Part shown: in pieces, positions 1-64,000 of the stretch | How the letters are laid out: every line of letters starts with the position of its first letter | How positions within the stretch are numbered: position 1 is the first letter of the stretch | From: a virus | Taxonomy: Duplodnaviria > Caudoviricetes | Length of the DNA stretch: 64,000 nucleotides | Strand: one strand, 5' to 3' | Virus record (IMG/VR): IMGVR_UViG_2708743157_000002 | Coordinates: 3,166-67,165 of that record | Notes under the pieces: model-generated | Seen by the model: the letters and a program-made list of their open reading frames with translations, nothing else | Told to the model about the DNA's origin: nothing | Database searches by the model: none | Position numbers and translations under genes: made by a program

Positions 1-19
1 TGCACATTCATCGCCTCCA

Positions 20-1603
20 TTACCATAGTGGAATCCCGATATTAAAAGACACTCTCGTAACGCTCGCTGAGTCGGTTGCGGAAAGACCATCGAATCGTAA
101 TTCTCCGTCCGTCGTAAAGGCGAACCGCGCCGTCCCGTAAGATCCAATCGTAGGTACGACGAAATCTACGAGTTGCGTCGGCTTATATGTGAATTTCGCT
201 ACCGTCGTACCGGCGGCCGGAAGTGAGCCGAACGTTCCTCGCAGTTTAATTTCGTTATTCGCTACGGAAAACTTAAACGGATAGCTGGCATTTTGCTGCG
301 CCCCGTTAATCAAAGTAACGTTATTCCACGTCGCAACCCACGGGCTATTCCATTTATCTTTATCCGCCTGCACAACGTGAATGTCCGTTCTGTTGGCGTG
401 GGCATCTACCTTTGATTGCGCTCCTTCTACCGATTCGAGTTCACGCCACGACGTCCATGAATCCGAGCTCGCGACCTTATTACGCATGAATTTACGCCGG
501 CCCGAAGACGTCGAATCATTGCTGCTATAGGACGTATATTCCTGATACGCGTACGTGCTGTAGTTATTAACGATAAGATACCCGTTGTTATTTACCGGTG
601 CATTTAATGCCGTCGTTGCGCCGCTCATATAATAGAAGCCGGTATCCGTCACCGTATTAAAATCGACGCCCGTCATGTACTTTGCTGCGCCGGTATCCTG
701 CGTCAATTTAAACAGTTGCGAACCGTTCCACTTGTCCTTTTCGGCTTGCGAAGTATGACGGATGCTATTTGAATCGTGGGCCCGGAATTGATCGAGAGGC
801 GCCTGCTTAACGTTGTCGACGTTACTAAGTCCGATTTGATCCTTCGTCACTAAGTGCGGATTATCAGTCCGACCTGTGTGTTCGTCCGTGTACGTTTTGC
901 TGTCCGTTAAGGCCTTGTCGGCTTTTGCCTGCGCACCGTCCGGCGTCTCCTGCTTCACATTCTCAACGTTTCCCAAACCGATTTGCGATTTCGTTACGCT
1001 ATGCGGATTGTCCGTCCTTTTCGTATGAGTGTCCGTATACGATTTCGCATTCTTTTCCGCAGCATCCGCTTTTGCTTGCGCTCCTTCTTTCGTTTCAATA
1101 TTTTCGAGGTCTTCGAATTTCTTGCGCAGCTCTTCGACTGTTTCGACCACTTCGTCGTATAAGTCGTTGATTTGTTGGCGCAACGCTTCGAAGTCATCCA
1201 CGTAGTATTCCGCCAACGGTACGATATCCGTATCAATCAGCGCCTTGTCGATGGTAAACGAAAACTTATGGATGGAAAGCGCCTGCTTATTCGCGTAATA
1301 CAAGTAAAGTTCCGCCTGCACATCGCCACTATGTCGGATCTCTTCGGCTGACAGAACGTACTGCGCAATGCCTTCAACTTTATCCGTGATCTCTACGCTT
1401 CTTATAAACCGGCTGCCGTCCGCCATGAACATGACAAGCTTCCCGGTAACAGCAGACAACGGCAACGGGACGCCATCCTTTGTTAACGAGAAGATCAAAC
1501 GCGCCGTATCGATATCCTGCGTACTGAACTGTATTGCGGTTTTTATATTCGTTTTTGTTCGACTCGTCACCTCAAACGCAAGTGATGCGTTATTGTATAT
1601 CAC
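20..1603 (-). CDS. BppU-family baseplate upper / tail fibre protein
   Basis: N-terminal IQFSTQDIDTARLIF BppU-like domain, coiled coil, two H-x-x-RTDNPH-x-VTK-x-QIGL-x-NV-x-NVKQ repeats, C-terminal fibre-tip region. Confidence 0.85.
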   Translation of the reverse strand: MIYNNASLAFEVTSRTKTNIKTAIQFSTQDIDTARLIFSLTKDGVPLPLSAVTGKLVMFMADGSRFIRSVEITDKVEGIAQYVLSAEEIRHSGDVQAELYLYYANKQALSIHKFSFTIDKALIDTDIVPLAEYYVDDFEALRQQINDLYDEVVETVEELRKKFEDLENIETKEGAQAKADAAEKNAKSYTDTHTKRTDNPHSVTKSQIGLGNVENVKQETPDGAQAKADKALTDSKTYTDEHTGRTDNPHLVTKDQIGLSNVDNVKQAPLDQFRAHDSNSIRHTSQAEKDKWNGSQLFKLTQDTGAAKYMTGVDFNTVTDTGFYYMSGATTALNAPVNNNGYLIVNNYSTYAYQEYTSYSSNDSTSSGRRKFMRNKVASSDSWTSWRELESVEGAQSKVDAHANRTDIHVVQADKDKWNSPWVATWNNVTLINGAQQNASYPFKFSVANNEIKLRGTFGSLPAAGTTVAKFTYKPTQLVDFVVPTIGSYGTARFAFTTDGELRFDGLSATDSASVTRVSFNIGIPLW

Positions 1604-1615
1604 TACAAAACCTCC

Positions 1616-4180
1616 TTAGTGCTGCGGCGTAACGATCATTTGCGCTACACCGTAGCCTTTTTCCGCATCATACGGAGATTTGATTTTCATAACGGTCCCA
1701 TAGCCACCGCTTTCTGCTTTAGTCGCGATTCCGCCAATTGCTGACACGCTATCCCCTACGTTCACTGTTTCGTCAATTCTGACAAAAACTTGACCGATCA
1801 GGCCGATGACATGCCATTCGTCCCGAGAGTCACGCGGCACATATTCGAGAGTCGGATCATAGTCGGGGTTTAATTTTGGAACGCTTAATTCTTCGCCGCC
1901 GCGGAAAACTGTCTCGTAGACCAACCCGCCGAATTCATTTCTTTCGTACTGCTCGTTCCAATAGAACGCCGCGCCTCCGAGTACCAAACCGGCCGTTTCC
2001 GAAACAACTCCGAGTATCTTATCTCCTTCGCCTGCTTTTCGTATCTTATCGCCTTCTAACGCAACGAGATAGCTAGATCCGATTTTCTGACCGTCAGCAG
2101 ATTCGAAATACTCCGCGAAGTCTTTGAAATCTGAGACGCTCTCCACTCGCCCTGTGCCGCGAATATGACCGCCAGTTGAATCGAGTTCCCATTTCGTATT
2201 TCCGGTCGAGGCGCTTCCGCTTCCGTATCCCCCTCTGACGCTGTATCCGTTATCGTTGATAACCGCGTTAGAAGCGAGCACGACCCTCGATGTCCCGCTG
2301 CCTTTCGTATGGGAGTTGTTCGATGCTATGACCGCTTGGCGCGAATCAGTTGTGGATGAACCGCCGCTGGAGCCTAGAACGACGTTTCTAGGACCTTTCG
2401 TTATACATCCGCCCGTGGTCGCGATGACTGCGCTTGTTTTGTCTAAAACGTGGCCCGACGTAGAAGCAGCACGGAAACCGCCTTTCACGTTGTTAGGGAC
2501 AACCGAATGCTTTTGACCTCCGAGGACTGCCGCGCTCTCGTAACCATACGCCCGGACCATTAAGATATTTGTTTGCGTATTCGGCGATGTGATGCCGGCC
2601 GTACCGCTTGCTACGTGAAGAATTCCGTTTTCCAAGTTTACGTTATAGACACCGCCTCCAATCCCGATACCATTCTGCGCTGAATCATGGATAACAAAAT
2701 CGGAAATGAAGACGTCATCTGTGCGCTGATCGCCTCCGGTAATGTTGATATCATAGCCGGCCTTTCTAAAACCGGAAATTTGCAGACCAGTTACAGTTAT
2801 CTTCCGGCTCTTATATTGAAAGGCGATCATCGACTTTCCTTTGTAGTCATACGTCGGATCACCGATTGCAGTAAAACCGATTATCTTAACGCGTTGGTAC
2901 GCCGAGACGACTAAAGCTTTCGGTTCCAGTCCGTCATACAGCGAATTGAATATCGGCTCTCGCGCAGTACAGTCGATCAGCGTTACGTCTCTCGCCGTCT
3001 CGCTCCACGGATCAGTCGCTAAGTGGTGTCCTATATGCCGCAAGTCGAATGATCGCACATCCCGGAAAGATTCGTGCCCGCGAATATGGACGTTACAAGG
3101 CGCCGGCCATTCTGTATGAGCCTTTACCTCTACGCCTCGGATATTTCCTTCAGTGTAGTTATCGAGAAGCCATACGTGTTTAGATCCGTCATCGACCTCG
3201 ATACCGTTCGAATTGGCGGCACCCTTACGATGGGCTGTGCCGCGCGGGTTTGTCATTACGTTATTAGTGATGAAGATGTATTCGCTGTAGTGCGTAGTGA
3301 TCCCGTCATCACCGTACCCATAGCCGACGCAGCGATCGATCCAGACGTACTTACTTCCTGTTGCGGTGTAATCCTTCGCCGTAATATCGTAGGAAGGGGC
3401 CGATACGTCGAAACAATGGAGCCCCGGATTAATGCCTTCGACTTCCCGGACGATACCGAACTTCACTTGCGCAAAAGTTAAGCAGCTTGAATGGATTCCG
3501 CCAGTTGAACTAACGCCGCCTTGACGGTCCGGATTCCAGTCGAGGGACATTCCTTGGACTACGATATTCCGGTTGCCGGGCGCCGGGTCCGCGTTAATGA
3601 TGACCCACTCGCTCGCCGGCGTGTCTTCGTGTAGCTTCAGCGTAGTAACGCCCATGCCTTGGCCTATCAAATACGTCCATGACGGCAACTTGACACCTTT
3701 AACGATATACGTGCCGGCCGATAGATTGAGTCGCACCTTACCGTTCCCAATCGCCTTTTTAAACGCTTCTGTACTATCATTAACGCCCGTCGGATCGGCT
3801 CCGTAGTCGTCAACGTTTACATCACGCTCAATTTTGCGTAAAAGCTTGTTATACTCCTTGTCGAGTCGCTCCTTCAATAAAGGCGCGATGTTTCCTTCCG
3901 CGTCTACACGAGCGTCAACGACCTCTTTTACGTTTGTACCGTCCGCGTTAAGGATCAGATTTCTGATACGGTTATACAGGCCATCGATATATGTGCGCAA
4001 AGAAAAACCGCCATGGTCGATTTGCTCCGACGTGTGGGCGGTTTTCGCGTTCTTATGTGCGGCCAATTCCGTATATGATCCTTTAATATCGTCCGCAATA
4101 TCATCGAGGTTTTGGTTGTGGTCGTTACGAAAAACACGGTCCCACGCTGCCCCGGCCTTTCTGTACGGAAATTTCGGCAT
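1616..4180 (-). CDS. Tail spike / pre-neck-appendage-like protein: beta-helix plus peptidase G2 intramolecular chaperone
   Basis: VNVDDYGADPTGVNDSTEAFKKAI beta-helix cap; DFAEYFES autocleavage motif as in phi29 gp12; C-terminal W..IGLIGQV.VR. Confidence 0.88.
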   Translation of the reverse strand: MPKFPYRKAGAAWDRVFRNDHNQNLDDIADDIKGSYTELAAHKNAKTAHTSEQIDHGGFSLRTYIDGLYNRIRNLILNADGTNVKEVVDARVDAEGNIAPLLKERLDKEYNKLLRKIERDVNVDDYGADPTGVNDSTEAFKKAIGNGKVRLNLSAGTYIVKGVKLPSWTYLIGQGMGVTTLKLHEDTPASEWVIINADPAPGNRNIVVQGMSLDWNPDRQGGVSSTGGIHSSCLTFAQVKFGIVREVEGINPGLHCFDVSAPSYDITAKDYTATGSKYVWIDRCVGYGYGDDGITTHYSEYIFITNNVMTNPRGTAHRKGAANSNGIEVDDGSKHVWLLDNYTEGNIRGVEVKAHTEWPAPCNVHIRGHESFRDVRSFDLRHIGHHLATDPWSETARDVTLIDCTAREPIFNSLYDGLEPKALVVSAYQRVKIIGFTAIGDPTYDYKGKSMIAFQYKSRKITVTGLQISGFRKAGYDINITGGDQRTDDVFISDFVIHDSAQNGIGIGGGVYNVNLENGILHVASGTAGITSPNTQTNILMVRAYGYESAAVLGGQKHSVVPNNVKGGFRAASTSGHVLDKTSAVIATTGGCITKGPRNVVLGSSGGSSTTDSRQAVIASNNSHTKGSGTSRVVLASNAVINDNGYSVRGGYGSGSASTGNTKWELDSTGGHIRGTGRVESVSDFKDFAEYFESADGQKIGSSYLVALEGDKIRKAGEGDKILGVVSETAGLVLGGAAFYWNEQYERNEFGGLVYETVFRGGEELSVPKLNPDYDPTLEYVPRDSRDEWHVIGLIGQVFVRIDETVNVGDSVSAIGGIATKAESGGYGTVMKIKSPYDAEKGYGVAQMIVTPQH

Positions 4181-4194
4181 TGTATTCCTCCTCG

Positions 4195-5595
4195 TTATTT
4201 ATTCTCTAGCGCTGTCAGGCGCTTGTTTATAGATTCGAGCTGTTGCGAAAGTGTCGATATATCCACCGTAGCCGTACCGACCTTGATGCGCTTCAGCTTT
4301 GCGAAGTCAGATGCGCTCATTAAGCCGTCCGTTGTTTCGGTAGCCAGCGAGACAGAAACTTGACCGTCAGGCCCTAATACGATACTCGCCAGCTTCACGT
4401 AGTCCGACGAACTCATAAGCCCGTCCGTTGTTGCGTTTGCCCGGCCGTACGTAGGAATTGTCAGCTTTGTCGGATCATACCCGTCTTCGTAAATCGCGTC
4501 TTTTCCGATGGTTATGTTTCCGCTTATGGCGCTGCCTTTCACCTTTCCGGTCGACGTATCGATAAGCTTAGAGACGGAGCTTTGTCCCCGCCCTAATTTA
4601 GCAGTTGTTTTTTTGATATTCGCCCGAACCTTTCCGAAAGTAAAAACCGGAGACTTTTTAGGATCTGAATAAGACTCCACACTGACTACACGCAGCTTCG
4701 TCTTCAAATCAAAGGGCTCTAATACGCACCATACATAATCGCCTTTGCGAATATCCTGCATGTTTAATTGTTTAACCTCTATATACGTAAGGCTGATAGA
4801 GATTTCAATTTTATCGGTCAGTTCTTTTTCTAACCGTTTTTCGAGCTTTCCCTCATCCTTTGCTGTGTACGAGTCATCAAAAATGGGATTTGCATGTTTG
4901 ATCCCATAGACTGAAGCTAATGGACTTGTGTACTCAGCTTCCACCGCGTATTTTCCTGTCTTTTCGTCCTTCTTTCCGAATCCTTTAATGTACGTTTTTA
5001 TAGAAGAGGTGTCTATTTCCTGAGAAGGGTCTTTTACATTTACACGGTCGCGGATGATGTAGTCTGTGTCTCGCGCTATCTCCTTCGCGAAATAGACTTT
5101 CTTCCCAATGCACTCATATTCAGCCGAATACTTTTCCTTTATATCGCTTAGTAATCCGAGAGAGTAGCCATTTCCAAAATCCTCCACTTCAAACGAATCA
5201 CCTAGCCCTTCCGGTAAAACCTCGTAAGAATACCCAGAACCCTTTAATGCGATGTCCAGCATATCCTCGATGTAAAGTTTTTTCTTTTTCCCGGATGTTT
5301 CATATACGTAATTCTCACCGAGATCCGAAAAGGAACGTTGCAAGGCCGTGATATCGACCTTCAGTCTCTTGCCGCTAATAGGAACATACCGCGTTTTCCT
5401 AATGACGAATTCCTCGTCTTCATAAAAAAGGGAACCTTCATTTTGAATTAACGGGAAAGAGTGCGCGTTTCTGTCCGTCTCCCAAACCGTTACGTCAATA
5501 GACCTACCGTTCTCAATTTCATCTTTCTTAGTTACGTTGAAGTCCGTTAATGCTTCGACTTGATTAGCGAGATTTTTTACAAGCAGACTCGACAT
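4195..5595 (-). CDS. Tal / prophage tail endopeptidase-family baseplate hub
   Basis: Position after Dit; TYIKGFGK...EYTSPLA..YG motif; two C-terminal T.DGLMS.SD..KL repeats. Confidence 0.85.
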   Translation of the reverse strand: MSSLLVKNLANQVEALTDFNVTKKDEIENGRSIDVTVWETDRNAHSFPLIQNEGSLFYEDEEFVIRKTRYVPISGKRLKVDITALQRSFSDLGENYVYETSGKKKKLYIEDMLDIALKGSGYSYEVLPEGLGDSFEVEDFGNGYSLGLLSDIKEKYSAEYECIGKKVYFAKEIARDTDYIIRDRVNVKDPSQEIDTSSIKTYIKGFGKKDEKTGKYAVEAEYTSPLASVYGIKHANPIFDDSYTAKDEGKLEKRLEKELTDKIEISISLTYIEVKQLNMQDIRKGDYVWCVLEPFDLKTKLRVVSVESYSDPKKSPVFTFGKVRANIKKTTAKLGRGQSSVSKLIDTSTGKVKGSAISGNITIGKDAIYEDGYDPTKLTIPTYGRANATTDGLMSSSDYVKLASIVLGPDGQVSVSLATETTDGLMSASDFAKLKRIKVGTATVDISTLSQQLESINKRLTALENK

Positions 5596-5606
5596 GGCGC
5601 ACCTCC

Positions 5607-7034
5607 CTACGCGTAATAGTGGAATCTGAAATCAAATGTGATCTCAAAATCCCCGCTTGTTCCGTTTAGCTCAAAATCATTCCATCCGGGCTCTAACGTA
5701 ATAAGTCCGAAATTTGTCTGCCCCAATATACTGACGTTTCCTTTTTTCGATGTAACACCGGAAAGTTGAATCGCTTCCTTCGCGGAGGAAGTGCCGGAAA
5801 ACGTCCACTGGTCGCCTGTTGTTCTGTTTTTGATCGACAATTTACTTGACGCGCCTTTATACGTAATTTTTAAAGGCATGTATCTCGGATCTAACCGGAC
5901 GGCTCCCGCATTGAAAATACGGAAAGTCTTCGTCTTGTGTTTGTACGAGGGGATATCGTCCGTCAACCCTTCGCCTATCTGCCATTTGTTCGCTTCGAAC
6001 GTAAATGCATCCAGCGTTGTGCCGACTGATTCGCAATAAGTTGAGGCGCTTTGGAAAGTAAGCGTAAAGTCGCCAAAGCTACCGATTCGGTCAGGCGTGA
6101 AAGATGCGCTTAACTCGACTCGCCATCGCTTTTTCGGCGTCGCTTCCGAAACTAAAAAGAACTCCTCCTCGCGATGAAGCGCGTGAAAGAGTTCCGCTTG
6201 TAATAAATGAAAATCAACGTCATCTGCTCCGAGCAAAAGACATTCGGCAGTCAGCGTTCGGGCTCCGAAGTTTTTCCCTACTCGAACTAAGCCGTCCCTT
6301 CCCGGAATCGTTTCGTAATCGATATCGGGAGTGGGCGATGCAATTTTGAAGCTCCTTACAAGGACCGATAAATCGCGAGCCATATCGATTATGCGTCCAT
6401 CCTTGTAAAGTATCCGGAAGTTGCTATCCGTAATAGGGACACCGGATGGAGGCGTTGTATAAACGCTTGAAAAAACGTCGATAGATACCTCCGGCTCTTC
6501 AACGACAACCGGAGCCGGGTTGTTGTTTGTGTCCGGCGTAGAAGGAGTGGACGGATTCGACGGAGACGGGGCGGTGTCATACTTCGTCAGGTTGTACGTT
6601 TCAATAATTCTGTTAAGCTTTGACGCGTAAGACGGGTCCGTTGCATAACCGGCGTCTACCAGCGCAGCAGTCGCTTTTTTGTAATTCTTCTCACCTACGA
6701 CCGCCTTATAATGGTTTGGGTCCCAACTGACGCCGTTTACGTAAAGCTTCGCAAGGTCTTGCATCGACTCATACCACGTCGGGTACTTTCGGAACTTGGC
6801 GTCAACCTGAACGTTCCTTCCGTTGATTACTTCCCACGTTTTCATGATGACGTATTTTCCGTTATATTCGCCCTTCACTCCGAAAAGGTTCTTTCCGTTA
6901 ACGGCGAGACCGCTGGTTCCGTACGCACTTTCGAGACATCCCTGCGCGATTACAAGGCTTGCTAGAATTTTATAATTCACAAATATCTTCTGCGCATCCG
7001 GGGCGATTTTCTTTATAAAATCTGTATTACTCAA
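5607..7034 (-). CDS. Distal tail protein (Dit) with N-terminal GH73 glucosaminidase domain
   Basis: IAQGCLES.YG.S.LA..KNLFGVKG and GYATDP.Y GH73 motifs; Pro/Ser/Thr linker; Sipho_tail-like C-terminus (IPGRDG...LEPGWNDF). Confidence 0.85.
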   Translation of the reverse strand: MSNTDFIKKIAPDAQKIFVNYKILASLVIAQGCLESAYGTSGLAVNGKNLFGVKGEYNGKYVIMKTWEVINGRNVQVDAKFRKYPTWYESMQDLAKLYVNGVSWDPNHYKAVVGEKNYKKATAALVDAGYATDPSYASKLNRIIETYNLTKYDTAPSPSNPSTPSTPDTNNNPAPVVVEEPEVSIDVFSSVYTTPPSGVPITDSNFRILYKDGRIIDMARDLSVLVRSFKIASPTPDIDYETIPGRDGLVRVGKNFGARTLTAECLLLGADDVDFHLLQAELFHALHREEEFFLVSEATPKKRWRVELSASFTPDRIGSFGDFTLTFQSASTYCESVGTTLDAFTFEANKWQIGEGLTDDIPSYKHKTKTFRIFNAGAVRLDPRYMPLKITYKGASSKLSIKNRTTGDQWTFSGTSSAKEAIQLSGVTSKKGNVSILGQTNFGLITLEPGWNDFELNGTSGDFEITFDFRFHYYA

Positions 7035-7037
7035 ACG

Positions 7038-9839
7038 CTACCACCTCCCGTCTCTCATCCGTTCTAGATCATATCCGTCCTGCTGAATGCGACTGATGTG
7101 CGGCTCTACAATACGGCCAACAACTTCACTATCCATCACGATAGGAGCGCCACCCTTCGTCTTAATCGCCTGCTCAATCGAACTGAGCGCGCGCAGCATA
7201 TCCGACGATAAGCCGGATTCTCCTCCGAGCCCTGACGTATGTCCAGCGTCTATCATTCGCATAAGATTCGCCTGTTGCGCTTCAGTAAGCACCATTTCGT
7301 TTCGTAGGGCCCGGATATCGACTTCGTGGCTCATCGGGTTAGCGAATTGAGACGCTAGACCGCCGATATGAAGTTTATTGATCTGACCAAGGCCGATGAC
7401 GCCGCCCGTGTGGTAAGTACCTTCGTTCCCTTTTCCGCGACTTACGGCACGCTCCGTCTTCATAGAAACATCCGATGTAATTGTCGTGATGCGTTTCGTG
7501 ATGTCCTTACTTAGAGCAGCGTTCATTCTTTGGGCTTCTGACGTAATATCCGCGACCCGACCTCTTGCAGTACGAAGGTTTGCGATCTCGTCGTCAATCG
7601 CTTTAACAGACTTCCGGTACTCATCCGTTTTACGATCGGCAACATTCGTAACATTTTTAAGGTTCGCCTTCGCATCTTGTAAGCGTCCAATCTCCTTATC
7701 GATCACTCTCACGCCTTCGCCCTTTTTGGCGTTTAATCCAACTTGACGTAGCTCAAGGTCGATCATTTTCTGATTAACGACATCTAGCTGATTGATATTC
7801 TCACGGGTCTTTTGGAGCTCTTGATTCTTAGAGCTCAGGTTTTCCATATTTGTAGAAAACTGTTCTCGTAATCTCTGCAACTTTGTTTGCTCTAAGTTGA
7901 GCTCATTTTCAGCTATTGCCACCCGTGCTGTATCTTTAGCCTCTTTAGCTGCCGCCAATTCGCTCTCTTTAGCTGCCACAACTTGTAATTGATCAGATAC
8001 CTGCTGCTCTAAATCGGATCGCTCTCTCGTCAACGCATTAACTTTTTCTTTTAGTCGCGCTTCTTCGGCTATATATTTAGACATATTGGCCTCAGCTTTA
8101 GCCCTTTGGGTTTCCAGTTCCAGCCGGAGTTCCTCGGCTTTTTCTTTGTTAAGACGCTTTAATGCGTCCGTGTTCTTTGCTGCAGCATTTCCTTGCTCGC
8201 TGATAGCAGCCGCAGTGTCCGGAGCTTTCGCGATAACCTTATCGTTTAAATCTAAGTAGCGATTAAATTCCTCGTTTGTAAGACCTGATTTTTTCCTCAG
8301 CTCTTCCTGCTCTTCCTTCATCCGTTTAATAGAATTGGCATCTGTCTCCGTTTTAATTCGATCATTCAAATCGAGGTAGTAGACGAATTCATCGGCAGTC
8401 AGCTTCGTTTTATTTTGAAGCTTATCGAACTCTTTCGTTAAGCCATTGATAGAGTCAATTTCCTTCTGCTTCGACTCGGCCGCCTCTAAGCTAACGGTGT
8501 TCATCTGATCGTACCCCGCTTTTACCCCGACAAGTGCTCCCGCTAATAAAGAGAGCCCGGTAATCACCCATCCGGCAGGCCCCATCGCAACAAACAAGCC
8601 ACGTACTGCGATTCCGAGCTTTAACATAGAAGACGCTACCAGCGCCACCGCTGCCGCCGCGCCCGCCATTTCGAGTCCCGTCGTAATGATCCCCGGATTC
8701 AGTTCACTAAGGAACTCGACCACCTTCGTACCGGTATCGACAATTTTTCGGAAAGTAGGTAAAAACTCGTTACCGATCGCGATTCCGAGGCCGTCGAGCG
8801 CAGACGTAAACTGTTCGAATGACCCTTTGAGGTTATCCATCTGCGTTTTCGCTACTTTGTCCGCTGTCCCGCCGGCTTCCTTCAGCGTCTTTGAATAATT
8901 GCGCAGTCCCTTTTCTCCGACGCCCAAAAGCGTAACGAATCCGGAAGCCGCTTCAACTCCGACGAGCTGTGCCGCCGCTGCCGTTTTCTGCGCTGATGTC
9001 ATCCCTTCGAATTGTTTCGAAATATGGCCGACGAGTTCCGGTATCGGCTTTAGATTTCCGTGCGCGTCCTTTACTTCGATGCCGTACTTTTTCATCGCCT
9101 TGGCCGACTGCCCTACCGGATTCGTAAGGTGTAAGAGTGACGCACGAAGCGCCGTACCCGCCATCGATCCCTGAATACCGGCGTCTGACATTTTCGCAAC
9201 GGCCGTCGCAGTATCTTCGATGGAGTAACCGAGAGAGTGCGCGACAGGGGCGACGAATTTCATTGCATCGCCCAATTGCGGCAGATCCGTATTGGCCGTC
9301 GTCATCGCTTTTACGAGTACGTCAACGGCGTGCCCGGAGTCTTCCGCCTTAATGCCGAAGCCGGTCATGATGTTCGAAACGATATCCGCTGAACGTCCGA
9401 GCCCTTCGCCTGAAGCTGCCGCCAAGTTGAGCACGGCCGGCAACGATCCGACTTGCGCTTTTACGCTGAAACCCGCCATCGCGAGGTATTGAAGACCCTC
9501 GGCCGCCTCTACCGCTGTATATTTAGTTTCGGCGCCCATCTTAGCCGCAATGTTCTTCAGATCTTCGAAGTCCTGACCGGTCGCGCCGCTGATCGCTTTA
9601 ACTCGCGACATGGCCTCCTCGAAGTCAGCCGCTTTCTTAACGGAAACACCGATGCCGGCTACGACTGCGCCTCCGACCGCAAGCGAAGCCTTCTGGATGA
9701 GGCCCATTTGCTTCGAGAGATTCGCAGATGAACGGCCCATTTGATCCATATCGTTTCGTGCCTGCTGAGATCGACGGGACCAGTCCGCCATGTCTAATAC
9801 GAGACGCGCCCGGATTTCTCCGACTGTTGTTCCGGCCAT
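7038..9839 (-). CDS. Tail tape measure protein (TP901 family)
   Basis: AADFEEAMSRVKAISGATG, GIQGSMAGTALR core; hydrophobic segments; coiled coil. Confidence 0.95.
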   Translation of the reverse strand: MAGTTVGEIRARLVLDMADWSRRSQQARNDMDQMGRSSANLSKQMGLIQKASLAVGGAVVAGIGVSVKKAADFEEAMSRVKAISGATGQDFEDLKNIAAKMGAETKYTAVEAAEGLQYLAMAGFSVKAQVGSLPAVLNLAAASGEGLGRSADIVSNIMTGFGIKAEDSGHAVDVLVKAMTTANTDLPQLGDAMKFVAPVAHSLGYSIEDTATAVAKMSDAGIQGSMAGTALRASLLHLTNPVGQSAKAMKKYGIEVKDAHGNLKPIPELVGHISKQFEGMTSAQKTAAAAQLVGVEAASGFVTLLGVGEKGLRNYSKTLKEAGGTADKVAKTQMDNLKGSFEQFTSALDGLGIAIGNEFLPTFRKIVDTGTKVVEFLSELNPGIITTGLEMAGAAAAVALVASSMLKLGIAVRGLFVAMGPAGWVITGLSLLAGALVGVKAGYDQMNTVSLEAAESKQKEIDSINGLTKEFDKLQNKTKLTADEFVYYLDLNDRIKTETDANSIKRMKEEQEELRKKSGLTNEEFNRYLDLNDKVIAKAPDTAAAISEQGNAAAKNTDALKRLNKEKAEELRLELETQRAKAEANMSKYIAEEARLKEKVNALTRERSDLEQQVSDQLQVVAAKESELAAAKEAKDTARVAIAENELNLEQTKLQRLREQFSTNMENLSSKNQELQKTRENINQLDVVNQKMIDLELRQVGLNAKKGEGVRVIDKEIGRLQDAKANLKNVTNVADRKTDEYRKSVKAIDDEIANLRTARGRVADITSEAQRMNAALSKDITKRITTITSDVSMKTERAVSRGKGNEGTYHTGGVIGLGQINKLHIGGLASQFANPMSHEVDIRALRNEMVLTEAQQANLMRMIDAGHTSGLGGESGLSSDMLRALSSIEQAIKTKGGAPIVMDSEVVGRIVEPHISRIQQDGYDLERMRDGRW

Positions 9840-10211
9840 CTATTTACCTCCTTTCCGAAAATTCCCCTGTAAAGCCCGTAGTTGCTCGAATTTATCACGG
9901 TCGAATTTCACTTCAGGGCGAAGTCCTGCCGCCCGAATCAACGTATTCATGAGTTGTTTATACTCGTCGTCCTCACTTGCCCGGCTATTCGTCGCCAGAA
10001 GTACACGAATGTCTTCTATACGCCTTACTGCGCCTTGTTTCGTCTTAGCGCGCACAAATTTCGGTATGTCTACCATATAAAACTCGTTTTCTATCTGATG
10101 CTGCGTGACGCCTAAACTGATAGCCGCTTCGATCAGATAGTCGTCAATCGTATACGGATCGCCCCCTTCGTCTACTTTTCGAGTTTCGGAAGAAGGCTCT
10201 TCACGTTTTTT
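9840..10211 (-). CDS. Tail assembly chaperone C-terminal part (gpT-like), reached by -1 frameshift
   Basis: The -1 frame is open from the slippery site (REEPSSETRKVDEGGDPYTIDDYLIEAA...) into the MVDIPK ORF at 9840..10076. Confidence 0.8.
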   Translation of the reverse strand, partial: KKREEPSSETRKVDEGGDPYTIDDYLIEAAISLGVTQHQIENEFYMVDIPKFVRAKTKQGAVRRIEDIRVLLATNSRASEDDEYKQLMNTLIRAAGLRPEVKFDRDKFEQLRALQGNFRKGGK

Positions 10212-10543
10212 GCTTGCGAATCGAGACGATTATTTTTAACAGTGAGGGTGATGTACTCGATGATTTCGTCTGTACCGACTTCTTCTCGAATGTACTCGGA
10301 ATCTACGCCGCTCAATAATGCTGTAATCTCGACGATCTCATCCATACCGACCTCAATCGCGCTTACTAAATACGAGTAGAAATCCGTTTTAGGCGCGCTA
10401 AAGACTTCCAGAACGAGAAATGGAATTTTATCGAGTGCTGCGAAAAGCTGTTTCCACTTTGCCGGAGTAAGTTTCGCAACCTCGACCGGATACTTACCGA
10501 GCTGGATCGAATCAGTCTCCTGTTTCTTTTTGAAAATGTTCAT
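10172..10543 (-). CDS. Tail assembly chaperone (gpG-like)
   Basis: Between major tail protein and tape measure; contains A AAA AAC slippery heptamer. Confidence 0.85.
   Translation of the reverse strand: MNIFKKKQETDSIQLGKYPVEVAKLTPAKWKQLFAALDKIPFLVLEVFSAPKTDFYSYLVSAIEVGMDEIVEITALLSGVDSEYIREEVGTDEIIEYITLTVKNNRLDSQAKNVKSLLPKLEK
10205..10211 (-). promoter_or_regulatory. Programmed -1 ribosomal frameshift site A AAA AAC
   Basis: X XXY YYZ heptamer in the correct phase (gcA AAA AAC gtg). Confidence 0.85.
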
Positions 10544-10564
10544 GCGACTCTCCTTTCGTTAATT

Positions 10565-10595
10565 AAAAAAGACACCGCCCCTCGACGATGCCTTT
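10565..10595 (-). terminator. Intrinsic terminator after the major tail gene
   Basis: aggcatcgtc-gag-gggcggtgtct followed by a U-run on the minus strand. Confidence 0.7.
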
Positions 10596-10601
10596 CGTTT
10601 G

Positions 10602-11156
10602 TTATTCGCTACCGGTTCCGGAAGAGGTCCCGGCCGTTTCGTCGCCCATAATAAAAAGATCGCCGTCTCCCATCGTGTCCGGATAACCGGTAAACGTTAG
10701 GTTAGCGATCCTCTCATTATCGGAATCATAGGTATATTCGATGTCAGTCGATGCGCCGGCCAATGGAATCGTGAGCCAGTCGTTGGCCGTCGCTTCCGGA
10801 TCTGTCGGCTTAATTCGTAAAGGCTTCGCATCCTTCAGTAAGTCATATCCGGCTTTACCGCTGACTACTAGCTTCTTTTTGTCTCCGTCAGACACGTACT
10901 TACTGTTCGGCACCGCCTTATGAATCTTTTCTAAATCATAGATCGCAAACGGTACGGTACATTCGCAAGTTCCACCCTTTGTCCGTGAGCCTACAATCGA
11001 GTCACCGTATTGGTCGACCGTTGTATCCTGCTTAGACATCTGCGCCTTAAAAACGATGCCGCCCTTCGTGATGTCAAACGTCACCATATCCTTGCCCTCG
11101 CCGTATTCGACGATTGCGGGGCCGATAGGAACTTGAATCGTTTTAATTCCAGCCAT
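10602..11156 (-). CDS. Major tail (tube) protein
   Basis: IGPAIVEYG...ITKGGIVF...VDQYG; position upstream of the chaperones. Confidence 0.85.
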   Translation of the reverse strand: MAGIKTIQVPIGPAIVEYGEGKDMVTFDITKGGIVFKAQMSKQDTTVDQYGDSIVGSRTKGGTCECTVPFAIYDLEKIHKAVPNSKYVSDGDKKKLVVSGKAGYDLLKDAKPLRIKPTDPEATANDWLTIPLAGASTDIEYTYDSDNERIANLTFTGYPDTMGDGDLFIMGDETAGTSSGTGSE

Positions 11157-11180
11157 CCGTTTTCCTCCTTTATTTTTGCA

Positions 11181-11570
11181 TTAAAAAAGCGCCCGGTCGG
11201 GGCGCACTACACAATCGAAATTTAACGAGTATTGGGGACGATCATTGTCGTCGTATCCGATAAATAACGGCACCGAATTGGCCGCGCGGATAACAACGAT
11301 GGAGCTGTTACCGATAAACACTTCGCGAAGGTTCGTTAACGCTTCCTGAAGCTGATACGCTTTCTCTTCGCAATCAGCGTCGCCCCGTGCCTTTCCTCGT
11401 ACGATTATTTGAAACGACGGCTGACTCTTTCCGGTCCATTGAGACGGAGGAAATCCGCCTGTAAACCGCACATAAGTACACTCGTCTGCCGCATTCCGTG
11501 GGAATCCGTTTGCGTAATAAACGCCGTCAACCCGCGACTGTATAAACGAGATTAATTCGGTTATCTTCAA
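11181..11570 (-). CDS. Tail terminator / minor capsid-like protein
   Basis: PSFQIIVRG...P.FIGYDDNDRPQYSLNF motif; synteny. Confidence 0.75.
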   Translation of the reverse strand: MKITELISFIQSRVDGVYYANGFPRNAADECTYVRFTGGFPPSQWTGKSQPSFQIIVRGKARGDADCEEKAYQLQEALTNLREVFIGNSSIVVIRAANSVPLFIGYDDNDRPQYSLNFDCVVRPDRALF

Positions 11571-11576
11571 CGATTA

Positions 11577-11984
11577 TCACAACTCCCTTCTCACCGCGTC
11601 TGCTACGTGATTAATGTATTTCTGCGATTCACCTTTCAGCGGACGTTCCAGATATTTGTTACCGACCGGATAGCCGCTAATGCCGCCGGCACTTGCCGAA
11701 TTCGGTCCGAGGTTGTATTCCGCTTCATGAGTCCATAATGCATAGTTAAAGCCTTTATCAACGGCCCGGAACGATACTTCACCGACCAGACTATCGCGCT
11801 TTAACGTAACCTTCTTTTTCATGCCGCGTCGGAGCGTGGCTTTGTCGATCGGGGCGATATTTTGCGCAAGCCTAGCGAGGTCATCAGTATTATCATGCAT
11901 CGCTGTTTTTGCTGCCTGCTCAACGGCTACCTCTCGGCTATCCAATAACGATAGAAAATCGCCAGCATCCAGCGTAAGACTCAT
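11577..11984 (-). CDS. HK97 gp10-like tail completion protein
   Basis: AQNIAPIDKATLRR, NYALWTHE, KYLERP motifs. Confidence 0.8.
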   Translation of the reverse strand: MSLTLDAGDFLSLLDSREVAVEQAAKTAMHDNTDDLARLAQNIAPIDKATLRRGMKKKVTLKRDSLVGEVSFRAVDKGFNYALWTHEAEYNLGPNSASAGGISGYPVGNKYLERPLKGESQKYINHVADAVRREL

Positions 11985-12316
11985 ACGATTACCTCGGTCA
12001 GAATTGGCTTACCACTGACTTGCCGCTTCACGTTTATTTCCTTCGGCTTACGCTCAATGGTTTCTCCTAGCTCGTTCGTGAATGCGAGTGTATCTGTATA
12101 CCTGATGTCGGCTAATTTATCGACCAAGATGCGCGCCGTAGCTACGACTTCCTCGCTCTTCACAACGCCAGAAGAACGTGAATTCGCAATAGTAGATCCT
12201 TCGTCGATTCGGCACTTAATTTCGAACGGCTCGACGTTCACGGGGTTTCCCCACACGTCTATTTCATCTGAAGCACGAGTAACGGTCACGGTCTGACGCA
12301 TTGGTATGATCGCCAA
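11981..12316 (-). CDS. Head closure / head-tail joining protein
   Basis: DVWGNP...IKCRIDE pattern; synteny. Confidence 0.7.
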   Translation of the reverse strand: MAIIPMRQTVTVTRASDEIDVWGNPVNVEPFEIKCRIDEGSTIANSRSSGVVKSEEVVATARILVDKLADIRYTDTLAFTNELGETIERKPKEINVKRQVSGKPILTEVIV

Positions 12317-12703
12317 TTACATCACCGTCGCTTTTACGGTCCGGCCGCTAAGTTTCACGTCGTTCGCTTCTTCGATCAGGTCGATCGTCTTTTTCGGTAT
12401 GAGAGACTCATCGTCAGCTCGAAGCGTTTCCTTATACGTAAACGACCCGACGCCGGTGATTGAGTAAGACGCGATGCCGTGCTTATTCAGGCGGTTCGTA
12501 TCGTTATAAGCAGTCGCAAGCACGTTCGTAAACTCGTAAACTGCGTCGTCAGGAATGACGTACTTACGAAATTTTCGAGCCAAGACGTCCTCGGCTACGT
12601 TTAGTACCCGCTGCTGCTTTGCATCGTCATAGTCGTTCCAATCCTCGTTATCGATTGTCATTCGGTTAATATATTCGTTTGCAGCTTCTACGCTTAAAGC
12701 CAT
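12317..12703 (-). CDS. Head-tail adaptor protein
   Basis: Start refined to MALSVEAANEYI (RBS aagggg); GIASYSITG motif; synteny. Confidence 0.7.
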   Translation of the reverse strand: MALSVEAANEYINRMTIDNEDWNDYDDAKQQRVLNVAEDVLARKFRKYVIPDDAVYEFTNVLATAYNDTNRLNKHGIASYSITGVGSFTYKETLRADDESLIPKKTIDLIEEANDVKLSGRTVKATVM

Positions 12704-12716
12704 ACGCACAGCCCCC

Positions 12717-12935
12717 TTATTTTCCGGAGGACTTACGTGCAGGCTTTTTCGGCGCCTTAGCCTCCGCCTTTTCCGTCTCATCGTCTGACGCAATACAGCT
12801 AATCCATCGCGGACATAATGCATTCAACTGCTTGATTTCGGCAGGCACATCGGTTTCATAAACGCCTTTGTGGTCGAAAACAATCGTCTGGTCGGTGCCT
12901 ACGGAATAAAACGGAGAAGCCTTATAGACGGCCAT
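12717..12935 (-). CDS. Small virion-region protein
   Basis: 72 aa ORF after the capsid genes with a Lys-rich tail. Confidence 0.6.
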   Translation of the reverse strand: MAVYKASPFYSVGTDQTIVFDHKGVYETDVPAEIKQLNALCPRWISCIASDDETEKAEAKAPKKPARKSSGK

Positions 12936-12937
12936 TA

Positions 12938-13174
12938 TTACGAGCCAGCTCCCTCTAACGCTTTAAGCCGCGCGATGATGTCGTCATACTGCGCCTTGGT
13001 ACCGAACCCGTCCGCTCCTTTTGGTCCGGGGTCGCCTTTCGGACCGGGATCGCCTTTTGGTCCGGCAGTCCCACCGCTTTCCTGTAATTCCTGAATGATG
13101 TCACCGAGCTTTAGATCGTTGGCGACCGGCATAGATTCATTTAATCTCCGTTTCTGATCATCTGTAATTGCCAT
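12938..13174 (-). CDS. Collagen-repeat head decoration / fibre protein
   Basis: GPKGDPGPKGDPGPKGADG Gly-X-Y repeats; strong RBS. Confidence 0.7.
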   Translation of the reverse strand: MAITDDQKRRLNESMPVANDLKLGDIIQELQESGGTAGPKGDPGPKGDPGPKGADGFGTKAQYDDIIARLKALEGAGS

Positions 13175-13194
13175 TGTTGTCCTCCTTTCAAATT

Positions 13195-13217
13195 AAAAAG
13201 ACGGGCCGAAGCCCGTC
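13195..13217 (-). terminator. Intrinsic terminator after the major capsid gene
   Basis: gacgggc-ttcg-gcccgtc followed by ttttt. Confidence 0.85.
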
Positions 13218-13225
13218 GATTGTCA

Positions 13226-14329
13226 TTAAGATACAGTTGTCGAGATATTTTCGAGAATGGCGATTTTTTCATTCGCGTTTTTGACCTTGATTCCGTATTC
13301 GCCACGGATCTGACGCGCAACAAAGTCGGCACCATTTACGCTGGCATCAGTATCGTAGACGGAACGGCCGTTCAACGGATGCAGAGAAAGAATACTACGG
13401 TCGAAGAGTGCGATTTTGTCTTTAGGGAAGTTCGGATCTACAACTACAGTCGCAACTCCGCCACCTACCATATCAGAAACGAAGGTACTTACGCGGTGGC
13501 CTGTAGCAGCGTCCGTTCTTTCTGTTCGAATAGTATCCGTCGCCATTTTAGAGATTTGACGAGCACCCGCGGTGTTTGTAAGGATTGTATTTGCTGACCC
13601 GCCGCGCTGATATACTTTTTCCATTAATGCATTAATATCTTTCGCTTGAACCTCTTCTCCTTTCAGGTTAGCTTTAGCAGCGCCTTTCAAGTTCGCAAAG
13701 TTCAGTAAGCCGCCAGTCATACGAGGCTTGCCATCAATTCTGCGGCCGTAGATCAACCAGTCGTTAAATTCACGCGCCATCTCTTTAAGACGTAGTTTTA
13801 CTTGATAATCAAGCTCGCTCGATACGTTATGTGTACGGACTGCTTGTTGAGTGTTCGATACGGCAGCGTATCTTTCAATAATTTGCGTGAAATTGTAATC
13901 TACATAACGGTCGTGGCCTTCATCGATACCAACACCAGCGCCTTCATTTTGCGGACGGGAAACAATACGCAACTCCGAACCGGCCTTGATTTCCTCTTGA
14001 ACTGTCCCATCAAATCCGCGAACAACAGTCAGCACATCGCCGGAAACGTTTGTGACTTTCAGATACTCTTCGCCAAAAACAACGATGGCATCTTTACGAA
14101 ACTTCTCTCCGTCATCTTCCGCCACAGTGATTTTTCCGTCTTCCGCTACCGATTTAACAGTCGCGAGGTTTGAGTTCAGTCGATCAGACATCCACTCGAA
14201 TTTAGTCTGATAAAGCGCCTCTCCATTTAACCCGATCAGACCGAGTAATGTCGGTTCATCCTGAATAATAAGGTCAATCCCGTCGTCAAGCTGTCGTACC
14301 TGATCTTTAAAATCGTAACTAGTTAACAT
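13226..14329 (-). CDS. Major capsid protein (SU10/DUF5309-like) with inserted beta domain
   Basis: TKFEWMSD.L, NFTQI...AVSNT, RMTGGL, QIRGEYG.K; follows the scaffold gene. Confidence 0.88.
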   Translation of the reverse strand: MLTSYDFKDQVRQLDDGIDLIIQDEPTLLGLIGLNGEALYQTKFEWMSDRLNSNLATVKSVAEDGKITVAEDDGEKFRKDAIVVFGEEYLKVTNVSGDVLTVVRGFDGTVQEEIKAGSELRIVSRPQNEGAGVGIDEGHDRYVDYNFTQIIERYAAVSNTQQAVRTHNVSSELDYQVKLRLKEMAREFNDWLIYGRRIDGKPRMTGGLLNFANLKGAAKANLKGEEVQAKDINALMEKVYQRGGSANTILTNTAGARQISKMATDTIRTERTDAATGHRVSTFVSDMVGGGVATVVVDPNFPKDKIALFDRSILSLHPLNGRSVYDTDASVNGADFVARQIRGEYGIKVKNANEKIAILENISTTVS

Positions 14330-14340
14330 TTATTTTCCCC

Positions 14341-15012
14341 CTACTTCTTCAAAAGTGATTTCAATTTGTTTGAAAGCTCGATTACCTTCGAAAAATTCTT
14401 TTCTTTCTTTGCTTCGCTTAGTTGCGCTTCTAACGTCTTGATTTCGCCGCCGTCTCCATCTCCTCCGCTATTAGAGGGTTGGCCGATCGGTTTCATCGTT
14501 TGCTGTTTCGCAACCAAGTACGGTTTATTGTCAACGAGCCCCTTTACAACGTCCTCCATGCCGATTACTTTTCCGTCCTCAACCTTTACCGCGGATAGGT
14601 CAGCCAGACGTAAAGCGTCGTCAATGTAGGCGATGCCGTTGCTCGTAGCAACCTTGATAAATTCGTTCGCCACTTTTTCCTGTTCAGCAGCCGCTTTTAA
14701 ATCTTCGATCTGCTTTACGAAGGTGGCTTCAGCTTCGGCCTTTTCGTCGAGCTGTTTCGTAAGCTTTTCCAGCTCGGTCATTTCCGCCTCTTCTCGCTCT
14801 TTCTGAGCTTTTTCGTAATCGCTAAGTTTCGCCTTCACTTCGTCATAGTCAGCGTACTTGTTCTTAACGCGCCCCTTTTCGCGAGCAATTACAGCGTTAA
14901 ACTCCTCCTGCGTCATAGTCACCGTCTGCGCTTCAGGTTTATTTTCCGGCACCTCAGCCGTAGTTTGATCGGTAACTTCACTTGTTTGCGTTTCTTTAAG
15001 TTCTTCGCTCAT
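14341..15012 (-). CDS. Capsid scaffolding protein
   Basis: Acidic coiled coil, TMTQEEFNAVI..E, KYADYDE, KPYL. Confidence 0.85.
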   Translation of the reverse strand: MSEELKETQTSEVTDQTTAEVPENKPEAQTVTMTQEEFNAVIAREKGRVKNKYADYDEVKAKLSDYEKAQKEREEAEMTELEKLTKQLDEKAEAEATFVKQIEDLKAAAEQEKVANEFIKVATSNGIAYIDDALRLADLSAVKVEDGKVIGMEDVVKGLVDNKPYLVAKQQTMKPIGQPSNSGGDGDGGEIKTLEAQLSEAKKEKNFSKVIELSNKLKSLLKK

Positions 15013-15090
15013 ATAGTCCCTCCACCGCTTAAAGCCCGTCGGCTATTGAGTGATGCAGCCGTTTCTTTTAACGTCATAACGTTCGGACAA

Positions 15091-15115
15091 AATAAAAAAG
15101 CGCTACATGGCGCTT
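15091..15115 (-). terminator. Terminator after the minor capsid gene
   Basis: aagcgc-catgta-gcgctt followed by ttttattt. Confidence 0.7.
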
Positions 15116-15927
15116 GATGGGTTTCTTATTGTGGAAATTACGTGCTTACAACGCGGATGAAATATCTCCCCGGTCGCTTTGAGTTCATCATATGTCGGGT
15201 AATTGCCGGGAGCGTCGTCGGTCAGCTTAATGATTTGTCCTTCGTGAAGACGGCATAAATCCTTCGCCCCGTGAGACGAAATTTGCGCATAATAAGCTCC
15301 GCGGCTTACCGCCTCATTCGTATGGGCTTCCCGGTAGGTTTCCATCATCTTTGTACGGACGACCATATCCGCATACACTTCCGGCTTCCATCGATTTCCC
15401 CTCGCATCAATAATGCCGGTACTCACCGAAGCCTGAAGAGACTTGCGTACCAGATCCGTTATGCTGCGCCGTCCGTTCGTCCCTTTGGTCATATTAAGAC
15501 GCATCGAATCCGACACGGCTTTCCTCACGGCGGCCCGCGTCTTCCTATCGACGTTTTGCGTAATTGCTAATAAATCCGACTGCGTATCCGCTACAGCAGC
15601 CGCAACCATGTACTCGTTTACCTCGTTAAAAGCAACGACCTTTTCCGCGTCAGCTACCGTCTTTGCTACGTCAAGGGCGACCAGTGCTCGCGCAATGCCA
15701 TCGGTGGCCGCCTTCGGAACATTCTTTTTGACCCATGCGGAAGATTTTTCGTCTAAATTGCTGAGAATCCCGCTAATAGATTTCAAGGTCGCCACCGCGT
15801 TAGCCCTTCGAAAATTATCGAGATCAATTCGTTCAAGCTCCGCCAAAATGTCTCGTACCGCTTCCTGATAATATCCGGCAAGCCGATTCGTCTGATAATC
15901 GTATTGAGGCTCAGGAGAGCGAGACAT
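15103..15927 (-). CDS. Minor capsid protein (SPP1 gp7/MuF-like)
   Basis: DARGNRW...YADMVVRT, ISSH.A..LC...G, FHPRCKH. Confidence 0.88.
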   Translation of the reverse strand: MSRSPEPQYDYQTNRLAGYYQEAVRDILAELERIDLDNFRRANAVATLKSISGILSNLDEKSSAWVKKNVPKAATDGIARALVALDVAKTVADAEKVVAFNEVNEYMVAAAVADTQSDLLAITQNVDRKTRAAVRKAVSDSMRLNMTKGTNGRRSITDLVRKSLQASVSTGIIDARGNRWKPEVYADMVVRTKMMETYREAHTNEAVSRGAYYAQISSHGAKDLCRLHEGQIIKLTDDAPGNYPTYDELKATGEIFHPRCKHVISTIRNPSSAM

Positions 15928-17558
15928 TAACTATCGTCCTCCTCTGTAATTTCCTCTTTATCCTCGTCTGAAGGGCTCTTTTCCGGCTCTTCCTTGTTGA
16001 AAATCGATCCATCAACAAAACCGCTCGTCGTTTTTTCGTCTTCTTCAATGCGGCGAATGATTTCGTCAGCTTTTTCGTCGTCCACGTCGTCCTGCTGCTT
16101 AATGGCCCCGCGAACGTCAATCGTAGGCTTGCCGCCTGTACGGATTTGCATAATTTCGGCGAGCTCTTTTTCATTCTTCGGAAGTCCGTCGCTCCAAATA
16201 GCCCGCGGATAAACCGCATTTTCAACGTCGATGACACCGACTGCTTTTTCGAGCAGCATGCACGTCCAAAGGGCATCGCGTATTGCTTTATCGTAATGGG
16301 CGCGAATACGTTTTATTTTCGAAAGTATAGGCATGAATCGAGCTTTTATCGCCGCGCCATCTGTATGCGAAGTCCCGGTCCCACCAGAATTATCTCCGGA
16401 CATTGTTGTTCCGAAAAGCCATTGCGGAGTCTCAGACATCTGAAAGACAATACTCAATAGCATGTCGAGCTGTTTGAACGCGGCATCAAGCTGAGCCTGC
16501 CACACCATATATCCGGGCGTCGGGTCGTCTTTATTTACCGGAATGTATTTGCCACCAAACTGAACGGCTCCGTTAGTCGTTTCTAAATCTGGACCATACG
16601 CTGTAGGGTCACTGTGTTTCCAAAGAATATAATCGATCTGAACAAGCCGGTCGTTGATCGCTGCGAATACCGTTTCGATCTTCTCCAATCCGCCAATACC
16701 GAAATAGCTGTCATCGATTGATTTATAAGGTATGTGAAAGACCGGAATGTGCGGGAGGAACGTTTCTTCGTGATCTTCTTCGCGACCCGTCGGTACCTCT
16801 TCGCCTATATTGAAAACGCTGATTGGGGCGCCGCCTGAAACATCGACGCCATTCTGATATAGTCTGTAGCGCGTATAAAAGATATGTCCCGGTATATGGC
16901 GCTCTACGTTTAGGAAAGGAATTTCCGTCTGCTCCGTCTCTACCCATTCGACTTGGGCTATATTGACCGCTTTGATCTGCTTAACATTTCCGGCTGAAAA
17001 CTCAGGGAAAACGCAATTCGCATTAACATGCTCAACAACGGACTCCATTTTCGCTTCTTCTGGAATACCTAATCCCATCGAAATGAGTTCAGAGTAGTCT
17101 TGACGGTATCCAAATCGAACCTTAATCCAAGCGTCACCGCGATACCCGTTCGACATGGCACTCTCGTGTAGCAGTTGATTGAGATCGTTTTCTTCTACGT
17201 ATCGGTTGAGAGCTGTCTGCTCTTTGCTGGTGTCGTCCAGTCCGCTTTCAAAATGAACCGGCTCTCCGACGAGCATATCCGCGGGCTTGGTGACGAGTAT
17301 GTCAGCCAGATTAACCGCAATGTAGAGCTTTTCAAGCTGTTTCGATTGTGGCGAATCTTTTAAAATGTCCGTAGCCCTTTCGTACACGTCTCGGTGCTTT
17401 CCTTCGAAGAGCTTACGCATACGCTTATACTTCGCCAACCTCTCGATTGAATCATCCGGAGGAAATTGCGCGCCTTGCCGAATGATACTGTATGTCTTTT
17501 TGACTGTGTATTCATCCGAAGGCTGGTCGTGTTTCTTTAGTAAGTTGAAAAACCCCAA
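15927..17558 (-). CDS. Portal protein (SPP1 gp6-like)
   Basis: 543 aa; FPP, W.DGLP..E motifs; downstream of terminase. Confidence 0.9.
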   Translation of the reverse strand: MGFFNLLKKHDQPSDEYTVKKTYSIIRQGAQFPPDDSIERLAKYKRMRKLFEGKHRDVYERATDILKDSPQSKQLEKLYIAVNLADILVTKPADMLVGEPVHFESGLDDTSKEQTALNRYVEENDLNQLLHESAMSNGYRGDAWIKVRFGYRQDYSELISMGLGIPEEAKMESVVEHVNANCVFPEFSAGNVKQIKAVNIAQVEWVETEQTEIPFLNVERHIPGHIFYTRYRLYQNGVDVSGGAPISVFNIGEEVPTGREEDHEETFLPHIPVFHIPYKSIDDSYFGIGGLEKIETVFAAINDRLVQIDYILWKHSDPTAYGPDLETTNGAVQFGGKYIPVNKDDPTPGYMVWQAQLDAAFKQLDMLLSIVFQMSETPQWLFGTTMSGDNSGGTGTSHTDGAAIKARFMPILSKIKRIRAHYDKAIRDALWTCMLLEKAVGVIDVENAVYPRAIWSDGLPKNEKELAEIMQIRTGGKPTIDVRGAIKQQDDVDDEKADEIIRRIEEDEKTTSGFVDGSIFNKEEPEKSPSDEDKEEITEEDDS

Positions 17559-17560
17559 CG

Positions 17561-17992
17561 CTATTCCTCCTCTCCGATAATGTCAGCTAGTTCTTCGAGT
17601 TCCTTCTCGATATCTTCGTTACTGCGGGCGCCTCCGTCTGCTTCATTGGTCGTTATCTGACGATCGGTCAGTAATCCGTGGCGACGCATGAACAAATCGA
17701 TAGCCTTAACTGAAGGCTGCGGCCCTTTTATCAGCTTTAGGAGCTGCCCATATACCTCAGACCGGTGCCCGGATAGCATATCGTCCGCTAATAGATTCAT
17801 GTATTCGATGAATATCGGATTTTGAAACCGCCATCGATAGAGCGTCATACGACTTACACCGATTTCTTCGGCCAGCGCGTCCTGACTTCGTTTGTTCCCG
17901 TCTTCGGGCGTAACTTCATTACTCGCCACGACTTGCGCTGCCTTACGTTGCTGAAGCGTTAGTTTTGCTTCGAGCTCTTTCATCCGCGACAT
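17561..17992 (-). CDS. HTH protein (phBC6A51-like), probable small terminase subunit
   Basis: SQDALAEEIGVSRMTLYRWR HTH; PSVKAIDLF. Confidence 0.7.
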   Translation of the reverse strand: MSRMKELEAKLTLQQRKAAQVVASNEVTPEDGNKRSQDALAEEIGVSRMTLYRWRFQNPIFIEYMNLLADDMLSGHRSEVYGQLLKLIKGPQPSVKAIDLFMRRHGLLTDRQITTNEADGGARSNEDIEKELEELADIIGEEE

Positions 17993-18008
17993 TTTATCGC
18001 CCCCTTTC

Positions 18009-19763
18009 TTATAGCCATCCCGGCTTCTTCACCAGCCTTGTTTTCGGCCTGAATACGGATTCGAGCGCCTGCTGAAGCGCGTCGAGTGAATCAACGTAAT
18101 CGCCGAAAGGATACTGCGCCATCTGATCGAGAAGCATCGTGTGCCTATCGTTTAGAATTAGCGTTTTGTTATGCAGCATCGGCTCCATCGATTGAATTCG
18201 CTCATCTTTCGAAGACTTATGCGATTTCACATCGTTCACGCGGCACGTATAAAGACCTTCCTGCCGGACCCGTTCCTGAAGCTGACGGTAGTATTCGTGT
18301 TGCGCGTTAATCGTTTCAACGTTGAAGGAACGATGCCGGTATTGTTTGATCTTCCGAATAATGACGTCAATGTATACGTGCGCCGGCTCCTTCGACGCGT
18401 ATTCATCAAGTACGAAAATGTATCCCGTCGGCTCGTGTTTGCCGAGCGTAATAACCGAGTTATAGCAAGACCGCGCATTCTTGCCCTGCGCGATATCCCA
18501 CGCGCCCACAATCAGAAGATCACTGATCGGTATTTTCAATTCGTTATACACGACGTATGCTGTTCCGTTCTCGTGATAATAGTGGTAATAGGCGTAGTTA
18601 TCCGGGAAAAAGAACTGCTCGTCTTCACTGAAAGCCAAGTTCCGGAACTCCGAGTTGTATGCGCGCGTTCCCATGTTTACTTTCTCGTGCATGAGCTCGC
18701 GATACGTCCAGCGCCAAGGCCACGCCAGTTCGACGCCATCCTCCAACGCTTCTCTATGCGCTTCGTAAAATTCGTCAGCCTCTTCGATCGTTTCCGCTCT
18801 CGCATAGACCTCGCAGTATTTGTCCCATAATTCCGGATGTGTTGGCTCGCTTATGATCGCTCCGTGAAAGCTCGCCTTGAAATCCTTACGCTTCAGAACG
18901 TGGTTAAGAAGCCCGGTCGCTGAAACCATCGTCCCGACTAACACGATCGCGGTCGCCTTGGACCCGATCGGAACAACGACCGAGTTAAACCAATGAACGA
19001 GCTTTTCTCGCGCTTCCTTGGTTCCTTCGTTGTTTGTTGATGATGGGTCGTCAATTATTACGAGGTCAGGCCGGACAGCGCCGTGACGTTTACCGCGAAG
19101 CTGCTTACCGGAGGACGACGACTCGATAAGGATATTCGTCGTGGTAATGAACGCCTCTTCGTTATCCTTTTCGTTGCGGCTCGCCGACTCGTGCATCATA
19201 GGGCCGAAGTCTTCCCGTAGCTTTGCGTTAAACTTCATCTGCTTGTTAACCCATCCGATAAGCTTTTTCGAGAGCGAATCCGTCTCTGATATAACAAGAA
19301 TATACTTGCGTTTTCTGTAAGCCGCTTGGTGTAGCGGAAGGGCGTTCGAAAACATACCGGATTTTGAGTGGCCCCGGGCAGCCGCGATTGCAAGCCGCGC
19401 GTTCCTTTTCTCTTCGTTGACGTAATCGCAAAGCTCGAAAAATTCTTCGTGAATCTTCGCGATATCTTCAATGCTATCGTGAGGCGTCCCGTCATCCGAA
19501 TTCCTTACGACATTATCCTCGTTTTCCGGGTTTAGGCCGTCGCTCAAATACTCGTAGGTGAAATATGCGATATCCACCTCGGCACGATGAACGCGCTTCA
19601 GTTTAATTAATTCGGCCTTGTTCTTCCGGAACATATCGATATGGTAGTCGGTGGCTTTTTTTGCTTTAATGAGGGCCGCTAATCGACGCACACCCTCGAT
19701 CAATAAGTCGATACGCTCCTGCCGTTCTTCACGATCCAACCATTTTCCGTTAATATACGCCAA
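18009..19763 (-). CDS. terL: Terminase large subunit
   Basis: Walker A AARGHSKS, LRGKRHG..RPDLVIIDD, VGT coupling motif, C-terminal nuclease D.LDAL; start refined to TTG 19763 (RBS aaggaggg). Confidence 0.93.
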   Translation of the reverse strand: MAYINGKWLDREERQERIDLLIEGVRRLAALIKAKKATDYHIDMFRKNKAELIKLKRVHRAEVDIAYFTYEYLSDGLNPENEDNVVRNSDDGTPHDSIEDIAKIHEEFFELCDYVNEEKRNARLAIAAARGHSKSGMFSNALPLHQAAYRKRKYILVISETDSLSKKLIGWVNKQMKFNAKLREDFGPMMHESASRNEKDNEEAFITTTNILIESSSSGKQLRGKRHGAVRPDLVIIDDPSSTNNEGTKEAREKLVHWFNSVVVPIGSKATAIVLVGTMVSATGLLNHVLKRKDFKASFHGAIISEPTHPELWDKYCEVYARAETIEEADEFYEAHREALEDGVELAWPWRWTYRELMHEKVNMGTRAYNSEFRNLAFSEDEQFFFPDNYAYYHYYHENGTAYVVYNELKIPISDLLIVGAWDIAQGKNARSCYNSVITLGKHEPTGYIFVLDEYASKEPAHVYIDVIIRKIKQYRHRSFNVETINAQHEYYRQLQERVRQEGLYTCRVNDVKSHKSSKDERIQSMEPMLHNKTLILNDRHTMLLDQMAQYPFGDYVDSLDALQQALESVFRPKTRLVKKPGWL

Positions 19764-19782
19764 ATTATCGCCCTCCTTTCGC

Positions 19783-19811
19783 TTGACTTTCGTTATTATT
19801 TTCGTTAATAT
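19783..19811 (+). promoter_or_regulatory. SigA-type promoter of the resolvase gene
   Basis: TTGACT-17 nt-TAATAT. Confidence 0.7.
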
Positions 19812-19845
19812 GAATTTAACATATTGAGAACGGAGTGAAATTCGA

Positions 19846-20394
19846 ATGAACGAAGTCCAACCGATTAGAGAAAAACGCCAAATAAACGCAATAAAAAAAG
19901 CCCTTCGAGGGCGTGATCTGCTTTTATTTACGATCGGCATTAATTCCGGCCTACGTATATCCGATATACTCGCGCTCAAAGTCGGCGATGTACGCGGAAA
20001 GGACTTCGTTGCGATTACGGAAGGGAAAACTAAGAAATCAAAACGTTTCTTCTTCAATGCCACTATCAAGAAAGCCGTTGCCGACCTGATTCCGGCCGAA
20101 GCAAACGATGACGACTGGCTTTTCCCTTCTCGGAAGGGTTCGAAAGCTATTACCCGCGTTCGTGCATACGGCATCCTTAACGAAGCCGTTGAGCGCGCCG
20201 GCCTTTCGGATAAGCTTGGTACTATCGGCTGTCACTCATTGCGTAAGACTTTCGGCTATCACGCGTACAAGAACGGCACAGATCTTACGCTACTTCAATC
20301 GATTTTCAACCACTCGAAGCAGTCGGTCACGTTGAGATATATCGGAATTAATCAGGACCGGATCGACGAAGTATACGCGAGTGTTAATCTATAA
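19846..20394 (+). CDS. Short tyrosine recombinase (catalytic domain only; resolvase-like)
   Basis: GLRISD, K.KK, HSLRKTFGY, FNHS...TLRYIG: R-K-H-R-H-Y set intact. Confidence 0.92.
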   Translation: MNEVQPIREKRQINAIKKALRGRDLLLFTIGINSGLRISDILALKVGDVRGKDFVAITEGKTKKSKRFFFNATIKKAVADLIPAEANDDDWLFPSRKGSKAITRVRAYGILNEAVERAGLSDKLGTIGCHSLRKTFGYHAYKNGTDLTLLQSIFNHSKQSVTLRYIGINQDRIDEVYASVNL

Positions 20395-20605
20395 GACGAC
20401 GGGCGCCCCAACGTTTGAGCCGTAGCCAACGTAGGTGTGCTCGTCTTTTTTCGTATACGCCGGCTGCAGCTCCGACTTCTTCCTGCCGTTTCCGTATTTC
20501 TTCTCCATACCGAAGAAGACACATCGACTTGCAATCGCATACTTCGAAATGACGCGAACAATTGGATGGGGCGCAGTGGTGGGATTCCGTTTTCTTATTC
20601 GTCAT
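20384..20605 (-). CDS. Hypothetical Cys/His-rich protein
   Basis: ORF track; RBS ggaggcgg; HC...C..H...CDC. Confidence 0.55.
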   Translation of the reverse strand: MTNKKTESHHCAPSNCSRHFEVCDCKSMCLLRYGEEIRKRQEEVGAAAGVYEKRRAHLRWLRLKRWGARRLID

Positions 20606-20885
20606 AGCTTCGCCCGCCTCCGTGTTTCGCTTGCTCCTCGCGCAATTCAGCCAGCGCCTGCGTCGCCGCCTTTGCTTCGCGTTGAAGCGCTTTGAGGCCG
20701 GTTATAGCTTCGGATACCTCTACGGCTACTTTTACGCTAACGTCGCCTGTTGCGTAGATATTTCCGGTTTGAGATTCTAGGCTGAATTTTGGAGCTTGAT
20801 ATCCGTCTGTTAAGGAGTAACCTGTTTTGTTTAGAGCTACCCCCGCCATTACTGAATTTCTTGTTGATTCGCGTTTATCCGCCAT
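20595..20885 (-). CDS. Hypothetical phage protein
   Basis: ADKRES... and V.V.VEVSEAITGLKALQREAK.AT.AL.EL pattern; RBS aaggag. Confidence 0.65.
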   Translation of the reverse strand: MADKRESTRNSVMAGVALNKTGYSLTDGYQAPKFSLESQTGNIYATGDVSVKVAVEVSEAITGLKALQREAKAATQALAELREEQAKHGGGRSYDE

Positions 20886-20941
20886 TCACATCGTCTCCTT
20901 TTCGTTTCTTAAAGCGCGCTTCAGCGTGAAACTCGCTTTTA

Positions 20942-21000
20942 CAGGGGCGGCAGGGATCGAACCTGCCCAAATAATTCGCCACCGAGGAACATGCGCCCCT
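20942..21000 (-). ncRNA. Anticodon-less tRNA(Trp)-like mini RNA
   Basis: Acceptor AGGGGCG/CGCCCCU plus discriminator G; T arm GCAGG-UUCGAUC-CCUGC; D-like arm with GG; only about 10 nt where the anticodon and variable arms belong. Confidence 0.7.
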
Positions 21001-21110
21001 ATTTGCCACACCGACCGGGGTCCGCATTGTTAAGAGGCGTGTCGGTGGGTGCGCTAGCGTCACCGGAAGGCCCGTAAGCACATTCCGACTGATCAGTAAA
21101 ACGCAAGCAC

Positions 21111-21143
21111 AAAAAGACCTCCGCCGTAGGGTGCGGAAGCCTC
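21111..21143 (-). terminator. Intrinsic terminator inside the ncRNA cluster
   Basis: ggcttccgc-accctac-ggcggaggtc followed by ttttt. Confidence 0.7.
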
Positions 21144-21290
21144 GTTCTGATTGCGTTGGACTCACGTAGGCTAAGTCGACCGTCGGGTTATAAACCCTTT
21201 CGAATGTCGAACGCAAGTCACCGCGACAATTATACATGCTTTCCAGTACGTATTTAACGTCCCCACCGGTGGAGAATCCGACGTCGCTAT

Positions 21291-21428
21291 CGGATATGCG
21301 GACGAGGATTTGCACCTCGCATACTGGTTATCCCGGGCCGTATGTGCTTCTATACCAGCAAAGTTAGGTGTCTTTCACTCTCTCGATGCACCCGCAAATT
21401 GCGTCTACCTATTCCGCCACCGCATCCG
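21291..21428 (-). ncRNA. tRNA(Leu)-like RNA with a large insertion replacing the anticodon arm
   Basis: 5' AUGCGG-UG-GCGGAAUAGGUAGACGC (Leu-type D arm); 3' GCGAGG-UGCAAAU-CCUCGU-CCGCAU; about 80 nt of structured insert between them. Confidence 0.7.
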
Positions 21429-21443
21429 TGATTTGCTCGTATA

Positions 21444-21605
21444 TTAACGGACGTAGTAAAATTCTTCTCCGGGCTCAACCGCAACCCCCGCCAATTCCGC
21501 AAGCTTTTGAAAAGCTACGTTATTCTCTAGCGGACCTGCCTCGCATTCATATCTGCAAACCTTGAGTTGCTCGACGATTTCTTTTAACGTTTTAAATTCC
21601 GCCAT
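21444..21605 (-). CDS. Small hypothetical protein (53 aa, MAEFKTLKEIVEQLKVCRYECEAGPLENN...)
   Basis: Manually translated; overlaps the stop of the upstream gene. Confidence 0.6.
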   Translation of the reverse strand: MAEFKTLKEIVEQLKVCRYECEAGPLENNVAFQKLAELAGVAVEPGEEFYYVR

Positions 21606-21873
21606 TCGATTCGTTCACCCTTTCGTAAGTCTTTTCGAAAATGTCCGGCTTGCACGGGTAAAGTTCGCCCTTAATGCCGCGAATAATGTAATCGCCAACT
21701 TGCGCAGCCATTACGCCTTCTAACGTCGGTATATACATTACGACCGGGTTTTGTCGATAGTCTACCCGAATTAACTTACCGTGGGATAACTCCGATATAG
21801 CCGATATAGATTCCGTCGTATCCTCGAATTTTACCGCTTCTATTTCAATCGGCTTTTTACGATATTTCGCCAC
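21592..21873 (-). CDS. Conserved phage protein (KYRKKP.EIEA / GDYIIRG..GE.YPCKPDIF family)
   Basis: Recognisable motif family; RBS gggagg. Confidence 0.85.
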   Translation of the reverse strand: MAKYRKKPIEIEAVKFEDTTESISAISELSHGKLIRVDYRQNPVVMYIPTLEGVMAAQVGDYIIRGIKGELYPCKPDIFEKTYERVNESNGGI

Positions 21874-21987
21874 CTTTTCGCCCTCCCTTCGAAATCACAC
21901 GAAATTAGCGTCTCTAACGCTTACCCTACCGAATACCCTCCGTCTGGATTAAAACGGCTGGGGCGCGCTTATTTCGTGGAATAATCG

Positions 21988-22116
21988 TTATATTAATCCG
22001 CCATAATAACAAGCCTCGTAATATTCGTCCCAACACCGCTCGCACATATGACAATCGTTAATATCATCGTAGTCTACTTCGCCATCTTTTTCGCAAACGT
22101 CGCATTTATGAGGCAT
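21988..22116 (-). CDS. Small CxxC-CxxC zinc-binding protein (42 aa)
   Basis: Manually translated MPHKCDVCEKD...CHMCERCW; RBS gaaggtg. Confidence 0.5.
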   Translation of the reverse strand: MPHKCDVCEKDGEVDYDDINDCHMCERCWDEYYEACYYGGLI

Positions 22117-22267
22117 CGTCTGCACCTTCGTTTAGCGTCGAATATTCAACGGAAATCGGCGTCGAGCTGATCGGCTGATTCGGAACATTTACTATCGGTC
22201 CGACAATTTCGTCTTTCAAAATAGCGTATAGAACGCCTTCGCCTGTAAGAGCGATTTTCTTCTCCAT
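22106..22267 (-). CDS. Small hypothetical protein (53 aa, MEKKIALTGEG...)
   Basis: Manually translated; RBS ggagggg. Confidence 0.5.
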   Translation of the reverse strand: MEKKIALTGEGVLYAILKDEIVGPIVNVPNQPISSTPISVEYSTLNEGADDAS

Positions 22268-22427
22268 TTCCGTGATCCCCTCCGTTTAGTTGACGCCCCG
22301 AGTTCGAAAAATTGTGCGCAAGTTCCGAACAGCAGTTGCGCCGGTATTTTTGGGGGCGGTTGGGGGCCCGGCGTTTCCGCGATTCTTCGTTTGGGTCATC
22401 GTATATTAAATACATATTTATGAATAA

Positions 22428-22460
22428 CGAATTTAACAGAAGTAAATTGAGTTACATTCG
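22428..22460. other. dif-like tyrosine recombinase target site
   Basis: CGAATTTAACAGAA-gtaaa-TTGAGTTACATTCG imperfect inverted repeat; related copy at 19812..19847. Confidence 0.55.
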
Positions 22461-23143
22461 AATCAATAGACAAACGTTGATATGATAGCGTTCGTCATCG
22501 TTTACTCATCGCAATTAATCGTATGTTCTTTATGCATTCAAGAAGCCGCGCCACGCATGCACCCTGCCGTATGCCGTGTGCCGTATGCTATGTATAGGAT
22601 CGTGCATATTGCGTCGGTCATTTGGGTTGACCCCGTGAGTTTTGGAAGGGCTCATCCTCCGGCAGTGGCTCGTTGCTGTTCGCCTCATCACGCATCGCAA
22701 CCGGACGTCTCCCCGCCGCCTTCCTTCCTATATAACCATACGTATGCCTATACGGTGTTACATATAGCGCATGTATGCCGGCAGTATCCCGCCTGCCTAT
22801 CGCTAGGTTATACGGTATGTTACGTCCTTCTATTACGTATAGACAGCTAAGACGGTAAATGTTGATACTTATCGTTAGAATACCGTTATTTATTTCGTTA
22901 GGTTAGCGCTCTATTAACGTCTATCCTACGTACTCACATCCGAATGTATTTAAACATAGCGCTAATTCCGGTCACTTCGTTCCCTACATACGCGCAGATA
23001 TTAATAGATATATTGATTGCGTTAACACCGGACGAAGGCGAAGCCGTAGTTCCGGAGGCTTGTGACTCACAAGACTAAGAAGTGATTGACGGGCTAAAAC
23101 GGCTGTATCCCTTGCGGCTCTAAGCGCGAACCCGCTTTTCGGG

Positions 23144-23194
23144 TGTACGAATAAAGTCGTGTTTTTGCCCGATTTGTACGAATAAAGTCGTGTT
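23144..23194. repeat. 20-bp direct repeat, two copies (TGTACGAATAAAGTCGTGTT)
   Basis: Exact copies at 23144..23163 and 23175..23194, period 31 bp. Confidence 0.9.
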
Positions 23195-23267
23195 CATTAT
23201 CATTTAGGTTATCATAATTGAGAATCGTATGATAAACGAATCCACAAAAAAAGACGCCAACTATTCG

Positions 23268-24290
23268 TCAGCGCCTCAACGTCAGTATTTTTCCCGTCAG
23301 AAACAATCCGACGACCGCCTTCCGTTTTAGCATCGCCAAGTATATCCGCCTTGTCCAGCTCTCCTCGTGCTGCAACGCCAGCGCAACCGCCTTCCCTACG
23401 TTCGGATGTTCGACTATACGCTTAATCAGCGTCAACTTTTCGCGCACTGTTTTACGACAGTCCGGCTTGAATTCGTTTTGTATACAGCCGTTAACCGCGA
23501 TATAACATTTCCGCCGCGCCAGATCTACCGCAACCTTCTCGCTATACAAGCCCCATCGTCTCGCGTACCGTTCGAGCGTATCGCTATCGATGTACGAATC
23601 GAACAGCTCCGGATTATATTCGCGCATCAAACTAGCGTCATTAATCTGCCGGTAATGGTACAGCGGCTTATCGATATAGTACGCCGTCTGACAATACGTA
23701 AATGCGTCCATGTTGAACAGCCAATCTTCGCCGAGGTACTTGCCGTCAGGAAACGTTATGTTATACGTATCGAGGATGCTTTTGCGGATTACCTTACCGA
23801 CGCCGCCGTACGATCCGTTGTATAAGAAATCCGTTAATATAGTCGCCTTAATATCGGCCCGTCCGATCGGCTCATTTGCTTTTGCGCTATAACTTTTCGT
23901 AAAGCTTTTCGACGCATCTTCGTAATCCCAACGCATGTCCGTAAACACAATATCTGCGTTGTTTTCATGGGCAGCTTCGTACATAATCGCGTAAGCTTCC
24001 GGCTCAATCCAGTCGTCTGAGTCGATAAACGCTACAAATTCGCCTTTCGCCTGCTTCAGCGCTGTATTACGCGCCGTTCCCGGCCCTTGATTCGCCTGAT
24101 AGATCGGTTTGACTCGTTCATCTATCGTAGAATAGAATCGCAAAATATTGCGTGTTGCGTCAGTTGAGCCGTCATCTACGACCAAAACCTCGATATTTTT
24201 AAGCGTCTGTCCGAGCACGCTATCGATGCAATCGCAAAGATACTTTTCGCCATTGTATACCGGTATAATAACGCTCATTTTCGGATTCAT
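23268..24290 (-). CDS. GT2 glycosyltransferase, EpsH/EpsJ-like
   Basis: SVIIPVYN.EKYL..C, VDDGSTD, NQG...ARN, FIDSDD, GED, LYHYR. Confidence 0.92.
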   Translation of the reverse strand: MNPKMSVIIPVYNGEKYLCDCIDSVLGQTLKNIEVLVVDDGSTDATRNILRFYSTIDERVKPIYQANQGPGTARNTALKQAKGEFVAFIDSDDWIEPEAYAIMYEAAHENNADIVFTDMRWDYEDASKSFTKSYSAKANEPIGRADIKATILTDFLYNGSYGGVGKVIRKSILDTYNITFPDGKYLGEDWLFNMDAFTYCQTAYYIDKPLYHYRQINDASLMREYNPELFDSYIDSDTLERYARRWGLYSEKVAVDLARRKCYIAVNGCIQNEFKPDCRKTVREKLTLIKRIVEHPNVGKAVALALQHEESWTRRIYLAMLKRKAVVGLFLTGKILTLRR

Positions 24291-24389
24291 TTATAACCGC
24301 CCTTTCGGTTCGGGAATTCCCGTACTTTTATCGATAGGATAATTATACCAACGCGCGCTCGAATTTCAAGACAAAAAAAAGACGCCGAT

Positions 24390-24614
24390 TTATTCAGCGT
24401 CCTCTTCTGCGGCTTCTTCAATTTCGAATAGCTCATCGACTTCTACGCCGAGCGCTTTCGCAATCGAAAAAACGTGCCAGTCTTCGTGGCGGCTATTCTT
24501 ATCAAATCGCGATATTGAACCTTGCGGCACGCCCGATGCCTCCGATAGTCTTACTTGCGTCCATCCTTTCGCCTTCATAACGGCGTTTAGGCGCGGTGTT
24601 GCGTTTAGTTTCAT
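24390..24614 (-). CDS. XRE-family HTH regulator of the accessory island
   Basis: WTQVRLSEASGVPQGSISRF...IAKALGV..DELF; start refined to ATG 24614 (RBS gaggtgg). Confidence 0.9.
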   Translation of the reverse strand: MKLNATPRLNAVMKAKGWTQVRLSEASGVPQGSISRFDKNSRHEDWHVFSIAKALGVEVDELFEIEEAAEEDAE

Positions 24615-24633
24615 TTCGACCACCTCTGCGACC

Positions 24634-24696
24634 ATTATACGATATCGAATAAATTTCCGCAAATCCGTTGACATTCAATATCGTATATCGTATATT
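24634..24696. promoter_or_regulatory. Divergent promoters overlapped by TATACGATATCGTATA-like operators
   Basis: Plus: TTGACA(24668)-17-TATATT; minus: TTGCGG-17-TATAAT; operator-like copies at 24636..24651 and 24679..24694. Confidence 0.75.
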
Positions 24697-24744
24697 TAGG
24701 ACGACGAAGGGCCCTCGTTAATAAAATCCGAGAGGGGTAACGAA

Positions 24745-25542
24745 ATGATTAATGATCCACGAAAACTGAATAAGGCGATTAAAGAACGAAACGGAGGCGC
24801 AGCCCCACCGACCAAAGCAAAGCTGCACCGTCCGAATCGAACGAAGCACTTCCAGTATATCACAGCGTTTATTCTATGCGCAATGTTATTCGCATCCACT
24901 TCAGTCACCGCACAAGCCATCGACGTTTACCGCAACTTTGCCGAACTCCAATCCAACGAACCCGAGACGAACTATAACATTTTCACAATCGACCACGCTT
25001 CGCCCGTTCTGATACTCGCACCGCACGGCGGCAGTATTGAAGGCGGAACCAGCGAATTAGCTCGCGAACTCAGTAACGACTATTCTACGTATCTATTCGA
25101 ATCTCTTAAGACGCAGAACGGCTTCGACCTTCACATCACGAGTACCCATTTCGACGAACCAACTGCGCTTGCCTTAGTTGCGCGACACCAACGCGTTATA
25201 TCACTCCACGGTTACAGCGACAGCGCCGAGCATATTATCGTAGGCGGCACTGATCCTGTTCGCGGCCAGTCGTTAGTAGATCGCTTGAACGCTGCCGGCT
25301 TTAGTGCCGAACTCGTAGGCGCAGGACATCGATTCGCAGGCGCAAGTAGCGCGAACATAGCGAATAAGTGCATAACCGGCGAAAGCCTACAGATCGAGCT
25401 CAGTACCGGTTTGCGTAAAAGCATGTTCGGTAAGTTCTCGCTTAACGGACGCGACGGAACTGAAACCGCGACGTTCTATAAGTTTGCCGGGTTGCTGTCG
25501 GAGTTCATTAACGAAAACTATAACGTTGGAGGTAACGAATAA
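24745..25542 (+). CDS. Poly-gamma-glutamate hydrolase (PghP/DUF867 family) with signal peptide
   Basis: D.Y.NFAEL, APHGGSIEGGTSE, LHITSTHFDEP, ISLHG, NI.N, QIELS..LR; hydrophobic leader ending AQA. Confidence 0.92.
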   Translation: MINDPRKLNKAIKERNGGAAPPTKAKLHRPNRTKHFQYITAFILCAMLFASTSVTAQAIDVYRNFAELQSNEPETNYNIFTIDHASPVLILAPHGGSIEGGTSELARELSNDYSTYLFESLKTQNGFDLHITSTHFDEPTALALVARHQRVISLHGYSDSAEHIIVGGTDPVRGQSLVDRLNAAGFSAELVGAGHRFAGASSANIANKCITGESLQIELSTGLRKSMFGKFSLNGRDGTETATFYKFAGLLSEFINENYNVGGNE

Positions 25543-27305
25543 TGAGATATACGTTGGAAGTCGAAAAGTACGGTATTTGTAGCGATGGGACTGAGGCGGC
25601 AGTGGCTACGACAGGATTTAATCAGGCGCTTATGGACGCATCAGAGGCGGGCATTTGCGAAGTTGATATACCGCGTGGCGTATACTTGATCGACGGAGTT
25701 AATAAAAATTCCGTCAATAAGCCGGAAGAACGCGCAGGCATTATCATTCCGTCCAACATGACTTTAAATTTGCACCCGGAAGCCGAGTTCCGTGTCGAGC
25801 CGAATAGCTCGTTTGGCTATACGTGCTTCTATATCGGAGAAGTCGAGAATGTGGCGATAAAAGGCGGCAAGATACGCGGCGAACGTTACCAGCACGACTT
25901 TACCGGACATGGTGATCGTATAAAGAAAGAAACACACGAATGGGGCTACGGCATAAACGTACACGGAGCCAAGAACGTCCTGATTGAGGGCGTAGATATT
26001 GCGGACTGCACAGGCGATTGTATTATGGTGAACGCGCAAGGCATGTTAAACGTACCGTGGACGACTTACCGACCCGCCCGCAATATTACGATTGAGCGTT
26101 GTAAATTAGATGGTGCGCGTCGAAACAATATATCTGTCACCGGCGGAGAAGATGTAAAGATCGATAAAAACGTAATAACCAACGCTGGCATAAACGATGG
26201 CTGCAAGCCTATGTTCGGCATTGATATCGAAGGTTACGGAGAAGGTAATATCGACTACGAAGAGCCTCGCAATGTGAGGATAACGAACAATACTTTCAAA
26301 GGAAATGTGCTGCAGTCCGTTTGTAATTTCAGCGGATACGAGGTCGTTATTTCCGGAAACTATTCGGATAACTCGATCTCTTATGGATTCGGAACCGACA
26401 CTACTATCTCGAATAATACGTTAGTACGTACGGACAAGAAATATACCGCGATTACGAGCCTTGGCGTGTCGGCTGGCTTTAGCGGAAATAATATATCAAT
26501 TACCGGAAATACGATAAAAGGTTTCAGCAGTGGTATTGACGTCCGGGGCGCAGACGTCTCAGTATCCGGCAATACAATTTCGGAGCTTAGCGCTGACGGC
26601 ACCGCATTAGCTACCTTCGAAGCCAAGAACGTTAAGTTTTCAGACAACATCGTAAATCACTGCCCGGGTAAATTATGTAGTACGCGTAATTCAAAAGATA
26701 TAACGTTCGAAGGTAACGATCTCCACGATTCAGATATAGCTGCGATAGAGATTGCCGATTCCGTTAACGTTAAAGCGAAGTCGAACGACATTAAACGCAG
26801 TAAGCAAGGCGTTATAGTTACACGGTCTTCGGCGAAACTGATAGATAACGACATTGATCTTACCGACTACTCTGGCGCAGCAGGATACGCTATATCTTTC
26901 GATAAGGGAAGCGACGTGGATATTAAATACACTCACATACCAAAACCGGCAAACATGGCTATTTACGGAGAAAGTGCAGAAGGTCGAACCGTCCGCATTA
27001 AGAACAACGACATCACTGACGCGAAATGTCTGATACCGATTTACGTCGTCGGCGGTAAAAACCCCGAAATATCCGGAAATGACATAACGTTTAATCGTAA
27101 GGCTTCCGGCGGTTACGGAATTCAAACGAAAAACACCGACGGTGCATTAGTAAAAGAAAACGTTGTGTATTCGGCCAACTCTTTCGCGCTCTACAATCCG
27201 ATAAAGACTTCCGAATCTATTAATTCGCGAGTCATCGGAAATAAGATAGCCGGAACTCTATCGCTTAACCAAACCGATATAGAAACGAATAATATTTCAA
27301 TTTAA
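25542..27305 (+). CDS. Right-handed parallel beta-helix protein (pectate-lyase-like, putative depolymerase)
   Basis: IP.GVYLID cap, HEWGYGI, DCTGDCI, RRNNISV, FGIDIE, many Asn-rich beta-helix repeats. Confidence 0.85.
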   Translation: MRYTLEVEKYGICSDGTEAAVATTGFNQALMDASEAGICEVDIPRGVYLIDGVNKNSVNKPEERAGIIIPSNMTLNLHPEAEFRVEPNSSFGYTCFYIGEVENVAIKGGKIRGERYQHDFTGHGDRIKKETHEWGYGINVHGAKNVLIEGVDIADCTGDCIMVNAQGMLNVPWTTYRPARNITIERCKLDGARRNNISVTGGEDVKIDKNVITNAGINDGCKPMFGIDIEGYGEGNIDYEEPRNVRITNNTFKGNVLQSVCNFSGYEVVISGNYSDNSISYGFGTDTTISNNTLVRTDKKYTAITSLGVSAGFSGNNISITGNTIKGFSSGIDVRGADVSVSGNTISELSADGTALATFEAKNVKFSDNIVNHCPGKLCSTRNSKDITFEGNDLHDSDIAAIEIADSVNVKAKSNDIKRSKQGVIVTRSSAKLIDNDIDLTDYSGAAGYAISFDKGSDVDIKYTHIPKPANMAIYGESAEGRTVRIKNNDITDAKCLIPIYVVGGKNPEISGNDITFNRKASGGYGIQTKNTDGALVKENVVYSANSFALYNPIKTSESINSRVIGNKIAGTLSLNQTDIETNNISI

Positions 27306-27308
27306 TCG

Positions 27309-27337
27309 TTGACTTACGTTATACGATATCGTATAAT
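27309..27337 (+). promoter_or_regulatory. SigA promoter containing a perfect 16-bp palindromic operator
   Basis: TTGACT-17-TATAAT; TATACGATATCGTATA at 27320..27335. Confidence 0.8.
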
Positions 27338-27365
27338 AGATTTATAGAGAGGAGGGGAAAAACGA

Positions 27366-27479
27366 TTGAACGCGGAAACGGTACTAATTATAACGGCGAT
27401 AGTAAACTTCGTCATTGCGGTAACGAATTTGGCAACAGCCTGCGTTAACGCAAAAAACGCTAATCGCAAAAACGACTAG
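27366..27479 (+). CDS. Small single-TM peptide (37 aa, MNAETVLIITAIVNFVIAVTNLATACVNAKNANRKND)
   Basis: Manually translated; strong RBS gaggagggg; below ORF-track cutoff. Confidence 0.65.
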   Translation: MNAETVLIITAIVNFVIAVTNLATACVNAKNANRKND

Positions 27480-27573
27480 CGCCAGAACATTGATACGGGG
27501 TTGATTGGAGAGTCCGCCCCGTGTCTCTTATAGTACCGTAACCAAAATGCAAACACAAGGAGGCGAGCGCGCC

Positions 27574-27663
27574 ATGTTAACGGTATTAACCATCGGCATT
27601 ACGGCGGCGGCCCTGATCGTAGCAATCGCGGGTCTTGTCGTAGCACTAAAACGGAGGCGATAA
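27574..27663 (+). CDS. Small single-TM peptide (29 aa, MLTVLTIGITAAALIVAIAGLVVALKRRR)
   Basis: Manually translated; RBS aaggagg; hydrophobic helix plus basic tail. Confidence 0.7.
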   Translation: MLTVLTIGITAAALIVAIAGLVVALKRRR

Positions 27664-27667
27664 CGGT

Positions 27668-27871
27668 ATGGAACAGCTTATGATTCGTAAAGTATGGTCG
27701 GATGTACCGGCATTAACACCGCAGCAGGAAGCGCAGATCCTCGAATTATACGTGCGTCCCGCCGCCAATTTCGGTCGATGCGGGCGCGCTTACCAAATCG
27801 GGATCAATACGCTAATGCAATATTTCGGGTATCGTATCGAAAAGGAAACGGAGAGCCAGAACGATGATTGA
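27668..27871 (+). CDS. Hypothetical protein (67 aa)
   Basis: ORF track; RBS ggaggcg. Confidence 0.65.
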   Translation: MEQLMIRKVWSDVPALTPQQEAQILELYVRPAANFGRCGRAYQIGINTLMQYFGYRIEKETESQNDD

Positions 27872-27980
27872 ATACACTTGCCACGATTGCAATTACGCAA
27901 AGTTAGATATCGAAATCAAGCCGGACGCGTGCTGCCCGACGTGTGGTACGCGGCTGGAAGTCGAGGAGGAAATCGTATGA
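27864..27980 (+). CDS. Small zinc-ribbon protein (38 aa, CHDC...CPTCG)
   Basis: Manually translated; RBS ggag; ATGA overlap with the next gene. Confidence 0.6.
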   Translation: MIEYTCHDCNYAKLDIEIKPDACCPTCGTRLEVEEEIV

Positions 27981-28414
27981 AACGTTTAGTTAAATCGCTC
28001 GTAATCACCGCGACCTTATTAACCGGCACTATTGCGCTGGCTCCGCAAGCTGACGCGGCATGGTCAGGATGGCAGACGGAAAAGTTCGGACACAAGGCGC
28101 GAGTATATACGGACGCTACCACGTACACAACCAGCGCGACTACAGTCGATTGGAAAGCCGAGAAGAAAGGCGCCGCAACGCTATATTACACGGCCGGCGT
28201 TTATAAAAAGCGGAGCGGCGGCGGGCTGACGGATACCGGCTTGGTGCAGCGCGGAAGCTTCAAGACATCAACGCCGATGAAATCGTTTAGCGCGAAGTCG
28301 ATCCGCAGCAAGACCGGCAAAGGCACATACGTTATTCAGATCGACTGCTATTCGGATTCGAGCAAGCGCAAATACGTCGGCACGTTTGAGTCAGCGAAAT
28401 TCAACGTTAAATAA
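27977..28414 (+). CDS. Secreted basic beta-sandwich protein
   Basis: Start refined to MKRLVKSLVITATLLTG; Sec signal ending ADA; RBS gaggagg. Confidence 0.75.
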   Translation: MKRLVKSLVITATLLTGTIALAPQADAAWSGWQTEKFGHKARVYTDATTYTTSATTVDWKAEKKGAATLYYTAGVYKKRSGGGLTDTGLVQRGSFKTSTPMKSFSAKSIRSKTGKGTYVIQIDCYSDSSKRKYVGTFESAKFNVK

Positions 28415-28544
28415 TGAACGAAATGAGCCGTTTCGAGCTTTCGGATACCTATCGTACCTGAACGCGTCTGAAGCGTCTCTCTCGTTGTAATTTCGTGGTA
28501 TAATCGTTCTATACAACGATGCAGGACACGGAGGTACAGCGAAA

Positions 28545-28724
28545 ATGGAGGAAAAATACGAGACTAACGGCATTGATACGTCGATCACTTACGAATACAA
28601 GGAATTTCCGGACAAGCGCGCAGGACGGTGTGATAACTGCGACTATACGCTGTTCAAAAGTTCGGTGAAGAGCGGGAAGTTTTTGCGCGAATGTAGAAGA
28701 TGCGGAATGAAAAAGAATATATAA
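28545..28724 (+). CDS. Small zinc-finger protein (59 aa, GRCDNC..FKSSVK.G...RECRRCGMKK)
   Basis: Manually translated; RBS ggagg; extended -10 TGGTATAAT upstream. Confidence 0.75.
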   Translation: MEEKYETNGIDTSITYEYKEFPDKRAGRCDNCDYTLFKSSVKSGKFLRECRRCGMKKNI

Positions 28725-28738
28725 AAGAGGTGTATCGT

Positions 28739-29095
28739 TTGGACTTATTACAAGAAATCATTCAATTTCGAGAAAGAGAGCAATCGGTTAACAAAACGGC
28801 GTATGAGCAAGACGGCGGAAGAAATCCAGGAGCGATTATCGCATATAAACCTATTGGAGATTCGAGACACCGTTTTCTAGGAATCAATCTTCACGGATGG
28901 AACATTTCCGTGGAAGAAGAAGAAAAAAGTGTAACTGCGACTGGTGAGGTTACCGAAAGACGTAAGGTTATTGAGAGAAGAAAATTAACTGACGAGGATG
29001 TTGTCAATCTTATTAACAGCCACGATTTCACCCTACAAGAAATGAATAGATTATTAAATAGATTTAAAGCTTCCGGTATATTTAAAGAAAATTAA
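28739..29095 (+). CDS. Hypothetical protein
   Basis: Start refined to TTG after RBS agaggtg. Confidence 0.6.
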   Translation: MDLLQEIIQFREREQSVNKTAYEQDGGRNPGAIIAYKPIGDSRHRFLGINLHGWNISVEEEEKSVTATGEVTERRKVIERRKLTDEDVVNLINSHDFTLQEMNRLLNRFKASGIFKEN

Positions 29096-29188
29096 TTAAC
29101 CATACATTACCAACGACAAATCACTTCGCTCCAGCCGACTCTTACTATATCATTATAGTATTACGAAGCTGAAACGAGGTGATTTTTT

Positions 29189-29998
29189 TTGTTTATTTCG
29201 CCAATGCTATTAGAGTCCGCAAAAGACCCTTTCGACTCTGACGACTACATTACGGAAATCAAATTCGACGGCATCCGTCTGATCGCGTCCAAAACCAACG
29301 GACAAATACGCCTCTACACGCGCCACAACAACGAAGTCACCGCTAAATTCCCCGAACTCCACACGCTACAGATCCCGGACGGCACCGTACTCGATGGCGA
29401 GCTTATCGTGCCCGGACCGACAGGCGCCGGAGACTTCGAAGCTATGATGGAGCGATTCCAGTCGCGAAGAAGTTATCATCCGATAGTTTTCTGTGTGTTC
29501 GATATATTGCGGCTCGACGGCGTATCGGTCACGTCGAAACCGTTATATGAGCGGAAGGAATTATTAAAAGGGCTTGCCCTCGATCATCCAAACGTTAAGA
29601 TTGTCGATAGTGTTACCGGTAATGGCCGCGCTGTTTTCGAATTAGCGAAAAGCTCCGGCATTGAAGGCGTCGTTATGAAGCGCGCTAATTCATCCTACGC
29701 GGAAAATAAACGGTCAGATCGATGGCTGAAGATCGTCAACTACGAATACACTGACGTTTGGATTACGGGATATCGGAAAGAAGATAATGCGCTTGTTTTA
29801 GCGTATGAAGACGGTGGTTACGCGGGCCTGATGGAGTTTATACCGCACGCTGAACGGCGGAGATTTCATTCGGAGCGGGTAGACGTAGGAGAAACGGATA
29901 AATACGTGAATATAGAGCCGCTGAAGTGTCGCGTTAAGCATCGATTTAAGACGCGCAAAGGACTACTGCGTATACCTTCGTTTGATTCGTGGATATAA
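29189..29998 (+). CDS. ATP-dependent DNA ligase (SPbeta LigB-like)
   Basis: FISPMLL, EIKFDGIR (motif I), LDGEL, VFDIL, EGVVMK, RSDRWLK. Confidence 0.93.
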   Translation: MFISPMLLESAKDPFDSDDYITEIKFDGIRLIASKTNGQIRLYTRHNNEVTAKFPELHTLQIPDGTVLDGELIVPGPTGAGDFEAMMERFQSRRSYHPIVFCVFDILRLDGVSVTSKPLYERKELLKGLALDHPNVKIVDSVTGNGRAVFELAKSSGIEGVVMKRANSSYAENKRSDRWLKIVNYEYTDVWITGYRKEDNALVLAYEDGGYAGLMEFIPHAERRRFHSERVDVGETDKYVNIEPLKCRVKHRFKTRKGLLRIPSFDSWI

Positions 29999-30002
29999 AC
30001 GC

Positions 30003-30037
30003 AAAAATAAAGACGCCCGTATAAGGCGTCCTTTTTC
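30003..30037. terminator. Bidirectional terminator
   Basis: aaaaataaa-gacgcc-cgtataa-ggcgtc-cttttt between convergent genes. Confidence 0.7.
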
Positions 30038-30140
30038 GTTTTATGCTCCGCGTGACGGGCTCGCGCCTCTACTCGCGCTTTCTAACGGACTAGCTCCCGG
30101 TCTTATTTCGCCCATTCGTCTCACCTCCGATATAGTAAAA

Positions 30141-30941
30141 TTATACCTTTTTGACGTTGAACAGCGCAATTAGCGTTTTGTCCGGCGTCTTGGATTGTCG
30201 ATAGAATACGTTAGGATTAAACGTATAGCGCTCCGGCTCGCTGCCGACTTTAATGCGCGCGACAACGTACTCACCGTCGAATTTCATTTGCTTCAGGCGC
30301 CGGCCAAGTGTATCCGAAGTAACACCGATCGCCGCCGCAAGCTCCTTCTTATTGAACCAACGGATGCGCTTCGGATTCTTTTCGAAAGGGTTTTCGCATA
30401 AAGCGTTTGTTTCGAAGTGAATAAACGGCAGCATTCGATAGATCAGTCCGATGTCAGTCGCCTTCACTTCGCTGTACACACGTTTAATCTTCGCGCTGTA
30501 AAGCTTGACGACGTACTGGCTACCGAAATTACCTTTGAAGTGATAGCGCTCATTTACGCTGTAGCGGCCGCCTTCTTCTCGGATAATGTCGTGCTCGGTA
30601 CATGCGGAAAGGAAGTCGTAAAAGGTCATCCGTTTTTTACCGAGCTGCAAAACGTCCATCATGTCCGCAGTGGTCATCGGCATTTTATTGCGGCTGGATT
30701 TTATAAGGACCCCGTTATAATCGACGTAGCACTGAAGCAGCATCAGATAGCCGCACTGTGCCGTTGTAAGAGCGTCATATACTTCGTGAATATTAGACAT
30801 ATTGGCGTTTGAGAAATCGCGCCGATCGGCCGTTTTTTCTTGTTGCTGACGAAAGGCGGCGTCTTGGTTTCGGTGCCGCAGTGTGTACATTTCCGACCAA
30901 TCTTCGCCCGTCTCCGTATTGATAACTCGTAATCTCTTCAT
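30141..30941 (-). CDS. RepL-like / HTH DNA-binding protein
   Basis: V.NTETGE N-terminus, N.LCENP.E, KELAAAIGV HTH, FNPNVFY. Confidence 0.65.
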   Translation of the reverse strand: MKRLRVINTETGEDWSEMYTLRHRNQDAAFRQQQEKTADRRDFSNANMSNIHEVYDALTTAQCGYLMLLQCYVDYNGVLIKSSRNKMPMTTADMMDVLQLGKKRMTFYDFLSACTEHDIIREEGGRYSVNERYHFKGNFGSQYVVKLYSAKIKRVYSEVKATDIGLIYRMLPFIHFETNALCENPFEKNPKRIRWFNKKELAAAIGVTSDTLGRRLKQMKFDGEYVVARIKVGSEPERYTFNPNVFYRQSKTPDKTLIALFNVKKV

Positions 30942-31028
30942 TGTATCGTCCCCTTTTTCGCAAAATAAAAGAGCGCTGAATGGGCGCCCTCATAACGTAT
31001 AGACAACTAACGCGGTAAATTATGGGTA

Positions 31029-31517
31029 TTAGTGATAAACTTTTTCGCCGGTTGCGATATTTACGGTGAACTGACCGTCTGACCTTCCGTTAACGAACGC
31101 CGAATATCGTTCTCTGCGCTCTGCATTCCGTGCCTTGGCGCGTCTGTCCAGTAATTTATTTTCATAGGAAGAACGGGGCCTGCGGATCGGCCGGCCTTTA
31201 TAAGATCCGGTTTGGTCGTATTCCTCCGCCAATTTATCCGAAGCCTCTCGTTTATATCGCTCTTCGAACTGGGTTTCGCTCATGATCGGATACTCTTCGC
31301 GTGTCACCTTGTCCGGATGAGAGTCGGAAAGTTCCTCGTAGAGTACGATATTGGCCATTCGCTCAAGCGCTGATGGCTCCGGATGCTCTCCAGTAGAGTC
31401 GTAATAAGCGTCTGACAGGGCCGTTATTGCCTCAATTCGCTCCTGCCGAGACATCTTACCGGCCTTAGTTCGTGCGTACATTTCCGTAATCGTTTCGTCC
31501 AAAATCGTTTTATCCAT
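31029..31517 (-). CDS. Conserved phage protein
   Basis: LERMANIVLYEELSDSHPDKVTREEYPIMSETQ motif; start refined to MDKTIL. Confidence 0.7.
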   Translation of the reverse strand: MDKTILDETITEMYARTKAGKMSRQERIEAITALSDAYYDSTGEHPEPSALERMANIVLYEELSDSHPDKVTREEYPIMSETQFEERYKREASDKLAEEYDQTGSYKGRPIRRPRSSYENKLLDRRAKARNAERRERYSAFVNGRSDGQFTVNIATGEKVYH

Positions 31518-31900
31518 CAATCCGTCCCCCTTGTCGTATATCCTTCGCCGTGACCGTCCCAATAGTAATAAATGTCCGCAAGGCTTTCGGATGCGCGATT
31601 AAGTAAGTGGCTTACTGCATCTTTCGCAATCCCCATCCGTTCGCCTGCCTCAGCTTGCGTTAATTCTCCGAAGTAAACGAGCTCGATCGCCTGCCGTTGC
31701 CGATCCGTTAAGCCGGCGAGCTCAATCGCCTTGTGAATGTCGATGAGCACTTCCACGGCCGCATAGTCGCCGCATCGCTTCCGGCTGACGAACTTCTGGT
31801 AATCGGCGAGCAGCAACTTAACACCCTCCGCGTTATCTAGCGCATAGGCTGCGTGGAATTCGCGATCCTTTCGGTGTAGATCGACTTTGACCGTTCCCAT
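31517..31900 (-). CDS. Sigma70 region-4 HTH protein, probable late transcription activator
   Basis: LTDRQRQAIELVYFGELTQAEAGERMGI. Confidence 0.8.
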   Translation of the reverse strand: MGTVKVDLHRKDREFHAAYALDNAEGVKLLLADYQKFVSRKRCGDYAAVEVLIDIHKAIELAGLTDRQRQAIELVYFGELTQAEAGERMGIAKDAVSHLLNRASESLADIYYYWDGHGEGYTTRGTD

Positions 31901-31933
31901 ACGTAAAACCTCCTCCGCGCTCTAGTAATCGCG

Positions 31934-33157
31934 CTATCTATCGAAATAATTGCGAACGATTTCTTCCTGCCAATCGAAATCAAGCGAGCTCACCATACGT
32001 CTATTCCATTCGATCTCGTCACCAGCGCCTAACGTTAGCTCATTCCAGCGATAAGGACCTTCCGGAAAAGTGGCTTCTGCGTCTCTTAAGCCGTCACACT
32101 GCCCGTTGCCATGCGAGAAGAAGAATGCCTCGTTTCCTTTATCGATTCCGTGCCAGCTCGGTAAATGCGGGTATAGATTTTCGCGCATAAGGTTATCGTC
32201 AGTAAAATCGTCAACAAGTTCGTCAAGTTGCGTCAGACCATCACCCGACGCATCTGTTGACTTTCCTTTCGCATCCCATCCAATATCTGTTACTTGTGCG
32301 AAATAAGCAGGCGGCTGACCTTCGAGAAATTTTGCGTTATATTCCGTAATGTCGGTGTCTCCGCCTCGTTTAAAATTAGAGCGCCACTTCGTAGTTGCCG
32401 GCGGTATTAACTCCGTTCTAGGCGGTGCTTTCCGCAGTATTAATATCTGCGTAGAAATCGTAGTACCTACGTGTTGGAACGTTTCTCCCGGAAGTAAAAT
32501 AGTCGCGACCTGCCAGCACGTTTCGTGCATGAGCTTTCGAAGCTTGGATGCATAGTTAGCGAAGGATATGCCTAACGGAAGCACTAACGCAATGTAACCG
32601 CCGGGCTTAACTGCTTTGATTGCGAGTTCGATAAAAGCGACCTCCGACTTGCCTCCGTATTCTCCCTTCTTTTTAGTAATTGACCGCCATTCCTCGTCTT
32701 CTTGTTGCTCGAACTTAACGTTCACTCCGTATGGCGGGTTGCCGATTACTAGATCGTAATAATCTCGGCGGCCGTGTACTAGCGCGTTCCCTTCGATAAT
32801 CTCAGCGTCTGGATATAACAGCGATGTTACTTTTGCACTTGTTTTATCGAGTTCTAACGCTGTTATTTCTGCGTCGGTCGGAGCATGTTCGAGAAAGACG
32901 CCGGCACCAACGGAAGGCTCCAGAACCTTTGGAGTCTCAGGCATCTGCGGCTTTAATACATCCCATACGAACTTTGCAATGTGAGTAGGCGTGAAAAAGG
33001 CCCCACCGCTAAAGGCATTCGGTAGTAACCCGCCTGCCGACGTATAATTTTGCCGTAAGAATTCGATATCTTCTTCGGTTATTTGGTCGCGATCCTTCGC
33101 GATGATTTCCATGGATTTAACGTTGCCTTCCCATCGTTTGCGATCGGCTTTCCCTAT
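31934..33157 (-). CDS. N6-adenine DNA methyltransferase (orphan)
   Basis: FFTP, VLEPSVGAGVF (motif I), IGNPPYG (motif IV); first ATG at 33112 but the RBS points to an in-frame ATA at 33157. Confidence 0.88.
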   Translation of the reverse strand: MGKADRKRWEGNVKSMEIIAKDRDQITEEDIEFLRQNYTSAGGLLPNAFSGGAFFTPTHIAKFVWDVLKPQMPETPKVLEPSVGAGVFLEHAPTDAEITALELDKTSAKVTSLLYPDAEIIEGNALVHGRRDYYDLVIGNPPYGVNVKFEQQEDEEWRSITKKKGEYGGKSEVAFIELAIKAVKPGGYIALVLPLGISFANYASKLRKLMHETCWQVATILLPGETFQHVGTTISTQILILRKAPPRTELIPPATTKWRSNFKRGGDTDITEYNAKFLEGQPPAYFAQVTDIGWDAKGKSTDASGDGLTQLDELVDDFTDDNLMRENLYPHLPSWHGIDKGNEAFFFSHGNGQCDGLRDAEATFPEGPYRWNELTLGAGDEIEWNRRMVSSLDFDWQEEIVRNYFDR

Positions 33158-33176
33158 AACAATCGTCCCCTTTCGT

Positions 33177-33205
33177 TTGACTTTCGTCCCAAAAGCGAAT
33201 ATAAT
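33177..33205 (+). promoter_or_regulatory. SigA promoter
   Basis: TTGACT-17-TATAAT. Confidence 0.75.
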
Positions 33206-33227
33206 TTCCGTATAATGTATAATCGAG

Positions 33228-33620
33228 GTGAATTGCGTGGTTATTAACTGGATTTCAGCGCAAAGTAATGACGCTTACATAACGCTTGATAAACAGCGAA
33301 GAATATACGTTTCGTCCGGCGCACGTAAGATCATCGGTCTGCCCGATAAAGCACCGTTTTACCTGACGATCGGCTACGATGATGAAGCGAATCGGCTCGT
33401 TTGCGCAAAGCCCGAAAGCGTAAAGGCTGATGCGACTCCGTTCAAATTCGATAAGCGCTCGTATAATAAAGCCGCAAGCAAAGTAATTAAGGCGGCCGGC
33501 TTTAAAGACGAGGACCTTCCGCTACGTTTTCAGATGATTGGCGAAGGAGAAGCCGCGAAGCAGCCGTATATGGCGTACCCTTCCGGCGTTTATGCTTTCG
33601 ACTTAAGCTCGGCCAAGTAA
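33228..33620 (+). CDS. Counter-oriented hypothetical protein, AbrB/MraZ-like N-terminus
   Basis: ITLDKQRRIYV resembles a swapped-hairpin motif; has its own promoter. Confidence 0.6.
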   Translation: MNCVVINWISAQSNDAYITLDKQRRIYVSSGARKIIGLPDKAPFYLTIGYDDEANRLVCAKPESVKADATPFKFDKRSYNKAASKVIKAAGFKDEDLPLRFQMIGEGEAAKQPYMAYPSGVYAFDLSSAK

Positions 33621-34178
33621 CTCGGCAGCCAGCGCATCCAATTTCGCGTAAAGCTGCTCGTACGTTCCATCGTTCACGATTTCGTAATCAACAGCGAAAG
33701 TTTGCAGCGCTTTTTCAGTCGGATGATCGAGCGCTGCCAAATCGAAGTCGTCGCCGGCCTTTCGTGCGCGTTCGATACGTAGCTCCTCCGGCGCCGTGAT
33801 GCGTACGATTGTAAAACCTTCGGAGCGCAGCCGATCATATTCGTTCTGTTGCCGAACGTCTTCGACCAGTACGCGATTCTTTAGTGACGGAGATAAGCCG
33901 CAATCACATTCGCGAGCAAAGAGCGCCTGATATGCGTTGACCTTCGCCATACATGCGTCTATCCATACGTTTTCGCCGAGTATCTTCCGCACCGCCTGAC
34001 CGAATTCTTGATAATACGTGCGTGGCTTCGGCTTTTCTGGTACGGAAGGGAAAGCGCGATGGAAAGCCGCTTTTAATTCGTCGCTGAAGGCGAACGTTTG
34101 GAAATCGTAATACGTCGACAGATAGCCGGCGGCCTGCGACTTGCCTGCGCGTAATGGCGCTGTTAGGGCGAGCTTCAT
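33603..34178 (-). CDS. Deoxynucleoside monophosphate kinase
   Basis: LALTAPLRAGKS P-loop, AFSDELK, Q.FG..VR....NVW, VEDVR..NE; start refined. Confidence 0.85.
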   Translation of the reverse strand: MKLALTAPLRAGKSQAAGYLSTYYDFQTFAFSDELKAAFHRAFPSVPEKPKPRTYYQEFGQAVRKILGENVWIDACMAKVNAYQALFARECDCGLSPSLKNRVLVEDVRQQNEYDRLRSEGFTIVRITAPEELRIERARKAGDDFDLAALDHPTEKALQTFAVDYEIVNDGTYEQLYAKLDALAAELLGRA

Positions 34179-34966
34179 AGGCCGGCCCTCCTTAGCGCCA
34201 CAAATGCTTCCGCCATTGCCTTCGCGCTTGATTCCGTTTCCTTTCCGACTTCTAAGGCCAACCGCGCCAACTCTTCGCCGAGCGTCCGATTGTCTTTGTG
34301 GAGCGTGTCGATTTCGCAATTATGACGACCATTTATGCGCTCATGACGTTCCACAACCGTTTCTAGCTCGCTCACCTTACGCTTCAGTTCCGCAACCTCT
34401 TGCGCTAAACTGGCGATAACGTCGATTGGATCGGCTGGCTGTGGTTCGTCGGCTTCGGCTTTGACCGGGACGAGTACGCGATAATATCCGTGGGAGATTC
34501 CGCAAACATGTTCTCCATCTGGTCCTTCGTACTCAACGACATCAATCGTACTAGATCCTACATCGGTAACTTCGGTTACTACTCCGTCAGATTCACCGCA
34601 GTCTTTATTAACATATACAACCTTCTCGCCTACTTCCGCCTTGCGATCGGTTAATTCGTAGCGCTCGCCGTCAATGTGAACGATGTCGGTCGGTTCGACT
34701 ACGCGGTATTCTTCGCGAAGGATGAATCCGGTGAGATTGTTAACGCTTCTAGCTTCGTTACTTTCTACATGCTCAAGTCTCGGATGGAAATCGCGATCTA
34801 CCGTAAAAATAGCACCGTTTTCGTATTCGTCTTCGATACCATATTTATCTACAATGACGATCTTCTCGCCGACCTCCGCCTTACGATCAGCCTCTACGTA
34901 TTCCCGCTTGATGCCGCCAAGTGTTTCGTCAGCCAGTACGTGGATCTTTGCGTTAGTTTCCGTCAT
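34175..34966 (-). CDS. Phage protein with tandem RKAEVGE (SH3/KOW-like) repeats and a coiled coil
   Basis: Two DRKAEVGEK.V.V repeats. Confidence 0.7.
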   Translation of the reverse strand: MTETNAKIHVLADETLGGIKREYVEADRKAEVGEKIVIVDKYGIEDEYENGAIFTVDRDFHPRLEHVESNEARSVNNLTGFILREEYRVVEPTDIVHIDGERYELTDRKAEVGEKVVYVNKDCGESDGVVTEVTDVGSSTIDVVEYEGPDGEHVCGISHGYYRVLVPVKAEADEPQPADPIDVIASLAQEVAELKRKVSELETVVERHERINGRHNCEIDTLHKDNRTLGEELARLALEVGKETESSAKAMAEAFVALRRAGL

Positions 34967-35137
34967 TTATTCCGCCTCCCCGTTTTCGAATTCTACTACC
35001 ACATAATCGAGATGGCTTAGAGAGTCTCCGTACGGACCGACGTATTCAATCCGTTTCACATCCATGTTTAGTCCTCTCTTACGAATATAATCGGTTATCG
35101 CGTTCTGTACCTCCGCCTGACTTATCTTTAATTCCAT
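34967..35137 (-). CDS. Small hypothetical protein (56 aa)
   Basis: Manually translated MELKISQAEVQNAITDYIRKRG; RBS gggaggg. Confidence 0.55.
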   Translation of the reverse strand: MELKISQAEVQNAITDYIRKRGLNMDVKRIEYVGPYGDSLSHLDYVVVEFENGEAE

Positions 35138-35152
35138 CCGATCGCCCTCCCG

Positions 35153-35743
35153 TTAATTTATTACGCGAACCTTCACCGACTGCCGCCCGAACTGAACCGC
35201 GTCGGCTTCATTCGCAACTAATACGTCAATCTTGGCGCCCTTAATTGCGCCGCCCGTATCCTGCGCCACTGCTTCGAACGTCTTACCGTCTGCCTGCCGC
35301 ACTTCAACCGTCGATCCTAACGCAATCACTGACGGATCGACCGCGATAATACGTTTGCCTGCGTGATAGATCGTATGGCTGACGTCGAGGCCGGTCGCTG
35401 TGGTTCCGGTACATCCTTCTGCGCAATAAGCTGTATAGGCCGACGCTTCGAACGTTTGCCATCCGGAAGGCTCTTCGTGCTTATGCGGAGGCTTCTCGTG
35501 CTTTTCGTTAGCCCGCGCCTTAACTTCGTCTTTTACGGAAGCAAGTTCGGATTCGAGCGCTTTTATCTTCGTATCCTTGGCCGCCAGTTCAGCGTCCTTG
35601 CCTTCGATAAGGGCTTCCGCCTTTTGGAGCGCGGATTCCTCTTCGGTGATGCGAGGCGGGTCAGGCGGTGGTGGCGCCGGCGGCTTGGCGGTTGGATTCG
35701 TAAGTAAGTGCGTTGACACCGCTAGATTCGTTAATATACCGAT
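35153..35743 (-). CDS. 3D-domain (MltA-like lytic transglycosylase) protein
   Basis: ASAYT..C..GCTG.TATG, IAVDPSVI.LGS, A.DTGGAIKG.KIDV; the RBS points to an ATC start. Confidence 0.88.
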   Translation of the reverse strand: MGILTNLAVSTHLLTNPTAKPPAPPPPDPPRITEEESALQKAEALIEGKDAELAAKDTKIKALESELASVKDEVKARANEKHEKPPHKHEEPSGWQTFEASAYTAYCAEGCTGTTATGLDVSHTIYHAGKRIIAVDPSVIALGSTVEVRQADGKTFEAVAQDTGGAIKGAKIDVLVANEADAVQFGRQSVKVRVIN

Positions 35744-35745
35744 GC

Positions 35746-36528
35746 TTACACCTCCTCGAAAAACTGGTCCGTCCATGGTTCCACGGCGACCACTTCGCGT
35801 CTCAGCGCTTCGGCTAATTCGGTGATTTCCGCCTGCGCGCCGCGTCCCTTTTTACGCTTAGAATAAAACGATAGTAACGCAGTCAGATTCGCAGTCATTA
35901 CGAGATTCGTTGCGGCTGCGTTCGGTAGGAAGGCCCTCGCATCTTCTGCGGGCACTCCGGCCTCTCGCAATTTATCGTAGAATAGTTGCGATAGTTCCAT
36001 AGCCTCCGCGAATATATCCGTAGCCGGAAGGTCCTCTACGGGCATACCGTACTCAAAATCGTACATGTCCGCCTTTTTATCACTCGTAACTTTATCGGGA
36101 ACCACATAATCGAACCCACCGATCTTATCATCGCTCCCCATCCGCACATAACGTTGTGACTGGACGCTGAAGCTAAAGCCGACGCGATGGCGTGTAAGCT
36201 GCGCCAACAACGCCCGGCTGACGCCTTCGATCGCAAAGGTGAACGATATGTGCTCCAACGTCGACGTGTGTTTGGATGCGAAGATGTGCCGGAATAGCCG
36301 GTCGGCGTCCGTCCCTGCGCCGCCGTCTGACGCTTTGGAGCCGAAATACTTGGCGCCTTCCTTTGCGACGATTTCGGTCGGTTTGTTGGCGCTATAGCAC
36401 GTTCTGATCGCGGTGAGGGCGACCGCTTGGCCGTCCGTTTCATCACCGCACGGAACAAACGTATCCAAGAAGCTACGAGAGACTTGCGTATGTGCGATAA
36501 GCTGTACGTTCATTTTGGTTTCCGCCAT
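35746..36528 (-). CDS. thyX: FAD-dependent thymidylate synthase
   Basis: H.S.LEH, QLTRHR...SFSVQSQRY, EDAR.FLP, AQ.EI. Confidence 0.95.
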   Translation of the reverse strand: MAETKMNVQLIAHTQVSRSFLDTFVPCGDETDGQAVALTAIRTCYSANKPTEIVAKEGAKYFGSKASDGGAGTDADRLFRHIFASKHTSTLEHISFTFAIEGVSRALLAQLTRHRVGFSFSVQSQRYVRMGSDDKIGGFDYVVPDKVTSDKKADMYDFEYGMPVEDLPATDIFAEAMELSQLFYDKLREAGVPAEDARAFLPNAAATNLVMTANLTALLSFYSKRKKGRGAQAEITELAEALRREVVAVEPWTDQFFEEV

Positions 36529-36807
36529 TTATTCGTCCCCCACTACGTAATGTAACGGGTTATATCCGGACCATGTATCGCCTAAAACTGCGGATACTTT
36601 TGCGACTGTTTCCGGATCAAGATCGACTTTTTTGATATCACCTTCTTCGATTTCGCCGTAAACTTCGCTGTGCTTACCTAGTACCGCTCCGAAGTAGACT
36701 TCTTTTCCAATTAATTCAGCAACTTCCTCTTCGCTCGCAACAAAAAGCCCTCCTACTTCTCCGTAACCGAAGCCCCATCCGAATTTCCATAAGTATTTTT
36801 TGTTCAT
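36529..36807 (-). CDS. Hypothetical phage protein
   Basis: VYFG.VLGKHSEVYG, SGYNP motif. Confidence 0.7.
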   Translation of the reverse strand: MNKKYLWKFGWGFGYGEVGGLFVASEEEVAELIGKEVYFGAVLGKHSEVYGEIEEGDIKKVDLDPETVAKVSAVLGDTWSGYNPLHYVVGDE

Positions 36808-37031
36808 ATTGCACCATCCTCCAATCGTTTTAATGCTTCGCCGTTTTCGTTAATAGTTTCGTTAATCAATAATCTGCGAGCTTTCTCTTTCGTAGTTATC
36901 CGGAATGTACAGTCGTCTCTCCCATACATCTCGCAATAAACAACGTAATCGCGGAATAGGTCGTTCATATACTCGATGTCGCCGCATCCGTACAACTTAC
37001 CGTTCAGAAAGCACGCATATATTTGCGTCAT
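36804..37031 (-). CDS. Hypothetical phage protein
   Basis: ORF track; translationally coupled. Confidence 0.6.
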   Translation of the reverse strand: MTQIYACFLNGKLYGCGDIEYMNDLFRDYVVYCEMYGRDDCTFRITTKEKARRLLINETINENGEALKRLEDGAI

Positions 37032-37616
37032 CTAAGCGTCTTCCTTCGGCAAATCAAATGTTAGTCCGCTAGATTTTAAATGCGTTTCTTCCTCCTTCGT
37101 AGCAACCCCACTACTCCCGAAGCCACCCGCGCCTCGATCGCTATCGCCGAGCGTAATAACTTCCGTAAATACCACCTGCTCGACCGGCTTGATTACGGCT
37201 TGTGCGATACGATCGCCTTTTCGGATGATGTAGGAACCTTTCGCAAAATGATCCCAAGCTCCGAGGTATTCGAGAGCACTGACAATTTTATCTCTGATAT
37301 CGAAAAGAAAGTCCTTTTCAATATCTGTATAACGATTAACATTGTCGACGATTACTCCGACCTCTCCTCGATAGCCCGAATCAACTGTTCCGAGTTGCAC
37401 ACGCAGTCTAGTATTCAGCGTAATGCCCGAGCGCGGTCGGATCTGCATTTCGTATCCCTCCGGAATCTCGAACGCCAAGCCCGTCGGCACACACGCCGTC
37501 TCGCCCGGCTCGATAATAACGTCCTCTGCCGCCACTAAATCGAAGCCGGCGTCCGTTGCGTGCGCATAAGCCGGAATCTGTGCGTCCGGTGATAATCGTT
37601 TAATCTTTACGTTCAT
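37032..37616 (-). CDS. dut: Trimeric dUTPase with an insertion
   Basis: AGFDL, RPRSG, GTVDSGYRGE, GDRIAQ, RGAGGFGSSG. Confidence 0.95.
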   Translation of the reverse strand: MNVKIKRLSPDAQIPAYAHATDAGFDLVAAEDVIIEPGETACVPTGLAFEIPEGYEMQIRPRSGITLNTRLRVQLGTVDSGYRGEVGVIVDNVNRYTDIEKDFLFDIRDKIVSALEYLGAWDHFAKGSYIIRKGDRIAQAVIKPVEQVVFTEVITLGDSDRGAGGFGSSGVATKEEETHLKSSGLTFDLPKEDA

Positions 37617-37647
37617 TTCGTCTCCCCCTTCGGAATGCCCTCATATT

Positions 37648-37720
37648 TAACTGCGCATTAACTTCCGCCTTGGCACAACGTCTTCATAAATAACTGCGAA
37701 TCCACTCCGGAAATTGGACG
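37648..37720 (-). promoter_or_regulatory. Two tandem copies of a phage-specific 30-bp promoter-like motif
   Basis: TGTGCC...CGCAGTTA (37648..37677) and CGTCC...CGCAGTTA (37691..37720). Confidence 0.7.
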
Positions 37721-37721
37721 C

Positions 37722-38696
37722 CTATTCGCCGAAATAAAAATCCGAATCTTTGATCGCCTCGACCGTCGCCTTCTTATAGCCGTTGCCTTTTTGCGAGAAG
37801 AAGTCGTGCGATTTCGTCTTCGTATTTAGGCCGTTCATGACGATCGGATTCGGTCTTTCCTCCTCAAAATACGGATCGAAGCCGAGGTTTTGTAGCGCCT
37901 TATTCGCGTTGTACCGAAGGAAGCGTTTAACGTCGTGCGTTAAGCCGACCGCATCGTATAGATCCTCGGTATATGCGACCTCATTATCGTACAGATCCGT
38001 CAGCAGTTCAACGGCAAAGTCGCGCATCTCTAGTTGAACGTCCGGATCTTGCTTTCCGTAGATCTCCTGCGCCAATAAGCCGACGTAAACGCCGTGGATC
38101 GCTTCATCGCGAATGATAAGGTTAATTATCTCGCCGCTACTCGTTAGCTTTCCTTGGCCGGCGAAGTATAACGGATAATAAAAGCCGGAATAAAACAGGA
38201 AGCTTTCGAGGTAAACCGAAGCCACAAGCGCCTTATATAGCGAAAGGGCAGCGCCTTCTTTTATGTCGCGATATAGGCCGGTTATTAGCGCTGCCTTCCG
38301 CTGCAAATACGGATTGGTCTTGACCCATTCGAATACTTCGTTAATCGTCTCCGTCGGCGCCAGCGTCATGAATATGTTCGAATAGGACTTCGCATGGACG
38401 GCGTTCTCCATCATCGCCATGAAATTAAGAACGGCTTTACGTTGGTGGCCGTCAATATGCTGCGCAATGATCGGCATTCCGGTGTTTCCTTGCTCCGTGT
38501 CCAGAAGCGTCAGGCCGGCAAGACCCCGCATGTAGGTCGTCTGCTCGGCCGGACTTAGCGCCTTCCACGAAAGGAGATCGCCATTTAGCGAAATCTCCTC
38601 CGGAAGCCAGAACTGCTTAACGTTCTGCGCGTAGAACATTTGCGTGAATTCGTCTTCGTGGCGCGACCAGTTTGCTGCGTCATAAATTTTTGTCAC
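37722..38696 (-). CDS. nrdF: Ribonucleotide reductase class Ib beta subunit
   Basis: [40 protein letters not shown]. Confidence 0.96.
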
Positions 38697-38826
38697 TTAA
38701 CCGTATCCTCCCTGTTCAGATTTAATTTCGGAAAGTCTTTTCCAAAGAAATTTCTGAAATATAATCAGATTTTTAAAAATTTTGGGACGAAGTCCTATAT
38801 TACTGTCAAACAGACCGAAAGGATGA

Positions 38827-39039
38827 ATGACAGTGATTGATTTTCTACAGTCTTTATGGAATGCTACTGGAACACTAGATTGGAATGGGGTGGTTGTTAC
38901 TCTAATAGTTGAGAAAATTTTCGTCAGTTGGACTGCTCTGATTATTAGGATTCTAGCAGGAAAAATCCATGCAATTAGAAGCAGAAGAAGGCCTGGTGAT
39001 CCTATTAATTTTGAGCCAAAACGAAAACGCTCCTATTAG
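38827..39039 (+). CDS. Counter-oriented small membrane protein between nrdE and nrdF
   Basis: AT-rich insert, RBS aaagga, hydrophobic core. Confidence 0.5.
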   Translation: MTVIDFLQSLWNATGTLDWNGVVVTLIVEKIFVSWTALIIRILAGKIHAIRSRRRPGDPINFEPKRKRSY

Positions 39040-41159
39040 ACCGCACATGATAAGCAGCCCTCCTGCGTTGTGTCCTTCGTCCGCGCATAATATAGCGTTT
39101 TAATCCCTTTGTGATGCGCGTATAAGTCAATCCGATTCAAATCCCGCGTCGTCATCGTATCTTTCAAGAACAGCGTAAATGAGATGCCTTGATCGACGTG
39201 CTGCTGAATCGTTGCGATCATATCGACGACTTTAAACATATCCATGTCGTACGCTTCCTTGTAGAAAAACCAATTCTGCGGCGATAATCCCGGCATCGGG
39301 TAATACGTCTTCGAATTGCCGTACGTACGCTCCTCAATACGCTCCATAATCGGCATGACCGACGCAGTGGCCGACTGCACATACGAAATTGAGCCCGTTG
39401 GCGCGATCGCAAGTCTGTACGAATGGTAAAGCCCGTACTCGCAAACGTCCAATTCGAGGCGGTGCCAGGCGAGTCCGTCCGGAATCCAAACGTCTTTAAA
39501 CAACGCCTTTACTTTCTCCGTCTTTGGAAAACAGTCGATGTACTCTCCGCTCTGTTCGTCAACATACGCATATTTGCGGAAATACTCACCGTTAGCATAC
39601 GTCGACCCCTCGAATCCCTCGTACGTGCTACCGGTCTGCTGCGCCAATGCATTCGAACGTACAAGCGACCAGTAATTAACGAGCGCGAAGAATACGTTAG
39701 CGAAATCGCGCGCTTCCTCCGATTCATAAGCGATACCATTCTGCGCTAAATAGCCGTGCAAGTTCATCGCGCCGAGTCCGATCGAACGCATCTCCCGGTT
39801 AGCTCTTGCGACTGCCGGCGCATTCTTGATGTTCGATGTTTCGGATACGTGCGTGAGTGCATCGACGGAAAGCTTGACGATCGTTTCGAAGTCTCCGTTT
39901 GCCATAACGTTCGCAACGTTGAGCGATCCGAGATTACACGAAATATCGAGGCCGATTTCGTCTTCCTCGCCATAGTCGGTGTATTCCGATACTTGCGACG
40001 CCTGAAGAACCTCCGAGCATAAATTCGAAAACTTAACCTTCGATACGTGACCGTTCGCGTGCTCTGCGTTTACGTTGCCCTCGAACATGATGTACGGATA
40101 GCCCGATTCGGAACGCAGCACGGCGAGCTTTTCGAGGAGCTTACGCGCGTCGATTTTATCTTTACGGACGGCCGGATTGTCTACGAGCTGATCGTACATC
40201 TCTCCGATGTCCATTTCGTCTAAGTGTTGGCCATACGCTTTGTAAACGGTGTGCGGATAGAACACGTATGCCGGACGATTCTCTCGCGCCAGTTCGATGA
40301 ATTTATCCGGGATGACAACGCCGATGGATAACGTTTTGACCCGGACGTCTTCATCTGCCGAGATTTTCTTCGTATCAAGGAAATCGTGGATGTCCGCATG
40401 GAATACGTTTAGATACGCTGCGCCTGCCCCGCTTCTCGCGCCTTGCTGATCTGCATATCGGAACGCGTTATCGAGGAGCTTCATCACTCCGACGACGCCT
40501 TTCGTTACATTCTCGATGCCCTTAATCGCTTCACCTTTCGCGCGTATCTTCGTTAAATTCAACGAAACGCCTCCGCCTACTTTCGATAGTTGCATGGAGA
40601 TCCCGACGGCCCTTTCGATGTCATTTAACGAGTCACCCACTTCGAGCAGGAAACACGATACTAATTCGCCGCGACGCTTCCGGCCCGCATTCAAGAACGT
40701 CGGCGTTGACGGTTGATATTCTTGACGCATCATAAGATTTACGTACTCTATCGCCTTGGTTGCGTCTCCTTTCGCGAAGAATAGCGCGACAATAGAAACA
40801 CGGTCCTCGTAGCGTTCAAGAATCTTTTTACCGTCGTTCGTCTTCAGCGCATAGTCGTTGTAGAATTTGAACGCGCTCATGAACGATGGGAAACGGAATT
40901 TGTGCGCATAGGCCGCCTGATAAACCGCTTTAATTTCATCGAACGTATAGGCGTCGAGGAATTCGGTTTCGTAGTAATCGTTCTCGCGCAGATAATCGAG
41001 CTTCTCGCCCAAGTCGTGGAAAAATACGGTGTTTTGATTTACGTAGTCGATAAAATAAGCGCGGACGGCTTCGATATCCTTTTCGAATTGGAACCGGCCG
41101 TCCTTCTGTATCATGATTTCGTTATTCAATTCGATATAGCTTGCGTGTTTATTCGTCAA
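39036..41159 (-). CDS. nrdE: Ribonucleotide reductase class Ib alpha subunit
   Basis: PSTPTFLNAGR, LVSCFLL, SNLCSEV, SCNLGSLN, IAPTGSIS, C-terminal CLSCAV; uninterrupted. Confidence 0.97.
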   Translation of the reverse strand: MTNKHASYIELNNEIMIQKDGRFQFEKDIEAVRAYFIDYVNQNTVFFHDLGEKLDYLRENDYYETEFLDAYTFDEIKAVYQAAYAHKFRFPSFMSAFKFYNDYALKTNDGKKILERYEDRVSIVALFFAKGDATKAIEYVNLMMRQEYQPSTPTFLNAGRKRRGELVSCFLLEVGDSLNDIERAVGISMQLSKVGGGVSLNLTKIRAKGEAIKGIENVTKGVVGVMKLLDNAFRYADQQGARSGAGAAYLNVFHADIHDFLDTKKISADEDVRVKTLSIGVVIPDKFIELARENRPAYVFYPHTVYKAYGQHLDEMDIGEMYDQLVDNPAVRKDKIDARKLLEKLAVLRSESGYPYIMFEGNVNAEHANGHVSKVKFSNLCSEVLQASQVSEYTDYGEEDEIGLDISCNLGSLNVANVMANGDFETIVKLSVDALTHVSETSNIKNAPAVARANREMRSIGLGAMNLHGYLAQNGIAYESEEARDFANVFFALVNYWSLVRSNALAQQTGSTYEGFEGSTYANGEYFRKYAYVDEQSGEYIDCFPKTEKVKALFKDVWIPDGLAWHRLELDVCEYGLYHSYRLAIAPTGSISYVQSATASVMPIMERIEERTYGNSKTYYPMPGLSPQNWFFYKEAYDMDMFKVVDMIATIQQHVDQGISFTLFLKDTMTTRDLNRIDLYAHHKGIKTLYYARTKDTTQEGCLSCAV

Positions 41160-41505
41160 GCGCATTCACCCTTTCGATAAATTGTCGTACATCTGCGTCC
41201 GTGCCCGCCAGTTCAAAGCGCCCGACCACCGGCACGCCGTATAGCGCCGCAATCACATCGGCCGCCTTTGCGAAATTATCGCCCCACGCCCTGTTACCTG
41301 AAGCAGCCACGCCCGCAAGATAGTCGCTGTTATTCGCAAGGAAATCCGAAACTGTGCCGGCGACCTGACCGAAGCCGTACGTACCGGTCACGCATACGAA
41401 CGGCTCGGCGAGCATTAGTCCCGACTTAATTTCGACGGCGGCTAGGCCGGTCTTTGCGACGAATCGGCGGACGTTTCCAGTCAGCGAATAATAAGCGATT
41501 AGCAT
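41149..41505 (-). CDS. nrdI: Flavodoxin-like RNR cofactor-assembly protein
   Basis: YYSLTGNVRRFV, GVAASGNRAWG.NFAKAA, FELAGT. Confidence 0.95.
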   Translation of the reverse strand: MLIAYYSLTGNVRRFVAKTGLAAVEIKSGLMLAEPFVCVTGTYGFGQVAGTVSDFLANNSDYLAGVAASGNRAWGDNFAKAADVIAALYGVPVVGRFELAGTDADVRQFIERVNALDE

Positions 41506-41510
41506 CCGAT

Positions 41511-41696
41511 CTACCCCTTCCGTCTCTCAATCTCCGCCTCAACTTCGTCCAGACGCGCCTGTGTCCGTTCACGTTCGATTCGCTCTTCTATCAGTTTCCG
41601 GTCGTGAAAGCTGATGGCGGTATCACTTTCGATCAGTTTTTCGTTAAGCCAGCGTCTCATGTTCCGCAAACCTTCGTCAGTCGCTCCGTAAATCAT
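41511..41696 (-). CDS. Small coiled-coil protein
   Basis: ORF track; coupled to neighbours. Confidence 0.55.
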   Translation of the reverse strand: MIYGATDEGLRNMRRWLNEKLIESDTAISFHDRKLIEERIERERTQARLDEVEAEIERRKG

Positions 41697-41941
41697 TCAG
41701 CCGCCCTCGCCTTCTCGCGTTTATGTGCGCAATATGGTTCAACGATCAGCCATAAGATAAAACGGACGATTCCGTAAAGTCCGACGAGGAGCAGGCCGAA
41801 AACGGCAACTACTATAGCCAACGTCCTTACTACCGGAAACCCCGCAGACCAAATTATTAGGCTAACGGGCACAAGATACGCCACACCTGAACATATCCAC
41901 GAAATCGTTTCGTATAATCTCCGCTTAAACATTCGCATCAC
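41693..41941 (-). CDS. Small membrane protein
   Basis: Two to three hydrophobic segments. Confidence 0.55.
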   Translation of the reverse strand: MMRMFKRRLYETISWICSGVAYLVPVSLIIWSAGFPVVRTLAIVVAVFGLLLVGLYGIVRFILWLIVEPYCAHKREKARAAE

Positions 41942-41986
41942 TCCAAGTCGATTTTATATTCGGTCGTAATCGTATCTTCCGGTATG

Positions 41987-42388
41987 TTACTTCCCTTTAC
42001 TTGTTTGTAGTTTAATGTCTGGGATGATCTCCTCCGGGCGGAACAGCACTTTGTAATGGTAAGCGTCCTCATACTTGGCGTCCGTTTGCTCTACGAAGTA
42101 ACTTACGTTGTCACTCAGCCCGAGGTAATGCTTTTTGTACTGATCCTTTCCGACCTTACAGGTGACGGTTATTTTCTTTGCGCTGCTCGTGTCAAGTGCA
42201 CATAACCCTTCAATAGTCAACAGATACTTGTCAGTAATCCCGTTAAAGAATACGACTCTCCTCTGTACTTCGAATGAGTCAGCAGACTTTGACAGATTTT
42301 CTGATATGGTATCTGCTTCCGTAGTACAGCCTGCTAGTGAAATAATCGCTACTAGACCAGCAAATACCATTACAAGTTTCTTTTTCAT
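41987..42388 (-). CDS. Phage lipoprotein
   Basis: MKKK...LAGC lipobox; RRVVFFNGITD and KHYLGLSDNVSYFVEQ motifs; RBS aggagg. Confidence 0.8.
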   Translation of the reverse strand: MKKKLVMVFAGLVAIISLAGCTTEADTISENLSKSADSFEVQRRVVFFNGITDKYLLTIEGLCALDTSSAKKITVTCKVGKDQYKKHYLGLSDNVSYFVEQTDAKYEDAYHYKVLFRPEEIIPDIKLQTSKGK

Positions 42389-42445
42389 ATGATTGTTTCC
42401 TCCTAATTTGTTATCCCACACAGTGAGCTACTTCTAATCCTCAAT

Positions 42446-42970
42446 TTAACCCGGTTTTATAATCTTCTCGCGAACAAGATACGAAAGCCCGATCGCAACC
42501 GCATCCGATTCGTCATCTGTCCGAAATGTAAAGTCGACCGGGAGCGAAAGCATCCGCCGTACTCTCGCCTCTACTTCGTCTTTTGATGCGCTGCCTTTTC
42601 CGGTTACGTCCTTTTTAACCGTTGTCGGCGTGATTTCCACATCCGCCTTATAGCCGTATTTGCCGAGCGCTAAGTCGATGACCGCCCATGCGCCAAACAC
42701 CGTCTGTGTCGATCGTTTATTGCGCCCTTTCGTATAATGCTCCCGGACAACAACGTCGAACGGTCCGTATTCGTGCAGAACCATCGTCGCTGCGGCCTCG
42801 ATATAGGAATACCGGTAGCTGTCCGGAGACTGGCTCGTCGTGCTGACAGACGTTACGTGTACGAGATTCACGCGCGGCCCTGACTTCAGATGTTTGACTT
42901 CGAGGACTGCAAAGCCGGGGTTAGTCGATATATCTAACGCGAGAATGCGGGTAGGCTTGGCGCTAGTCAT
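42446..42970 (-). CDS. ruvC: RuvC-like Holliday junction resolvase
   Basis: RILALDIS, VVRE, P.TVKK.VTGKG.ASK, DESDAVAI. Confidence 0.88.
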   Translation of the reverse strand: MTSAKPTRILALDISTNPGFAVLEVKHLKSGPRVNLVHVTSVSTTSQSPDSYRYSYIEAAATMVLHEYGPFDVVVREHYTKGRNKRSTQTVFGAWAVIDLALGKYGYKADVEITPTTVKKDVTGKGSASKDEVEARVRRMLSLPVDFTFRTDDESDAVAIGLSYLVREKIIKPG

Positions 42971-43599
42971 TCGTCAGAACCTTCAATTCTGATGGGTAAA
43001 ATGAGCGCTAATAAGTCTTGGCTGTCTTCGGGAGAAATAGTAAAAGGTCGAAAAGATCCGTAGTAACGGAGGATTATTTTATCGGTTTTACACGCTTTAA
43101 AAAGGCTAAGAGCGTCAACGAAATACTGAGTATCGATAATCAACTTGACGTCTTCGTCTCCATTAAACTGCCCACCTGTAAACTGCGAAAACATAAGAGA
43201 GTTTTTTATCGTTATTGTAGGGAGGCTACCTGAATTTGCGTTTAATTTAACAAACGCTTTTTCTCCTGAAGCTACTTGATTACATTTTAATAGTGCACTC
43301 ACCCCGGATAGTAGATCTTTTGTATCGAATAAAATTTCGGCAATGGTATTGCTAACACTGGGAATTAGTCGGTCAACAGGAGGATAATTTCCGTCAATCT
43401 GATCTCCTGTTTTGGGATCTAGCACTGTAGGCTCATTCCCATGAGTAGCATTTTTAGCTAGGTACAAACGATGCGAGTCAGTAACTACCAGGTTTCCATC
43501 TTCCGTGTGATGAACTCCTTTAAGTACTGGACGCCCCGAAGGAGCGTTTTTCGTTATCTTTTCCGCGTGCTTCATAAACATAATATAAGGAATTTTCAT
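42967..43599 (-). CDS. Truncated DNA sliding clamp (beta-clamp)-like protein
   Basis: RPVLKGVH, VVTDSHRL, GNYP.VDRLIP, RPFTI, LILPIR; start refined to MKIPY. Confidence 0.75.
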   Translation of the reverse strand: MKIPYIMFMKHAEKITKNAPSGRPVLKGVHHTEDGNLVVTDSHRLYLAKNATHGNEPTVLDPKTGDQIDGNYPPVDRLIPSVSNTIAEILFDTKDLLSGVSALLKCNQVASGEKAFVKLNANSGSLPTITIKNSLMFSQFTGGQFNGDEDVKLIIDTQYFVDALSLFKACKTDKIILRYYGSFRPFTISPEDSQDLLALILPIRIEGSDE

Positions 43600-43600
43600 A

Positions 43601-44659
43601 TCAAACCGCCTCCCCTTTGCGTACTTTTTCGATAAACTCAAGCGCCCCGGCGTACTGCCTTTTCGTAGAATCAAAGACGTTCGACCGTTTGACTCGCGAA
43701 ACTTTATCGCGAATGGCTTCCAGCTCGGCTGCCGTAAGCGATTGCGCAATAGCCGTTTTGTATCCGTTGAATGTCCAGCCGTTAAGGTCGACTGCCATCG
43801 GCTTGCCGTCATCAATCGAATTCTGGATTTCTACGAATCTATCGAGCAGCACTTCGACGTCGTCGCGTCCGATTTCGAGGCCGAACGCCCGGATGTCCGG
43901 CGACTTTTCGAAGTCTCCTTCTTCGTACTCCCACGCCTTCTTAGACGCGTTTACGTAGAGGATTACGTATAAGTCAACGCCATACATTTCCGCATAAGCG
44001 ACACACTGTTTAACGTGTTTTTCGTCCGGCTTCTTCATCGAATAGAAAGACGTACGGGCTGCGCTCGTTTGCTTCGATTTGATCTCGAGGCCCACGCGCA
44101 ATACTTCGCCATCTTCGGTTACATAACGCATGATGCCGTCGCACGTTCCGAAGAGGTGAAACGTCTTGCCGCCGCGCTCGATCTTATGGTTCCGCTTGGC
44201 GAAGTCCTCGAACATCGGCGTACCGTCCGGATTGCGTTCGAAACTGAACGGACAGGGACGGCCGACTTTCTTTTCGAAATGTTTTTCCATGAAGAGCAGG
44301 TCGCGCTGGATCATATCGCCGATTGCCGTTCCGATGCGGGTCCATCGCCCCTGATACGGAGGCTTTCGCGTTATGTCTCGCGGATCGCCAAGCGCCTTAT
44401 GATAAAGTTCACGCGGGCAGGCATTCGCAGAGGACGGCGAGAAATACGGTTTCTTCGGAAATACTTTCGGAGCATCTGCGTACCATCGGTGGATCTGCGC
44501 GTCCAGCGCGTTATCCCACGGTTCCGGCAGCGAGTGCCATTCGTTTAGATATTCGATGAGTTCATCCGCAATCTGCTGTGCATAGCCGGTCGGTTCGGGT
44601 GCCGGCGCTAATTGGGCGCGTAGTGAGTTTGCGGCTGATCGTGCGTTTGCGTTCGTCAA
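43601..44659 (-). CDS. PD-(D/E)XK (Cas4/RecB-like) exonuclease
   Basis: FSPSSANACPRELY, GTCDGI, LEIKSK, Q...Y. Confidence 0.8.
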   Translation of the reverse strand: MTNANARSAANSLRAQLAPAPEPTGYAQQIADELIEYLNEWHSLPEPWDNALDAQIHRWYADAPKVFPKKPYFSPSSANACPRELYHKALGDPRDITRKPPYQGRWTRIGTAIGDMIQRDLLFMEKHFEKKVGRPCPFSFERNPDGTPMFEDFAKRNHKIERGGKTFHLFGTCDGIMRYVTEDGEVLRVGLEIKSKQTSAARTSFYSMKKPDEKHVKQCVAYAEMYGVDLYVILYVNASKKAWEYEEGDFEKSPDIRAFGLEIGRDDVEVLLDRFVEIQNSIDDGKPMAVDLNGWTFNGYKTAIAQSLTAAELEAIRDKVSRVKRSNVFDSTKRQYAGALEFIEKVRKGEAV

Positions 44660-44952
44660 ACTGCCACCCACTTCGTTACTGTGACTTCACGTTTCTCCAC
44701 TTCGGTAATTTCGGCCGGATCGTCGGCTCCGTAAATTTCGCTATCATACGTCCAGTCAGACCATTCAGAGCCGGACCTGCCAATTTCTCCGCGATAATGC
44801 TTCTTTCCATCGGTGAAAATAACAGTTTTACGTTGGTGCTTATGTTCGTGCTCCCATTCACTTTCCTCTACGACTATATAGGTCACATCTCCGATATCAA
44901 TTCCACCCTCAAACGCCATGTCTTCCAGTTGCTCAATCGTAAATTTAACCAA
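44656..44952 (-). CDS. Hypothetical acidic protein
   Basis: ORF track; EV.KREV.VT.W C-terminus. Confidence 0.65.
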   Translation of the reverse strand: MVKFTIEQLEDMAFEGGIDIGDVTYIVVEESEWEHEHKHQRKTVIFTDGKKHYRGEIGRSGSEWSDWTYDSEIYGADDPAEITEVEKREVTVTKWVAV

Positions 44953-47760
44953 TTAAACCGCCTCCTTATTTTTAAACCATTCGTCCGGCCCATACTCTTC
45001 CATCCAACACGGCTCGATTACCGTATCGCAATCTAATGGAAGAACTAGCTCGAACGTATTCGTCATAATGTCGTCAAATAAATCCGTTGCTTCTCGCGTC
45101 AATTGTTCGTTAGGAATGGCGCATTTTAATTCGTCATGCAGCGTCAGAGGGAATTCCCATTCGCGACCTAAAACACATTCGTAATAAACGCGAATCATAC
45201 ACATTTGAAGAATATTTGCGCCCGATCCTTGAATCGTATGGTTAAAGGCAGCGCGTTCACAGCCGCCAGTAAATCGCATCAGATCCCAGAATTCAGACCG
45301 TTCTTCCCACCGTAGTTTATTCGTCTTCTTACCGAGCTCCGGATCGTTTTTGTCGGTGATGCCACATTTACGCATAAGTTGGCAAAGCCGTTTGTATTTC
45401 TCGACGTATCCCGGAAAACGACGTTTCTGTTTGAAGATCGTCGCGGTCCAGCCATGCTTGCGTAAATGTGCGAACGTAGCCTCGACCATCCCTTTGAAGC
45501 CCGGTAAGATTTCGTCAAACTTTCCGTAGGCGACTTTCGCTTGTTCTTCACTAATTCCGAAAGGGATAACGCCCTTGTAGAACATATCGAACGCCTGACC
45601 GTAACCAATCGCGAGGAACATCTGCTTCATCGCTTTTCGGTAAGCTGGAACTGCGTCAGGAGTCCCTTTTACGGATTTATAATAAGCCTCCGTACATATC
45701 TCTTGCGGAACATTGAAAAGAATTGCGGCAAACTCAACGTATGGATCAAGACCACGCCGGTACATATCCGCGAATATCTCGTCTCCGAACTCCGTCGCCA
45801 TCCGGTGCGCCTGAATCCTTGGCTCAATCGATGATAAATCCGATCCGATGAACGTATATCCTCCCGGCGGCCTAAACGCCATCCTCACGCGTTGACCTCG
45901 TTCAGTACGCGACGGAATGTTTTGGATATTACGCCCCTTCTCCGTTTTCTTTGGCGCATCGACTAAGCGTTTCATATGTTCGAGAAAACCTTCATCGGAA
46001 ATATTTTCGCGATAGAGTTCGTTATCTTTTCCCGTGTAGCTTTTCGAACTATAACGACCAGTTGATACGGTCTGTAGCTGTGTATGAAGGCGCCCATCCG
46101 CATCCTTAACATAAGGAATACGGTTAATGAACGTCCCTAGCAGCGTCGTTAGTTCAGAGAATGTTGCCATCGGTTTAAGACGCGGCTCCTCTTTAAAGTA
46201 GAGCGCAAGTACGTCCTTACTAACCGCGCGCTCTTTCTTCTTATCGATGATCTTCGTCTTGTCTTCGATTCCAAGCACATCGTATATTAGATACTGAACG
46301 TGCTGATCTGAATCGAGGTTGAATTCATGAATATAATCCGGCGCGTTCTGCGGAATAGCTGGCGCCAGTGGTTGCGTTTTGTATTTACGGATACGATCTT
46401 TAAGCTGCGCGTATTTTTTCGTTGTTGGATTCGCCTTTTTAAACTCCGCTTCACATTTCGCAAGCATCTCCGCTTGTTTAGCGATTTGTTTCTTGCGGTT
46501 CTCCTGCCAAGCCCGAATCTTATCGCCCTTAAGGTGCATCGACATTTTATAAAGGAAATCGTCATCGATCTGATATGCTTCGTGTATATCATCGATCGCT
46601 TGTTGTAATTGCGGTTCGTATTCGGCCTTCAATCGCATAAGTTCTTCGTCATCGATCACGAAGCCAGTACGTTCAATGGTCGTGTTTACTTCGTAGAGAT
46701 ACTGACGGATTTCGAAATACGGATAATAGAGGTCGTCAACCTGCAGCATCATATCGATTTGCCAACGCGTTAGAAGCCATCCTTTTTCGGTATCCTTGAT
46801 CGCGTATATACCGACTACTTCAGGCGAGTAGACCATCGGAGAACCCTTTCCGAAAAGATCCTCGAATGTGAAATCGTCCAGATGATCTGCGCCGATGTAT
46901 TGTTTGTACTTCGTGACGAGCTCTTTCAGACTCATCGATTGCTCATGCTCGTTCATTAATCGCGCAGCATCTAACGAGTCATATCGGAAACCTTTCGGCT
47001 CAAGACCATCGTTCAGAAACATCGCGTAGTCGAAGGGCGTATTATGGAACGCTTTGATGTGTCGCGCGTCCTCAATGAAAGCCCGGCAAACTTCTAGCGC
47101 AACTGATCGCGTACATTGCTCATCGTCAGTTAAGTGTCCGTATGCGACGTAATATCCTTCGTTCAAACACGGCAGCCAGAACGAATAGCCGCCCGACATA
47201 TCAATGAACGTATCAGTTCCGGATGTCTCCGTATCCCATTCGGTAAATGACATCGCGAGTGGGATTTCAATGCCTCGTTCCGCTAGCTTTCGTCTGATGT
47301 GCGTATTGTTAAAGAGATCGAATACTTTACGGAACCATGGGTCGAGTTGCTGCGCTTTTACTTCTTGACGCAACCGTTCGATCATTGGCGCCAGATCTTC
47401 GTCCTTCGTAATAACGTAGTAATTGTCCGGCTTTGTGCGAACTGTTTCTTCCATTCGCTTCTGTCGCAAAACCTCGTTCTCTTTCGCGAGCTGCTGTTTA
47501 CCGAGTGCACACGCTTCTGTTTTCGTCAGCTTGTTCTTTTTCGTACGGACTAAATCTCCGGCCTTATGCGCTCGCCATGCCGCATCAAACTCGCGTCTTT
47601 CTTTGTCGTTAAACTTGCACGTCCTAGCGATGCGCTCGAAAGCCTCGTCGAGCGTTTCCGTTTTCTTCGCTTCTGATTTCCGCTTGGCCGTCGCCTCTAC
47701 TGCGTCTGATTTCGGCGCCGCCGGCTTCAGTGCGTTCATATTTAACCGTAAGCCTTCCAT
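44953..47760 (-). CDS. Family A DNA polymerase with 3'-5' exonuclease
   Basis: WDTETSG, FHN..FD, YAIKD (Exo I-III); TGRYSS, NIQNIP, DLSSIEPR, RKAMKQMFLAIGYG, HDE. Confidence 0.95.
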   Translation of the reverse strand: MEGLRLNMNALKPAAPKSDAVEATAKRKSEAKKTETLDEAFERIARTCKFNDKERREFDAAWRAHKAGDLVRTKKNKLTKTEACALGKQQLAKENEVLRQKRMEETVRTKPDNYYVITKDEDLAPMIERLRQEVKAQQLDPWFRKVFDLFNNTHIRRKLAERGIEIPLAMSFTEWDTETSGTDTFIDMSGGYSFWLPCLNEGYYVAYGHLTDDEQCTRSVALEVCRAFIEDARHIKAFHNTPFDYAMFLNDGLEPKGFRYDSLDAARLMNEHEQSMSLKELVTKYKQYIGADHLDDFTFEDLFGKGSPMVYSPEVVGIYAIKDTEKGWLLTRWQIDMMLQVDDLYYPYFEIRQYLYEVNTTIERTGFVIDDEELMRLKAEYEPQLQQAIDDIHEAYQIDDDFLYKMSMHLKGDKIRAWQENRKKQIAKQAEMLAKCEAEFKKANPTTKKYAQLKDRIRKYKTQPLAPAIPQNAPDYIHEFNLDSDQHVQYLIYDVLGIEDKTKIIDKKKERAVSKDVLALYFKEEPRLKPMATFSELTTLLGTFINRIPYVKDADGRLHTQLQTVSTGRYSSKSYTGKDNELYRENISDEGFLEHMKRLVDAPKKTEKGRNIQNIPSRTERGQRVRMAFRPPGGYTFIGSDLSSIEPRIQAHRMATEFGDEIFADMYRRGLDPYVEFAAILFNVPQEICTEAYYKSVKGTPDAVPAYRKAMKQMFLAIGYGQAFDMFYKGVIPFGISEEQAKVAYGKFDEILPGFKGMVEATFAHLRKHGWTATIFKQKRRFPGYVEKYKRLCQLMRKCGITDKNDPELGKKTNKLRWEERSEFWDLMRFTGGCERAAFNHTIQGSGANILQMCMIRVYYECVLGREWEFPLTLHDELKCAIPNEQLTREATDLFDDIMTNTFELVLPLDCDTVIEPCWMEEYGPDEWFKNKEAV

Positions 47761-47794
47761 CCGTCGTCCTCCTTCCTCGCGAAGTAATTGCGGG

Positions 47795-47950
47795 TTATTC
47801 CGCCCGATAGTTCATAATTCCGTAAAGTAACGCTAGTATTCCGAATAAGGTAACGCCTACCCATTCGTTGTTAACTCCGGAAAGCACGCCCATTCCTACG
47901 AAATAAGCGCCGAATGTGTACGAGAATATTCGATCTACTTTCGCCCTCAT
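47795..47950 (-). CDS. Small two-TM protein (51 aa)
   Basis: Manually translated; RBS ggaggcgg. Confidence 0.5.
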   Translation of the reverse strand: MRAKVDRIFSYTFGAYFVGMGVLSGVNNEWVGVTLFGILALLYGIMNYRAE

Positions 47951-48126
47951 AAATCGACCGCCTCCGTCCATCTTCGTTTATAATCCGCTTCGCTCTCCGC
48001 ATACCACTCCGACCAGCAAGACGGCCCGCACGCATATACCTCGAAGAGCGAATCGTAAATTGCGGAGCGCCCTTCGGGAAGGTTAGCGTTACATGCGGCG
48101 CAGACGGCGGCCGGCTTAGCGGTCAA
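47947..48126 (-). CDS. Small zinc-finger protein (59 aa, CAAC...CGPSC)
   Basis: Manually translated; TTG start after gagg. Confidence 0.5.
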   Translation of the reverse strand: MTAKPAAVCAACNANLPEGRSAIYDSLFEVYACGPSCWSEWYAESEADYKRRWTEAVDL

Positions 48127-49411
48127 AGCGCGCCTCGACTGGCGTGATAAGGATTACTCCCTCTGTATCGGGGCGCGCGTAATCTCCGTTCGGTAGCTGA
48201 ACGCCATAAAATTGAGTACCGATGAAATCCATTATTCCAAGAACTCCATCACTCTCGCTGAGTTGGACAACATCGCCCTTCTTATATTCGCCAACCTTGC
48301 GTCCGATCTTCGCCCACTTCGCTTCTTCGGCTTGCTTGCGCTCGATCTCGGCGGCTTCCTCTTCGGATAAAATTTCGAGCTGATCTGGCGTTGCGAATCC
48401 GAAGCCTCCTAAGCAGTCTCCGCCTTCGATTCGAATGCGTTTGCCTCTCTTATGGTCGAAATTATTATCGTAAACATGGTAAATCTTACCATTCTCAAAC
48501 CCGTTTAGAGGGTACGCCCCGCCGCCCGAAAGCAATCGCACTTTTGCGCCTTTTTTAAATTTAGCGCGTGCTGCTTCGTCTTTAGCTTCGGCAACTTCTT
48601 CGTCAGTGGCGCGGACGAGCTCACGTTTCGGGACGTATTGACTTTTTCCGTCTGCAAGCCTGCGGGCAAGTTCATTATACGACGATCCAAAACGGTCTCC
48701 GATTATTTCAACGATATCTCCGTCAGTGAAGCGATGGTAATCGGTAGCATTAACCACCTTCGCATAATCACCGACCTTCAGGCGCTCAGGCTTCGGCTCA
48801 GCCTCTACGCTTGTGGCGCTTACTTTGCGGTAGACTTCGAATTCGTCATCGCACAGCACTTGTGTATCAAATTCGTCCCCATCGTCGTCAGTAATCCATG
48901 GATCTCCTTGCAAATCAACATAATCAATTTCGTAATACTTGCCCGAGGTTAGATAGCGTTTAGGAGCCTCATCGAACTTAATATAATCGCCATCCTGCGC
49001 TTCGCTTTTGTCAATCCGCTTATATTCCGCCTCACCCTTCAGCGCGGCCACGTCGGATTTTAACGATTCGATTTCGCCTTCCGCGCTGCTGACGCGTTCT
49101 TCTAATGACGGATTGGTGCTGACGGATACTTTGCGGAAGAGTACGCTCCCCGAATCATACAACGCTGTACTGTGCCCATCCCCGACATCATCTCGAACTG
49201 TTTCCCAGCCGTAGTCCTCGTCGATTACTATTTCGTAAAACGCGCCGACAGTTAAGTCGGCGCGTTTTCGATCATTAAGTACCAGATCGCCGACACTTCC
49301 GAATTCTTTAGCTCTCCCTTCCACGCGCTCGTAAACCGCCCCGCCATACGCAACCTTCGTAATTTCACCGTTCACCATATCGAGTGTCTTAACGCCGTTT
49401 AATTTCGCCAT
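48116..49411 (-). CDS. Phage protein with multiple SH3/KOW-like repeats
   Basis: Repeated (L/F/Y)K.GD.V.V units. Confidence 0.7.
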   Translation of the reverse strand: MAKLNGVKTLDMVNGEITKVAYGGAVYERVEGRAKEFGSVGDLVLNDRKRADLTVGAFYEIVIDEDYGWETVRDDVGDGHSTALYDSGSVLFRKVSVSTNPSLEERVSSAEGEIESLKSDVAALKGEAEYKRIDKSEAQDGDYIKFDEAPKRYLTSGKYYEIDYVDLQGDPWITDDDGDEFDTQVLCDDEFEVYRKVSATSVEAEPKPERLKVGDYAKVVNATDYHRFTDGDIVEIIGDRFGSSYNELARRLADGKSQYVPKRELVRATDEEVAEAKDEAARAKFKKGAKVRLLSGGGAYPLNGFENGKIYHVYDNNFDHKRGKRIRIEGGDCLGGFGFATPDQLEILSEEEAAEIERKQAEEAKWAKIGRKVGEYKKGDVVQLSESDGVLGIMDFIGTQFYGVQLPNGDYARPDTEGVILITPVEARFDR

Positions 49412-49846
49412 TTATACCGCCTCCGATTCGTTAATTTTCGTTATCTCTACGTCTTCGCGCCGAAAGTTCAAATCCATCCGAACCCACCGCTTTCCGTCCT
49501 TCGACTGCGGCCCCCAATACTCGGTAAGCTCGCGGTTCTCGAACATCCACACGGTAGGCACCGGATCGCGTCCGATAAGCACGCCGATAAAGTAATCGAC
49601 CTCATCGAGCTTATACGGTGTCCGGTCACTTTTCCGAGCCTGAACGATGAGGCTGCCGCGCTTCTTCCGATCATAAATCGTCTTCACCTGAAACGTTTTC
49701 CACTCGCCACTCAACGGATCTTTTGCGCTAATATCGAATGCCTCTTCCGTTTCGGACGTACTGACCGCCTGCCAGCCGCTAGCCAGCAGCGCAGCACGAG
49801 CGATCAGTTCCGAATACTTGCCGGTATCTTCTGCTTTATGCGCCAT
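49412..49846 (-). CDS. PD-(D/E)XK endonuclease
   Basis: G..SE.IA...L...GW.V, FDI, FQVKT, Y...EVDYF. Confidence 0.75.
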   Translation of the reverse strand: MAHKAEDTGKYSELIARAALLASGWQAVSTSETEEAFDISAKDPLSGEWKTFQVKTIYDRKKRGSLIVQARKSDRTPYKLDEVDYFIGVLIGRDPVPTVWMFENRELTEYWGPQSKDGKRWVRMDLNFRREDVEITKINESEAV

Positions 49847-49882
49847 ATAAGCGCCTCCTTTTCGTTTGATTGGTTGACGTGA

Positions 49883-50638
49883 TTAGAACGGTAATTCTTC
49901 GGAAGTAGGTTCGTTAGAGTCTGCCGCTTCTTTAGTCGCCGGAACTGGCGGTAACTTAGCGCGATCAATCTTCGCTTCTTCGTCAGCCTCGTGTAGTAAT
50001 CCGATGATGTCGGCTTCTTCACGGAAGTTAGCGAGCTCTTCGTATCCGTAATCAATTCCGATAAACTTTTTCGCTTCAGCCAACTGTTCTTCTGTCGCGT
50101 CTCCCGACTCAATAGAGAACGTTTTGTCTACCTTCTTGATATGAATCGCCTCTCCTACGAGTGAGTAATCCGGATTAAATTTGCGACCCATCTTTTCGGC
50201 TTTGTCATAGTCGGCTACAAGGTTGTTGATATGGAAATCCTTCGTATCAATTACGCGATACGTTTTGTATTCGAGATCGTAAACTGGAATCATTGCGTAA
50301 AGCTTACGCGGCGCTCCGACTAAGCAAGACGGACAAACTTTCGGGTTTGGCTTTTTAAACGCACCGTGATCTGGTCGGATTGCTTTCGGCGAGTGCAGAC
50401 AAGTATGTTTACGGAAGTGGTAAATATTTCTCTGGCCGTTGTAAGTGCTTTGTTCGTGAACATAATACGCAAACCAATCGTCCGGATCTGCGAGAATAAC
50501 GAATGTACGACCTTCCTCGTTTACTTCTCCGTGCTTACCCATGCGAACATATCGCGTTACACCTTCCGGAAATTCGCCCCCTGATTGCGCTGCTTCACGC
50601 TGTGCCTCACGTTGTTTCAAAGTATCTCTTAAGCCCAT
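49883..50638 (-). CDS. ssDNA-binding protein (gp32-like, Zn-binding)
   Basis: YYVH, KHTC...CPSC, acidic C-terminus EELPF; start refined to MGLRDTLK. Confidence 0.75.
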   Translation of the reverse strand: MGLRDTLKQREAQREAAQSGGEFPEGVTRYVRMGKHGEVNEEGRTFVILADPDDWFAYYVHEQSTYNGQRNIYHFRKHTCLHSPKAIRPDHGAFKKPNPKVCPSCLVGAPRKLYAMIPVYDLEYKTYRVIDTKDFHINNLVADYDKAEKMGRKFNPDYSLVGEAIHIKKVDKTFSIESGDATEEQLAEAKKFIGIDYGYEELANFREEADIIGLLHEADEEAKIDRAKLPPVPATKEAADSNEPTSEELPF

Positions 50639-50784
50639 TCGTTTTCCCCCTACGTTTTTATTAAGGCTTTTCGCCCTCGCAAAATGCCGGTGTCTGCGCC
50701 CGAAACGCCGCCAGCGCTTGGCAGTAGCGACGCGACACGGATTACCTAACGGCCGCCCCGACATTCTCCGAGGACGCGACGCGC

Positions 50785-50883
50785 CTATGATGCGTCGTCT
50801 TCGCCCGCTTGCGTCCACATGCCGAACAGTATTAATACGATGATGACGGTGGCAATCGGTCCCACCCACGAAAGATCAGACAT
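50785..50883 (-). CDS. Small single-TM peptide (32 aa)
   Basis: MSDLSWVGPIATVIIVLILFGMW; RBS aaggag. Confidence 0.5.
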   Translation of the reverse strand: MSDLSWVGPIATVIIVLILFGMWTQAGEDDAS

Positions 50884-51442
50884 ATGCCGCAACTCCTTTC
50901 TCAATCGATTCAATTTCGGATTTAATAGCGTTAGCTTTTTCATTAATTGACGCGTATTCAGAACGAGCAACGTCAATCTTTGCGTCAATGACTGCGATAA
51001 TCTTATGCGCGCGAGCTTTTGCGCGATTTAATTCGAGTTGCGCAATTTCGAGGTTCTTTTCCGCTAGCTGAATCGTTAAGCTTCGCAATTCTCGTTTATG
51101 GCGGACAATAAGTACGTCAGACTTTCGTTTAAGTACCGTCTTGAGTTCGTCAGGCAACTCGGTAATCAGCGGTGTACTTGCGGGCGGGCTATCTTCGACT
51201 GGCGCCAAAGGATCGGCCATCTTGTAGACGGTCACTACTCGAATACCATCGACGATCAATCGTGTTCTTGATTTAATATGATCGAACGCTTTTGTTCGAT
51301 GGCCCTGTTCGTTGCTGAGATCGCCTACATAGAAAGCCGTTTGCATTAAATTCCTAATATGCCCGGCGGCTTGTGGGCGACTTATCCCTAATCGTTCTAC
51401 CGCACGATCAACGGCGTGTCTTGTGACCTCGTAATGTTTCAT
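50876..51442 (-). CDS. Hypothetical protein with RelE-like N-terminus and coiled coil
   Basis: VTRHAVDRAVERLG...VVTVY. Confidence 0.65.
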   Translation of the reverse strand: MKHYEVTRHAVDRAVERLGISRPQAAGHIRNLMQTAFYVGDLSNEQGHRTKAFDHIKSRTRLIVDGIRVVTVYKMADPLAPVEDSPPASTPLITELPDELKTVLKRKSDVLIVRHKRELRSLTIQLAEKNLEIAQLELNRAKARAHKIIAVIDAKIDVARSEYASINEKANAIKSEIESIEKGVAAYV

Positions 51443-51600
51443 CCGACGCGCACCGCCTTAATCGGGGTTGCCGGTAGATAGTCGGCCGGATCTTCGTCGT
51501 GCGGCCATGCGCCATGGTAAACAAAATCGGTGAGTTTGCGCTCGTCTAGCGCTAAAAGCGTTTGAGATTCGTTAAATGTGGGTAAAATCGATGTATGCAT
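51439..51600 (-). CDS. Small hypothetical protein (53 aa)
   Basis: Manually translated MHTSILPTFN...; RBS ggagg; ATGA overlap. Confidence 0.55.
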   Translation of the reverse strand: MHTSILPTFNESQTLLALDERKLTDFVYHGAWPHDEDPADYLPATPIKAVRVG

Positions 51601-51743
51601 AGTACGTTAGCCTCCGTTATTTTAAGGATAATCGCACTAGGCCGAGGACATGTTCGCATCATTGTTCCCTTGAATTTGTTGACAATATGCAATACAATGA
51701 GGACGTAGCAAAGTCCTTCGGGCCTAGCTGCGTAAAGCGTGTG

Positions 51744-52379
51744 TTACACAGATAGAAAAGCGTTAAGTTCGCCGTGGTGAGAAGCGTCGAAATTTTTCGC
51801 TAAACCTTTGATTACACGTTCTACTTTTTTGTAATGGACGCCTACCTTACTGCCTATCGAAGCGTATGTAGGTCGTTCGCTTGCAAGATGCTCCTTAACG
51901 ATTGCAGTCGTTAGTGAGCAGGAATTTTCCGTTAGGGCCTGGATAAGTTGCAGCTTATCTTGGTCCGTTTTTATTTCTCCATCAATCATCGCAATTACGT
52001 GATCCTCCATTAGATCGTCGGAATCAGATTCGAATGTTGCAGCATTCTCTTCCGCCGAAGCATCTAACAGTACCCGTTTCTTTGCATAAGTCCCATTTTT
52101 CATTCGCGTTACATCGATTGCTGCTCGCGAAAGATGGAGCTTAAAATGGCCGACCACTTCTCTCGATCGAGTCTTATCGAACTTTTCAACGATCCACCAC
52201 ACCTTCTCGTTCAACTCGCTTACAATTTCATCGAACAAGATCGGACACCCTCGACCATATTTTCTAGCGAGATTCCGAACTAGCGGCCGGAAGAATTCAA
52301 AAACCTCATTGAACGAGTTTTGATCTCCTTTTTCTCGAAAATCATCAATCAAGATTATTAAGTTTTCATTATTTTGCAA
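51744..52379 (-). CDS. Phage sigma-factor-like transcription regulator
   Basis: Region-2-like GDQNSFNEVFEFFRPLVRNLARKY...VEKFDKTR; C-terminal HTH TYASIGSKVGVHYKKVER; start refined to TTG 52379. Confidence 0.75.
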   Translation of the reverse strand: MQNNENLIILIDDFREKGDQNSFNEVFEFFRPLVRNLARKYGRGCPILFDEIVSELNEKVWWIVEKFDKTRSREVVGHFKLHLSRAAIDVTRMKNGTYAKKRVLLDASAEENAATFESDSDDLMEDHVIAMIDGEIKTDQDKLQLIQALTENSCSLTTAIVKEHLASERPTYASIGSKVGVHYKKVERVIKGLAKNFDASHHGELNAFLSV

Positions 52380-52400
52380 TGTGATTTCCCCTTTCAATAT

Positions 52401-52430
52401 TAACTGCGAATGCACATATCAAGATGGACA
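52401..52430 (-). promoter_or_regulatory. Phage-specific 30-bp promoter-like motif upstream of the sigma gene
   Basis: TGTCC-17 nt-CGCAGTTA. Confidence 0.7.
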
Positions 52431-52506
52431 CATTCAGAAAAGATTTTTTTATTATTTTCTTCCATGACCATATATTAGCATATATATTTTGAAGTTATTT
52501 GAAAAG

Positions 52507-52550
52507 GAACAAGATTGTAAATTTACAGATATGTTCAAACATGTAAACAT
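52507..52550. promoter_or_regulatory. Overlapping palindromic operators upstream of the sigma gene
   Basis: GAACA-N4-TGTAAATTTACA-N4-TGTTC (52507..52536) and ATGTTCAAACATGTAAACAT (52531..52550). Confidence 0.6.
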
Positions 52551-52577
52551 AAAAAGAGGCCTGTTTGATACAGGCCC
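52551..52577 (-). terminator. aimP terminator
   Basis: ggcctg-tatcaaa-caggcc followed by tcttttt. Confidence 0.85.
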
Positions 52578-52587
52578 TTAGAAATAA

Positions 52588-52701
52588 TTATCCCCCTATT
52601 GCGTTTATTGCTACCTCCTTGCTGCCCTCATTAGCATTAAGCGCAAGCACTCCTGACACCAAAGCTACACACATTAAAGCAACAAATAAAATCTTCTTCA
52701 A
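52588..52701 (-). CDS. aimP: Arbitrium pre-pro-peptide MKKILFVALMCVALVSGVLALNANEGSKEVAINAIGG; predicted mature peptide INAIGG
   Basis: RBS aagggag, MKK plus hydrophobic signal peptide, EVA then a hexapeptide ending GG, terminator, directly after aimR. Confidence 0.9.
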   Translation of the reverse strand: MKKILFVALMCVALVSGVLALNANEGSKEVAINAIGG

Positions 52702-53863
52702 AAACAACATCTCCCTTTTCTACAGTTTTTAGGTTTTCTGTAAGGGTCTTGACAAAGTCGCTGTTCTCCCCGGACTGAATCATATCCCTTACAATAATAA
52801 CTGCGAAGAAAAGATTAGAAGTGGACACCAACTCGCAAAACTTTTTGTGTCTTTTTTCTTTTCCGCAACACGATTCGAAATATGTAGTCAGATCAGGATC
52901 GCCCATTTCTAAAATTGCTTCTTGAGCTTTATCCTGACTAATCTCATTATTACGAAACTTTTGAACAGCAAGAAGTGGTCTAGGCGCGTTGTCATCGATG
53001 CTACGGGACATCAGAATTTTCGCGAAATTGTAATTGTAGTATGCATACCCCTCTAATCTAGCTATCCCTGTTTCTTTCGCTGCGGATAAACTGCGCTGTA
53101 AGTAGTGGAGGCATAGTTCTTCATCATGCAGTAAATTAGTCATTCCCAGAATATAAAGAGCGTCAGAGTCGACTCTTTTGTTAATTTTAGCATTTAGTAA
53201 GATGTGTGAATAGTGCCTTGCTTCATCTAAATTATTCATAAATAGATGGGTAAATGCTAATACCTCTGAAACTCTGTACAGATAACATTCCTTTTCGAAT
53301 AATTGAGTTTTCTCGCTCATCTTTCGGATACGCTTCTCAATTTCAGAAGCCTTTGCGAGCACGTAGGAAAATTCTCGTCTTTGTAGTAAAGAAATACACT
53401 CATATATTTCAATTAGAAGCTTAAGTTTGGGGTTTTTAAGAGTTGTGAGTTTACCGATCTCATCATCGATCTCATAGAAGCTAATATCTCCTTTCATGTA
53501 ATCACGGATGAATGTGTAAACCTTGATGTATTTCTCTACAGTGGATTTCTTTTCATCTTGATATTTTTTTATATGCCTATCCAGCAGTTCTATATTTCTT
53601 GTAATAGCCGCATATTCAAATAAATTACGGATACAGTCGTCGCTATCTAGTAAATCGTACCAATTGGAGATGTGTTCAGAGTATTTGTTGCCATCAACTA
53701 ACTGTGTAAGAATAAGCAAACTTCTAAAAGTCAATTCGCGATCACCGTTCCGCAGGTTTCTAACCTGTTTCCCTCCCACTTTCAAATGTCGAGCAAGATC
53801 ATCGTCTGTAATGTCATCCCTGTCTTCTATACTATTAAACAAAAAATCCCGAACGGAATCCAT
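52637..53863 (-). CDS. aimR: AimR arbitrium receptor (HTH plus TPR, RRNPP family)
   Basis: N-terminal XRE-like HTH, FEYA...R..ELL motif, TPR-like helices; adjacent secreted peptide gene. Confidence 0.9.
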   Translation of the reverse strand: MDSVRDFLFNSIEDRDDITDDDLARHLKVGGKQVRNLRNGDRELTFRSLLILTQLVDGNKYSEHISNWYDLLDSDDCIRNLFEYAAITRNIELLDRHIKKYQDEKKSTVEKYIKVYTFIRDYMKGDISFYEIDDEIGKLTTLKNPKLKLLIEIYECISLLQRREFSYVLAKASEIEKRIRKMSEKTQLFEKECYLYRVSEVLAFTHLFMNNLDEARHYSHILLNAKINKRVDSDALYILGMTNLLHDEELCLHYLQRSLSAAKETGIARLEGYAYYNYNFAKILMSRSIDDNAPRPLLAVQKFRNNEISQDKAQEAILEMGDPDLTTYFESCCGKEKRHKKFCELVSTSNLFFAVIIVRDMIQSGENSDFVKTLTENLKTVEKGDVVFEEDFICCFNVCSFGVRSACA

Positions 53864-53891
53864 GTAATTTCACCCCTATTTGAATTAATGA

Positions 53892-53955
53892 ATGACTTTT
53901 ATCTATTCGTTAAGTATAATTGAAGTATAATAAAAATGTTTAGACGTGTAAACAT
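53892..53955 (+). promoter_or_regulatory. Promoter of the XRE genes with a downstream palindromic operator
   Basis: ATGACT-17-TATAAT; ATGTTTA-GACGTG-TAAACAT at 53936..53955. Confidence 0.65.
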
Positions 53956-53976
53956 TTATTTAGGAGGATTTTTAAA

Positions 53977-54186
53977 ATGGTCGATTTTTCCCCATTGTTC
54001 AAAACCTTAGAAGAAAAAGAAATGAACCTGAGCGACCTCAGACAGGTCATAAGCTCACGCACCCAGACCAGTATTAAAGAAAACCACATGCAAGCGAATT
54101 TAAAAATGTACATAGGCACTTTGGAAAAAATTTGTTTATTCCTTGATGTCCCGGTTGAAAAAGTCATTAGAATTGTTAAAGAATGA
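53977..54186 (+). CDS. XRE/Cro-like HTH regulator
   Basis: DFSPLFKTLEEKEM..SDL...TLEKICLFLDVPVEKVI. Confidence 0.88.
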   Translation: MVDFSPLFKTLEEKEMNLSDLRQVISSRTQTSIKENHMQANLKMYIGTLEKICLFLDVPVEKVIRIVKE

Positions 54187-54245
54187 TCTAATGGAAATTA
54201 ATACTTAATTAAGATAAAATATTACGGACACCTTTACGAATGGAG

Positions 54246-54485
54246 GTGTTTGTTACGTTTAAGGTCGGCAAATGTCGGATACCCGAACTATGCAAGAAAC
54301 GCGGAATTAGTCTCAGTCAACTCGCAGCAATGGTCGGAGTATCAAAAACGCAAATGTCTGATTACGTCAGCCTTCGGAATCTGCCGAGCATCGAACGAAC
54401 CTACAATATCGCGATGATGCTCAGCTGTGCGCCCGAAGATCTGTACGAATGGATTGAGGTATCCGACAGCAACACGGAGGGTTAA
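54246..54485 (+). CDS. XRE-family HTH repressor
   Basis: KRGISLSQLAAMVGVSKTQMSDY...PSI...IAMMLSC..EDLYEW. Confidence 0.88.
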   Translation: MFVTFKVGKCRIPELCKKRGISLSQLAAMVGVSKTQMSDYVSLRNLPSIERTYNIAMMLSCAPEDLYEWIEVSDSNTEG

Positions 54486-54501
54486 TACAACCTCCGCCGA
54501 C

Positions 54502-55497
54502 CTAAAGTACGGGAATTCCCGAACCTAAACGTAAAGTATCTCTCACGACCTCCGCACGATCATACACGTCTCGCAACGCTTCTGTACCGCGCTTTATAAG
54601 TAGTTCATCAGCGTCTTTCACCTCCGTAATATAACCGTGCGCAAGCCGCACCTTTCCGATCAAATAACGCTCAATCTCCCGCCGTAACTTTTCGCCAGCT
54701 TTGTCGTTATCTGTAACCACCGTTAAATATTCGATGGGTGACTGCGCAATTATGTCCGCCTTTTGTAAATTAAATGTGCTGCCGCCGGTTCCGATCGCCG
54801 GTATTCCCGCTGACCGCCACGCCATAGCATCGATCTCGGCCTCGCATATCACTGCGCTTTTAAGCCGCTGCGCATACACGATATCCATTCCGTAAACTAA
54901 ATACCGGATAGGCATGCCGCCTTTTACGTACCAGAACGCCTTCCCCTTCGTTGCCCTATACTTAACGTTAGCCAGCCGCCCGTTAGGAAGCCGCCAAGGA
55001 ATCGCGACTGCATTTCCCGCAAGCGCTACGCCGGCCTCTTCTTGTACCGCGCCCGCAATGCCCCGGCCCGTCAGGTAAGCGTTAGGCCCCAGCGTTGTGT
55101 CAACGAGGACCGATTCCGCTAAAGGTTCCGGCTTCGTGACGGCCTTTAATTTCGGAAGTCGCAGCGCCATACGCCCGCCTTCAGCCGCCGGTGCATACGT
55201 TTCCAATAAGTAATCGATTGCGTCGTCTTCGGTTTCGCCACGCAGGAAAGCGAGCAGTTTAACGAACCCGCCTCGCGCAAATTCTTCATCATAGGCGCCC
55301 GAGTCGCCCCAATAGCCGGCTTTTGCCGACGCTGTGTCTTCGAGGTATACGTAAAAGCTCGGAGTCCGATCGTATCTGAATGGACTGGCGGCCAGTAGGC
55401 GTTCATCGCCCCACGTCGGCCGGGTCCAGTCGAATTGTTCGAGTTCATACCGAATGTCGACGTCTACAAAACGTCCATTCAAAGTTAATATCGGCAA
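54502..55497 (-). CDS. DNA primase (TOPRIM)
   Basis: SPFR.D..PSF, YL..RGI, ICEAEIDA, TDNDKAG, KDADE. Confidence 0.9.
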   Translation of the reverse strand: MPILTLNGRFVDVDIRYELEQFDWTRPTWGDERLLAASPFRYDRTPSFYVYLEDTASAKAGYWGDSGAYDEEFARGGFVKLLAFLRGETEDDAIDYLLETYAPAAEGGRMALRLPKLKAVTKPEPLAESVLVDTTLGPNAYLTGRGIAGAVQEEAGVALAGNAVAIPWRLPNGRLANVKYRATKGKAFWYVKGGMPIRYLVYGMDIVYAQRLKSAVICEAEIDAMAWRSAGIPAIGTGGSTFNLQKADIIAQSPIEYLTVVTDNDKAGEKLRREIERYLIGKVRLAHGYITEVKDADELLIKRGTEALRDVYDRAEVVRDTLRLGSGIPVL

Positions 55498-55631
55498 TTC
55501 GAGACACTTCCTTTCGAGACTTGTAAATTATATTACGACATTGTTACGAAATTTACAGTCGCAATTTGTCGAAACTATTCAAAAATTTAGATGTAATTGT
55601 TGACAATATCATCCGGTAAATTCCAATCAGC

Positions 55632-57026
55632 TTAGAAACCGAACTGAGCCGCAGCCCCGACGCCTGTTTCCGGCTGTTTTACGACGCCTATTTGCGGCAG
55701 GTAGATAATCTCGGCGACTTCTCCTTCGCCGCCGTCTCGCCCTTTATTCAATCCGATCAAGCCGCGTCCTTCTTTGGCGTTCGTATCAACCGCGATCAAT
55801 GTTGCCGCATCATGAAGCAAAGCCTTCGTTTTAGATACGGCCTTTCTTTGCGGCAAATTAAGTTCGCGACTACCGTCCTCTTCCCTTTTTTCGTCATCCT
55901 CATCGGCTTGTGTGATCGCAAAAATCGTTGCTTTCGTAGTCCCAGCCAATCTCCGCAATTTTTTCGAAGTCTCAGCAGCGTCTCCACCGGCCGTCTTTGA
56001 TGTATTACGTTCATAATCGAGATAGTAGAAAGGATCTACGAGTACCACATCGGCTTTTGTTTCAATGATATCCGACTTTAAATCTTGCAAAGAACGGGAA
56101 TAAAAATCTTCGTCGTCCACGCCCCTAACCGTAATGTTACCCGGAATGATTTCGTTAAGACGCTCAAGGAATTCCATAAACCCCGCTTCGAACTCTTCAG
56201 ACAGCTTTGCGTACTTTACGTCTTGCGAATTAAAGCCAGCTTCCATATCGACACCGTCCAGAGTCGCAGTCGTAACACCCATGGTTCCGGAAATTGACAC
56301 GTAGAGACGCACCAATACTTCGTACCAGCCCATTTCCATCGACCATATCAGAACGTTCGCCCCCTGCAGCGCACAGTTAGTGACCTCCTCTAATGATACG
56401 GCCGATTTACCCCGTCCCGACTTTCCATAGATCACGTACACGTTAGACGAAACATAGCCGCCCATAGCTCGATTAATAAAATCGAATTTACTGCGCCAGA
56501 TCCGGAAGGACTCGCCCGCCTTGCGGTTTCCATATTCCGTTTTAAACTTGTCGATGTCTCGTTTGATATCCGTTCCGACTGAGTTTCGAACGTTTGTTCT
56601 CATTTTAAGACTTTCGGCCTGCCCCGTCAACCACTCGAAGAAATTTCCCATATCACCGCTTTTTTGCGCTTCAATAAATCGTTTTTCGAGCTGCGGCTCC
56701 TGAACTTGGCGATTGGTTTCCGGATCAATACGGCCGTTCATCAGCTCGATAAACTCGCGCTCGGCCGCCCGATCCTTGAGATTTTTCGCAAGATAATCGT
56801 AGCTCGCCTCGATATTAAAATCCGGCTGGAAGTCCGGCACCTCATTTGCGACCATCTCGGCCGTCGGCGCTTGGCCTCGGTATTTCTCCGCGTAATCCAT
56901 GACGTACCGGAAAGCCTTGCGCTCACCCTGCGTTTGAAAGTCGGCTTCCGAAACATTGAATCGCAGCAGGGCGTTCGGGTCGTTCGCTTCGATGGCTTTC
57001 GATATTAGTAAAGTTCCGTAGTTCAT
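55632..57026 (-). CDS. DnaB-like replicative helicase
   Basis: GKSGRGKS Walker A, WSMEM, VLVDP, AITQA, KGRDG. Confidence 0.92.
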   Translation of the reverse strand: MNYGTLLISKAIEANDPNALLRFNVSEADFQTQGERKAFRYVMDYAEKYRGQAPTAEMVANEVPDFQPDFNIEASYDYLAKNLKDRAAEREFIELMNGRIDPETNRQVQEPQLEKRFIEAQKSGDMGNFFEWLTGQAESLKMRTNVRNSVGTDIKRDIDKFKTEYGNRKAGESFRIWRSKFDFINRAMGGYVSSNVYVIYGKSGRGKSAVSLEEVTNCALQGANVLIWSMEMGWYEVLVRLYVSISGTMGVTTATLDGVDMEAGFNSQDVKYAKLSEEFEAGFMEFLERLNEIIPGNITVRGVDDEDFYSRSLQDLKSDIIETKADVVLVDPFYYLDYERNTSKTAGGDAAETSKKLRRLAGTTKATIFAITQADEDDEKREEDGSRELNLPQRKAVSKTKALLHDAATLIAVDTNAKEGRGLIGLNKGRDGGEGEVAEIIYLPQIGVVKQPETGVGAAAQFGF

Positions 57027-57247
57027 TCGCCCACCTCCTTCCGGTTTTTACGAAAGAAAATCCGTTTAACTAGTGCTCTTACTCCTAACGCAATCCCTTC
57101 CGCCGTATATAAAGCGCCTTCCCCGATATAGTAAATCGCGACTAGTGGTAAGTATATCGGGAATAGGACGAAGAAGATCACGTTTTCTATGCGGACCTGT
57201 TTAGCCCACTCTTCATCCGTATAAACGTATCTAATTCTGCGCTTCAT
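57023..57247 (-). CDS. Small membrane protein
   Basis: Hydrophobic segment; coupled to the helicase gene. Confidence 0.55.
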   Translation of the reverse strand: MKRRIRYVYTDEEWAKQVRIENVIFFVLFPIYLPLVAIYYIGEGALYTAEGIALGVRALVKRIFFRKNRKEVGE

Positions 57248-57756
57248 TCGCTCGCCTCCCGTCTCAATTTCGCCATCACAGCGTCAGCCTTCGTTTTATA
57301 CTCCGCACCCCCGAACGTCTCGTATAGGCGCATGTTATCGTTGTATTCGTCCAGCAACCCGTCGATTTGTTTCGCCTCTTCCTCCGCTTTCTTTTTCGTC
57401 ACATCACTCGCCACCTTTTCGAGTCCTTTACCTAACTCCGCGACACTTTCTACGCTTGGCAATTTCGGAAAATAGTCCGCAAAATGAAACGCCGCGCCCG
57501 TCGGCTCCGGATAATTCGTCACATCGTACGTTAAGAGGTAATCTTCCGCAAACTGTTTCCGGCAGACCAGCCGCAGATCCGTTTCGAACGCGTCGAGGAA
57601 TTCACCGTTAATCGCGTCAGTCAGTTCGAACTCGACGTATTCACTTACGCCCCACTCATCGGTTTCCTTTACTTCGCGCCAAGCATCGACGTAGAATATC
57701 CGATTTTCATACCCGGCAACCGAGACGATATCTCCGAAGGTGAATTCCGTTTTCAT
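57244..57756 (-). CDS. Hypothetical phage protein
   Basis: F.FGDIV.V N-terminus; IDGLLDEYND...Y..FG..EY C-terminus. Confidence 0.7.
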   Translation of the reverse strand: MKTEFTFGDIVSVAGYENRIFYVDAWREVKETDEWGVSEYVEFELTDAINGEFLDAFETDLRLVCRKQFAEDYLLTYDVTNYPEPTGAAFHFADYFPKLPSVESVAELGKGLEKVASDVTKKKAEEEAKQIDGLLDEYNDNMRLYETFGGAEYKTKADAVMAKLRREASE

Positions 57757-58125
57757 CTAGGCACCTCCTCCGTAATAGACAATCGCAACCTTTAAGCCGT
57801 TCTTATTCGCAAGGTCAATCATATGCTTAGTCCCTCGGCTCTTACCGTCCCAAAACGCCATTAATGCGTCTGCTTCTTCCGTCATTTCTTTATTCCGAAT
57901 ATACCCGGCCGCCTTTCCAAATTTATCCCAATCGGCAGGATGTTCACTTATTTCGTACCCTTTCTCGCGCGCATAACGTTCACCGAGACTATCCGCTCCG
58001 CGTGCTTTTCCGGATACAATAACGATCTTCTCGTTTTGACGATTGCGTAGAGCCGAATCTAACTTACAACGCAGTAAGTCGTAGTCATTAAAATCACGTC
58101 CTCCTGCGACAACCACCTTAATCAT
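57757..58125 (-). CDS. YspA/SLOG (DUF2493-like) protein
   Basis: VVVAGGRDF, IVSG.ARGAD, PADW...GKAAG.IRN..M, FWDGKS.GT. Confidence 0.88.
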   Translation of the reverse strand: MIKVVVAGGRDFNDYDLLRCKLDSALRNRQNEKIVIVSGKARGADSLGERYAREKGYEISEHPADWDKFGKAAGYIRNKEMTEEADALMAFWDGKSRGTKHMIDLANKNGLKVAIVYYGGGA

Positions 58126-58901
58126 CTACGCATCCCCCTTTTCGATTCGCCTACGAATTCAATCTCGCGGCACAGGTCGCCCACCCGATCGGCCAGACGT
58201 CGTTCACCGAATACTTGCCAGAGCTGATCGAGCGCAATGTTGCTCGTATAGATAGTCGGTAACTGATTCGTTACCCTTGCGTTAATAACGGTGTGCAAAT
58301 CGCCGCGGAAGCCGTCCTTTGCATCGCGAACCCCTATATCATCCAACACCGCAAACGGCGCCATCTTAGCCGCTTTTAATGCGCGATAATAACGGGCGGC
58401 AGCCGGCTCTGCGACTGAATCCGGAACACGCGGACGGTTGAATTCGTTATAGTCATTCTGCCATGCGTTCACATCGAGGAAATACGCCGGCCGCTGTAAT
58501 GGTTCGAGGCCGCGCCGTAGGGAGCCGCTATAATGGACGCGCAGCCATTCGTTTAGAAGTGCGGCGGCCGTCGTCGTCTTACCGGTGCCGGGCGATTCGC
58601 TGAACAGATATAGGTCTTTAATGCGGTCGGCCGGCGCAACCGGTCCACTCTGCTCGAACTGCCGCGCAAAGGATGCCGCATAAGTTTCGGCGGACTTATA
58701 TGCATCGGATTGGTCAGCGCGCGCGGGCGAATTTTTCAGCGTGACGAGCTGGTACTCCCTCGGAAGCCCTGCCGCCCCTGATCGCCCTCCTTCGCCTGAT
58801 GCGCCGTGCATCGCGATAAAATGCGTACAGTGCCGCGTACATGCGTCGGTCCCGGCCGCTTTGCATCCGTCAGCGAGTACGCAAGTGTTTTCGTTAGTCA
58901 T
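58122..58901 (-). CDS. DnaC/IstB-like helicase loader ATPase
   Basis: PGTGKTT, VLDDIGVR, IN.R.....PTIYTSN, GES.R. Confidence 0.9.
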   Translation of the reverse strand: MTNENTCVLADGCKAAGTDACTRHCTHFIAMHGASGEGGRSGAAGLPREYQLVTLKNSPARADQSDAYKSAETYAASFARQFEQSGPVAPADRIKDLYLFSESPGTGKTTTAAALLNEWLRVHYSGSLRRGLEPLQRPAYFLDVNAWQNDYNEFNRPRVPDSVAEPAAARYYRALKAAKMAPFAVLDDIGVRDAKDGFRGDLHTVINARVTNQLPTIYTSNIALDQLWQVFGERRLADRVGDLCREIEFVGESKRGMRR

Positions 58902-59061
58902 ATTCGCGGACCTCCTTACTTTTTAATTCGAGTTCAGCGCGAAATGGCTCGATCACTCCGCCTTTAAAACGACCTGATTTTATCGAATACCCACGTCGCA
59001 ACATATACTCCCAGATCGCTACCCAAATTTCGTCACTGCTCATCGTACATTTGATATCCAT
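58894..59061 (-). CDS. Small hypothetical protein (55 aa)
   Basis: Manually translated; RBS aaggagg. Confidence 0.5.
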   Translation of the reverse strand: MDIKCTMSSDEIWVAIWEYMLRRGYSIKSGRFKGGVIEPFRAELELKSKEVREYD

Positions 59062-59078
59062 TGGCGGACCTCCTTTCG

Positions 59079-59282
59079 TTAGATCAACTCCGCCAGCGTA
59101 AGTGTAATCAATTCGACTCTCCTCCGCTGTTCATAAGAACCGATGTAATAATCGCTAGAATTGAGTTCTTCTGTCAAAGCTTCGATCCTGTCGATCAACT
59201 CATCCGTATGGCCTTGTCTTTCGGCCAATTTCGTTACTCTTACGTATTCAGGCGTCCCGAACGTTAACTGTCCGATGCTCAT
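59079..59282 (-). CDS. Hypothetical protein
   Basis: ORF track; ATGA coupling. Confidence 0.55.
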   Translation of the reverse strand: MSIGQLTFGTPEYVRVTKLAERQGHTDELIDRIEALTEELNSSDYYIGSYEQRRRVELITLTLAELI

Positions 59283-60319
59283 TCGCCCACCTCTTCACGT
59301 GAGTCGTTGATGATTTTTGCATAATGCGATGGGTACTGTATAATCCTTCCCGGCAAATGCGCATTTAGACTTCCTGCTTTTAAAGAAATAACGGGCTTTT
59401 TCTCTATTTCTCCGCTATCTAATGTAACTTCTATAACATCGCCCACACGAACCTCAGTCGGCTGTGGCGCGTTCAAGTATTCGTCCGGCACCGTCAAGCC
59501 TAGCGCACGTCTTAGCGCAATCGCCTTTCCGATGTGAACGTTGAAGCAGTCGCCAGGTGCGGCTTTGGCGATTCCTTTTGCGTAGACATCCCCGGTGCGG
59601 ACGCCTTTTAATAACGCAACAACCGTTCGTTTATCGCGATTTGCTACGAACTCCACGTTACAGGTTGCGAAAGACCCCGTACCCGTTTCATATCGCACGC
59701 CATCACCGTAATTAGACAGTTTCTCAACATCCGCCTTCGCCTGCTCAACGATTTCATCACGGCGGGCTTGGGCGCTCTTCTTGGAATTCATTCCCGCCAA
59801 CTTTCGATGAGCTTGTTTAGCCGCTCGGAATCCTGCTTGGAACATACGCTTTTTTATCGCCTCCATAACTGCTTCTCCATGCGCGTATAACTCACGGTCC
59901 CCCATTGCGTTTAAATCGATTTTCATTCCGTCAGCCTCCTCGTTTTTAACTTCGTTATTGACGATGACTTCGTATTCTCTATAATCGATATAGCTCGGCA
60001 TTCCAAAAACTCGTATGGCTTTAGGGAACGGATCATTCGCGGTTGCTACCTCGAAAACATCTCCGGCTTCATACGCTTGCTTTTTCATAGGTAAAGCTTT
60101 TGTAATCAACACGCGCTCACCAACTTTGGCTGGGCACTTTTCTGTGACGATGAGCTCAGCGTCTTCGACATTAACAAGACGGACACTTCCGGGAACACTA
60201 ACGTCGTAGAACGCGCCTGTATCCTCAGTCAATTCGAACAACTCCCCAATCTTATTCACATACCAACTCGACTCATATTTCGCCTTCTTAATCCGAACGT
60301 ACTTTTTCGTTTCAGCCAT
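59279..60319 (-). CDS. Phage protein with SH3-like repeats and a GIAK.AP.D.FN..IGKAIALRRA domain
   Basis: Start refined to MAETKKY (RBS gggaggg). Confidence 0.75.
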   Translation of the reverse strand: MAETKKYVRIKKAKYESSWYVNKIGELFELTEDTGAFYDVSVPGSVRLVNVEDAELIVTEKCPAKVGERVLITKALPMKKQAYEAGDVFEVATANDPFPKAIRVFGMPSYIDYREYEVIVNNEVKNEEADGMKIDLNAMGDRELYAHGEAVMEAIKKRMFQAGFRAAKQAHRKLAGMNSKKSAQARRDEIVEQAKADVEKLSNYGDGVRYETGTGSFATCNVEFVANRDKRTVVALLKGVRTGDVYAKGIAKAAPGDCFNVHIGKAIALRRALGLTVPDEYLNAPQPTEVRVGDVIEVTLDSGEIEKKPVISLKAGSLNAHLPGRIIQYPSHYAKIINDSREEVGE

Positions 60320-60412
60320 TACGCAATCCCTCCCGAATTTTTTTATAAATCGAACACACATTCGTATTTATGTGGTACAATATACCTAAGTTACCGAAAG
60401 GAGGTTCGATTC

Positions 60413-60508
60413 ATGACGTTAGCAAAACAAATCGCAACAGTCGCAATCATTGTCACAACTATCGTTTATTTACCTAAGTTTGTTGATGTACTCGGAGGAG
60501 GACGCTAA
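60413..60508 (+). CDS. Counter-oriented small TM peptide (31 aa, MTLAKQIATVAIIVTTIVYLPKFVDVLGGGR)
   Basis: Manually translated; RBS aaaggagg; extended -10 TGGTACAAT. Confidence 0.7.
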   Translation: MTLAKQIATVAIIVTTIVYLPKFVDVLGGGR

Positions 60509-60535
60509 TTCTCGGCGTCCAGCCGTCCGGGCGCG

Positions 60536-60904
60536 CTAGAACCACGTATCATCAACGCTGCTATTCCGTTCAACCCGTTTTCCTTCCGCTTGAACTGCGC
60601 TGGACGCCCGCTGCAAGTTTCGCCCCATATACGTCTGCATCCATCCGAAACTGACGCCCGGCCATTCTATGGACGGCTTATAATCCGCAAAGCACATATC
60701 GATGAATCTCTTCGTTATCTCCGGCCCGTGTTCGCCCGACTTTCGTTTCGTACCGACCCAGCGTCCGAGCATTCCGGCTTCGGCTTGATATCCGCGCATA
60801 GGAACGTAAGGGACGCCGTAGAGCCGTTCGTGTTCCGCTTTCAAATACGCTTGGAAGTCGCGCGTGTTCCAATTGGCGACCGGCTTCGTTTCATACGTCG
60901 TCAT
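60536..60904 (-). CDS. Hypothetical replication-region protein
   Basis: WNTRDF..YL...H...YG.PY; FID.CF..YKP. Confidence 0.7.
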   Translation of the reverse strand: MTTYETKPVANWNTRDFQAYLKAEHERLYGVPYVPMRGYQAEAGMLGRWVGTKRKSGEHGPEITKRFIDMCFADYKPSIEWPGVSFGWMQTYMGRNLQRASSAVQAEGKRVERNSSVDDTWF

Positions 60905-61035
60905 CTTCCGGCCTCCTCACATAATGCTTCAATTTCGTAAATAAGGCTCCAAACGTGATGATAAAGGTGTTCGGGTACGCCGAGCTTTAGCGCCGCTATC
61001 GCTTCGTTTAATTCGTACGGTGTCGGTCGTCTCAT
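60901..61035 (-). CDS. Small hypothetical protein
   Basis: Start refined to MRRPTPYEL; ATGA coupling. Confidence 0.5.
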   Translation of the reverse strand: MRRPTPYELNEAIAALKLGVPEHLYHHVWSLIYEIEALCEEAGR

Positions 61036-61370
61036 CGCGCGTTCACTCCTTCGATTTTGATTCCGAGTAAATTGAGCGTATTGATAACGCCTTCCCTTTC
61101 GCATTCAAGGCTGAACGTAACGCCTCGGGATTGCGAAGTCCGCTGTTTTTCCTGAAGTTCGGCGAAATACTCGCGCACCCGGTCTTCCGGCGTCGCTTCG
61201 ACTTCGTATCCGTTGATCAGTGCGGCCGCAAGCGTTAGAGGATCTAGTTTCGCAAGCTTACCGCCTAAAACGTTGTCGCATGCCGCCCCAAGGATCTGTA
61301 TATCGAGATCGCCGGATCGACGATACGCTTCTAATTCCTCCGCCTGCTCCTTCGTGATTGTCGGCTTCAT
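61032..61370 (-). CDS. DUF1642-like phage protein
   Basis: ITKEQAE...LAAALINGYEVE. Confidence 0.7.
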   Translation of the reverse strand: MKPTITKEQAEELEAYRRSGDLDIQILGAACDNVLGGKLAKLDPLTLAAALINGYEVEATPEDRVREYFAELQEKQRTSQSRGVTFSLECEREGVINTLNLLGIKIEGVNAR

Positions 61371-61564
61371 TTTAACGCCTCCTTTAAGTCATTCAATCGT
61401 TCAGCTTCCGCATATAATTCGCTTATGTCATCTACGTGCTTGTAAACCAATCCGACGACACCCTCGATGCCTTCCTCTAACCAATTAATTTTCGTCTTCA
61501 ACCGCTCATTCTCGCCAATCAAATCCGCCACAGCATAGCGCAATCGTTTAACTTCTTCGGTCAT
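61367..61564 (-). CDS. Small coiled-coil protein
   Basis: ORF track; RBS ggagg. Confidence 0.6.
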   Translation of the reverse strand: MTEEVKRLRYAVADLIGENERLKTKINWLEEGIEGVVGLVYKHVDDISELYAEAERLNDLKEALK

Positions 61565-61611
61565 GTTTTCGCCGCCTCCACTCCGTGTATTTTCGCGTTT
61601 TACCGCTTACC

Positions 61612-61935
61612 CTACCGAATACCCTCGACCGCCAGTAAAGCCGCTATTTCCTCGCGAAACTCCCGTATTAATCGTGCTAATTCCGCCAGCGATGTCGCAT
61701 CCGAGTCGCGCAGCCGTCGATTCATTACGTCGAGTACCGCACGTTCGACCGTTGAGTGGTACGCTACTTCGCGCCACTTTTCCTTCGGCGTCGGGTCGGC
61801 GTTCGGGTCCTCAGCGAGCTTCTTCGGCCAGTTCGGCGCTTTTGTCGGGTCGGTGAAATAGCGTTCATTTACGATGATGTTAAGCGAGTCGGACGTTAGT
61901 TTGTAATCGGGTGAGATCGGGATATTAAGCGTCAT
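61612..61935 (-). CDS. DUF5405-like phage protein
   Basis: YKLTSD.LNII...W..V.YH.T.E...S.ATSL.EL. Confidence 0.7.
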   Translation of the reverse strand: MTLNIPISPDYKLTSDSLNIIVNERYFTDPTKAPNWPKKLAEDPNADPTPKEKWREVAYHSTVERAVLDVMNRRLRDSDATSLAELARLIREFREEIAALLAVEGIR

Positions 61936-62158
61936 GGTGGGCGTCGCCTCCTTCGTTAATTAGTCGCCAAACTTTAGCGCGTAGTTCCGGAACGGAAACC
62001 GATAATTCCTCTTGTACTAGCGCGCACGTTTCCGGCGTAATATCGATTAAGGCTTCGAAAATTGTAGCGAGCTCATAATTCGTAAACATATCGCACATCC
62101 TTCCGTATTTATAAAACCTAGCAATCGTTCGCTTACGCTCACTCTTGCGGATGTTCAT
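61925..62158 (-). CDS. Hypothetical protein
   Basis: ORF track; overlaps the next gene. Confidence 0.5.
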   Translation of the reverse strand: MNIRKSERKRTIARFYKYGRMCDMFTNYELATIFEALIDITPETCALVQEELSVSVPELRAKVWRLINEGGDAHHDA

Positions 62159-62225
62159 TATCGCGATAGAATTATTATTTAATAAGTATCTGCGCGAAAA
62201 GGTTTTAATTGAGCGCTATTATTTA

Positions 62226-62319
62226 TCTAGTTATTAATGGCTCTAGTTAAAAGATGGTTCTAGTTAGTGTAAAGTCGAGCCGTGTATGGGTCCGCCGTGT
62301 ATGGCTCGGCGTCACATGG
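62226..62319. repeat. Probable phage replication origin (iterons plus AT-rich repeats)
   Basis: GCCGTGTATGG at 62279 and 62294, degenerate GCGTCACATGG at 62309 (15-bp period); TCTAGTTA at 62226, 62242, 62259. Confidence 0.7.
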
Positions 62320-62739
62320 CTACGTAAGCTCCTCCGTATCTCCATCGAATATCGCGAGCTGACTGATCGGCATGATCGTATATCTTGCGTTATCCCATCG
62401 CTGCGTCTTCGGGTCCCGCGCCTTCTGCTTTACAACTAACGGCCGCTCCTGCCACCGATATTCGCATAGCGCTTTGATCCGCCTGTTCGCCGCAGCCCGA
62501 CTGAGATTTAGTGCGCCGGCTATCTGGTCCTGCGTCGGATAGCATTCGCCGTTAGCGTTCATGAACGAAGATAGTACGCAAAGAGTCTGCCAACGCTCCG
62601 CCCCGATGTCCGCGATAAGGCCTTTCTTGACGGCGTCGACGTACATCTTAACGAAGATCCGCGTTTCGGCCTTGCCGGACGTGACGTTGTATTCCGATTG
62701 AGATTCGACGGATACGAGCCGCTGATGTTCGTCGGTCAT
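62320..62739 (-). CDS. Replication initiator-like HTH protein (HTH_36)
   Basis: GECYPTQDQIAGALNLSR.AANRRIK.L...NARYTI. Confidence 0.8.
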   Translation of the reverse strand: MTDEHQRLVSVESQSEYNVTSGKAETRIFVKMYVDAVKKGLIADIGAERWQTLCVLSSFMNANGECYPTQDQIAGALNLSRAAANRRIKALCEYRWQERPLVVKQKARDPKTQRWDNARYTIMPISQLAIFDGDTEELT

Positions 62740-62823
62740 TCGTTATCACCTCTCACTTCTATAATGGGTAGGCTGCCGTCAATTTTGCGACATGGATCAC
62801 GAAACTTTTTTATTCGTCATTTA

Positions 62824-62913
62824 TAACTGCGTATCGACTTCCGGATTGGCACAAATTTTCACCGAAATTTATTCCGTCACTATTAACTGCGAATGCGCTT
62901 CGGAAAATGGACA
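62824..62913 (-). promoter_or_regulatory. Two tandem copies of the phage-specific 30-bp promoter-like motif
   Basis: TGTGCC...CGCAGTTA (62824..62853) and TGTCC...CGCAGTTA (62884..62913). Confidence 0.7.
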
Positions 62914-62941
62914 AAAAAAATAACCCGGCCTTGTGGCCGAG
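62913..62941 (-). terminator. Integrase terminator
   Basis: ctcggcc-acaa-ggccggg followed by tta and tttttttt. Confidence 0.8.
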
Positions 62942-64000
62942 TCATTGTCTCCGAGTTTTCCGTTTCTTATTTTTATTTTCTTGTATCTGAAGTAACGGCG
63001 AGTGCTTACTATGCTCCTTGGTCAGCGCCTTTTTGGATAGGTGCGTATATCTTTGCACCATACGCATATCGCTATGTCCGAGTATCACCTGTAAATGCCG
63101 AATGTCTCCACCGTCCTCTAAAAACATCGTCGCGCCCGTATGTCGTATTAAATGGGGATGAACGCGCTTTTTGATGCCGGCCCTATCTGCGTAGTTATTC
63201 AGACGCTGCCTAAAGTTATTAGTCGTCATCTTCTCGCCATAGTTTGCCAGAAAAACATATTCACTATCGAATTCTTCGTTTTCTCTTATAAGTTCGCGCA
63301 GCAGTCGAAGTGTTTTATCCTCTAACGGTACGAATCTTCCCCTTCGATTCTTTACGTCTTTCCCTTCGAGTATCAACGTTTTGGAGCCGAAATCAATACT
63401 CGACTCTTTAATCGACAACACTTCGCCTACCCGCATCATAGAGTCGATGAGGCAAGTCAGCGCAACATAATCTCTAAATTCAACGAAAGATCGCTGATCC
63501 ATCGCATTAAGAATCGCCCGCATCTCATCAGGAGAAAGGATATTTATCGGGCTCTCCGGGTTCGTGATTAACGTAACCTCTTCGAACGGGTTATCGTCGG
63601 CATACGCCTCTTTAATTGCAAAACGAAAGAACGTCCGTATGGTCTTAATATAGTCGTTAACTGACCGCGGAGATAACCCCTGCGTCTTATGTTCGTCCAA
63701 TTTGAAATTATGGCCGTCGAACTTTATTTTATCGTTAATCAGCCACGATACGAACCCGCGCGCAAAGTCAACGTCAATGTGGCGTATGTCTGCGGACACT
63801 CCGATCTCCTCAGCATAATCCGACAAATACCGACAAGCACGCATGTACTTATCAATCGTTTCCTGAACGACATTCTCAGCGCGTTTGGCATCGCACAGTC
63901 TATCGAATATGTATTCGAGATCGTACGTACCTTTTCGCGTTGTCTTTACCGAGGCCCTTCCGGCCTTCACACGCTTACCTTTTCGATTTTCTGAATGCAT
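62942..64000 (-). CDS. int: Tyrosine integrase/recombinase
   Basis: MRVGEV, K.RR.R.VP, HPHLIRHT, ILGH.D..M..RY; N-terminal SAM-like domain; the start lies at the window edge. Confidence 0.93.
   Translation of the reverse strand: MHSENRKGKRVKAGRASVKTTRKGTYDLEYIFDRLCDAKRAENVVQETIDKYMRACRYLSDYAEEIGVSADIRHIDVDFARGFVSWLINDKIKFDGHNFKLDEHKTQGLSPRSVNDYIKTIRTFFRFAIKEAYADDNPFEEVTLITNPESPINILSPDEMRAILNAMDQRSFVEFRDYVALTCLIDSMMRVGEVLSIKESSIDFGSKTLILEGKDVKNRRGRFVPLEDKTLRLLRELIRENEEFDSEYVFLANYGEKMTTNNFRQRLNNYADRAGIKKRVHPHLIRHTGATMFLEDGGDIRHLQVILGHSDMRMVQRYTHLSKKALTKEHSKHSPLLQIQENKNKKRKTRRQ

Follow-up and report, generated by a model that had tools for sequence, protein, structure and literature searches.

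Arbitrium genes directly ahead of a phage's own sigma-factor gene point to an undescribed route from signal to lysis or dormancy

Results

A receptor, a pre-peptide and a sigma-like gene in one block

A temperate Bacillus siphophage of about 67 kb carries, among its replication genes, a low-GC block (51744-54500, in positions of the window, that is, of the whole 64,000-nucleotide (64-kb) stretch of DNA analysed) whose features are given in Table 1. The elements named by an earlier, sequence-only reading of this DNA (aimR, aimP, a terminator, a palindrome, an extended -10, a shared box, a promoter motif and a co-oriented sigma gene) are all in place.

Table 1. Features of the cassette and sites elsewhere in the window that carry the same promoter motif.
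Feature	Position	Strand	Basis
Tandem type A and type B motifs ahead of dUTPase / thymidylate synthase genes	37648..37721	-	motif scan
Candidate antisense RNA against 3′ third of sigma gene	51670..51972	+	scan, conservation, RNA contigs
Sigma-70-family (ECF-like) gene, 211 aa from conserved TTG	51744..52379	-	Pfam, structure alignment, promoter covariation
A-rich leader, no conserved ORF	52380..52465	-	alignment, ORF scan, Rfam
P2, GTGTCCA-N16-CGCAGTTA; CGCAGTTA ends 21 nt before TTG of sigma	52401..52431	-	motif scan, alignment
Extended -10 (TGCTAATAT) of putative promoter P1, expected start ∼52466	52472..52480	-	conservation
Putative AimR operator GAACA-N20-TGTTC, 30-bp long-spacer palindrome	52507..52536	.	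pattern scan, conservation
Box 2, TGTTTA-N6-TGAACA on minus strand; right half is distal half-site of palindrome	52532..52549	.	
Intrinsic terminator after aimP (stem 52577..52557, T run)	52550..52577	-	terminator scan
aimP, pre-peptide, hydrophobic N-terminus, C-terminus ...EVAINAIGG	52588..52710	-	ORF list, alignment of relatives
Sigma-type motif GTGTCCA-N16-CGCAGTTA in 3′ end of aimR, ∼90 nt before aimP	52798..52828	-	repeat/motif scan
aimR, arbitrium peptide receptor, 408 aa	52637..53863	-	Pfam PF22871, PHROG 1728
Sigma-A-type promoter of 69-aa HTH gene, ATGACT-17-TATAAT, expected start ∼53927	53892..53920	+	consensus scan
Promoter-like site for aimR, TTTACA-17-TATACT	53924..53952	-	consensus scan only
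Box 1, perfect TGTTTA-N6-TAAACA palindrome, overlapping -35 of aimR promoter-like site	53937..53954	.	
69-aa HTH gene, divergent from aimR	53977..54186	+	Pfam HTH_26 21.8 bits, just below cut-off 22
81-aa XRE/HTH gene, convergent with primase gene	54240..54485	+	Pfam HTH_26 39.4 bits, HTH_3 28.1 bits
Tandem type A TTGTCCA..CGCAGTTA and type B TTGTGCCA..CGCAGTTA, between integrase gene and first early gene	62824..62914	-	

The aimR product matches the Pfam AimR family (PF22871; E = 2.1e-21, 76.8 bits, cut-off 26.7) and PHROG 1728 (E = 2.1e-59). Solved AimR chains match it at E values of 6.6e-6 to 2.5e-3, the best, phi3T AimR (5zvw_A), reaching only 6.6e-6, and its sequence is distant from the SPbeta/phi3T clade. 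By its sequence the protein has the predicted make-up of an arbitrium receptor: an N-terminal HTH and TPR-like peptide-binding repeats. The aimP ORF comprises 40 codons (37 if read from a TTG start), and the C-terminus of its product, of the form xNxxGG, varies with AimR type among lineages (AINAIGG, AINIIGG, AINKIGG, AANQLGG). Short, placed directly behind aimR, and encoding a product whose N-terminus is signal-like and whose C-terminus is specific to the lineage, aimP has the appearance of a pre-peptide gene; secretion and processing of its product are predicted.

The next conserved gene after aimP is that of the 211-aa sigma-like protein. Alignment of relatives shows that its TTG start (52379), which has a ribosome-binding site, is conserved and that the GTG at 52415 is not; the gap in front of the gene is for this reason 208 nt long, not about 170 bp as had been estimated. 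The protein reaches 26 bits against Pfam Sigma70_r2 (cut-off 24), and a profile search of the PDB matches it to SigB (8x6g_H, E = 0.004). Residues 4-96 of the model superpose on domain 2 of the same SigB chain with Z = 14.8 and an rmsd of 1.5 Å over 92 of 96 residues, and in the structure alignment 50 of the 50 matches listed are sigma domain 2. The protein thus possesses the domain of core binding and -10 recognition. Whole-chain Foldseek searches gave weak E-values (best 1.7e-3), the C-terminal half is modeled at low confidence (helices with pLDDT 55-80), and Pfam region 4 finds no match in the window's protein; some homologues are named 'region 4 domain-containing' in their source records. 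No anti-sigma gene is evident beside the sigma gene.

The aimR-aimP-sigma layout is present in all 23 loci that have a homologue of the sigma protein. In 19 of the 19 loci retrieved via the sigma protein a co-oriented AimR gene immediately precedes the sigma gene, as it does in KLEB27-1. Among 91 family genomes four contain sigma matches, two of these being further genomes with the same linkage. Scanning IMG/VR with AimR returned the same 15 contigs as scanning with sigma.

A composite element between aimP and the sigma gene

In every lineage aimP is followed by a hairpin and a T run, with a different stem sequence each time. In the window it is the sole terminator-like site that the scan finds from aimP to the sigma gene, bearing out the earlier view that no second terminator delimits an aimX RNA. 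Beyond it lies the palindrome GAACA-N20-TGTTC, whose half-site centers are 25 bp apart. The 64-kb window contains it once where chance predicts 0.08 (at least one match turned up in 7 of 100 shuffles), and its half-sites and 20-nt spacer length are kept in 20/20 sequences while the spacer sequence is variable. Known AimR operators lie downstream of aimP and pair two inverted boxes across an unusually long spacer (PMC6458997), and we regard the palindrome as a putative AimR operator. An AimR HTH motif, (K/R)Q(V/L)xxL(R/K)xGxRxLT, is common to all lineages having the palindrome; in KLEB27-1 the AimR motif differs and the site is absent.

The extended -10 (TGnTAnTAT) is similarly kept in 20/20 sequences, always 26-27 nt past the operator. 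The whole composite, operator, interval and extended -10, therefore stands ahead of the sigma gene in each of these 20 sequences (15 of them distinct, from 7 lineages). Neighboring distances are far more variable: the extended -10 and the P2 motif lie 33-44 nt apart, depending on the lineage. The extended -10 is also found in KLEB27-1, G051 and G040; in G051 we read, by eye, GAACT-N20-TGTTC, 27 nt and TGGTAATAT.

Transcripts were represented by unstranded RNA contigs from one study (four runs) of a prophage about 96-97% identical to the window. The signal is not DNA carry-over, because positions 49284-51555 are silent in 4/4 runs and 55816-57500 show next to nothing (one run, with depth no higher than 1.05). 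One contig, 51990-52466, found in one of the four runs, ends at the predicted start of P1 and connects the leader with the sigma ORF.

A sigma-type promoter motif that covaries with the sigma protein

The pattern CCA-N16-CGCAGTTA has four matches in the window where 0.02 are expected: at the early operon, inside aimR before aimP, at the sigma gene itself and at the dUTPase operon. The gap in front of sigma contains a single copy (52431..52401), as the sequence-only reading had it; the copy inside aimR had been missed. In phage phi18-2 tandem pairs are located at the same places as both pairs of the window (early and dUTPase); its four homologous copies have CGCATC(T/A)A in place of CGCAGTTA, which the two neighboring type B copies retain. 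The sequences compared display three -35 types and four -10 types in all. The aimR-internal and sigma-upstream copies share the same -35 and -10 variant in 7/7 lineages, and the three -35 variants match three C-terminal HTH types of the sigma protein, again in 7/7. This covariation of motif and protein suggests that the sigma factor recognizes cognate promoters of this motif.

That sigma amplifies itself and the replication genes, as had been proposed, is supported by comparison, in that the motif stands at its own gene and at the head of the early/replication operon. Two further consequences would follow. Because a copy lies inside aimR, ahead of aimP, sigma should also raise signal production; and because P2 sits past the terminator, sigma expression could become independent of AimR as soon as some sigma has been made.

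A candidate antisense RNA

On the opposite strand a promoter (TTGAAT-17-TACAAT, 51670-51698), kept in 8/8 aligned sequences, and a hairpin (51935-51966) with U run (51968-51972), kept in 7/7 lineages, delimit a candidate antisense RNA. RNA contigs terminate at 51972 in three of the four runs, one of them (51718-51972) at a depth of 642, the contigs being unstranded. This promoter and terminator were overlooked in the sequence-only reading.

Small HTH genes and a box shared with the operator

Upstream of aimR are two small HTH genes. The 81-aa gene is present in 19/19 related loci (L001-L019, tblastn), whereas tblastn finds no copy of the 69-aa gene in L003, L006, L007, L008 and L018. RNA contigs start at 53926 or 53927, at the promoter predicted for the 69-aa gene, in 4/4 runs of the one study. 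The box TGTTTA-N6-TAAACA, allowing up to one mismatch, has only two matches in 64 kb (0.18 expected; 0 of 100 shuffles reached two), and these are the operator that the sequence-only reading described as shared with the XRE promoter. There are two boxes per locus in 4/4 lineages with the 69-aa gene and none in 3/3 lineages without it. We consider the 69-aa protein a candidate repressor of these boxes. The earlier claim that an XRE protein opposes AimR is upheld to this extent, and by comparison only: a box overlaps the distal operator half-site and is present only alongside the 69-aa gene.

Discussion

AimR as the probable regulator of a sigma factor

Taken together the anatomy of the locus, which has a sigma gene in the usual place of aimX, points to an undescribed route from signal to lysis or dormancy. 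On balance we favor the view that the arbitrium receptor controls the phage's own ECF-like sigma factor instead of a small aimX, the whole forming a self-contained lysis-or-dormancy cassette. Anatomy, conservation and covariation are direct observations; from them we infer every step of binding and regulation.

The proposed working is as follows. Peptide-free AimR would bind GAACA-N20-TGTTC just past the aimP terminator and so allow RNA polymerase to reach the sigma gene. It would act chiefly by aiding host sigma-A polymerase at P1, 26-27 nt downstream, and may also suppress the aimP terminator. The sigma factor would then read its own promoter (self-amplification) and the aimR-internal promoter driving aimP (more signal), together with the promoters heading the early/replication operon and the nucleotide-metabolism genes. 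AimP peptide, once imported, would remove AimR from the DNA. The 69-aa XRE protein, where present, would bind the box overlapping the distal AimR half-site as well as the second box at the aimR promoter, and because of these two positions would oppose AimR. In lysogens, sigma is probably dampened by the antisense RNA opposite the 3′ part of its gene.

The sequence-only reading had AimR switching the sigma gene on. The wiring of AimR to sigma is supported by comparison; activation, however, is only one way to read it. According to the available part of the published account, the AimR proteins of phi3T and SPbeta, the only ones studied, are antiterminators acting on a terminator just upstream of the binding site; no promoter follows the site, and the distance from terminator to site matters (PMC10769878). 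Since the terminator-operator layout matches here, the same wiring could work by antitermination of the aimP terminator only: transcripts from the aimR promoter, or from the sigma-type promoter inside aimR, would continue into the sigma gene, and P1 would be weak and independent of AimR. The order of aimP, terminator and operator is indeed identical, and the gap from stem to operator (19 nt in the window, 18-28 nt across lineages as counted on the alignment) includes the 18 nt of phi3T. We nonetheless find this rather unlikely. The extended -10 is fixed relative to the operator in every lineage, whereas the terminator-operator distance varies by 10 nt; phi3T is without such an extended -10, its operator abutting the aimX ribosome-binding site. 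As a hint only, the leader contig ends at the predicted P1 start, and no contig among the four runs bridges the terminator.

All the loci sit on a single phage backbone (primase, XRE genes, AimR, sigma). Because they share it, the strict co-occurrence of AimR and sigma could reflect inheritance rather than function: the genes might be neighbors yet unwired, with another protein binding the palindrome, AimR acting elsewhere, and sigma controlled by XRE proteins, P2 and antisense RNA. That KLEB27-1 and G040 retain the layout without the GAACA palindrome would fit. We judge it improbable, given that the 20-nt spacer is unlike small XRE dimer sites and like AimR sites, that the promoter region of the XRE genes themselves lacks the palindrome, that the palindrome persists in lineages without the 69-aa gene, and that AimR, peptide and sigma types have been reshuffled among lineages while the genes remain adjacent.

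The gap itself had been described as devoid of ORFs. This needs correction: it contains ORFs of 32, 28, 23, 21 and 15 codons, none of them conserved or preceded by a Shine-Dalgarno sequence. Their reading frame differs across the best-conserved DNA block, the ATG of the 23-codon ORF is missing in 3/7 lineages, and even between near-identical phages there are 1-nt indels within the ORFs, those in the 23-codon ORF being in poly-A. Rfam finds no match in the gap, and no aimX-type output (an ORF of 29-80 aa or a discrete sRNA right after aimP) was recognized at the locus. Published AimX proteins are as short as 29 aa in the available text of a recent preprint (bioRxiv 10.1101/2025.11.23.689978), but in view of these ORF features, the lack of a second terminator in the scan and the contig that runs from leader into sigma ORF, it is very improbable that the 208-nt gap conceals an aimX, as a small peptide or RNA, that is the real effector.

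Returning to the control of sigma by AimR, we tentatively put forward a wider proposal: that the block of XRE repressor(s), AimR, AimP, sigma and antisense RNA may be an exchangeable cassette in which the peptide gates a self-amplifying sigma factor, with sigma and promoters co-evolving as orthogonal pairs. As sigma itself would drive the peptide gene, commitment to lysis and signal output would form one loop, and signal production would fall under the lytic regulator. On this proposal the backbone, with its two types of tandem promoter at the early and nucleotide operons, could accept cassettes with different sigmas. Such lineage-specific sigma/promoter pairs would be naturally occurring orthogonal parts for transcription. 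Isolated phages (268TH002, 268TH007 and phi18-2) make the system open to direct tests in Bacillus subtilis.

Comparison with known systems

Our literature search found no paper describing AimR-to-sigma wiring. With SPbeta and phi3T arbitrium the locus shares an AimR-family receptor, a short pre-peptide gene, a terminator (18 nt from the operator in phi3T, 19 nt here) and a two-box inverted repeat with long spacer. It differs in the spacer (25 nt there, 20 nt between GAACA and TGTTC here), in the distance between half-site centers (31 bp in phi3T/SPbeta, 25 bp here) and in the half-sites, which are everted relative to phi3T; in the conserved extended -10 after the operator, which phi3T is without; and in the output, a 211-aa sigma factor in place of a 51-aa AimX or sRNA. 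SPbeta-like arbitrium (clade 2) has the sroA-F (yopM-yopR) operon, with its integrase-like repressor, as neighbor. By comparison of gene neighbors, no such operon is seen downstream here; after sigma come genes for a 53-aa protein, a 188-aa protein and a DNA-binding protein.

ECF sigma factors commonly autoregulate, and the promoters they use are commonly of the form -35 / 16-17 nt / CGT. The protein described here resembles the ECF (group 4) factors with self-activating promoters: it is short and apparently two-domain, its sigma domain 2 is confident, its motif consists of a -35 element, 16 nt and CGCA, and a copy of that motif lies ahead of its own gene. It differs in having neither an evident adjacent anti-sigma gene nor a Pfam region-4 match; control appears to pass instead through a peptide receptor, an XRE repressor and an antisense RNA. 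In phage lambda, OOP is a short antisense RNA over the 3′ end of cII, a decision-making regulator gene; the candidate antisense RNA here, drawn from a conserved promoter and terminator and from unstranded contigs, would likewise oppose the 3′ end of a decision gene, the target being sigma.

A similar logic is seen in 'extended' arbitrium (aimR-aimP-aimX with aimC and aimL; phi106, phiW23), as given in the available text of the preprint (bioRxiv 10.1101/2025.11.23.689978): there too small HTH regulators and early/replication genes neighbor the arbitrium pair, and AimR switches on a pro-lytic factor. That class is defined by a small HTH gene, aimC, right downstream of and opposite to aimP, and by an AimX of 29-80 aa, whereas here the downstream gene is a co-oriented sigma and the two small HTH genes are upstream of aimR. 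The layout would instead belong in the preprint's 'RP' or 'other' classes, which have neither SPbeta-like nor extended neighbor genes and for which that text describes no output; the word 'sigma' is absent from it. The arbitrium outputs it does describe are an RNA (SPbeta), a MazE-like antitoxin (phi3T) and a small antirepressor ('extended'). A sigma factor would be a fourth design, one that couples the quorum signal directly to polymerase specificity, with positive feedback built in.

An aimR-sigma cassette in a temperate siphophage

The sequence-only reading described aimR, aimP and a terminator followed by a co-oriented sigma-like gene, and Pfam and hairpin scans find all of these in place. 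The hairpin behind aimP is also the sole terminator-like site in the gap between aimP and the sigma gene, as had been claimed. The length of the gap requires correction: the figure of about 170 bp was based on a GTG at 52415 that is not kept in relatives, and the conserved TTG gives 208 nt. Two HTH genes (69 and 81 aa; the XRE genes) lie upstream of aimR, divergent from it and convergent with the primase gene.

Features of the aimR-sigma region and its associated promoter motifs
Feature	Position	Strand	Remark
Integrase	62942-64000		minus-strand order begins here
Type A copy	62884-62914	-	after integrase gene, head of early operon
Tandem type A + type B	62824-62914	-	early operon
aimR	53863..52637	-	Pfam AimR, E 2.1e-21
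Type A copy	52798-52828	-	inside aimR 3' end, ~90 nt ahead of aimP
aimP	52710..52588	-	C-terminus ...EVAINAIGG
aimP terminator	hairpin 52577..52557	-	hairpin + T run; terminator scan
Palindrome GAACA-N20-TGTTC	52536..52507		putative AimR operator
Extended -10 (promoter P1), TGCTAATAT	52480..52472	-	
A-rich leader	between extended -10 and P2 motif	-	
P2 motif (type A copy), GTGTCCA-N16-CGCAGTTA	52431..52401	-	last motif base 21 nt before sigma start
Sigma-like gene, 211 aa	TTG at 52379, end 51744	-	ribosome-binding site ahead of TTG
Hairpin of candidate antisense RNA	51935-51966	+	UUUUU at 51968-51972
Promoter TTGAAT-17-TACAAT	51670-51698	+	scan
Type A copy	37691-37721	-	ahead of dUTPase gene
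Tandem type A + type B	37648-37721	-	dUTPase operon
phi18-2 tandem motifs	28688-28850 and 52757-52840 of its record		

The provirus record in IMG/VR has 67,165 bases, of which the window is bases 3166-67165, and is complete according to CheckV. On the minus strand its gene content fits a temperate siphophage: integrase, early genes, DnaB, primase and the aimR-sigma region are followed by a DNA-binding protein, DNA polymerase, ribonucleotide reductase, dUTPase, ThyX, a region-4-only sigma protein and structural genes. This second sigma-like protein (127 aa, 31517-31900, minus strand, after a methylase gene) has sigma-70 region 4 only (Pfam E 3e-12); its equivalent in phi18-2 is GP85, and it may be a late-gene regulator.

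Among phages with names, 268TH002, 268TH007 and phi18-2, all of Bacillus, come closest (~70% identity across the region); the relation to vB_BauS_KLEB27-1 is weaker. The announcement of 268TH002 and 268TH007 terms both temperate and its main text does not discuss arbitrium (PMC9476937). Annotation of 268TH002 in GenBank already labels the aimR and sigma genes next to each other.

Recurrence of the layout

A protein search returned 25 homologues of the sigma protein, every one in the Bacillus subtilis group, and scans for sigma gave two loci from GTDB genomes and 15 from IMG/VR. With two GenBank phages these make 19 loci, and a survey of their synteny bears the arrangement out: in 19 of 19 an AimR homologue (43-98% identity) lies directly upstream of sigma on the same strand, within a common frame of primase, HTH81, optionally HTH69, AimR, AimP and sigma. 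The reverse scan, made with an AimR alignment, recovered the identical 15 IMG/VR contigs. A profile scan of 91 family genomes found sigma matches in four, two of them new and distant (G051 and G040); in both, as in KLEB27-1, primase, two HTH genes, a Pfam-AimR protein, a small ORF and sigma occur together. In one prophage (L004 / L019, about 4990-5010; a genome of Bacillus halotolerans and a provirus in IMG/VR) the sigma gene is split by a stop at a poly-A run, residues 1-74 and 68-211 matching as separate pieces with one TAA between them: this may reflect a defective prophage or a sequencing error.

Because a single backbone is common to all loci, co-occurrence alone cannot separate inheritance from function. 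Peptide and AimR types, sigma N-terminal and C-terminal types and the presence of the 69-aa HTH gene are nevertheless reshuffled among relatives, combining differently while the adjacency of the genes stays constant. The block 51744-54500 has a G+C content of 34-42%, against about 45-56% in the flanks and about 50% in the genome. Low G+C together with reshuffled parts suggests, from composition and comparison, that the cassette is a module gained and swapped by recombination.

The sigma-like protein and its predicted promoters

In the sigma-like protein Pfam region 2 scores 26 bits, narrowly above the cut-off of 24, and PHROG matches it to 'RNA polymerase sigma factor' at E 9.8e-4. A single-sequence search of the PDB gave at best E 0.13, so a profile search and fold comparison were needed. 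The structure model, built from 22 homologues, averages pLDDT 70.3; means for blocks of 10 residues lie at 82-93 up to residue 90, and residues 99-135 drop below 50. Whole-chain Foldseek gave no match at E 0.001 or better, its weak top rows being nearly all sigma factors; aligned domain by domain, the model matches domain 2 of S. aureus SigB with Z 14.8 and an rmsd of 1.5 A over 92 residues, and 50 of the 50 matches listed are sigma domain 2.

A relaxed promoter motif (GTGTCC-N17-CGCA, two mismatches) was uninformative, with 46 matches in the window against 47 expected, and was replaced by the tight pattern CCA-N16-CGCAGTTA, which has four matches against 0.02 expected. All four are minus-strand copies of what we call type A (GTCCA-N16-CGCAGTTA); one falls in the gap, where a single copy of a phage-specific promoter motif had been reported. 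At the early and dUTPase operons a second motif, type B (TTGTGCCA-N15-CGCAGTTA), stands in tandem after type A.

The complete phi18-2 genome has motif copies at the same six places: its type A copies read CGCATC(T/A)A in 4 of 4, and its two type B copies keep CGCAGTTA. Type A varies with each phage's sigma. Type B (TTGTGCCA..CGCAGTTA) does not differ between the window and phi18-2, and it is similar to the motif that goes with the L009-type sigma. The tandem arrangement may let a phage take up cassettes with different sigmas; alternatively, another factor may bind there. An exact CGCAGTTAWWWWTGA scan of three related provirus records gave 1, 1 and 2 matches, too few to bear on this idea.

In each of seven lineages, the motif copy upstream of sigma has the same variant as the one inside aimR. 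The -10 elements differ between lineages: CGCAGTTA is found in the window, L003 and L009, TGCAGTTA in L006, CGCATCwA in L001 and CGCAACTw in L015 and L018. These variants match groups of the sigma N-terminal domain. The three -35 variants (GTGTCC in five lineages, T(T/G)GCCAA in L009, TGGCC in L018) match three C-terminal helix-turn-helix types of sigma in 7 of 7 lineages. Read by eye on the alignment, the residue that aimR encodes where the -10 lies (A-V/S/T-I-I) varies along with it. That motif variants and sigma types change in concert is the strongest evidence in this analysis for a working sigma factor with a regulon of four promoters, among them those of its own gene and of aimP.

The XRE side

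A second operator, shared with the XRE promoter, had been proposed, and the box TGTTTA-N6-TAAACA (up to one mismatch), putative site of the 69-aa XRE protein, indeed has two matches in the window against 0.18 expected, one of them at the XRE/aimR promoter. The box occurs exactly twice per locus in the four lineages with the 69-aa HTH gene and is absent from the three without it. The first box lies just downstream of the predicted XRE start and overlaps the -35 of the promoter-like site for aimR; the second has TGAACA as its right half, which doubles as the distal half-site of the long palindrome. With a repressor on this second box, a protein that binds the palindrome would be shut out. At 53913-53952 the XRE promoter and the promoter-like site of aimR overlap face to face; their predicted starts, one on each strand, are separated by ~10 nt, and probably only one of the two promoters can be used at a time.

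RNA contigs and a candidate antisense RNA

Logan contigs were available from four RNA runs of one study; they are unstranded, and the prophage contigs are mostly 95-99% alike to the window. Within the 8.5 kb compared, 49284-51555 is uncovered in every run and 55816-57500 almost so (depth at most 1.05, one run), so the covered parts are not DNA carry-over. We take the contigs as hints rather than mapping.

In 4 of 4 runs contigs begin at 53926 or 53927, 7 nt past the -10 of the predicted XRE promoter. One run has a single contig (53927-55518, plus strand) through both XRE genes and then antisense across the whole primase gene, so that transcription in the lysogen may run head-on into the replication operon. 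Contigs of aimR-aimP end at 52591 or 52592 in two runs; the upper ends of aimR contigs (53923, 53872, 53866) fit the predicted aimR start poorly. A contig at 51990-52466 (depth 7.85) joins leader and sigma ORF and ends at the expected P1 start. The interval 52467-52590 is without a contig in the four runs, an absence not counted as evidence.

The deepest contigs (51604/51610-51972, and 51718-51972 at depth 642) end exactly at the U run of a plus-strand terminator, and adapter or rRNA chimeras occur at 51972 in three runs. Both hairpin and U run recur in all seven lineages, with one pair of the stem varying as G-U, U-A or C-G; the plus-strand promoter keeps TTG and TAnnAT in 8 of 8 aligned sequences although the surrounding DNA has diverged. 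We read this as a candidate antisense RNA of ~270 nt opposite the final third of the sigma gene, its strand being our inference; it appears abundant in the lysogen.

Probable action of AimR at the aimP-sigma gap

The window and the loci L001-L019 provide 20 sequences (15 distinct, seven lineages), and one composite pattern fits all 20: GAACA-N20-TGTTC, 26-27 nt, TGnTAnTAT, 33-44 nt, a -35-like element, 16 nt, (C/T)GCA...TGA, 12-15 nt and TTG. The operator spacer and the stretch from operator to -10 are fixed in length and free in sequence; the leader and the terminator-to-operator distance (18-28 nt, counted on the alignment) vary in length. The aimP terminator hairpin is present in every lineage with differing stem sequences.

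GAACA-N20-TGTTC has its single occurrence in 64 kb here (0.08 expected), is absent near the XRE genes and is retained where a lineage has no 69-aa XRE gene. The palindrome is missing from KLEB27-1, whose AimR has a different helix-turn-helix motif. We consider it reasonably probable that AimR controls sigma expression from the palindrome and that sigma is the pro-lytic effector. As to how, activation of P1 by AimR is favoured by the sequence pattern, in which the operator keeps a fixed 26-27 nt from a conserved extended -10 whose -35 is poor.

By analogy with the published mechanism, a second reading is favoured, in which AimR would prevent termination at the aimP terminator: passages of PMC10769878 describe the AimRs of phi3T and SPbeta as antiterminators of a terminator just upstream of their binding site, and the terminator-to-operator distance here resembles that of phi3T. 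No passage of the preprint by Guler et al. deals with antitermination. Activation of P1 and antitermination may both be at work.

A hidden aimX finds no counterpart in the gap, in agreement with the sequence-only reading, since the small ORFs there lack a Shine-Dalgarno sequence (in the seven lineages covered), their frames are not conserved, and Rfam returns nothing on 51400-54700 at E up to 1. That reading had called the gap free of ORFs; small ORFs do exist, and it is as genes that they fail. In a 32-codon ORF the conserved -10 block is read in a different frame in the window and in relatives; a 23-codon ORF lacks its ATG in 3 of 7 lineages and is shifted by poly-A indels among near-identical phages.

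Relation to known arbitrium systems

In full-text searches of the arbitrium/AimR literature with sigma terms, the mentions of 'sigma' checked were suppliers' names or unrelated, and AimR is absent from all 15 papers listed by a further such search. A 2025 preprint surveying 9300 AimR homologues distinguishes SPbeta-like, 'extended', 'RP' and 'other' layouts (bioRxiv 10.1101/2025.11.23.689978); its text never mentions 'sigma', and its supplements or Stokar-Avihail et al. 2019 might list the layout, for example as 'clade 3a' or 'RP'.

Passages of PMC6458997 describe AimR operators as a pair of 6-bp boxes in inverted orientation behind aimP, with 25 bp between them and the words ATCACT in SPbeta and ATGTTC in phi3T, and report no comparable architecture among other solved protein-DNA complexes. 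In the phi3T record aimP and its terminator are followed after 18 nt by AAGTTC-N25-GAACAT, behind which comes the ribosome-binding site of aimX. The window resembles phi3T in its terminator-to-operator distance and in the identical word GAACA/TGTTC, but its half-sites are everted, with centres 25 bp apart as opposed to 31 in phi3T. The window's AimR is only remotely related to clade 2 AimRs, so it may use a different operator spacing.
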